This document shows, in pieces, positions 1 through 64,000 of a DNA stretch of 64,000 nt (within the stretch, counting starts at the first letter, position 1; every line of letters starts with the position of its first letter). The stretch spans positions 62,001 to 126,000 of the forward strand of contig NIVC01000194.1 of assembly GCA_002269645.1 (NCBI GenBank). The letters are read 5' to 3'. A program made the position numbers and the translations under genes. The notes beneath the pieces were generated by a model, which worked only from the letters and a program-made list of their open reading frames with translations, was not told the origin of the DNA and did no database searches. This DNA comes from Macrostomum lignano. Lineage: Eukaryota.

Positions 1-3000
1 GTGTGTAGCTTGCTTTGGCAGCTTGCTTTGGCAGGTGTCTAGGTTGCAACCTAGGGTGTGTAGCTTGCTTTGGCAGGTGTGTAGGTTGCAACCTAGGGTG
101 TGTAGCTTGCTTTGGCAGGTGTGTAGGTTGCAACCTAGGGTGTGTAGCTTGCTTTGGCAGGTGTGTAGGTTGCAACCTAGGGTGTGTAGCTTGCTTTGGC
201 AGGTGTGTAGGTTGCAACCTAGGGTGTGTAGCTTGCTTTGGCAGGTGTCTAGGTTGCAACCTAGGGTGTGTAGCTTGCTTTGGCAGGTGTGTAGGTTGCA
301 ACCTAGGGTGTGTAGCTTGCTTTGGCAGGTGTGTAGGTTGCAACCTAGGGTGTGTAGCTTGCTTTGGCGGGTGTGTAGCTTGCTTTGGCGGGTGTGTAGG
401 TTGCAACCTAGGGTGTGTAGCTTGCTTTGGCGGGTGTCTAGGTTGCAACCTAGGGTGTGTAGCTTGCTTTGGCAGGTGTGTAGGTTGCAACCTAGGGTGT
501 GTAGCTTGCTTTGGCGGTGTGTAGCTTGCTTTGGCAGGTGTGTAGGTTGCAACCTAGGGTGTGTAGCTTGCTTTGGCAGGTGTGTAGGTTGCAACCTAGG
601 GTGTGTAGCTTGCTTTGGCAGGTGTGTAGGTTGCAACCTAGGGTGTGTAGCTTGCTTTGGCAGGTGTGTAGGTTGCAACCTAGGGTGTGTAGCTTGCTTT
701 GGCAGGTGTGTAGGTTGCAACCTAGGGTGTGTAGCTTGCTTTGGCAGGTGTGTAGGTTGCAACCTAGGGTGTGTAGCTTGCTTTGGCAGGTGTGTAGGTT
801 GCAACCTAGGGTGTGTAGCTTGCTTTGGCAGGTGTGTAGGTTGCAACCTAGGGTGTGTAGCTTGCTTTGGCAGGTGTGTAGGTTGCAACCTAGGGTGTGT
901 AGCTTGCTTTGGCAGGTGTGTAGGTTGCAACCTAGGGTGTGTAGCTTGCTTTGGCAGGTGTGTAGGTTGCAACCTAGGGTGTGTAGCTTGCTTTGGCAGG
1001 TGTGTAGGTTGCAACCTAGGGTGTGTAGCTTGCTTTGGCGGTGTGTAGCTTGCTTTGGCAGGTGTGTAGGTTGCAACCTAGGGTGTGTAGCTTGCTTTGG
1101 CAGGTGTGTAGGTTGCAACCTAGGGTGTGTAGCTTGCTTTGGCAGGTGTGTCTAGGTTGCAACCTAGGGTGTGTAGCTTGCTTTGGCAGGTGTGTAGGTT
1201 GCAACCTAGGGTGTGTAGCTTGCTTTGGCAGGTGTGTAGGTTGCAACCTAGGGTGTGTAGCTTGCTTTGGCAGGTGTGTAGGTTGCAACCTAGGGTGTGT
1301 AGCTTGCTTTGGCAGGTGTGTAGGTTGCAACCTAGGGTGTGTAGCTTGCTTTGGCAGGTGTGTAGGTTGCAACCTAGGGTGTGTAGCTTGCTTTGGCAGG
1401 TGTGTAGGTTGCAACCTAGGGTGTGTAGCTTGCTTTGGCAGGTGTGTAGGTTGCAACCTAGGGTGTGTAGCTTGCTTTGGCAGGTGTCTAGGTTGCAACC
1501 TAGGGTGTGTAGCTTGCTTTGGCAGGTGTGTAGGTTGCAACCTAGGGTGTGTAGCTTGCTTTGGCAGGTGTGTAGGTTGCAACCTAGGGTGTGTAGCTTG
1601 CTTTGGCAGGTGTGTAGGTTGCAACCTAGGGTGTGTAGCTTGCTTTGGCAGGTGTGTAGGTTGCAACCTAGGGTGTGTAGCTTGCTTTGGCAGGTGTGTA
1701 GGTTGCAACCTAGGGTGTGTAGCTTGCTTTGGCAGGTGTGTAGGTTGCAACCTAGGGTGTGTAGCTTGCTTTGGCAGGTGTGTAGGTTGCAACCTAGGGT
1801 GTGTAGCTTGCTTTGGCAGGTGTGTAGGTTGCAACCTAGGGTGTGTAGCTTGCTTTGGCAGGTGTGTAGGTTGCAACCTAGGGTGTGTAGCTTGCTTTGG
1901 CAGGTGTGTAGGTTGCAACCTAGGGTGTGTAGCTTGCTTTGGCAGGTGTGTAGGTTGCAACCTAGGGTGTGTAGCTTGCTTTGGCAGGTGTGTAGGTTGC
2001 AACCTAGGGTGTGTAGCTTGCTTTGGCAGGTGTGTAGGTTGCAACCTAGGGTGTGTAGCTTGCTTTGGCAGGTGTGTAGGTTGCAACCTAGGGTGTGTAG
2101 CTTGCTTTGGCAGGTGTGTAGGTTGCAACCTAGGGTGTGTAGCTTGCTTTGGCAGGTGTGTAGGTTGCAACCTAGGGTGTGTAGCTTGCTTTGGCAGGTG
2201 TCTAGGTTGCAACCTAGGGTGTGTAGCTTGCTTTGGCAGGTGTGTAGGTTGCAACCTAGGGTGTGTAGCTTGCTTTGGCAGGTGTGTAGGTTGCAACCTA
2301 GGGTGTGTAGCTTGCTTTGGCAGGTGTGTAGGTTGCAACCTAGGGTGTGTAGCTTGCTTTGGCAGGTGTGTAGGTTGCAACCTAGGGTGTGTAGCTTGCT
2401 TTGGCAGGTGTGTAGGTTGCAACCTAGGGTGTGTAGCTTGCTTTGGCAGGTGTGTAGGTTGCAACCTAGGGTGTGTAGCTTGCTTTGGCAGGTGTGTAGG
2501 TTGCAACCTAGGGTGTGTAGCTTGCTTTGGCAGGTGTGTAGGTTGCAACCTAGGGTGTGTAGCTTGCTTTGGCAGGTGTGTAGGTTGCAACCTAGGGTGT
2601 GTAGCTTGCTTTGGCAGGTGTGTAGGTTGCAACCTAGGGTGTGTAGCTTGCTTTGGCAGGTGTGTAGGTTGCAACCTAGGGTGTGTAGCTTGCTTTGGCG
2701 GGTGTAGCTTGCTTTGGCAGGTGTGTAGGTTGCAACCTAGGGTGTGTAGCTTGCTTTGGCAGGTGTGTAGGTTGCAACCTAGGGTGTGTAGCTTGCTTTG
2801 GCAGGTGTGTAGGTTGCAACCTAGGGTGTGTAGCTTGCTTTGGCAGGTGTGTAGGTTGCAACCTAGGGTGTGTAGCTTGCTTTGGCAGGTGTGTAGGTTG
2901 CAACCTAGGGTGTGTAGCTTGCTTTGGCAGGTGTGTAGGTTGCAACCTAGGGTGTGTAGCTTGCTTTGGCAGGTGTGTAGGTTGCAACCTAGGGTGTGTA

Positions 3001-6000
3001 GCTTGCTTTGGCAGGTGTGTAGGTTGCAACCTAGGGTGTGTAGCTTGCTTTGGCGTGTGTAGCTTGCTTTGGCAGGTGTGTAGGTTGCAACCTAGGGTGT
3101 GTAGCTTGCTTTGGCAGGTGTGTAGGTTGCAACCTAGGGTGTGTAGCTTGCTTTGGCAGGTGTGTAGGTTGCAACCTAGGGTGTGTAGCTTGCTTTGGCA
3201 GGTGTGTAGGTTGCAACCTAGGGTGTGTAGCTTGCTTTGGCAGGTGTGTAGGTTGCAACCTAGGGTGTGTAGCTTGCTTTGGCAGGTGTGTAGGTTGCAA
3301 CCTAGGGTGTGTAGCTTGCTTTGGCAGGTGTGTAGGTTGCAACCTAGGGTGTGTAGCTTGCTTTGGCAGGTGTGTAGGTTGCAACCTAGGGTGTGTAGCT
3401 TGCTTTGGCAGGTGTGTAGGTTGCAACCTAGGGTGTGTAGCTTGCTTTGGCAGGTGTGTAGGTTGCAACCTAGGGTGTGTAGCTTGCTTTGGCAGGTGTG
3501 TAGGTTGCAACCTAGGGTGTGTAGCTTGCTTTGGCAGGTGTGTAGGTTGCAACCTAGGGTGTGTAGCTTGCTTTGGCAGGTGTGTAGGTTGCAACCTAGG
3601 GTGTGTAGCTTGCTTTGGCAGGTGTGTAGGTTGCAACCTAGGGTGTGTAGCTTGCTTTGGCAGGTGTGTAGGTTGCAACCTAGGGTGTGTAGCTTGCTTT
3701 GGCAGGTGTGTAGGTTGCAACCTAGGGTGTGTAGCTTGCTTTGGCAGGTGTGTAGGTTGCAACCTAGGGTGTGTAGCTTGCTTTGGCAGGTGTGTAGGTT
3801 GCAACCTAGGGTGTGTAGCTTGCTTTGGTGTGTAGCTTGCTTTGGCAGGTGTGTAGGTTGCAACCTAGGGTGTGTAGCTTGCTTTGGCAGGTGTGTAGGT
3901 TGCAACCTAGGGTGTGTAGCTTGCTTTGGCAGGTGTGTAGGTTGCAACCTAGGGTGTGTAGCTTGCTTTGGCAGGTGTGTAGGTTGCAACCTAGGGTGTG
4001 TAGCTTGCTTTGGCAGGTGTCTAGGTTGCAACCTAGGGTGTGTAGCTTGCTTTGGCAGGTGTGTAGGTTGCAACCTAGGGTGTGTAGCTTGCTTTGGCAG
4101 GTGTGTAGGTTGCAACCTAGGGTGTGTAGCTAGGTGTGTAGGTTGCAACCTAGGGTGTGTAGCTTGCTTTGGCGGTGTGTAGGTTGCAACCTAGGGTGTG
4201 TAGCTTGCTTTGGCAGGTGTGTAGGTTGCAACCTAGGGTGTGTAGCTTGCTTTGGCAGGTGTGTAGGTTGCAACCTAGGGTGTGTAGCTTGCTTTGGCAG
4301 GTGTGTAGGTTGCAACCTAGGGTGTGTAGGTTGCAACCTAGGGTGTGTAGGTTGCTTTGGCGGGTGTGTAGCTTGCTTTGGCAGGTGTGTAGGTTGCTTT
4401 GGAGGGTGTGTAGCTTGCTTTGGCAGGTGTGTAGGTTGCAACCTAGGGTGTGTAGCTTGCTTTGGCAGGTGTGTAGGTTGCAACCTAGGGTGTGTAGCTT
4501 GCTTTGGCAGGTGTGTAGGTTGCAACCTAGGGTGTGTAGCTTGCTTTGGCAGGTGTGTAGGTTGCAACCTAGGGTGTGTAGCTTGCTTTGGCAGGTGTGT
4601 AGGTTGCAACCTAGGGTGTGTAGCTTGCTTTGGCAGGTGTGTAGGTTGCAACCTAGGGTGTGTAGCTTGCTTTGGCAGGTGTGTAGGTTGCAACCTAGGG
4701 TGTGTAGCTTGCTTTGGCAGGTGTCTAGGTTGCAACCTAGGGTGTGTAGCTTGCTTTGGCAGGTGTGTAGGTTGCAACCTAGGGTGTGTAGCTTGCTTTG
4801 GCAGGTGTGTAGGTTGCAACCTAGGGTGTGTAGCTTGCTTTGGCAGGTGTGTAGGTTGCAACCTAGGGTGTGTAGCTTGCTTTGGCAGGTGTGTAGGTTG
4901 CAACCTAGGGTGTGTAGCTTGCTTTGGCAGGTGTGTAGGTTGCAACCTAGGGTGTGTAGCTTGCTTTGGCAGGTGTGTAGGTTGCAACCTAGGGTGTGTA
5001 GCTTGCTTTGGCAGGTGTGTAGGTTGCAACCTAGGGTGTGTAGCTTGCTTTGGCAGGTGTGTAGGTTGCAACCTAGGGTGTGTAGCTTGCTTTGGCAGGT
5101 GTGTAGGTTGCAACCTAGGGTGTGTAGCTTGCTTTGGCAGGTGTCTAGGTTGCAACCTAGGGTGTGTAGCTTGCTTTGGCAGGTGTGTAGGTTGCAACCT
5201 AGGGTGTGTAGCTTGCTTTGGCAGGTGTGTAGGTTGCAACCTAGGGTGTGTAGCTTGCTTTGGCAGGTGTGTAGGTTGCAACCTAGGGTGTGTAGCTTGC
5301 TTTGGCAGGTGTGTAGGTTGCAACCTAGGGTGTGTAGCTTGCTTTGGCAGGTGTGTAGGTTGCAACCTAGGGTGTGTAGCTTGCTTTGGCAGGTGTGTAG
5401 GTTGCAACCTAGGGTGTGTAGCTTGCTTTGGCAGGTGTGTAGGTTGCAACCTAGGGTGTGTAGCTTGCTTTGGCAGGTGTCTAGGTTGCAACCTAGGGTG
5501 TGTAGCTTGCTTTGGCAGGTGTGTAGGTTGCAACCTAGGGTGTGTAGCTTGCTTTGGCAGGTGTGTAGGTTGCAACCTAGGGTGTGTAGCTTGCTTTGGC
5601 AGGTGTGTAGGTTGCAACCTAGGGTGTGTAGCTTGCTTTGGCGGTGTGTAGCTTGCTTTGGCAGGTGTGTAGGTTGCAACCTAGGGTGTGTAGCTTGCTT
5701 TGGCAGGTGTGTAGGTTGCTGGGTGTGTAGCTTGCTTTGGCAGGTGTGTAGGTTGCAACCTAGGGTGTGTAGCTTGCTTTGGCAGGTGTGTAGGTTGCAA
5801 CCTAGGGTGTGTAGCTTGCTTTGGCAGGTGTGTAGGTTGCAACCTAGGGTGTGTAGCTTGCTTTGGCAGGTGTCTAGGTTGCAACCTAGGGTGTGTAGCT
5901 TGCTTTGGCAGGTGTGTAGGTTGCAACCTAGGGTGTGTAGCTTGCTTTGGCAGGTGTCTAGGTTGCAACCTAGGGTGTGTAGCTTGCTTTGGCAGGTGTG

Positions 6001-9000
6001 TAGGTTGCAACCTAGGGTGTGTAGCTTGCTTTGGCAGGTGTGTAGGTTGCAACCTAGGGTGTGTAGCTTGCTTTGGCAGGTGTGTAGGTTGCAACCTAGG
6101 GTGTGTAGCTTGCTTTGGCAGGTGTCTAGGTTGCAACCTAGGGTGTGTAGCTTGCTTTGGCAGGTGTGTAGGTTGCAACCTAGGGTGTGTAGCTTGCTTT
6201 GGCAGGTGTGTAGGTTGCAACCTAGGGTGTGTAGCTTGCTTTGGCAGGTGTGTAGGTTGCAACCTAGGGTGTGTAGCTTGCTTTGGCAGGTGTGTAGGTT
6301 GCAACCTAGGGTGTGTAGCTTGCTTTGGCGGGTGTGTAGCTTGCTTTGGCAGGTGTGTAGGTTGCAACCTAGGGTGTGTAGCTTGCTTTGGCAGGTGTGT
6401 AGGTTGCAACCTAGGGTGTGTAGCTTGCTTTGGCAGGTGTGTAGGTTGCAACCTAGGGTGTGTAGCTTGCTTTGGCGGGTGTGTAGCTTGCTTTGGCAGG
6501 TGTGTAGGTTGCAACCTAGGGTGTGTAGCTTGCTTTGGCAGGTGTGTAGGTTGCAACCTAGGGTGTGTAGCTTGCTTTGGCGGGTGTGTAGCTTGCTTTG
6601 GCAGGTGTGTAGGTTGCAACCTAGGGTGTGTAGCTTGCTTTGGCAGGTGTGTAGGTTGCAACCTAGGGTGTGTAGCTTGCTTTGGCAGGTGTGTAGGTTG
6701 CAACCTAGGGTGTGTAGCTTGCTTTGGCAGGTGTCTAGGTTGCAACCTAGGGTGTGTAGCTTGCTTTGGCAGGTGTGTAGGTTGCAACCTAGGGTGTGTA
6801 GCTTGCTTTGGCAGGTGTGTAGGTTGCAACCTAGGGTGTGTAGCTTGCTTTGGCAGGTGTGTAGGTTGCAACCTAGGGTGTGTAGCTTGCTTTGGCAGGT
6901 GTCTAGGTTGCAACCTAGGGTGTGTAGCTTGCTTTGGCAGGTGTCTAGGTTGCAACCTAGGGTGTGTAGCTTGCTTTGGCAGGTGTCTAGGTTGCAACCT
7001 AGGGTGTGTAGCTTGCTTTGGCAGGTGTGTAGGTTGCAACCTAGGGTGTGTAGCTTGCTTTGGCAGGTGTGTAGGTTGCAACCTAGGGTGTGTAGCTTGC
7101 TTTGGCAGGTGTGTAGGTTGCAACCTAGGGTGTGTAGCTTGCTTTGGCAGGTGTGTAGGTTGCAACCTAGGGTGTGTAGCTTGCTTTGGCAGGTGTCTAG
7201 GTTGCAACCTAGGGTGTGTAGCTTGCTTTGGCAGGTGTGTAGGTTGCAACCTAGGGTGTGTAGCTTGCTTTGGCAGGTGTGTAGGTTGCAACCTAGGGTG
7301 TGTAGCTTGCTTTGGCAGGTGTGTAGGTTGCAACCTAGGGTGTGTAGCTTGCTTTGGCAGGTGTCTAGGTTGCAACCTAGGGTGTGTAGCTTGCTTTGGC
7401 AGGTGTCTAGGTTGCAACCTAGGGTGTGTAGCTTGCTTTGGCAGGTGTGTAGGTTGCAACCTAGGGTGTGTAGCTTGCTTTGGCAGGTGTGTAGGTTGCA
7501 ACCTAGGGTGTGTAGCTTGCTTTGGCAGGTGTCTAGGTTGCAACCTAGGGTGTGTAGCTTGCTTTGGCAGGTGTGTAGGTTGCAACCTAGGGTGTGTAGC
7601 TTGCTTTGGCAGGTGTCTAGGTTGCAACCTAGGGTGTGTAGCTTGCTTTGGCAGGTGTGTAGGTTGCAACCTAGGGTGTGTAGCTTGCTTTGGCAGGTGT
7701 GTAGGTTGCAACCTAGGGTGTGTAGCTTGCTTTGGCAGGTGTCTAGGTTGCAACCTAGGGTGTGTAGCTTGCTTTGGCAGGTGTGTAGGTTGCAACCTAG
7801 GGTGTGTAGCTTGCTTTGGCAGGTGTGTAGGTTGCAACCTAGGGTGTGTAGCTTGCTTTGGCAGGTGTGTAGGTTGCAACCTAGGGTGTGTAGCTTGCTT
7901 TGGCGGGTGTGTAGCTTGCTTTGGCAGGTGTCTAGGTTGCAACCTAGGGTGTGTAGCTTGCTTTGGCAGGTGTGTAGGTTGCAACCTAGGGTGTGTAGCT
8001 TGCTTTGGCAGGTGTGTAGGTTGCAACCTAGGGTGTGTAGCTTGCTTTGGCAGGTGTGTAGGTTGCAACCTAGGGTGTGTAGCTTGCTTTGGCAGGTGTG
8101 TAGGTTGCAACCTAGGGTGTGTAGCTTGCTTTGGCAGGTGTCTAGGTTGCAACCTAGGGTGTGTAGCTTGCTTTGGCAGGTGTGTAGGTTGCAACCTAGG
8201 GTGTGTAGCTTGCTTTGGCAGGTGTGTAGGTTGCAACCTAGGGTGTGTAGCTTGCTTTGGCAGGTGTGTAGGTTGCAACCTAGGGTGTGTAGCTTGCTTT
8301 GTCGGGTGTGTAGCTTGCTTTGGCAGGTGTGTAGGTTGCAACCTAGGGTGTGTAGCTTGCTTTGGCAGGTGTGTAGCTTGCTTTGGCGGGTGTGTAGCTT
8401 GCTTTGGCAGGTGTGTAGGTTGCAACCTAGGGTGTGTAGCTTGCTTTGGCAGGTGTGTAGGTTGCAACCTAGGGTGTGTAGCTTGCTTTGGCAGGTGTGT
8501 AGGTTGCAACCTAGGGTGTGTAGCTTGCTTTGGCAGGTGTGTAGGTTGCAACCTAGGGTGTGTAGCTTGCTTTGGCAGGTGTCTAGGTTGCAACCTAGGG
8601 TGTGTAGCTTGCTTTGGCAGGTGTGTAGGTTGCAACCTAGGGTGTGTAGCTTGCTTTGGCAGGTGTAGGTTGCAACCTAGGGTGTGTAGCTTGCTTTGGC
8701 AGGTGTGTAGGTTGCAACCTAGGGTGTGTAGCTTGCTTTGGCAGGTGTGTAGGTTGCAACCTAGGGTGTGTAGCTTGCTTTGGCAGGTGTGTAGGTTGCA
8801 ACCTAGGGTGTGTAGCTTGCTTTGGCAGGTGTCTAGGTTGCAACCTAGGGTGTGTAGCTTGCTTTGGCAGGTGTGTAGGTTGCAACCTAGGGTGTGTAGC
8901 TTGCTTTGGCAGGTGTGTAGGTTGCAACCTAGGGTGTGTAGCTTGCTTTGGCAGGTGTGTAGGTTGCAACCTAGGGTGTGTAGCTTGCTTTGGCAGGTGT

Positions 9001-11840
9001 GTAGGTTGCAACCTAGGGTGTGTAGCTTGCTTTGGCGGTGTGTAGCTTGCTTTGGCAGGTGTGTAGGTTGCAACCTAGGGTGTGTAGCTTGCTTTGGCAG
9101 GTGTGTAGGTTGCAACCTAGGGTGTGTAGCTTGCTTTGGCAGGTGTGTAGGTTGCAACCTAGGGTGTGTAGCTTGCTTTGGCGGGTGTGTAGCTTGCTTT
9201 GGCAGGTGTGTAGGTTGCAACCTAGGGTGTGTAGCTTGCTTTGGCAGGTGTGTAGGTTGCAACCTAGGGTGTGTAGCTTGCTTTGGCGGGTGTGTAGCTT
9301 GCTTTGGCAGGTGTGTAGGTTGCAACCTAGGGTGTGTAGCTTGCTTTGGCAGGTGTGTAGGTTGCAACCTAGGGTGTGTAGCTTGCTTTGGCAGGTGTGT
9401 AGGTTGCAACCTAGGGTGTGTAGCTTGCTTTGGCAGGTGTCTAGGTTGCAACCTAGGGTGTGTAGCTTGCTTTGGCAGGTGTGTAGGTTGCAACCTAGGG
9501 TGTGTAGCTTGCTTTGGCAGGTGTGTAGGTTGCAACCTAGGGTGTGTAGCTTGCTTTGGCAGGTGTGTAGGTTGCAACCTAGGGTGTGTAGCTTGCTTTG
9601 GCAGGTGTCTAGGTTGCAACCTAGGGTGTGTAGCTTGCTTTGGCAGGTGTGTAGGTTGCAACCTAGGGTGTGTAGCTTGCTTTGGCAGGTGTCTAGGTTG
9701 CAACCTAGGGTGTGTAGCTTGCTTTGGCAGGTGTGTAGGTTGCAACCTAGGGTGTGTAGCTTGCTTTGGCAGGTGTGTAGGTTGCAACCTAGGGTGTGTA
9801 GCTTGCTTTGGCAGGTGTCTAGGTTGCAACCTAGGGTGTGTAGCTTGCTTTGGCAGGTGTGTAGGTTGCAACCTAGGGTGTGTAGCTTGCTTTGGCAGGT
9901 GTCTAGGTTGCAACCTAGGGTGTGTAGCTTGCTTTGGCAGGTGTGTAGGTTGCAACCTAGGGTGTGTAGCTTGCTTTGGCAGGTGTGTAGGTTGCAACCT
10001 AGGGTGTGTAGCTTGCTTTGGCAGGTGTGTAGGTTGCAACCTAGGGTGTGTAGCTTGCTTTGGCAGGTGTCTAGGTTGCAACCTAGGGTGTGTAGCTTGC
10101 TTTGGCAGGTGTCTAGGTTGCAACCTAGGGTGTGTAGCTTGCTTTGGCAGGTGTGTAGGTTGCAACCTAGGGTGTGTAGCTTGCTTTGGCAGGTGTGTAG
10201 GTTGCAACCTAGGGTGTGTAGCTTGCTTTGGCAGGTGTCTAGGTTGCAACCTAGGGTGTGTAGCTTGCTTTGGCAGGTGTGTAGGTTGCAACCTAGGGTG
10301 TGTAGCTTGCTTTGGCAGGTGTCTAGGTTGCAACCTAGGGTGTGTAGCTTGCTTTGGCAGGTGTGTAGGTTGCAACCTAGGGTGTGTAGCTTGCTTTGGC
10401 AGGTGTGTAGGTTGCAACCTAGGGTGTGTAGCTTGCTTTGGCAGGTGTCTAGGTTGCAACCTAGGGTGTGTAGCTTGCTTTGGCAGGTGTGTAGGTTGCA
10501 ACCTAGGGTGTGTAGCTTGCTTTGGCAGGTGTGTAGGTTGCAACCTAGGGTGTGTAGCTTGCTTTGGCAGGTGTGTAGGTTGCAACCTAGGGTGTGTAGC
10601 TTGCTTTGGCAGGTGTGTAGGTTGCAACCTAGGGTGTGTAGCTTGCTTTGGCAGGTGTGTAGGTTGCAACCTAGGGTGTGTAGCTTGCTTTGGCAGGTGT
10701 GTAGGTTGCAACCTAGGGTGTGTAGCTTGCTTTGGCAGGTGTGTAGGTTGCAACCTAGGGTGTGTAGCTTGCTTTGGCAGGTGTCTAGGTTGCAACCTAG
10801 GGTGTGTAGCTTGCTTTGGCAGGTGTGTAGGTTGCAACCTAGGGTGTGTAGCTTGCTTTGGCAGGTGTGTAGGTTGCAACCTAGGGTGTGTAGCTTGCTT
10901 TGGCAGGTGTGTAGGTTGCAACCTAGGGTGTGTAGCTTGCTTTGGCGGGTGTGTAGCTTGCTTTGGCGGGTGTGTAGCTTGCAACCTAGGGTGTGTAGCT
11001 TGCTTTGGCGGGTGTCTAGGTTGCAACCTAGGGTGTGTAGCTTGCTTTGGCAGGTGTCTAGGTTGCAACCTAGGGTGTGTAGCTTGCTTTGGCGGTGTGT
11101 AGCTTGCTTGTGGCGGTGTGTAGGTTGCAACCTAGGGTGTGTAGCTTGCTTTGGCAGGTGTCTAGGTTGCAACCTAGGGTGTGTAGCTTGCTTTGGCAGG
11201 TGTCTAGGTTGCAACCTAGGGTGTGTAGCTTGCTTTGGCAGGTGTGTAGGTTGCAACCTAGGGTGTGTAGCTTGCTTTGGCAGGTGTGTAGGTTGCTTTG
11301 GGTGTGTAGCTTGCTTTGGCAGGTGTGTAGGTTGCTAGGGTGTGTAGCTTGCTTTGGCAGGTGTGTAGGTTGCAACCTAGGGTGTGTAGCTTGCTTTGGC
11401 AGGTGTGTAGGTTGCAACCTAGGGTGTGTAGCTTGCTTTGGCAGGTGTGTAGGTTGCAACCTAGGGTGTGTAGCTTGCTTTGGCAGGTGTGTAGGTTGCA
11501 ACCTAGGGTGTGTAGCTTGCTTTGGCAGGTGTGTAGGTTGCAACCTAGGGTGTGTAGCTTGCTTTGGCAGGTGTCTAGGTTGCAACCTAGGGTGTGTAGC
11601 TTGCTTTGGCAGGTGTGTAGGTTGCAACCTAGGGTGTGTAGCTTGCTTTGGCAGGTGTGTAGGTTGCAACCTAGGGTGTGTAGCTTGCTTTGGCAGGTGT
11701 CTAGGTTGCAACCTAGGGTGTGTAGCTTGCTTTGGCAGGTGTCTAGGTTGCAACCTAGGGTGTGTAGCTTGCTTTGGCAGGTGTCTAGGTTGCAACCTAG
11801 GGTGTGTAGCTTGCTTTGGCGGGTGTGTAAGTTGCTTTGT
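1..11840. repeat. 42-bp tandem satellite (dimer of two related 21-mers), about 280 units, presumably intronic in PINCH; continues left of the window
   Basis: Unit GTGTGTAGCTTGCTTTGGCAG + GTGTGTAGGTTGCAACCTAGG. It contains the 14-bp palindrome TAGGTTGCAACCTA. Occasional half-unit deletions and a G>C variant are visible. Copy number is array length divided by 42. Confidence 0.98.
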
Positions 11841-11850
11841 CAGATTTTCT

Positions 11851-12200
11851 ATATCTATATCTCAGGCCTCTAGATCTATACAGCAGGCATCTATATCTAT
11901 ACATCAGTCATCTAGATCTATACATCAGGCATCTATATCTATACATCAGTCATCTAGATCTATACATCAGGCATCTATATCTATACATCAGTCATCTAGA
12001 TCTATACAGCAGGCATCTATATATATACATCAGTCATCTAGATCTATACAGCAGGCATCTATATCTAGACATCAGTCATCTAGATCTATACAGCAGGCAT
12101 CTATATCTAGACATCAGTCATCTAGATCTATACATCAGTCATCTAGATCTGTACAGCATTCATCTGGATCTATACAGCATTCATCTAGATCTTTACATCA
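11851..12200. repeat. second 42-bp (21+21) minisatellite directly abutting the first
   Basis: Unit ATCTATATCTATACATCAGTC + ATCTAGATCTATACAGCAGGC, about 8 degenerate copies, ending about 36 nt before the PINCH acceptor AG (12235-12236). Confidence 0.9.
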
Positions 12201-12236
12201 GGAATCTTGATCCATCTGTTTCGCCTCCCTTATCAG

Positions 12237-13922
12237 GCGAGTTCATCGTCGGCCGGGTGATCCGCGCCATGCAGTCCTCCTGGCACCCGGACTGCTTCAC
12301 CTGCCAGCTGTGCGGCCTGGCCCTCACCGACGCATTCGTGAAGAACCTCGGCCGCGCCCTGTGCAAGGACTGCAACGCCAAGGAGCGGGTCCGGGGCGCC
12401 GCCCGCTTCCTCTGCAACCGCTGCCACGACATCATCGAGGCCGACCAGGTGCTCCGCTTCAAGGGCGACAACTACCACCCCTACCACTTCAACTGCACCG
12501 GCTGCCGCGCCGAGCTCACCGCCGAGGCCCGCGAGAAGGACGACCAGCTGTACTGCATCCGCTGCTTCGACAAGCTGGGCGTCCCCGTCTGCGCCCGCTG
12601 CCGCAGGCCGATTGAGGAGCGCGTGGTACACGCCATCAACAAGGCCTGGCACGTGGAGCACTTCGTGTGCGCCGTCTGCGAGAAGCCGTTCAACGGCACC
12701 CGCTTCTTTGAGCGGCGCGGACAGGTGAGAGGATGGAAAATCTCTCCTAATCCGATTGAAAATCTTCCCTAATCCGATTAAGACTCACCCCTAATCCGAT
12801 TTAAAAATCTCCCCTAATCCGACTGAGAATCGCCCCCCTAATCCGACTGAGAATCTCCCCTAATCCAAATGTTAATTGCCACTAATCCGACTGAGAATCT
12901 CCCCTAATCCGACCGAGAATCTCCCTTAATCCAAATAAGAATTGCCACTAAACCGACAGAGAATCGTCCCCTAATCCGACTTACAGTCCAAGTGATAATT
13001 CCCTTAACCTAATCGATAATCGCTCTCCAATCCGAATCCCGCGCTGCAGGCCTACTGCGAGACCCACTTCCAGCAGCTGTTCGGCCAGGCCTGCTTTGTC
13101 TGCAACGACACCATCAGCGACGAGTGCGTCCAGGCCTGCTGCAAGAGCTGGTGCTCCGCCCACTTCCAGTGCTCCGTCTGCGACAGGCAGATGAATCAAA
13201 AGTGAGTGTGCTGGGTCTGTGGATGCTGCTTGTGCCCCCCCGCCCCCTAACCCGCTGCTCACCCCGTTAGGGGTTGTAGCCTGGTGGTTAGAGCGTCGGA
13301 CTCACGATTTGAAGGTCGGGGGTTCGATTCCTTGAGCAAGACACTTAACTCGGCATTGCTTCAGTTCACCGGGGTAATTGAGGGTGTGTGTGTGTGTGTG
13401 CTGAAACCCCCCCTTCCCAGTCCTTGGACTGAACAGCCGTACGCAGCCTTCAGATGAGCTGTCGGTTGCACATCTGCCCACTAGGGCAGGTGTAATCAAT
13501 TAAGTATTATTATTATTATTATTATTATCGTTATTATTATCCCGTTAATAAACTTACTGAGACAAGAATCGCTAAAGAGACATGGCAAATTGGGACGCTT
13601 CTTGGCCTAGGCCTGGATCCCCCACTCTACCCCACATCTACAGGCAGCTATGGCTGTATTGCCACGCAGCTATTTTGATATTTCTGCAGCAAGGCGAAAA
13701 TTAAACTGCAGGCAAAAGAAGCAGACCAGAAATGCAAAACACTGGCTGCACGGCAGGAAGCTGCCATCCCTCACTCATGTACAGTTTTGCACTCACCGCC
13801 CCCGCCGCCGCAGGACGAAGTTCTACGAGTACGACCTGAAGCCGGTCTGCAAGCCGTGCTATGAGAAATTTCCAACCGAACTGCGCAAACGGCTGGCCAA
13901 AATCCACAAGCTGGCTCGCTAA
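12237..13922 (+). CDS. LIMS1: PINCH / LIMS / UNC-97 five-LIM-domain adaptor, 3' part (LIM2-LIM5 and C-terminus); 5' exon(s) lie left of the window
   Basis: Exons 12237-12724, 13050-13201 and 13814-13922 have GT-AG introns with consistent phases (1/0/2). Translation [21 protein letters not shown]...HPYHFNC...[17 protein letters not shown]...[12 protein letters not shown]...[26 protein letters not shown] matches the PINCH sequence I recall (GEFIIGRVIKAM...KPVCKKCYEKFPLELKKRL). Confidence 0.95.
12738..13035. repeat. degenerate ~24-bp intronic minisatellite with core CCCCTAATCCGA
   Basis: About 12 recurrences of (C)TAATCC(GA) followed by TGAGAATCT-like spacers, filling the PINCH intron 12725-13049. 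Confidence 0.8.
13270..13540 (+). mobile_element. tRNA-derived SINE (copy 1) with 7-bp TSD and (ATT)n tail
   Basis: tRNA-like head GGGGTTGTAGCCTGGTGGTTAGAGC...CTCACGA...GGTTCGATTCC with A box, B box and CAC anticodon-like loop. Body CCTTGAGCAAGACACTTAA is MIR/CORE-like. The (ATT)n tail runs to 13540. TSD CCCGTTA lies at 13263-13269 and 13541-13547. Confidence 0.9.
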
Positions 13923-15715
13923 GAGGAGGCTGGGCTCAAGCCTTGCTTCATCAGGACTTATCGCTGGCTTGGGGCTTGCATGCTCAAATTTATTTCATAT
14001 AAATTTTTTGGCTTGCTAATCTGGATTATATCGTATATCCGAACTAGCTGACTCACATGCCATATACTACTGACTATTATGCTTATGCAGTACTATACAA
14101 TGAAAATTAACACTTTGCTATATTATAATCTGCATGCCAGCCGATTAACATGGCAGATCTTAGTGCAATAACTTAGCCCTAGCAACCAATTTTATCTGCT
14201 TCCTGGCCTTGTTTTTTATTACACATATGTTACGTTATAATCATCTATTTCGGAACTTCAGAGAGGCTGCTGGATCCCGCTTCATCAGCTGATATTATTT
14301 GCTGTGTAATCTTTTAATCTTGCTATTTATCACAGAGTATTCAAACTGTTTACGCACATTAAACAGATCAATCGATAGTACGGGCGTACATTTGCTATTT
14401 TACCTTGTTAACACCTGGTCTGTTCTGCTTTAACAATAAATGAATTATATTATACTGATATTATACTGCTCTGCTGCCGCTTGTCGGATTTGTGATCAGG
14501 AGATTCGCGCACAAATCATTGAATTTATTAAGATTGATTAATTCGTCAAATACATTGCAAAACTAACGCCTTTGCTGTGCTTCACTCACTGTTAGCCGCC
14601 ATGCAGCACCAGATCTGTGCAGAATGCAATTCACGGATTCAGTTCCTTCTGTGTTCATTCAGATGATCAAAATAGATGCAATCTTGCCTATTGTCTACTG
14701 ATGAGTAGGCTGTTGAGGTTTGGTTTAAAAGGGATAATTTAATTCAAAAGTCAACGACACAGTCTTGCTATTTAGCAATAGAGAAGAATGCGAGGGTCGA
14801 AATCCAGTTGATAAATTTTCGGATCTTCTGCGCACTATATATTAATAGCATGGACAGCAGGAGCCAGTGACTTTGGGCTTTAGTTGTCCATGAATAGTAA
14901 AATAATTATACTTGTAGAGCGCTATAATTTGAATAAGCAATTTTTATAGTCCTTTTTTACACGTTTAATAACAACACAAATTCGCATTCTACACTACTCA
15001 CAACGGCCCGGAGGAAACTAAGTAGTAGAATAAGCATATTGTTGACTACAAGCTACTGGCATCTCGGCGGATAAAAGAGAGGGTTAAGAGAGAGTTTTAT
15101 TTGAACTTTACAATTAAACGATTAAGCAGGATTTGTTGCGGATCGGAAACATGCTGCTAAACGAATACATATGGTACGGCAGCTGCGATGTACACTGTAG
15201 AATGTGTTATAGGTGCAGTATTTGTTATTTATGGTTAGTATGAATGTTGAAAACATGAACAGTTGCGAATCCCCAAAATTATCGCCCAACAACTAGTTCC
15301 ACGGAATAAGGAGGGCAGAGGGACTGCTCTCGGCCCCAGGTATTGAGAGAAGGCTGTACAGCGTCTCCTGGCATTTGAGATCATGCTCAACTGCAATAGG
15401 GATTATTCTTGCAGGGGAGATTAAGGGCGTCAGCTGTCCCACTGAAATCGGTTATGTAAAACTTTGTTTTTGCAGTATAGTAGCTACTAGAGGAAAGATG
15501 GTCGCCACGATTAGTTTCTGTCAGATGCTCATTGAGTCTATGTGCTCATGACTTGAGCAGCTCAACAATCAATTTTAGATTCATATCTTCTTGTCGAATA
15601 ACATCTGATCGAGCAGCCTCGTAGACAACAGAAAAAGTTGATCAGAATTCAGTCAAAATTCTAATCCCCCTCTGAGCAGAAATAATTAATCTGCTCATCC
15701 GCCAGCAGAGGGGCT

Positions 15716-17695
15716 TCAAGCCGGAGACTCGTTGAGCTGCCCGGGCTGCGGCTTGTCCGCGAGCAGCCGCTGCACCTGGACGCCGCGGCCCGCGTCCTGC
15801 GACCGCCGCGCCAGCGTCATCCGCGAGGCCTCGGAGCCTTTGCCGCCGCTGCTGGAGGACTTCAGCGCCGAGGAGGTCATCTCAGACAGCCGGGCCCGGA
15901 CGCGGCGGTTGCCGGTGAAGCCGACGGCCAGCAGGAGGCCGTGCAGGCTGCACAGCAGCTCTGAGGCGAACCCGACGGTGCCGGGGTTGCGGCCGCGGTC
16001 CAGCAGAGTGGCCAGGAAGTACGGCAGCCAGGCGGCGCCCATGATCACGGACACCTTGGCGGTCATGGCGCAGAGCTTGGCGGCGGAGCTGCGGCCGGCC
16101 GAGCGAGTCTCCCGGTAAGTGCGCAGCAGCTGCAGGCCGAGCAGCAGCACGATGGCCAGGTTGAACAGCAGGGCGGCCAGCAGCGGCCCGAAGCTGAGGC
16201 CCAGCATGAAGGCCACGCGGTCGGGGCGGTAGCGGCAGCCGGAGTCCAGCAGGCCGATGCCGAGGTGGAGGCCGAGCAGCAGGCCGGTGAGCAGCAGCGG
16301 CAGCCCCCAGCCCACCAGGGCGAAGCGGCCGTAGCGGCTCGGCTTGAAGGCGGAGTTGCGCAGCAGGGAGGCGAAGGTGCGCAGGAGGTCCCAGCCGAAC
16401 AGGAAGGCCCACACGAAGGCGGCCGCCATGCAGAAGTAAAAGAAGAAGTGCAGCGCGATGCAGCCGCCGCCGAGCTGCTGGCCGGCGCACAGGCTGAGCA
16501 GCTGGGCCGCCTGCAGCGCCAGGACGGAGGCTGCGTGCGACATCAGCAGCTGGCCGGCCCGGTTGCGCAGGTGCGGCAGCAAGGCGTACACGGCGAGCAG
16601 CAGCGTCAGGGAGGCGATGGACACGGCGTAGGAGACGACCAGCACGAGCCGCTGCACCCAGCCGGATTCCTCGTCGGCGGCCGTATCGGTGGCGGCTCCG
16701 CCAGTCGTCGCAGCGGAAGTCGCGTTGTCGCTGACATTCCCCTCGAAGAAGCCGTCCGCCACCCACTGCGTGTCGAACGTCTGGACGTCGCCGCTGGACA
16801 CCGGCTCTCGCAGCGGAATCCAGAAGTTCACCACGTTGCTGAGCACGCCGCCGCCTCCGCCGCCCCCGAAGCCGAAGCTGCCGAAGGCTCCGAAGCCGAA
16901 CTCCGGGCAGACGCCGAAGCAGTCCCGACAGGCCTGGTTGCGGAACACGCCGCCGCAGGCGGAGTAGTTCATGGCCACCAGGCCGCCGTCCTCGCATAGC
17001 TGGCGCTGCTCGGTGGTGGCCGACAAATTGACGCAGTGCTGGACGAGGCCGGGGCCGTAGCAGCGGTGCAGCGGCCGGCCGGGGAAGCGGGTGGCCACCA
17101 GGCAGCCAGGCGGCAGGTCCCGCCCGCTGGCGAGCTCCTGGCGCAGGAACTGCTCGATCTGCTCCTTGCTGAGGTTGGCGGCGGTCTTCGGGCTGCCCGG
17201 AGCGCACAGGACAGACACCTGCGGCCACAGCAGCCGGCGCCGGCCGTTGCAGCGAGCGCAGTGGGCGCTGCGGAATAGCAGGCCGTCAGGCGACATCGCC
17301 GGCAGGTGGCGCGGGTCGAAGAGGCTGCGCGGCTCGGCCTGCTGGCTGTAGCAGAGCCGGACATCCGGGTCGCCGGGCGGAGCGCTGGGCGGGCAGCTCT
17401 GCACTAGGCTGACGAAGGCGCCGTCCTCGCCGGCTCCGTCGTTGAACAGCACGCCGAGGCTGCTGGCCGGGGCGCATTCGAGCTGCCGGAGGGCGACGCC
17501 GCTGCGGTTGGCCACAGCGTGGCAGCAGTCGCCGTAGAGGCGGCAGGCGGCGGCCTCCGGGTAGCAGGGCGGCTCGCTGCTGTTGCCAAGGAGACTGGAG
17601 GCCTCGGCGATGTCCGAGGAGGCGTCGCTGCCAGCTGCGGCGGCGGCGGCGGCAGCGACGCAGGCGCAGATGATGAAGACGAGATTCTGCGGCAT
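15716..17695 (-). CDS. intronless class-B (Methuselah/adhesion-like) 7TM GPCR with Cys-rich ectodomain, 659 aa
   Basis: ATG at 17695 gives the signal-peptide-like MPQNLVFIICACVAAAAAA. The ectodomain has a somatomedin-B-like CRLYGDCC and two FRxxxCxxCxG motifs (FRSAHCARCNG, FRNQACRDCFG). Seven hydrophobic segments follow, from LVVSYAVSIASLTLLLAVYALLPHLRNRAGQLL to LLCSLHGLLLAVGF. Codons are strongly G/C-ending. Confidence 0.82.
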   Translation of the reverse strand: MPQNLVFIICACVAAAAAAAAGSDASSDIAEASSLLGNSSEPPCYPEAAACRLYGDCCHAVANRSGVALRQLECAPASSLGVLFNDGAGEDGAFVSLVQSCPPSAPPGDPDVRLCYSQQAEPRSLFDPRHLPAMSPDGLLFRSAHCARCNGRRRLLWPQVSVLCAPGSPKTAANLSKEQIEQFLRQELASGRDLPPGCLVATRFPGRPLHRCYGPGLVQHCVNLSATTEQRQLCEDGGLVAMNYSACGGVFRNQACRDCFGVCPEFGFGAFGSFGFGGGGGGGVLSNVVNFWIPLREPVSSGDVQTFDTQWVADGFFEGNVSDNATSAATTGGAATDTAADEESGWVQRLVLVVSYAVSIASLTLLLAVYALLPHLRNRAGQLLMSHAASVLALQAAQLLSLCAGQQLGGGCIALHFFFYFCMAAAFVWAFLFGWDLLRTFASLLRNSAFKPSRYGRFALVGWGLPLLLTGLLLGLHLGIGLLDSGCRYRPDRVAFMLGLSFGPLLAALLFNLAIVLLLGLQLLRTYRETRSAGRSSAAKLCAMTAKVSVIMGAAWLPYFLATLLDRGRNPGTVGFASELLCSLHGLLLAVGFTGNRRVRARLSEMTSSALKSSSSGGKGSEASRMTLARRSQDAGRGVQVQRLLADKPQPGQLNESPA

Positions 17696-18697
17696 ATGTG
17701 CCAGCGAGCTGTGCAAGGCGGGGAGAGCGAGAATTCAATGCAGCCTTCGGAGTGCCAAAATATGCGATTTCTATACTGCTCGCTCCAGTTGCTAGGGCAG
17801 CAGATGGGAGAGCTGGAAAGCGCTTGGTTGGCTTCCAGAAATTTTCCCCAAGAGGGCCAGTTTTTATCGGGAGCTGGCGGCCCCCGCCCCGGCCATCCAA
17901 CTTAAGCAAACACGGGCCAGTAGAGGCACTCAGAGCCAATATTGCTCTTCAATAAGCCGAGTCCATTACTTTGATTGAGACCGCCAATGCCTCTCTCTGT
18001 GATGGAGAAAGTGGGCAAGATGAAGCACTCATCCTCTCGGCGATTTTCCTTTCCAACTGAAGGACGCCATCGAGTTGCTGGGGCGCGGGTAGTGCGGCAG
18101 GATGAAATGGCGTTTCCCAGAATCCCGGAGCTGCTGGAGTGCGCGGGCCCGCCAGTCAGACAGATTGCGGATTAATCAGCATCGCTTGAGCCCCGCTGAT
18201 ACTCCCCTTTCCGATCTGATTGCTTTATCATCTTCCAGACGGCCGGATGGCAATGATGAAGCCTTGTAGGAAACTGGGATTAGGATATCGTAAAAATGTT
18301 TTTTTCTGTTTGTCCAGCTGCCATTGGGTTCTGATAATGCCCTGATCGGCAGAAGGCCGAGTGGCTGATCACGGGTTGCTGGGGGGGGGGAGGCTGGGCC
18401 GCCTGCATTAATTGTTGACTCAATGCATAGGCCTGAGCTCATCGATCATGCACCTCAGAGCCTCTTTCTGTGCGCCCCCCGCCTTTAGCAAAGAAAATAT
18501 TTGAGAAGTGGGCGGAACAGGAGACTTCCATTTTTTGCGAGTAGGGATCTGTTCCCGTGTGGCGCTATTTGGATTGCAGCCATCAGACTCAGCATACAAG
18601 GGCCTAGAGATTCCATAGCAACGCCCTGGCAATTTAGCATGAAGAAAAGCCCTAGAAACAGCATTTCAAATTTTTCTAGAAAAAAAACAGCTCCTTG

Positions 18698-19103
18698 GAA
18701 ACACCATAGAAACACATAAAATACCATAGAAACACATAAAATACCATAGAAACACCATAGAAACACCATAGAAACACCATAGAAACACCATATAAACACA
18801 TACAAACACATAGAAACGCATACAAACACCATACAAACACCATAGAAGCACCATAGAAACACCATAGAAACACCATAGAAGCACCATCGAAGCACCATCG
18901 AAGCACCATAGAAACACATAGAAACACCATAGAAACACATAGAAACACATAGAAACACGTAAAAACACCATAGAAACACCATAGAAACACATAAAAACAC
19001 AAAGAAGCACCATAGAAACACCATAGAAACACCATAGAAACACATAGAAACACATAGAAGCACCATAGAAACACCATAGAAGCACCATAAAACACATAGA
19101 AAC
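18698..19103. repeat. 10-11-bp minisatellite (CACCATAGAAA)n
   Basis: Direct reading; variants CACATAGAAA and GCACCATAGAA. Confidence 0.9.
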
Positions 19104-19859
19104 AGCACAGCTACATGTGTACGCCATAGAAATAGCGTATTGATATTTAAAGTCTAGCATCACCATATAGAAACTGCGTAAAATGTCCTAGAAACAGACT
19201 AGCAAAAGCATACAAATACCGGAGCTACATCAGGGCAATAAAATTTGTAAACAGATCGATAAAGTTGGAGCCGCCGCGCACTTCCAGCAGCCCTCATTTC
19301 AGAAGCTGCAGAAGTTGCATTTCTATACAAAAGAAACAGGGAGGTCGCTGCTTCATCGCCAGCTGCACGCAGCCGCCACCCGATGACTGATGGCCGCAAT
19401 TCCCTCCCTCTACGATGGTCCATCATTTCCAGGGTGGAAGTGGAAAGCGTAACGGACCTGCATGGTTGCGGGTTGCCATGGCAGATGCGGCATGGATTCT
19501 GTAAAAAACGTACCCAGCACAGTTCGGAAAGTGCGCAACAAGACAGGCCAGCAGCCCCCTACTTGACCCGCGCGCGCCATCAGTTTTGAATGACAGGCCA
19601 CGCATTTCCGAAGCCGCTGCTGCCGCTATTAGCGCGACCGAGTGCGCATCTATAGCTCGTAGTTCTGGTCAGCGCAGAACTGCTACAAGAGTTCCAGGAG
19701 AGCACTGGAGCAGGAAGTCTGCGTCAAGCCCTGCGCATAAATTACAACCGCGTGTGGCCACTTCTCGCGTACCCGAGGCTCGAATCAGAGCTTTCTGAAG
19801 GGGGCTTTCATGCAGTCCGGCTCAAGTAGCTATCCAATATCCACACTGCAGACAGAGCC

Positions 19860-20924
19860 TCCTGCCCCCTCTCATTCTCCCCTGCCCTCCCCTCTCATTC
19901 TCCCCTGCTCTCCTCCTCTCATTCTCCCCTGCTCTCCTCCTCTCATTCTCCCCTGCTCTCCTCCTCTCATTCTCCCCTGCTCTCCTCCTCTCATTCTCCC
20001 CTGCCCTCCCCTCTCATTTCCCCTGCCCTCCCCTCTCATTCTCCCCTGCTCTCCTCCTCTCATTCTCCCCTGCTCTCCTCCTCTCATTCTCCCCTGCTCT
20101 CCTCCTCTCATTCTCCCCTGCCCTCCCCTCTCATTCTCCCCTGCCCTCCCCTCTCATTCTCCCCTGCCCTCCCCTCTCATTCTCCCCTGCCCTCCCCTCT
20201 CATACTCCCCTGCCCTCTCCCTCTCATTCTTCCCTGCCCTTTCCCTCTCATTCTTCCCTGCCCTCTCCCTCTCATTCTTCCCTGCCCTCCCCTCTCATTC
20301 TCCTCTGCTCTCCTCCTCTCATTATCCCCTGCCCTCTCCCTCTCATTCTTCCCTGCCCTCCCCTCTCATTCTTCCCCACCCTCCCGCTCATTCTTCCCTG
20401 CTCTCCCCTCTCATTCTTCCCCGCCCTCCCCTCATTCTTCCCCGCCCTCCCCTCTCATTCTTCCCCGCCCTCCCTTCATTCTTCCCCGCCCTCCCTCTCA
20501 TTCTTCCCCGCCCTCCCCTCATTCTTCCCCGCCCTCCCCTCTCATTCTTCCCCACCCTCCCCTCTCATTCTTCCCCACCCTCCCTCTCATTCTTCCCCAC
20601 CCTCCCCTCTCTTCTTCCCCACCCTCCCCTCTCATTCTCCCTGCCCTCCCCTTTCATTCTCCCCTGCCCTCCCCTCTCATTCTTCCCTGCCCTCCCCTCT
20701 CATTCTCCCCGCCCTCCCCTCTCATTCTCCCCTGCCCTCCCCTCTCATTCTTCGATCCCTGCCCTCCCCTCTCATTCTCCCCTGCCCTCCCCTCTCATTC
20801 TTCGATCCCTGACCTCCCCTCTCATTTTCCCCTGCCTTCCCCTCTCATTCTTCCCCACCCTCCTCTCTCTTCTTCCCCGCCCTCCCCTCTCATTCTTCCC
20901 CGCCTTCGCTCTCATTCTCCCCTG
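19860..20924. repeat. ~23-bp polypyrimidine/polypurine minisatellite
   Basis: Unit like CTCATTCTCCCCTGCCCTCCCCT; about 1 kb that is almost entirely C/T on the + strand. Confidence 0.9.
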
Positions 20925-21883
20925 CAGTGCGAATCGTGCGATATACAGACTTACCTTAGGCGGAACTGCAGAGTCAAGCGGGAATCTGCCTCAGCTTTCA
21001 AAGCTTCAGTTTTGCACGGGGGATCAATTTAGCGGCAGACCGGGCACTAAAGTAGAAAAATCAGGTAAAGTGAATTGTCTCTATCAGTGCAATAAAAATT
21101 TACAATCGCCTGTTCTGCTTGCAACGCATGGCCGCAACTCCAATTCGACTTAGAGAGGCTTGCCCTGCCATATACATAAGGACCTGCAGGCCAATGGGCG
21201 GCCGTTGCCATCCATGCAGCAGCAAGTTGCCCCCACAGTAACAGCAGAAAATGTCGCGAAATAAACAGAGCCCGTGTTTTCGCCCGCTGGCTGCGCGTTG
21301 CCGACCAGCGATGGGGCTGGGGAAGCTGGAGTGAAGGGCTGGGTAAGAGAAAGTTTATGCGCTGCGGGGGGGGTGCCCGGGGAAAACCACGATGGCAGCG
21401 CAGATGCGATCGCAGGCAGGGCGCAACTTCCCAAATAAAATCTCGGGACCCTCGCAAAGCGCTGGCGACTGGCGAGGCACAGCCGCGATGTGGCCCATGG
21501 CCCGGCCAAATAAGGAATTCCCGGAATCCCACAGCTGTCAAAGCCTAAACTGCAGCAGGTTGCAGCTAAACTGACAGCAATTCCCGCGAGGCCTTTGAAG
21601 TTGCACTTCTGTGCATGAAGTTCCCAATTGACTCAGGATCTCTGCGATTTGTTTTGGGACGAGTCAGGGGCATTCTTGTGATGGGTCAGCGATGATGTGT
21701 GACATACATGTAGTGACACCATGAACTTTGTGATAGTTTGCGTGCACTGAGTTGCTGACTCACTAGCATTGGCGATTGTTATTGACCAGCTTAGTGATTT
21801 GAATCAGCCAAGCTCTCAAGCGGGCACTTTCTTTCTCACTCCTAGAGTTCAACACTACTGCCTCAGTCATTAAAGTTAGCACA

Positions 21884-24013
21884 ATATGCAGGGTGGGACA
21901 GGGATGATATGCAGGGTGGATCAGGGATGATATGCAGGGTGGGTCATGGATTATATGCAGGGTGGGTCAGGGATGATATGCAGGGTGGGTCAGGGATGAT
22001 ATGCAGGATGGGTCAGGGATTATATGCAGGGTGGGTCAGGGATGATATGCAGGGTGGGACAGGGATGATATGCAGGGTGGGTCAGGGATGATATGCAGGG
22101 TGGGTCAGGGATTATATGCAGGGTGGGACAGGGATGATATGCAGGGTGGGTCAGGGATGATATGCAGGGTGGGTCAGGGATTATATCCAGGGTGGGACAG
22201 GGATTATATGCAGTATGGGTCAGGGATTATATGCAGGGTGGGTCAGGGATGATATGCAGGGTGGGTCAGGGATTATATGCAGGGTGGAACAGGGATGATA
22301 TGCAGGGTGGGTCATGGATTATATGCAGGATGGGTCAGGGATGATATGCAGGATTGGTCAGGGATTATATGCAGGGTGGGTCAGGGATGATATGCAGGGT
22401 GGGTCAGGGATGATATGCAGGGTGGGTCAGGGATGATATGCAGGGTGGGTCAGGGATTATATGCAGGGTGGGACAGGGATTATATGCAGGGTGGGTCATG
22501 GATTATATGCAGTATGGGTCAGGGATTATATGAAGGGTGGGTCAGGGATTATATGCAAGATGGGTCAGGGATGATATGAAGGGTGGGTCATGGATTATAT
22601 GCAGGGTGGGTCAGGGATGATATGCAGGGTGGGTCAGGGATGATATGCAGGGTGGGTCAGGGATTATATGCAGTATGGGTCATGGATTATATGCAGGGTG
22701 GTCAGGGATTATATGCAGGGTGGGACAGGGATTATATGCAGGGTGGGTCATGGATTATATGCAGTATGGGTCAGGGATTATATGAAGGGTGGGTCAGGGA
22801 TTATATGCAAGATGGGTCAGGGATGATATGAAGGGTGGGTCATGGATTATATGCAGGGTGGGTCAGGGATGATATGCAGGGTGGGTCATGGATTATATGC
22901 AGGGTGGGTCAGGGATGATATGAAGGGTGGGTCATGGATTATATGCAGGGTGGGTCAGGGATGATATGCAGGGTGGGTCAGGGATGATATGCAGGGTGGG
23001 TCATGGATTATATGCAGGGTGGGTCAGGGATGATATGCAGGGTGGGTCAGGGATGATATGCAGGATGGGTCAGGGATGATATGCAGGGTGGGACAGGGAT
23101 GATATGCAGGGTGGGTCAGGGATGATATGCAGGGTGGGTCAGGGATTATATGCAGGGTGGGACAGGGATGATATGCAGGGTGGGTCAGGGATGATATGCA
23201 GGGTGGGTCAGGGATTATATCCAGGGTGGGACAGGGATTATATGCAGTATGGGTCAGGGATTATATGCAGGGTGGGTCAGGGATGATATGCAGGGTGGGT
23301 CAGGGATTATATGCAGGGTGGAACAGGGATGATATGCAGGGTGGGTCATGGATTATATGCAGGATGGGTCAGGGATGATATGCAGGATTGGTCAGGGATT
23401 ATATGCAGGGTGGGTCAGGGATGATATGCAGGGTGGGTCAGGGATGATATGCAGGGTGGGTCAGGGATGATATGCAGGGTGGGTCAGGGATTATATGCAG
23501 GGTGGGACAGGGATTATATGCAGGGTGGGTCATGGATTATATGCAGTATGGGTCATGGATTATATGCAGGGTGGGTCAGGGATTATATGCAGGGTGGGAC
23601 AGGGATTATATGCAGGGTGGGTCATGGATTATATGCAGTATGGGTCAGGGATTATATGAAGGGTGGGTCAGGGATTATATGCAAGATGGGTCAGGGATGA
23701 TATGAAGGGTGGGTCATGGATTATATGCAGGGTGGGTCAGGGATGATATGCAGGGTGGGTCAGGGATGATATGCAGGATGGGTCAGGGATGATATGCAGG
23801 ATGGGTCAGGTATGATATGAAATGTGGGTCAGGGATTATATGAAGGGTGGGTCAGGGATTATATGCAGGGTGGGTCAGGGATGATATGAAATGTGGGTCA
23901 GGGATGATATGCAGGATGGGTCAGGGATGATATGCAGGATGGGTCAGGTATGATATGAAATGTGGGTCAGGGATTATATGAAGGGTGGGTCAGGGATTAT
24001 ATGCAGGGTGGGT
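21884..24013. repeat. 23-bp G-rich minisatellite with an internal ~1034-bp higher-order duplication
   Basis: Unit GATGATATGCAGGGTGGGTCAGG. Identical variant strings recur at an offset of 1034 (ORF-track peptides at 22070/23104 and 22162/23196 are identical). Confidence 0.92.
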
Positions 24014-24632
24014 AAGGGTGGGCCAGAGACGATTTCTAGGGTGAGTCGGTAGATGATTTCCTGTAAAGCACGACAAAACTTGCGCTATTCAGGGCAGCGG
24101 TTCACCCCAATTTCCATAGTAAATCACAAAGCAAACGCAAAAGACCACTGCGCATTGTTGTGCCGGTCAGGGCGGCGTCCAGTTCTCCCAGAGCGGCTGT
24201 TCGGAGACTCGAGCAAAAACTTGTAGAAGCAAGTTATAAATTATAAAAAATAGAATTATAATTAGCGAATTGCAGTTCAGCGAAAATGCGGCATTCAGAA
24301 TTTGAATTGCATTATTAAGAGTAAAAATAAGATTGAATTAAATGAGCAGAAAGGCAAACTGTGCCAATAAAAAAAGTGCAGAAAATTTCAACAGAGCGTT
24401 GCGCAGAAATGCGGCAATAAAAACAGGTTTAGTTTCTGGTGGGGGATAAAAAAGCGGTCATTGTTTTAAATTAACAATTAACTAATATTTAGAAATGCAG
24501 CGATGCGGTGCGTGCGGCCTACGGTAACTCGGCTACAGTATGGGAAGAGGTTGGGGAGCAGTGAAGGACAGTGCACTTTATTAGTGTGACGGGGAGTTCA
24601 TATCAATCAAAGTTCACCAAGCTGCCGGGGGC

Positions 24633-30899
<6,267 letters not shown>

Positions 30900-31379
30900 G
30901 ATTCGTTATTGATAGCCCAATTGTTACACACTACAGAACTTTGCGACCAGGTCAACTTAAACTACTGACGACGATAACTGAGATTTCTCTGAAATTTTCT
31001 CCGTTATCTCAATTTTTCTGAGACTTCTATTAGAAAACAAGTCCAGATATTTCATCAAAACGAAAAATTAAATACCAAGAGTATTAACAAAGTTAAATAT
31101 TAAATATACAATTAAATACGACGTCAGTAAATACTGTAAATAACTGCAAATAACTGTAAACTGTAAAATATACTGTGAATATGTAATCTGTAAATACTTT
31201 TATCATAAACAATCCCTAAATGGAGCGGTCTCACAATAGAGCGGTTTCCTACATACTCGTACATGTAAAGCATCAAATACCAGTCTCAAAAGCAATTTTT
31301 TCTAGCTAGCTAATTGTGAAACACTTTTAGAAAGCTAAAATAATGCTTGTATTTACGTAACATACACACGAATATCGTC

Positions 31380-32499
31380 CAAGGACTACTTAAGAACACA
31401 GGACGTTACACTTTCAAATATTGGCAGAATTCTAAAAGGCCGCTTTGAATGTATGTGTCTATGGTTTTAGTGGCCTTTTTGCTATTTAAAGCAATGTGTA
31501 TAATACATGAATAGAAATTAAAGCCTAATGAATAGAGCTTTTTATATGCATGTTTATATGCGATCACAAATGAAAAGATAATCTACTCGATGTTCGTGTA
31601 CGTCGCTGTACTAACCACCCTCCAGAGGTCACGAAGCCAAGAGTAATAACAGATACCAGAAATTAACTGGGCCCAGCACAAGATCTTGTCGATGGCATTG
31701 AATGCAACGATCTCGTCAGCAATAGCCCATGCTCTATCAGCAAGCAGAACGCCTCCTCGTTGGCTGGCATCCCTTGAGCGCTCTACAATACAAAATGTTG
31801 TTTGTCATAGGCAGTCTGGAACATTGAAAAGATAACTCACATTTCAAATGCACTTTTATTGAATACACTTACTGGAAGCAGAAAGCCGTAAGCTACTGGA
31901 TGGCCAGCCTTGAAAGACAGATGGAGGGTCGATAGGTCGCATGTGACGCCCGGCTTGCTTCATTCTAGCATCATCCGGCCAATGCTTGCGGCATACGCCC
32001 ATGTACGCAGTAGCCTTCTGCAATACGAGTCGAGCGATTTAATTAATGCTTCGAGACGAAATGGGAAATACCAGAATGCATAAAACGTTACCAATTACCT
32101 TAGCTGCAATGGGCAAAGCCTTCATCCAGGAGTCAATTTCAGCCTCTTCTTTCGGAAAAGTATACACGGTGCACCTTTTACCGCTTTTGTAGTTGCTGGT
32201 GCAGCCTGGAACGCAACACTTCGTCGGCATCTTGTATAACTCAATTGACAATTTAAATTGAAGAAAGAAATCAAAGATCCAGAGAACACAGAGAAGTGAG
32301 CTGTTTGCGATCTTCTGCTTGGTGCTCTAAGCTAGACTTGTGGGTTATGAGAATCATGCTACGCTGCTTTGCGAAATAGCTAAGCAAAAAGGCCACTAAA
32401 ACCATAGGTAAGCATACATTCAAAGCGGCCTTTAAGCGGCCTTTTAGAATTCTGCCAATATTTGCAAGTGTAACGTCCTGTGTTCTTAAGTAGTCCATG
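31380..32499 (-). mobile_element. non-autonomous P-element-like DNA transposon (1120 bp) with ~110-125-bp TIRs and an 8-bp TSD
   Basis: The left end CAAGGACTACTTAAGAACACAGGACGTTACAC... (31380-31487) is the reverse complement of the right end ...GTGTAACGTCCTGTGTTCTTAAGTAGTCCATG (32374-32499). TSD ATATCGTC lies at 31372-31379 and 32500-32507. Termini are 5'-CA...TG-3', and a THAP coding segment lies inside. Confidence 0.93.
31873..32230 (-). CDS. spliced THAP (C2CH) DNA-binding domain inside the mini-P element; any third exon is uncertain
   Basis: Exon 32230-32099 MPTKCCVPGCTSNYKSGKRCTVYTFPKEEAEIDSWMKALPIAAK; GT-AG intron 32098-32018 (81 nt); exon 32017-31873 KATAYMGVCRKHWPDD...RPIDPPSVF, then donor GTAAGT. 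It shows the C-x4-C...FP...W...C-x2-H...P-x2-F THAP signature. A possible exon 3 runs 31782-31583. Confidence 0.85.
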
Positions 32500-34339
32500 A
32501 TATCGTCTCCGGCTAGGCGCGACGGAGACGGGGGGGGCAGTGTGGGCAATTGCTACCCAATCATTTTATTGAGGGTGGGGGGCATAGCCTTCCCAATATT
32601 TCAATCACATCAATATGATGTAAACACGTCCCGGGCTCCCCACTTATTTTTGCGCACCATCCCTCCCCTGTGACTCAAATGCTCATGCTTATCGCCCGCC
32701 CCACTCCCCAGCGCAAAACTTAATCCCACCTTTCTATTGTTTGAAATCAATCATGCGTGCAAAAGCTTTGACCCCCTATCTCCCCAAGCTTTTCTCCGCC
32801 TGTTGCGTACATGCAATCCCCATCATAAATCATCTTTCTCCGCTGCTACCCAACCCAAATTTTTGTCCAATCACAGCGCGGCTGGCGGGTAGCGTCATCA
32901 GGGTTGCTTGGTAACGGAGGTCAAGTACGTCAGTTCACGGTCTTCAATGTCACGCATCATGCTCACGTGATCGCGTGACGCGTAATCTCAGGGTTATAAA
33001 TAGGAGCCTGTTTTGAGCCCTGAGCAGCAACCACCTGCTGGCTCCTCTGGTTGTCTCCCTGCTTATTGTGTCTAGGCTCTCATCACTGACAGTGGAATGG
33101 AGTCCTGGGCTGGATGTTCGTCCTGAATCGGGGAAAACCGGCTGAGTCCGGTTTCCTCTTGCCCCTTGTGCCCCTCCCCCCCCTTGGCCGGCCCTTCCGA
33201 GACTAAGGTAATCCCTCTCTCGGACCATATTATCCAAACAGTGTTTAGAGCTGGGTGGTGAAAAAGCCTTGAGGTTTGCAGCCCTACGAGTAGGAGGTTT
33301 TGTCTAATTTTACTCCTGATAGGAGACTCGCCCTTGGTAAATAAGCTGCCCAGACTCGCTCCAATCTAAAGCCTTTTCCGTAGACTTTGGGGTCTCCCCA
33401 CTCTCGGACTGCTTCTTAAAATTTCCAATTCTTTTCGCGCACACTCGGGTTTTGTCGTTGGGTGGTGGCTTGGGTGGACTCGGTCCTTGCACCGTCCCTG
33501 ATTCCGCGGGTTGGGTTGGCGGTGTCTTAGTCCATAAGGCTTGGGTTAGTAGCACCAAAATTTCCCCCTGGCCCCGACGTCAGGGTCCAATCAGACGGGT
33601 ATCTCGGGCTATATGCCCCTGGTAGTGCCCCTCAGCGGCAGAGCCCTTCCCTGGGCTGATCCGCGGTTGCCCCCGGCTTCCCACCCTCGTTTAACAACAA
33701 CAACAACGAGCAGCAACCTTTACCTTATCCTTTACCCTTTATGCTTTGCTGTTCTGGTCTTCGGTCCCTTGTGTTGTTCTTGTGTTTTCTCGCGAGACCG
33801 AACCTTCCTTGAGAAACTCAGCACCCGAATCGGCAACTGTTTCCACCTTTTCTCTGGGGTGGGTCGAAGGTCGAAACAAGGTCGAAATTTCACAAGGTCG
33901 AAAAGGAAATTATTTCACATGGTAAAATTTTACAACATCGAAAATTCTAGCAAGGGTCAAAATTTTACAAGGTTGAAAACTCATATAGGTCATAGGAGCC
34001 ACTTTCACAAGTTCGAAATTTCGACCTCGTGAGCTTTTGACTTTGTGAAGCTGGAAGGTGTTTTCGACGTGAAATTTTCGAGTTTATGAAACCCCGGACC
34101 GATTCTCGTCCCTAAATACTTTGATTGCTCCTAGATCCTCAGGATCTCCCCAATAAGCAACCGCTAACTGTCCTTTGCTTCCCATCGTTTGCGACTTCCC
34201 CTAACACCCACCCCAATCCGAGACTTTCGGATCGCCCGTAACTGCAGCCGCCGCCGTGACCATCGCTCTGCTCGTCGGCCGCGTCTGTCAAGGTACGCTC
34301 GTATTTTTCCTCTTTTGCGCTGCCCTTGGGTCGCGTTGA

Positions 34340-37060
34340 CTTACTTGACCTAGCTGCATGGAGGCGTTGCCGCCCATTTCGCTAACCCTGGCGACCACGG
34401 GCAGCTATAGGTGTCGCGCAGGGATTTCCGGTGGTGCCGGCGTCCGCAGCGCGGTCCCCCTCCGAAGAGTCCAGGAGGTGGATGGTCGCTCGCCCGGTAG
34501 CCCTTAGGTAGCGGATGAGATTTTTGGGCCTGAAAACGTCGGAGAGGTCCGCGTTTGGGCCGAGGTAGGTGAGCCTGACCAGAGTAAAGGTGGGGCATTC
34601 ACAGATGAAGTGCTCCGCATTCTCGACACCGGAGAGGCAGAATGGGCGTTCCCTGGATTTTTCACTGGAGGTAGTGATGCCTGGCAAAACAGCCATGACC
34701 GGATAGGCCCATGGTCACCGGCCTGATGTCCTTGCGGTTGAGTCCAAGGAGGGCCCTGCGCACGGCGAAGGAAGGACAGGGGACAGCCGCGCGGGATTGC
34801 TGGCAGTCGGGCGCGTTAGCCCACCTCTCCGTGTGCTTTGAAGCCACCCACTGGTTGATCCGAGTGGTGACAACGGCAGTGGGGGTGGGGGCCACGGGCA
34901 GGGGACCAGTAAAAGAACCGGTCGAGCCAGCCTTGGCCAGGCGATCGGCCAACTCGTTGAAGGGGTGGCCCGAATGCCCAGGGATCCACCTTAGGGACAC
35001 CTTGTTGGAGGCGCCTAAGCGGTTGAGCTGCCCGATGCAGTCGAGGACTGTACGCGAGCAGGTGGTGGTGCGCTCAAGGGATAGCCGCTTGACTGTCCGA
35101 GTGGAGGGTAATCTCCTTCCCCCAGACGCGCTGATTGTACAGCTCCATGGCGCAGAAGCTGATGGCGAGAACTTCGTTCTGGAAGAAAGTGGAGCAGGTG
35201 CCGGTGTGCTGGGAGAAGGTCACCACAGTTCTCCCTCCAGACACGATGCAGTAGCCGTAGCCAGAGGCGGAGTTGATTTGGGACCCGTCAGTGAAGCAGT
35301 GGATTTCATGGGGTTTCCAGTTGTCCCTTGCTTTATGACGTGGTGGAATGCTGGTTTTGAATTTTAGCGGAGGGCAGAGCGTGGACGGGATTCCGTCCGA
35401 GAGGGTCAGCAGGCTTCCCGCTGCTTCCAGGTCTCGCAGGCTGAGGTCGTCAGACAGACTCCTCTTTGTCCCACACCTCCCAGTCCTTGACCAGAGGAGC
35501 CAAACCGTGTGAGACGAGGGTTACGTCGACGGCCTCCGTCCATCGCCCGTTGTCGAAGGTGGGGGTTCCACCAATGTTGCAAAACTCAGTATTGGTGGTG
35601 CAGATGTAAGCAAGGAGTTTCTCACCTCTGCTGTTGAAATTATTACTGCCCCAGTGGGTGTGGTGGGCGTTGACGTTGCCCGCCACCAGCAGCTCAAACC
35701 TGCGGTTAGAGCGGTAGTTCACAAGGGAGGTGAGGTTGGGTGGAACCGCGGGCCATCGCCAGGGCTATAAATCGAGGCGATGATGACCGTGCGGTTGGTG
35801 ATTATGTGGTTGGACTGAATGACACAGAGGTCTCTGCCAGAGAGGTCCGATCTGTGCCAAGCTTTGAGATGGATAGACACGAAAATGGCTGCTCTGGAGT
35901 TTCAAGGGTCATGAAAACAGTCCAAACCAACAGGAATATTCGGAATCTTACCTTTCTTCACCCAGGGCTCCTGAAGTAGGATGATGCCCGGTTTCACGAA
36001 GCTTGCCACCTGCATCAGGTTGGTCGAGGCCGCGATGCAGTGGTGCAGGTTAAGCAGCAGTATGTCCACTCCGGGGATTCCACGAGTGGTCCGTGCAGCT
36101 TCCTGCCGGCTCAGGGCGAGTTGTGCAGGAGGACTGCCTCTTGTGCCTCGCCGATGGCTCCAGACTCCACTTCCATGGGCTCCTCCCGGATGGTCTCCAT
36201 GGTCGAGGGCGGAGCCGCCACCGGGGGCGGCATTCTCACTCTCGGCCCGGTTTTCCGGGGGGGGGGCCGCAGTGGTGACACTGGGCTGGGGGTGGCTGCG
36301 GTTGTTGGCCTTGGCGGTGTCCAGCAACTGCTTCGCGCGCTGAGTCAGACCAGAGCGGATAGTGCGGGTAGACCAGGGCGGGTTTCCGGCCCTTTCCACG
36401 TCCGCCTGTTGCTGCAGCTTTCGCGGCTTTCCCCCTCACGGGGTCCACGTCCTCGGAAGGGTCGTGACGAACGGGAGCTTTTTTCCTGGGCGTTTCCGCC
36501 CGGCAGAGCCCCCGCTCGCCCGCTTACGCTTCTCCGGGGCGGTGGGTTGGTGGCGTCAGACTCAAAGCTAAAGAGCTGAATCTGCATCAGCCCGACAGAG
36601 ATGATGGACATGTCCGGGTAGCGGAGCATCCAGCTATCCGACAGTCCGAGAATAGCCGTGAAACCGTCTCCGCCCGGCTTGGAGATGGTCTCGTGAACTA
36701 CGACGCCATTGGCCGGCAGCTCCGGGTTGGTAGCCAGTAGCAGGCGACGCAGCTCGTCGGCCTTGGTGATGGAACTGCGAGCCGAAATCCAGGCACGGTG
36801 CCAGTGTGTCCTGGGTCGCTCGTCCTCCCTGTAGATAAACAGGTTTTCCAGCTCCGTACCCCGTATCGAAGGCTTTCAGCATCTCGAGGAGCTGCTGCCC
36901 AGACTGGCTGTCGGCAGAGGTCTCGCCACGGGAGGGGCAAGGAGCTTCGGCGGCACTTGACGCTTCTGACCTGCGCGCGGGTTCCACTCCCTTGTCGGAT
37001 GTCGGCTCGCGTTAGCCCGGTCTCTTCCCCCCCCCCGTTGCTCACTATCTCCTAATATTC
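34340..37060 (-). mobile_element. degenerate non-LTR retrotransposon (LOA/R1-type: ORF1, AP endonuclease, RNase H, C-terminal Cys-His), RT domain absent; ends approximate
   Basis: Fragments in several frames. ORF1-like ELRRLLLATNPELPANG...GLSDSWMLRY (DUF4780-like, from memory). Endonuclease ILLLNLHHCIAAS...IILLQEPW...AGNVNAHHTHWGS...NSRGEKL...TPTF...VDVTL. RNase H CFTDGS...NEVLAI...HSDSQAA...[21 protein letters not shown]-terminal LSGHGCF...[17 protein letters not shown]. Stops and frameshifts are present. Confidence 0.88.
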
Positions 37061-38916
37061 TGTCTTAATTTATTCCGCTTTCATAGTAAACCGAATTGTT
37101 AGGGCTAAGTTTAGGGCCAGTAACTTGGGGCATTAGCCATTCAGCTCGTTTGCTGCTGTCTGTTTACTTATTTAACATGAGTCGTGGCATAAAGTGTGAG
37201 TAGAGAGTGCATCTGTCTCAGGGCATGGAATAGAAGCTGAGCTAGGATCAGAGTGGAAGATCACCGAGAATGAGCCTAATTCAACCAAGTAATTATGTAG
37301 CAGTATCAATACTTCTAAATAAGTCCCCGTAAGATGTGCACCACGAGAGAGCTCTGGGACCTGCACTTCCCCAACCCCTGCTGCATCGAACCCAAGCTCT
37401 AGGAGGAAAGACATTAAAATGGCCTTGGGATCTTGGGACTTAGGAGGGAATTGTAGTCTAGAACCGCCCACCAGCTAAAGGATCCCTCTACCCTAAACAA
37501 AAATCCTCGCTTCCCGCACTGACTAGACTGTACTTTGTATGACTCGCATCGAGTCCCTTAATAATCGAACATTTCTACAGTTGGGGTCAATAACCTTCGT
37601 CTGTTACAGACCGGGAGTCCCGTCTCGTTAGTGGGAGTTTTTACCGGGTGCACTCCTGCACAGGTGACTGGTGACGGCCGCGCTTCTGGTGTGTACCTTC
37701 AAACAACCCTATCGGATCTTGACCGCAGCGTCCAGCAACTGCACCATCCAGAGGCGTACAAAGTCTAGGGGACGAGGCCTAGCGGCTGTACCTTTCAGTA
37801 CCAGAGCCCAGGGGTTGCACAGGTGTTTTCGTGCAGCCCGGGTTACGTCAAATAATGATAATATAGCAAATTTAGCCTTTAATCTCTGTTTAGACTTCGC
37901 CATCCAAAATTATCAGTGTCTGACCATGTCTTGTGCCCAATATGTTTCTTCTTACGCCGCCGCACCTGTCTACGGCCGAACCAGTGCACGTGAAAGCGTA
38001 CCTAATTATACATTATACATGTAGTTTAGGCTGAGCGCATTGGCACATGTCTAGTAAATCTTCGTTTATGTAAGGCTGCCCATAATACATGTATAAGCAA
38101 AGGCAACTTAGGAGCTGAAATGGAGCCCAAAACAATTCCGGAACCAAAACCGACTGGAATCGATAGCTGTTCATGTATGGTTGGACAAGTTGACTACAGT
38201 CGCCTAGAGATCCCATCCAGGTCCATCACTTGGGGTCTCAGGGGATGAAGGGGATAAATCAAAACAGGGGGCATACGAGCGTATATATCAGTCTGTGTGC
38301 AGTAGTTTTTCAAATATAAAATTTAGGCATGAGAACTGAGAAGTCTCAAAACATGTAGAAGAAAAATGCATGTTAAGCAACATCAATAGCAAGGCCAAGT
38401 CACCAAAATAATTAAGCTTTAATGATAGCTTTTCTACTAATTAAGATATAAATCCTGAAAAAATACAGGAGAAATTCAGTAAATAATAAAAACAATGCTG
38501 CATTCTGTGGAGAGGAGAACTCAATAGTCTAAAATTTACATTTGGAACACCAAAACACATCTGATGCAGTAAGCCGGAGTGCGAGAGGAAAGGTAATGTT
38601 GATGTGATGTCATGCGCTAAAATATAGGTCATCTTTATTGATTATGATGAATTCTAATAATGATTATTTGTGCAATTTGCTATCTAATTTTCTCAAATGC
38701 TTTCAGAAGTTTATTTTTATTACCAACTGTACATTACATTACAGCTAAGCAACTGTATTGTAATAAGCTATTTCTATTGTTGCCTACGGAAATTAAGAAA
38801 TCATGAGGCCAACCTTCAAGCTTTCTTCTGGTTTGGCATTTTAGGCACAAAAAATCGAAGCTCACAAGGAAAAATCGTAAAAAGTCCGTCGTCCCTGTAC
38901 CGAAAACTGGAAAAAA

Positions 38917-39600
38917 TCACAAAAAAGTGCATCGCGAGATGGCCTGGGTGGGAAGCTCCTCAAAATCAGCCATCGAGTTGAACCCATGCCACTCAGCCAC
39001 GAGTCGCCTTCTAATACCGGTGAAAGTCTCGAGCGACTCCACCAGTTTTGCCACTATCTGCGCGATCCAGTCGTTTCCATCAAATGCGTCGCAGCTTCTC
39101 CTCAGGCAGATTGCAGAATCTTTGATGGTGGCTCTGATCTCACCTGCCACCCGCTCGCACCTAGCCGCGCTCTCAGCCTGATCTGTGGTGTACCTGTACG
39201 TCGAGTACACAAACTTGGCGATAGGAGGACCGGCTGTGGGAAGGATTTGTCACCACGGCAAGACCAGCTCGCATAGCCCACAATATGCATTTCTTTTTCT
39301 TTGCACACCGACGAATGTCCTCAGCTATCTCCTCAAAATCGCAGTCCAGACTCTCTACCAGCTGATGCGCAGCGCCCAACTGGCCGAAAAATTTGTTGAA
39401 TTCCGTCGAATAATCGAATGTGTTGAGCCACCCCACCAGCTCGTACCCGGAGTCGCTCACCTCGCGCAGACTCTCCATCAGTAGTTTTAGTCTTGGTAAC
39501 ACATTAGTCTTGATCAGCCTTGCCTTGAACTCCTCATCCTCATGCTGCTGAAGTTTCCTGAGTGCATCGATCTGAGTGCAGCTATTGCTTTTTACTTTGA
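38917..39600 (-). pseudogene. disrupted paralog of the 317-aa helical protein at 44765-45718
   Basis: Joined frames read ...TQIDALRKLQQHEDEEFKARLIKTNVLPRLKLLMESLREVSDSGYELVGWLNTFDYSTEFNKF...KKKKCILWAMRAGLAVVT / ILPTAGPPIAKFV...LRRSCDAFDGNDWIAQIVAKLVESLETF. These align by eye with the 45-kb protein. There is a frameshift near 39245 and in-frame stops near 39602 and 39656. Confidence 0.65.
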
Positions 39601-40397
39601 ATTAGTAAATTGGCTTAATTTTGCTCGATTGCTCTGCTCTGCAGCTACAAGACCTCTACTGCAACAAGTTGCTTGGGCTTTTAATAATCATTCGCTGAGT
39701 TCCTAATTCGAAGCACATGTCTGCACAATTTAGTTCCCTGTCATTGTACGTGCAAGTGTACTTGCCATTACCAAGCTCAGCGCATTGTGCTCGACGTGGT
39801 TCCTTGTAACTGTTCCGGCTTTCGTAAGGCCGATAAGATCGAAATGGTTGCTTATGGTGGCATAAGGCTATGGTGGCTTTACTTGTCTCATTTTCAAGAA
39901 TACCGGAATCAACGCTGACTTTCGGCCAACTTTGTATTTGCAAATGTATCCACAAATTAAATGATTTTTTAAATGTCTGCTGGTTGACGTTGGTGTCCGC
40001 TAACTCTAAGACTATCATGCTTTCAATATTCGAAAGAATTTACAATATAACTTTTAGATTTTGTACATCTGCAAATCATTGCTTAAGTAAAAGGGAGAAG
40101 ACGATTAATTTGTCGTCATTTTACCTGTATATGAACCTAGGGATCTGCAGGACTTTATTATTCTTGTGATGGTCGTTAGTCAGATTGTATTTACAACTAT
40201 ATAGTTAATGCTTTTTAATATTAATCAAGACGATAAGTTTCTATCTAGTATGAAAGGGGCAGTCTGAATCAGCCACATTCATATGAATCATACTGACGCA
40301 AAAGTGGGATTTATATGTAATCAAACAGGACAGGAAAGGTCAGATCGGGGATCCAACAGTGGCAAATAATCAGCACCTGAGGCTACTGCAGGTTCAG

Positions 40398-41877
40398 CTA
40401 CTTATTAGGGCAGTACATGATCAGCCGAACATCCGGCTTGGCCGCCTTCGGATCAGTCGGGTGCAGCGTGGAGGCGCCGTTGCGGTGCACGGCCAGCACA
40501 ACGCCCCGGCACGGCTGACCGCGGATGTTCGAGGCGGACGCAATCGAGATCACGTTGCACTGCCTGCCCTCGACGTTGTAGCCGCCCGCCAGCGACTGTT
40601 CGATGCCCTCGTTCCGGACGCAGATCTTCATGTTGCTGCGCTTCATAAAGCTGATGGCCTCGCAGACATCTGCGGAGAAAGGATGCGAGCAACTTCGATT
40701 CCTACTGAAACAGATGTTTCCTAGTTAAGCCCTCCCTATGTTGGCGCCCTGTTACGCTGATCCTGTTGGCTGCTGGTTGCTGGACGCGATGAGTGCGTAG
40801 AATGAGAAAGAACTTGAGATTTTTTCTGAGTCCCCCTCAATAATAACTCAAACAGTTGTCTCTAAAGACTCAAAAACCTTCGGTCTCGCCCTCGTCGAAG
40901 TCCTCAAGCGGGTCGGCCTGCAGCGTGTGGTCACCTAGTCGAGACGGCTGCCTGGCCAGCAGGCGCATGATGCCGTCCCGGTGGCAGATGGTGCAGGGCC
41001 GGACCACCTGCTCCAGGTCCAGCAGGTTGCCTCGCTTCAGGCTGAGAGACGCGTTGCACATCAGGTGAATGCCGTTTGCTCGGGCGGCAAGCGGCAGGTA
41101 CTTGAAGACGGACTTGAACTCGCGGTACAGGGAGGCCGTGAATGAAGTTGTCACTGCGGAGGCATTGGTAGCAAGTTCGTAGAAAAAGTTCTCATGAAAT
41201 TCTACAAATGTAAATTTGGTCCCGCTTGAAACACAGCAATAACAAAAGCAGCGCGCCCTTAGAGTCGAATAATCATGGTTTTTCGGTGCATTCCCACACA
41301 ATATGCTTCTTACTAAGTACGCTCGTAGCAGTATCATAAGGTGCATCAGCATACCACATCAAATTGAATTCCGGATACATAGGGGATATTAAGTCCTGTT
41401 CCCCCTGACACAGCCCAGGCAGGTGCTTCACAACTCACGCAGGTCCAGCAGCCCCATGTCCGCGGCGCAGTGCTCGCACTCGCTGGCGCCCCGCAGCAGC
41501 AGGATGTGCTTCGGGTAGACCACCTTGAAAATGAGCAGCAGAACGAAGACGTTCGTCTGAATCTTGTCGTCGATCGTGGCAAGGTAGTCACCGAGGAACA
41601 CGTAGCAGACGTCGCTTGGCCAGCCGTAGGTGCGGAAGATCGCCTGCAGGCTCTCGATGCTGCCGTGCAGGCTGCCGACCACCCGGCAGTCGCCGCGCAC
41701 GTCAATCACGGAGGCCTCGGTCCTGAGGATGTTGCACACCCGCTTGACGATCATGTAGAGCTCGTTGCTGGTGAGGCTGGTGATGCCGCCCTGGGCGAAG
41801 CGCTCGACGACCAGGGCAATCCAGTTGCGCGGCAGGCCGAACTCGATCAGCGACTGCGCCCGTAGCTTCACGTCCAT
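40398..41877 (-). CDS. PP1-like PPP-family protein with degenerate catalytic motifs (putative pseudophosphatase), 3 exons, 328 aa
   Basis: Exons 41877-41439, 41153-40878 and 40669-40398 total 987 nt with GT-AG introns (phases 1/1) and no internal stop. It is collinear with PP1 motifs: VVGSLHG (GDIHG), YVFLGDYLATI (GDYVDRG), FKVVYPKHILLLRGASE (KYPENFFLLRGNHE), VFKYLPLAA, MCNAS (HGG), ICVRNE (ICRAH), ASASNI (SAPNY). Confidence 0.85.
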
Positions 41878-42162
41878 GCTGAGGCCTTTAGTTTGAGAAA
41901 CTTTTTGTGATCTTATTTGAGTCTGCTTCATTTAAATAAAGCAGCTGAGGCATTCTAGAAACTTTCCTAAAGTTCTATGGTAAGTTTTATGCATTTTAAG
42001 TTGACATTTGATAGTTTCTAAGGTGGGTCTGATGGCTTGGACAGCTGCTGGTAGGGGCGATTGAGCTCAACAACGGGAGCAGGATAAATTTTACTACATG
42101 CAAGATTTTTGCCGACTGCCTCCCTCCCAGCTCTTGCATCCGCAATATCGCACTGCAGCCAG

Positions 42163-43169
42163 CATGGCAACCAGCTTCATCGCTACTCCAGTCTATGTTC
42201 TGCCCCGCAGCGGCCTGTCTGGCCCAGCTGGTCCTCTGCGAGAGCCTGCCGGGCTCCTGGCACCGCCTGAGCAGCCCGCAGTGCCTGCCTGAGAATCTGA
42301 CAGTGCGGGCGGCCCAGACTCCGAGAGGAATCAGCGAGTGCCTCATGGAGGCTGGCTCGAGCGGCCTGCAGGTGGCCCAGTTCGACTCGTACAGCCGCGA
42401 CTGCTGATCGCTCTTCCAATTCACCGCAGTGTGCCACCTGATCGATGGACTCGCTGCTGCGGAGAGCTCGCAGCCCCGCCGCTGTGCCGCATTCGCCAAT
42501 GACAGAGCTGCGTTCTTCATCACTTTGAGCAGTGATGGGTGTGGTCTCGAAGCTGAGGGCCGCCTTGGTGATGAGCGCCAGCAGGAGCAACTTGGTGTGC
42601 GGCCAGACGGAGCAGTGGATGTCGGAGAATGTGGAGTGGAGCAGCGAGGGAGCCAAGCTCGACGGAGTGTCGTCCAAGATGTGGCTGGAGAACGTGGAGT
42701 TCGCGAACCTGCAGCAGGGACTCACGTGGCTGGTCAGGCTCAAGCGGGAGATCGGGGATGCACCAATTCTTGAGAGCTACGACTGCACCGCTTGGAGTGG
42801 CTTTGGAGCCGCCTTCTGGGACGGAGCTTCAAGAGGCCTGTTCGGCGTCAGGATCGCTTCGAGTTATTCTTCTTACCAAACCGCACTGGAAACAAACTTT
42901 TTGACGCGAATTCGTTCGTGGAAGTCGGCCTGACGTCGGCGTCAGTCTCGAGCCGAACTTTCTTCTCCAACGGAGGCTTCGTGCCGCGGGAAAAGGGGAC
43001 TGTGATTGGCTCATATACTGCATCGGGTATTCCCAACTGCACCAGTCTGAGACTCGGATTTCAACGTGGCGACTCGCGAATGCTGAACGGCACGGTGCAG
43101 GCAGTGGCTGTCATGAACGACTCAATGACCGAGGCTGAGATCCGCAGCTTCTTCGGTCTGGTGCGCTGA
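42163..43169 (+). pseudogene. disrupted secreted-protein gene: signal-like N-terminus, PAN/apple-like Cys module and LamG/concanavalin-like domain
   Basis: GC3-rich fragments: MFCPAAACLAQLVLCES...ISECLMEAGSSGLQVAQFDSYSRDC*SLF; ...NVEWSSEGAKLDGVSSKMWLENVEFANLQQGLTWLVRLK...APILES; RFELFFLPNRTG...LNGTVQAVAVMNDSMTEAEIRSFF*. Joining them needs a TGA at 42405-42407 and at least two frameshifts. Domain calls are pattern impressions. Confidence 0.5.
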
Positions 43170-43509
43170 ACTTCTGGTGAAAACTGGACGCACTGACTCA
43201 GAACTATGAAGGCTATAGATAATCCCAGTTGCTTTAATTCTGCTGCTTTGATCCCAGTAATCCCACTTGTTTTAATTCCAGTCGTTTACTCGTAATCCAT
43301 GTTGCTTCAATCCATGTTGCTTAAATGCCAATAGTTTTAATTGCTGGGGCTTTAACCCATGTTGGTTATTCCCAGTTGCTTTAAATTCCTGCTGCTCTGA
43401 TCCTAGTGGCTTTAATCCTACTTGTTTTTATCCCAGCTGTTTTAATCCTTGTTGCTTTAATCCCTGCTGGTTTAATCCCTGCTGGTTCAATCTTTGTAGC
43501 TTAACGGAC

Positions 43510-44451
43510 CAGTCAGTCAGTCAGTCAGTCAGTCAGTCAGTCAGTCAGTCAGTCAGTCAGTCAGTCAGTCAGTCAGTCAGTCAGTCAGTCAGTCAGTCAG
43601 TCAGTCAGTCAGTCAGTCAGTCAGTCAGTCAGTCAGTCAGTTAATCAGTCAGTCAGTCAGTCAGTTAGTCAGTCAGTCAGTCAGTCAGTCAGTCAGTCAG
43701 TCAGTCAGTCAGTCAGTCAGTCAGTCACTCACTCACTCACTCAAGTCAGTCAGTCAGTCAGTCAGTCAGTCACCCACTCACTCAAGTCAGTCAGTCAGTC
43801 AGTCAGTCAGTCACCCACTCACTCAAGTCAGTCAGTCAGTCAGTCAGTCAGTCACCCACTCACTCAAGTCAGTCAGTCAGTCAGTCAGTCAGTCACCCAC
43901 TCACTCAAGTCAGTCAGTCAGTCAGTCAGTCACCCACTCACTCAAGTCAGTCAGTCACCCACTCACTCAAGTCAATCAGTCAGTCAGTCAGTCAGTCACT
44001 CACTCACTCACTCACTCACTCAAGTCAGTCAGTCAGTCAGTCAGTCAGTCAGTCACCCACTCACTCAAGTCAGTCAGTCAGTCAGTCAGTCACCCACTCA
44101 CTCAAGTCAGTCAGTCAGTCACCCACTCACTCAAGTCAGTCAGTCAGTCAGTCAGTCACCCACTCACTCAAGTCAGTCAGTCAGTCAGTCAGTCACCCAC
44201 TCACTCAAGTCAGTCAGTCAGTCAGTCAGTCAGTCACTCACTCACTCAAGTCAGTCAGTCAGTCAGTCAGTCAGTCAGTCAGTCAGTCAGTCAGTCAGTC
44301 AGTCAGTCAGTCACTCAAGTCAGTCAGTCAGTCAGTCACTCACTCACTCAAGTCAGTCAGTCAGTCAGTCAGTCAGTCACTCACTCAAGTCAGTCAGTCA
44401 GTCAGTCAGTCAGTCAGTCAGTCACCCACTCACTCAAGTCAGTCAGTCAGT
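43510..44451. repeat. (AGTC)n microsatellite with interspersed ACTC/ACCC variant blocks
   Basis: Direct reading. Confidence 0.95.
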
Positions 44452-44764
44452 ATAAAGAGAGTTTGAAAAAAGACTCTGAAAAAATTTGTTTCTTTAGTGT
44501 ATTAGGCAAATATATTTGAAGCCAATTCGAAAGCTGGTTAATTAATAATCCTAAGTACGAGCCAACTCACAAACTTTGAACTCACAAACCAATCGACAAG
44601 AGTTCAGAAGAAATTCAGCCATCAGAAGAGGAACAAATTTGTCCTTACAACGTTTTGGGTTGATTTTAAGTATGAATTGAACCAGGGAAGATGTCAGTTA
44701 TATATTGCTAGTCACCATGGTTGTAGAGGAAGCTGAAACGAGTCCGATCCAACATCATCATCTG

Positions 44765-45718
44765 CTAGTCATCCTCAATGCCAAGGTCCCGAAGTCGCTT
44801 CTGCAGCTGAGCGATCCTCTCCTCACTGGCTCTGGTAGTGATGATGACGTCCAGGCATTTCAGTATCTCCGTGAACTGCGTACTCCACTGGATGCTGGCG
44901 GCTCGGTCACAGCTGACCGTCAGGTCGCGGGCAAGGGCAGCGGCCAAGCCTTTGTCGCAGTTCTGCATGATCCGGCGTGGCAGCGCTCGCTTTGTCCTCC
45001 TGATTCCGTTCGCCTGTTTGAAATTTTTAATGGCTTTTTTAAACATCGAAGCGGCCATGTCCAAGGTCTGAGCGCCGTAATAAAAGCCGAGCATCACGAC
45101 ACCGGCAGAGCCCACCGTCCAGCCCAGCGCTTCGGCCACTCGAAGCCACATGTCTCTGCCCGCTTTTCTGCTTATTTCGATCGACTGCCGGTCCATTTCG
45201 GCTTGAAGCTGCTCAGTCAGCTGCTGCGCCCTGCTCAGCTGACTGTTGAACGCCTCGAATGTGCTGGAGAAGGCTTCCCCCATCTGCTCAAACTGCCGCA
45301 GGAAGGCGCACAAGTTCTCTACGACCTGTCGTGGTACCGACGAGGAACCGGCTTTGATTTTATTAACAAAGCCGTCGAATTCTCGGATTGCTGTGTCGGA
45401 GCTACGAAGCCAGCGCTCGAGCTCGCAGCTGGTGTCGCGGGCTGTGCACAGTTCCAACCGCAGCGAGCTCAGCAACGGAGTCAGCGCATCTGTCAGCTTC
45501 AAGATGCGCGCCTTCCAATAACTCCTTTCTTTGCTCGAAAGCTTCAAGTCATCGAGCTGCTCACCCTTCGGCAGGCTGAATTTCTCCACCACATCCGCGT
45601 GCTTTTTGACCTCTTCGATAGCGCGGCCCAGCTCCGGTCTGGTGTCTCGCAGCGGCTTGATTTCCAAGATCGCCTTGCTGATGCAGTTCAGAATGTCGAA
45701 AATGTCGCTCTCGGCCAT
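44765..45718 (-). CDS. intronless 317-aa all-helical/coiled-coil protein of unknown family with one central Gly-rich hydrophobic segment
   Basis: ATG at 45718, stop at 44765, G/C-ending codon bias and amphipathic heptad-like pattern. Hydrophobic stretch MWLRVAEALGWTVGSAGVVMLGFYYGA at about aa 190-216. A diverged paralog lies at 38.9-39.6 kb on the same strand. Confidence 0.75.
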   Translation of the reverse strand: MAESDIFDILNCISKAILEIKPLRDTRPELGRAIEEVKKHADVVEKFSLPKGEQLDDLKLSSKERSYWKARILKLTDALTPLLSSLRLELCTARDTSCELERWLRSSDTAIREFDGFVNKIKAGSSSVPRQVVENLCAFLRQFEQMGEAFSSTFEAFNSQLSRAQQLTEQLQAEMDRQSIEISRKAGRDMWLRVAEALGWTVGSAGVVMLGFYYGAQTLDMAASMFKKAIKNFKQANGIRRTKRALPRRIMQNCDKGLAAALARDLTVSCDRAASIQWSTQFTEILKCLDVIITTRASEERIAQLQKRLRDLGIEDD

Positions 45719-48146
45719 GATTTCTGTGATCCAAGTTTACTTTTGTTACTTGTACTTTTTGTGTTGACCACCTCTGATGCAGATCAGATAAAATATTGTG
45801 AGCTCAAAAGATCCGCGGTAGCTTTCATACGAGCTGCATATTGATCAATAGATTATGAACTTAAGTAGCAAGGATATAAATGAAAGAACGGGAGTGAATC
45901 AACCAATAGAACGGTGCCATGACCGACTCACGATTCATCTGTGCGTCATCGCAAGAATGCTTTCGCGAGACAGAACAACTCAATACTGTTTAAAACTGCA
46001 TACTCATTCGGTACCTTGTTGCATGTACGTAAGCGCTTCTGCGCGCGTGTACATGTATGGTTTAGCACACCGAACTCACATTTGGTAACAATGGACCGAA
46101 AGTGGAAGTTCCCTCTACGCATTGCACACGGAAGCACATATGAATATCCCTCAAGGCCAGTAAAATAATATAGTTCCCTTTTGCGTTTAATTACAAGTAG
46201 TGTGAATGACATGCGGTTAACATGTAGTTTAATTAGTTTAATTAGTCTGTCCGACTAAGAAACAATTTTTAACTGCGGGAACATACAGCTGAAAAAATAT
46301 TGGGCATAAAGTGGAAAAAACCATCTGTAAATTTCCACATGAAGGTGCATGCAAGGACTTACTTTAGAAGAGTAGTAGGAATTCATGATTTAGGTAGTGT
46401 CTTAATGTGGCTGCATATACGAGCGTATTTATTGTATATTTACTGTACTGTATGACTGTATTATGGCAAGCCCTCAAATTCTCCTATTCTCAAAAGTGGG
46501 CGTTCAAGCGAGTCATCCAAGTCCAAGCATTCTTACCGGTAAATACATGTACCTGCTTGTATGCAAAAGAGGTTGCTTTAAAAGTGAAATAAGTTAGGAC
46601 AGCTAAAGACAAGTCAGCAAGGGCGCGTGATTGACTAGCTGTTGCAGTATTCGCAGTGCAGTAGCACTAACACCATTCTTGTATCGCAACACAATTTTTG
46701 CTCGTGTGGAATACTATAAATCTTCTGCCCCGAAAATAGACAAGACAAGGACCACTATATAGCTATATAGCTATATACAGTGGTCCTTGAGACAAGTACC
46801 GGTAACACTCTCCAGCGTTTTCGTAGCCTCATGCAGTCTGGCGGTGTCATCTATAATAGCTTCATTGACTATTCGATCTGGACAAGTTACTTATTACGAA
46901 AGTAACGCCAATTGTTTCTGTTGTTTTGTTTCATTGATTACTTGGTTCATTTTACTTGGCTCGTTTTTGTAAATTAAAACGTAAACATAAATTGAATTTC
47001 AATTTTGCCTACGGATTCAGATGGGGCCATAATAGAATCCTCCGGACGATTGTTTGCAGTTTTTTAAACAAAAATAATACAATAATTAAAATATTGACTG
47101 ATTAAAAATAACTTTTAAGCTATCCTTAAGGCTTTATATATTAAGCTCACGTTAAGCACGAAATATCTCTACAACTTATCCAGAAGTTAATTGAGTGCTG
47201 CATTATATTTCAACTTACCCACCAGCGATCATATTTTATATATATATATATTTAACATAGCACGAGCACGAGGCTCGACAAATTTATCTTTATAAACTTG
47301 GTTCGTAGATCAAGTCTTTATTTACAAATTACTTCTCTGCAGTCACTTCCTACGTAAAAGTTGAAATACTGAACGGTAAACTCTAAACCAGTCTATTTTT
47401 TGTTTCTAACTGAAAGCTTCATTTATTCTTAATCTTAGACTTAGGGAGTCCACGCATCGATGTTATCATTAAAACAACTCTTCTATCACTGTATGCATAA
47501 AATATCTTTTGATTTTTTTCAATCAGAGAAATTTTAGATAGGTTAGTCGTCACGACTATAATGCCAGCATTTGAAATTACAACAGCAGAATTCATTCTAA
47601 TATTATTCTAAATGAATATTGGCTCCTGATATTCTCAAGTTTTTACACTTTAATTCTGTTTTATTGTTTTGTTAAGCATAAGATTTCAAAGTTAAAAGAG
47701 TCACTCGACTTGAATTTTAAAGATCTTATAAGATAGTAATACTATAACTTTGAAGCATTGTGTATTTCTAGTGTATAGCTAAATTATATTAAAATTGAAA
47801 TATTTATTTGAACCTACAGAAGATCGAGTTGACACAGATAAGAAATTAAATTCCTTAATCGATCACATAAAATAACTGTAACAGCTCTATAGAAATTATA
47901 AAAGAAAAATGAACTTCAAATTGAGTTTTAATGCAATAGAGTTTAGTGGAATTGAAATTAAATGGTATTTAGCAATAATAAATTATTCCATAATTCTATC
48001 TAACAAAGACAGGATATAAAAATGAGGTTCTAAGATTTTCTAACTGACTTTCAGTTACAAAAAATCAAAATCTTGAATTTTGAATAAACAGGAATTTTAA
48101 ATTGAAACTCCTCATTCTCCAATAGCTCCGGAAAGCCCCAGCAGCC

Positions 48147-63612
<15,466 letters not shown>

Positions 63613-63823
63613 GTGAGTGGCCGCTCGGGGGAGCCGCCTACAGTGCGGGGATTCGGGGGAACTTTGCGGGGCATGCTAGAGAATGAGGAAGCGTTTATAG
63701 TAGAGCTGGATTCAGTCAGTGAGTCGCTTTTTAGTTTTCTGTGCGCGCGGGGGGAGTGCATGCAGCTACGTGTGTGTTGGAGGCGCAGGTCGCTTTGTCA
63801 CTGGGCCATCGGGTGTCAGCGGG

Positions 63824-64000
63824 GCTGGCCTGGGGCGAACTGCTGCTGAGGCTGCTGGCCTGGGGCGAACTGCTGCTGAGGCTGCTGGCCTGGGGCGAAC
63901 TGCTGCTGAGGCTGCTGGCCTGGGGCGAACTGCTGCTGAGGCTGGCCTGGGGCGAACTGCTGCTGAGGCTGGCCTGGGGCGAACTGCTGCTGAGGCTGCT
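63824..64000. repeat. 27-30-bp tandem repeat in SHIP intron 9, continuing past the window
   Basis: (GCTGGCCTGGGGCGAACTGCTGCTGAGGCT)n. Confidence 0.9.

What the first reader, a model, noticed from the sequence alone, without database searches (positions are those of the whole stretch)
40398..41877. Full-length, intact PP1-like gene that has lost most catalytic residues: candidate PPP pseudophosphatase
Seen: an open 328-aa, three-exon frame with canonical splice sites and strong GC3 bias, about the length of PP1. Motif changes relative to PP1: GDIHG>GSLHG, GDYVDRG>GDYLATI, GNHE>GASE, HGG>NAS, RAH>RNE, SAPNY>SASNI. Known: in PP1, D64, H66, D92, N124, H173 and H248 bind the metals, and R96, H125 and R221 act in catalysis. 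Here four of six metal ligands (D64, N124, H173, H248) plus R96 and H125 appear substituted. Pseudoenzymes are much less commonly described in the PPP family than among PTPs. Inference: a selected non-catalytic scaffold or decoy that could sequester RVxF-type PP1 regulators; a germline or sperm role is conceivable by analogy with divergent PP1 paralogs.
Basis: partly seen in the sequence, partly recalled or inferred. Interest (0 to 1): 0.72.

Follow-up and report, generated by a model that had tools for sequence, protein, structure and literature searches.

The report
Flatworm dead PPP phosphatase gene
This is a real, spliced and evolutionarily conserved gene of the flatworm Macrostomum lignano whose protein keeps the fold of a PP1/calcineurin-type phosphatase but has lost most catalytic residues, so it is a rare animal example of a "dead" phosphatase of this family, and its job is still unknown.

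Summary
On the minus strand, 41877-40398 encodes a three-exon, 328-aa protein. It is identical to the annotated Macrostomum lignano gene Mlig024376g2; that assembly's gene models were derived from RNA-seq.

The protein is a PPP-family homologue by sequence (Pfam Metallophos; PP1 E~5e-19) and by predicted fold (TM 0.7-0.8). Four of the six metal ligands are replaced, as are R96, D95 and the general acid H125.

It is not a decaying pseudogene. All three subgenome copies are intact, with dN/dS 0.08-0.16. A 41-43%-identical paralogue group (Mlig016765/Mlig023519) shares both intron positions and is even more degenerate, keeping one of the six ligands.

An exhaustive HMMER search of 1.8 billion proteins found no closer relative outside M. 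lignano.

"PP1-like" is only weakly favoured over calcineurin-like (86-90 against 81-83 bits). The RVxF-decoy idea is not supported: the groove residues are poorly kept, charge-reversed, and differ between the paralogues. A germline or sperm role could not be tested.

Best reading: a lineage-restricted PPP-type pseudophosphatase, maintained by selection, that acts by binding rather than catalysis. It is a new member of a rarely described kind. PfPPP8 of Plasmodium is the only experimentally characterised one; others are only predicted from sequence.

The parts
41439..41877 (-). Exon 1 (ATG at 41877-41875; aa 1-146 plus 1 nt). It encodes the N-terminal helices and the degenerate GDxHG, GDxVDRG and GNHE motifs.
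   Evidence: Identical to the annotated model P0156/P0158. Donor GTGAGT is conserved in all copies and in the paralogue.
41878..41904 (-). Annotated 5' UTR of the transcript-derived model. The in-frame codons KVSQTKGLS precede the Met in PAA88374.1.
   Evidence: The annotation method is described in PMC5730564.
41154..41438 (-). Intron 1 (285 nt, GTGAGT..CAG, phase 1, GC 0.44).
   Evidence: Same position and phase in the paralogue group B.
40878..41153 (-). Exon 2 (aa 147-239). It holds the HGG>NAS change and the conserved, acidic segment predicted to be disordered.
40670..40877 (-). Intron 2 (208 nt, GTTTTT..CAG, phase 1, GC 0.46).
40398..40669 (-). Exon 3 (aa 239-328 plus stop TAG at 40400-40398). 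It holds the RAH>RNE and SAPNY>SASNI changes.
41662..41676 (-). GSLHG (aa 68-72), the former GDxHG motif. D64 is replaced by S here, by N in copies g1 and g3, and by K in the paralogue. H66 is kept.
41572..41592 (-). GDYLATI (aa 96-102), the former GDxVDRG motif. D92 is kept (N in the paralogue); D95 and R96 are lost.
41449..41490 (-). GASECEHCAADMGL (aa 130-143), the former GNHE motif and the following helix. N124 is replaced by A and H125 by S. SECEHCAA.MGL is nearly invariant between the two paralogue groups.
41047..41055 (-). NAS (aa 180-182), the former HGG motif. H173 is replaced by N (C in the paralogue).
40888..40986 (-). aa 203-235. This segment replaces the PPP beta-hairpin and loop that carry W206, D208 and R221. 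It is acidic and predicted with low confidence, yet it keeps a conserved pattern (P216, R218, L219, T223, L224, D231, D233, E234, E236, E238) with the paralogue.
40608..40616 (-). RNE (aa 257-259), the former RAH motif. H248 is replaced by E (G in the paralogue by MAFFT).
   Evidence: read from the sequence.
40524..40538 (-). SASNI (aa 283-287), the former SAPNY motif. Y272 is replaced by I.
   Evidence: read from the sequence.

Best explanation
The gene is Macrostomum lignano Mlig024376 (subgenome copy g2). It encodes a stand-alone ~330-aa protein that keeps the PPP (PP1/calcineurin-type) metallophosphoesterase fold. It has lost the residues needed to hold the two-metal centre, bind phosphate and protonate the leaving group.

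Shown:
- The exon structure.
- Homology and predicted fold.
- Which catalytic residues are lost.
- Purifying selection on the coding sequence.
- An old paralogue with the same intron positions that is even more degenerate.
- Restriction of the family to M. lignano in very large sequence libraries.

Inferred:
- The protein has no metal-dependent phosphatase activity.
- It works by binding other proteins, as a scaffold, adaptor or competitor. The likely binding surfaces are those still conserved between the paralogues: the N-terminal half, the SECEHCAA.MGL helix that in PP1 lines the hydrophobic substrate groove, and a conserved acidic flexible segment that replaces the R221 loop.
- The binding partner is unknown, and the classical RVxF groove does not appear to be the conserved surface.
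For: 1. Gene model. Three exons with GT-AG introns give 328 aa. The product is identical to PAA88374.1 and A0A1I8GL19. The GenBank annotation of this assembly was built only from RNA-seq and transcriptome assemblies (PMC5730564). Composition switches sharply at the splice sites.

2. Homology and fold. Pfam Metallophos scores above its gathering cut-off. PP1 hits reach E~5e-19 with the single sequence and E~1e-23 with the family profile. The AlphaFold2 model has pLDDT 78.9 and pTM 0.81. Foldseek matches PPP catalytic domains at TM 0.7-0.8.

3. Catalytic loss. The metal ligands DHDNHH read SHDANE in the window copy (two kept). In paralogue group B only H66 is kept: KHNLC plus a sixth position that is G by MAFFT and a gap by hmmalign. 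R96, D95, H125 and Y272 are also replaced. The former catalytic positions differ between copies and paralogues (S/N/K at D64, A/L at N124, N/C at H173, E/G at H248); only 2 of 10 are identical against 41% overall. That points to relaxed constraint at exactly those positions.

4. Selection. Among the three subgenome copies dN/dS is 0.09, 0.08 and 0.16 (4N/14S, 2N/8S, 4N/8S). A binomial test against neutrality gives p from 3e-6 to 2e-3. dN is 0.15-0.30 of the divergence in flanks and introns (Fisher p from 3e-4 to 6e-3). The only indel in the coding sequence is 6 nt and in frame, whereas the flanks and introns carry many indels (tens to several hundred gapped columns per pair). Splice sites are conserved.

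5. Age. Paralogue group B is 41-43% identical with saturated dS (~1.5). It has the same two intron positions and phases and an intact ORF in two loci.

6. Distribution. In the exhaustive HMMER search only three representatives fall below 1e-30, all from M. lignano. The next hits are ordinary PPPs at ~1e-20 to 1e-25.
Against: - There is no direct biochemical, expression-site or interaction evidence. Transcription is inferred from the annotation method, and reads from three copies at least 95% identical cannot be assigned to this copy.
- The dN/dS values rest on only 10-18 substitutions per pair. The copies are subgenome or haplotype variants of a neopolyploid, and gene conversion is possible.
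- H66 and D92 (two of the three M1-site ligands) survive in this copy, so residual binding of a single metal cannot be excluded.
- One of the three group-B loci carries a 1-nt deletion in exon 2. This may be real decay or a homopolymer assembly error.
- No orthologue from another species was available, so long-term constraint rests on the within-genome paralogue comparison.
Confidence: 0.75

Rival explanations
1. A decoy for RVxF-type PP1 regulators. The dead domain would keep the PP1 RVxF groove and sequester PP1-interacting proteins, perhaps in the male germline.
For: The PPP fold is retained, including the C-terminal beta-sandwich that forms the groove in PP1. PP1-type proteins are marginally the best sequence match. 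The protein is a stand-alone domain of PP1 length.
Against: The aligned groove residues are poorly conserved: I169>H, L243>I, F257>V, R261>C, L289>G (C in copy g3), C291>S, F293>L. The acidic residues that receive the basic part of the motif are charge-reversed (D242>K, E287>R). Paralogue group B carries different residues at almost all these sites. The C-terminal half is the least constrained part of the family (26% identity against 47.5% in the N-terminal part). PP2A, which does not use RVxF, matches PP1 at these positions better than this protein does. Calcineurin scores almost as well as PP1. There are no expression data.
Confidence: 0.08
2. A recently inactivated gene on its way to becoming a pseudogene. 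The catalytic losses would then reflect relaxed selection on a redundant PPP duplicate in a neopolyploid genome.
For: The genome is neopolyploid with three paralogous subgenomes, so redundancy is high (PMC10733133). One group-B locus has a 1-nt deletion. dN/dS between the two intact B copies is 0.39 and not significantly below 1.
Against: All three copies of this gene and two of three B loci have intact ORFs and conserved splice sites. dN/dS is 0.08-0.16, significantly below 1. dN is 3-7 times lower than divergence in the neighbouring non-coding DNA. The only coding indel is in frame, while the flanks are full of indels. The catalytic losses predate a duplication with saturated dS, yet both lineages stayed open. 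A neighbouring 215-aa ORF is frame-shifted in this same copy, so the locus does accumulate such changes where it is unconstrained. GC3 of 0.89 is retained.
Confidence: 0.05
3. Still an enzyme, but with altered chemistry. It could be a mono-metal hydrolase using the surviving H66/D92 pair, or a new Cys/His-based site built from the conserved SECEHC motif.
For: H71 (PP1 H66) is invariant and D97 (PP1 D92) is kept in this group. C134, H136 and C137 in the SECEHC motif are invariant between paralogues that are only 41% identical. The fold around the former active site is predicted with high confidence.
Against: Group B also loses D92 (to N), so the putative mono-metal site is not conserved across the family. 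The phosphate-binding R96 is replaced and the R221 region is unalignable and predicted disordered in this gene. The general acid H125 and its partner D95 are all gone. Cys and His residues are not preferentially conserved: 4 of 13 Cys and 4 of 8 His, against 41% overall (counted from the alignment). No precedent for such chemistry is known in this fold (own knowledge).
Confidence: 0.08

Closest known systems
PP1 catalytic subunit (PPP1C; e.g. human PP1-alpha, PDB 3e7a, 1fjm; Chlamydomonas FAP15, 7n6g)
   Same: The same PPP metallophosphoesterase fold, as a stand-alone domain of ~330 aa. PP1 is the best or near-best sequence match (72 bits with the single sequence, 86-90 bits with the profile). 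Foldseek TM is 0.70-0.72 normalised to the query and about 0.8 normalised to the target. Core motifs such as LRG, LPLAA and the SA.N strand can still be recognised.
   Different: Only about 21-30% identical. Four of the six metal ligands are replaced, as are R96, D95, H125 and Y272. The loop carrying W206, D208 and R221 is replaced by an acidic, low-confidence segment. The RVxF groove residues are not kept. There is no PP1 C-terminal tail. The family is restricted to M. lignano in the libraries searched.
Calcineurin A (PP2B) catalytic domain
   Same: It scores almost as well as PP1 (63 against 72 bits with the single sequence; 81-83 against 86-90 bits with the profile). The profile alignment extends further into the C-terminal half (positions 45-289). 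Local strings such as YPK and EC.H resemble calcineurin (read directly from the alignment).
   Different: There is no CnB-binding helix, calmodulin-binding region or autoinhibitory region, because the protein ends with the catalytic domain. The catalytic losses are the same as listed for PP1.
PfPPP8 and apicomplexan homologues (PPP-type pseudophosphatases; PMC10317984)
   Same: A PPP-family domain with mutated metal-binding residues that has been retained in evolution. Its authors describe it as the first experimentally characterised PPP-type pseudophosphatase, with a structural or binding role.
   Different: It is not an orthologue, so the loss is independent. As reported, PfPPP8 has one core motif mutated (GDXXDRG to GNLINRG) and belongs to the Plasmodium basal complex. 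The flatworm protein has every motif degraded and comes from an animal. Its function is unknown.
Kinetoplastid kPPP and second PP2B cluster (predicted pseudophosphatases; PMC2175518)
   Same: Lineage-specific, long-branch PPP homologues with substitutions at catalytic residues, predicted from sequence alone.
   Different: They come from protists, are unrelated at the subfamily level, and have no demonstrated selection or function in that paper. Similar degenerate PPPs also appear among unnamed protist and metagenome proteins in the hit list: 22 of 152 hits lack at least one ligand.
PTP-fold pseudophosphatases (STYX, EGG-4/5, inactive myotubularins)
   Same: The concept is shared: a dead phosphatase domain that acts by binding, as a trap, scaffold or regulator of active paralogues. 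Several have germline roles, as cited in PMC2175518 and PMC10317984.
   Different: The fold and chemistry are entirely different (Cys-based). Those proteins usually keep the phosphate-binding pocket, whereas here the phosphate-binding R96 is replaced and the R221 region is unalignable and predicted disordered. A phospho-substrate trap is therefore unlikely.

Membership tests
PPP family (Pfam PF00149 Metallophos; PP1/PP2A/PP2B-type fold), evolutionary membership | Significant sequence similarity to the PPP catalytic domain | tested here: met
   Pfam scores 27.5 bits against a cut-off of 21.5. PDB PP1 hits reach E~5e-19, and the family profile reaches E~1e-23 to 1e-25. Note that paralogue B no longer hits Pfam at E<=0.1.
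PPP family (Pfam PF00149 Metallophos; PP1/PP2A/PP2B-type fold), evolutionary membership | PPP alpha/beta sandwich fold over the whole domain | tested here: met
   The AlphaFold2 model has pLDDT 78.9 and pTM 0.81. Foldseek against the PDB gives PP1, PP2A, PP2B and PP5 at E~1e-19 and TM 0.65-0.85. This is a prediction, not a solved structure.
Catalytically competent PPP phosphatase | Signature motifs GDxHG, GDxVDRG and GNHE | tested here: not met
   The motifs read GSLHG, GDYLATI and GASE. In the paralogue they read GKLHG, GNYLYVN and GLSE.
Catalytically competent PPP phosphatase | Six metal ligands (PP1 D64, H66, D92, N124, H173, H248) | tested here: not met
   Two of six are kept (H66, D92), giving the pattern SHDANE. 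In paralogue B only H66 is kept.
Catalytically competent PPP phosphatase | Phosphate-binding arginines R96 and R221 and the general acid pair H125/D95 | tested here: not met
   R96 is replaced by T or D depending on the alignment. D95 is replaced by A or I, and H125 by S. The R221 region cannot be aligned and is predicted with low confidence.
Catalytically competent PPP phosphatase | Metal-dependent phosphatase activity | not testable with these tools
   This needs recombinant protein, a pNPP or phosphopeptide assay, and metal analysis.
PP1 subfamily | Clearly closer to PP1 than to the other PPP subfamilies | tested here: inconclusive
   PP1 scores 72 against calcineurin 63 bits with the single sequence, and 86-90 against 81-83 bits with the profile. 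Foldseek does not separate the subfamilies. No named-reference phylogeny was built.
PP1 subfamily | RVxF-binding groove (I169, D242, L243, F257, R261, L289, C291, F293) conserved | tested here: not met
   The aligned residues are H, K, I, V, C, G/C, S, L. They differ again in paralogue B. The contact list comes from established PP1 structural knowledge. Alignment of this region is supported by the SA.N and terminal strands, but it was not checked on coordinates.
PP1 subfamily | Stand-alone ~300-330-aa catalytic domain without extra regulatory domains | tested here: met
   The protein is 328 aa and only the Metallophos domain is found.
Pseudophosphatase (pseudoenzyme) | Phosphatase fold with loss of essential catalytic residues | tested here: met
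Pseudophosphatase (pseudoenzyme) | Gene maintained by purifying selection (not a pseudogene) | tested here: met
   dN/dS is 0.08-0.16 among the three copies, p<=2e-3. dN is well below the non-coding divergence. ORFs and splice sites are intact in 5 of 6 loci. The counts are small.
Pseudophosphatase (pseudoenzyme) | Expressed as a spliced mRNA and as protein | tested here: inconclusive
   The public model has identical junctions and comes from an annotation based only on RNA-seq. No reads, copy-specific data or protein evidence could be examined.
Processed or decaying pseudogene | Frameshifts, premature stops, lost splice sites or loss of introns | tested here: not met
   None occurs in the window copy or in copies g1 and g3, and the introns are retained. 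The only such change is a single 1-nt deletion in one locus of the other paralogue.

The most novel reading that the evidence does not exclude
This would be the first animal PPP-type pseudophosphatase family. It arose in the Macrostomum lineage, then duplicated anciently and was retained on all subgenomes. It would act as a structural mimic of metal-free or immature PP1 (or of calcineurin), titrating conserved PPP biogenesis or regulatory factors, for example SDS22, inhibitor-2 or inhibitor-3-type proteins. Binding would go through the conserved N-terminal half, the former hydrophobic groove and a new acidic flexible segment, giving a lineage-specific layer of phosphatase control, possibly in the germline.
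Probability: 0.1. Interest if true: 0.7.

Novelty: new member of a known kind. Interest (0 to 1): 0.45.

Why it matters
Dead enzymes that act by binding are well known among kinases and tyrosine-type phosphatases. In the PPP Ser/Thr phosphatase family, one experimentally studied case was found (PfPPP8, 2023), alongside sequence-only predictions in protists.

This flatworm gene is a clean animal example. Nearly the whole active site is erased, the fold is kept, there are measurable signs of purifying selection, and an old paralogue shows the state has lasted a long time.

Macrostomum lignano has RNAi, in situ hybridisation and transgenesis, so the function of a PPP pseudoenzyme could be tested directly there. 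The public records name the protein only 'hypothetical protein' or 'protein-serine/threonine phosphatase'. The second name probably overstates its activity.

Tried and rejected

2. P0002, a 558-aa 'CRAL-TRIO' protein at 67% identity, looked like a paralogue. It is a frame-shifted, fused model of the same gene from an older assembly, and I ignored it.

3. I looked for data on where the gene is expressed.
- Full-text searches for Mlig024376, Mlig016765, Mlig023519, PAA88374 and A0A1I8GL19 found nothing.
- The supplements of PMC5816591, PMC7336406, PMC5730564 and PMC12896417 hold none of these IDs, and PMC8629364 has no supplement held.

4. I looked for transcript contigs. Exact-sequence look-ups returned only contigs of genome assembly GCA_002269645.1 and no RNA-derived contigs.

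5. I tried to resolve PP1 against calcineurin origin with single-sequence, profile and fold searches. It stays unresolved.

6. The profile search for orthologues in other flatworms or animals found none. The next hits are ordinary active PPPs from protists and nematodes.

7. dN/dS between the two paralogue groups (about 0.4) was discarded as evidence because dS is saturated at about 1.5.

8. I considered a new Cys/His site. Cys and His residues are not preferentially conserved, so this stays a low-probability rival.

Full report
**What is in the sequence.** The feature lies on the minus strand.
- Translating 41877-40398 gives three open segments joined by two GT-AG introns.
- Exon 1 is 41877-41439, exon 2 is 41153-40878 and exon 3 is 40669-40398, ending in TAG.
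- The donors are GTGAGT and GTTTTT, both acceptors are CAG, and both introns are phase 1.
- The product is 328 aa.
- Exons are 62-64% GC and introns 44-46%, with the switch exactly at the predicted junctions. GC3 is 0.89.

**Whose gene it is.**
- The protein is identical to PAA88374.1 (BOX15_Mlig024376g2) and UniRef A0A1I8GL19 of the free-living flatworm Macrostomum lignano.
- The window matches contig NIVC01000194.1 of assembly GCA_002269645.1 at 100% over the 21.5 kb retrieved.
- The GenBank annotation of this assembly was produced only from RNA-seq: StringTie/TACO plus a de novo transcriptome, with ORFs called by TransDecoder (PMC5730564).
- The public model carries 27 nt of in-frame 5' UTR ahead of the Met ('partial', KVSQTKGLS-M...), which is what a transcript-derived ORF looks like.
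- This is indirect but real evidence that a spliced mRNA with exactly these junctions exists. Reads cannot be assigned to one of the three near-identical copies from what I could access.

**Homology and fold.**
- Pfam Metallophos is hit above its gathering score (27.5 against 21.5 bits).
- The best solved relatives are PP1 catalytic subunits (E about 5e-19). With the single sequence only the N-terminal ~190 residues align.
- An AlphaFold2 model built on a 20-sequence alignment has mean pLDDT 78.9 and pTM 0.81.
- The only internal low-confidence stretch is residues 203-235 of the window protein (212-244 in P0001 numbering); the termini are also predicted with low confidence.
- Foldseek places the model on PPP catalytic domains over its full length, at TM 0.65-0.72 normalised to the query and up to about 0.85 normalised to the target.

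The fold is therefore retained.

**Catalytic residues.** Aligned with human PP1-alpha (numbering checked) and independently by hmmalign:

| PP1 residue | Window copy (g2) | Copies g1, g3 | Paralogue group B |
|---|---|---|---|
| D64 | S | N | K |
| H66 | kept | kept | kept |
| D92 | kept | kept | N |
| N124 | A | A | L |
| H173 | N | N | C |
| H248 | E | E | G (MAFFT; gap in hmmalign) |
| H125 (general acid) | S | S | S |
| D95 | lost | lost | lost |
| R96 | lost | lost | lost |
| Y272 | I | I | V |

- For D95 and R96 the aligned residue depends on a small indel in GDYL-ATIDD.
- The segment that in PPPs carries W206, D208 and R221 is replaced by an acidic stretch predicted as flexible.
- Two of six metal ligands survive here and one of six in the paralogue. 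A two-metal phosphoesterase centre cannot be formed.

**Pseudogene or maintained gene?**
- The Mlig_3_7 assembly contains three copies of this gene: g1, g2 (the window) and g3. They lie in syntenic contexts.
- That count matches the three paralogous subgenomes described for this neopolyploid (PMC10733133).
- All three copies have intact ORFs and identical splice sites.

| Pair | Nonsyn / syn changes | dN/dS | Binomial p vs neutrality | dN as fraction of non-coding divergence | Fisher p |
|---|---|---|---|---|---|
| g1-g2 | 4 / 14 | 0.09 | 3e-6 | 0.30 | 6e-3 |
| g1-g3 | 2 / 8 | 0.08 | 4e-4 | 0.15 | 6e-4 |
| g2-g3 | 4 / 8 | 0.16 | 2e-3 | 0.23 | 3e-4 |

(Values. 'Non-coding' means the adjacent introns and flanks.)

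- The flanks and introns contain many gapped alignment columns, tens to several hundred per pair. The coding sequence has a single 6-nt in-frame indel.
- A neighbouring 215-aa ORF that is intact in the g3 locus is frame-shifted in the window copy. The region does accumulate such lesions where nothing prevents them.
- The numbers of substitutions are small, and the copies may exchange sequence, but every test points the same way.

**An old, equally dead paralogue.**
- The exhaustive HMMER search of 1.84 billion cluster representatives found only three entries below 1e-30.
- These are this gene, a broken older model of it (P0002), and P0006 (Mlig016765g1), whose cluster also holds Mlig023519g1 and g2. 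All are from M. lignano.
- Group B is 41-43% identical and has the same two intron positions and phases. Its dS against group A is saturated at about 1.5.
- It is further degraded (GKLHG, GNYLYVN, GLSE) and no longer hits Pfam.
- The loss of catalysis therefore predates an old duplication, and both lineages kept open, spliced genes afterwards.
- One of the three B loci has a 1-nt deletion in a GGG run of exon 2. I cannot tell whether this is decay or a long-read homopolymer error.

**What is still conserved.**
- Identity between the groups is 47.5% over residues 1-200 and 26% over 201-328.
- The best-kept blocks are CRVVG.LHG, AIFR.YGWPS, YVFLG.YL, FK.VYP, LRG.SECEHCAA.MGL.D, FKYLPLAA and SLSL.RG.
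- The SECEHCAA.MGL block replaces the GNHE motif and the helix that in PP1 lines the hydrophobic substrate groove.
- The low-confidence acidic segment nevertheless keeps a pattern (P, RL, TL, D.DE.E.E).
- The former catalytic positions differ between the groups at 8 of 10 sites.
- Constraint has therefore moved away from the active-site chemistry to other surfaces. That is what is expected of a protein that now works by binding.

- 'PP1-like' is only weakly favoured. PP1-type chains score 72 against calcineurin 63 bits with the single sequence, and 86-90 against 81-83 bits with the family profile.
- PP2A and PP5 fall below the listed hits, and fold comparison does not separate the subfamilies.
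- The architecture (domain only, ~330 aa) is PP1-like, but the PP1 tail is absent.
- The RVxF-decoy idea fails at the residue level. At the PP1 groove positions the protein has H, K, I, V, C, G, S and L. D242 and E287 are reversed to K and R. L289 differs even between the subgenome copies (G or C). Group B has other residues again.
- That region belongs to the least constrained half of the protein.
- A phospho-substrate 'trap' is also unlikely, because the phosphate-binding R96 is replaced and the R221 region is unalignable and predicted disordered.
- I found no data on where the gene is expressed, so the germline suggestion remains untested.

**Comparison with what is known.**
- PPP-type pseudophosphatases are rarely described. 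The PfPPP8 paper calls its protein the first identified and first experimentally characterised one (PMC10317984).
- The TriTryp phosphatome paper had earlier predicted kinetoplastid PPP and PP2B-like pseudophosphatases from sequence (PMC2175518).
- In my own hit list, 22 of 152 other PPP homologues lack at least one metal ligand and 10 lack three or more. The ten I looked up come from metagenomes or protist transcriptomes.
- Degenerate PPP domains are therefore not unique in sequence space, although my query biases that list towards them.
- None of them is close to the flatworm family, which is an independent loss.
- I found no paper that mentions these flatworm genes. Public names are 'hypothetical protein' and an automatic 'protein-serine/threonine phosphatase'.

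**Verdict.**
- The core of the interpretation, a PPP pseudophosphatase maintained by selection, is well supported by computation.
- The PP1 assignment is soft, and the proposed RVxF-decoy mechanism is not supported.
- The most likely mode of action is non-catalytic binding through the conserved N-terminal half, the former-groove surface and the acidic segment, with an unknown partner.
- It is a new member of a known but sparsely populated kind, in an animal where it can be tested.
- Interest is moderate.

Noticed in passing
window 20-11839: A satellite array of about 12 kb with a 21/42/84-bp unit (for example GGTGTGTAGCTTGCTTTGGCAGGTGTGTAGGTTGCAACCTAG). It has about 197 copies of the 42-mer at 95% identity and a strong, uniform G/T strand skew (GC skew about +0.45).
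   Followed up: partly
window 21884-24018; 53931-56541; 43510-44451; 61849-62619; 19866-20925; 26250-26948: The window is packed with long minisatellites: 23 bp x93, 23 bp x114, (CAGT)n x231, a 14-bp unit x55 at 100% identity, and others.
   Followed up: no
window ~48147-51904 and beyond (+ strand); window 30398-30899 and lower (- strand): Two neighbouring genes are taken from the public annotation. One is a SHIP-like inositol 5-phosphatase (SH2, Exo_endo_phos2, C2_SHIP, SAM) transcribed divergently from the PPP gene. The other is an MCM5-like helicase gene downstream. A 33-bp tandem repeat at 48476-49148 inside the SHIP gene range aligns in many registers with the g3 locus, so its copy number may differ between the subgenome copies.
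   Followed up: partly
window 42535-43166 (+ strand): A 215-aa ORF with no Pfam match is annotated as a gene in the g3 locus (L001 8722-9369, minus). In the window copy it is frame-shifted near 42900 (tblastn frames 1 then 3), and the look-up for this contig lists no gene there.
   Followed up: partly
window 41929-41931 (- strand): There is an in-frame ATG 18 codons upstream of the annotated start (MKQTQIRSQKVSQTKGLS-MDVK...). It lies outside the annotated transcript start at 41904. If transcription starts further upstream, the protein would be 346 aa.
   Followed up: no
L006 about 6306 (NIVC01004358.1, Mlig023519g1): The third locus of the paralogue group has a 1-nt deletion in a GGG run of exon 2 (CTGGGAT>CTGGAT), giving the truncated 250-aa model PAA47705.1. 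Exons 1 and 3 are 100% identical to Mlig016765g1. This is either a very recent frameshift or a homopolymer assembly error.
   Followed up: partly
window 41672 (codon 69); L001 and L003 equivalents: The residue at the former metal ligand D64 differs between the subgenome copies: S in g2 and N in g1 and g3. Copy g1 also has an in-frame 6-nt insertion (AG-SA-GYN) in exon 3.
   Followed up: yes
proteins P0010, P0017, P0026, P0064, P0088, P0105 (hits): Several unnamed PPP homologues from metagenomes and protist transcriptomes have lost 4-6 of the six metal ligands. Candidate PPP pseudophosphatases may be more widespread in microbial eukaryotes than the literature suggests.
   Followed up: partly
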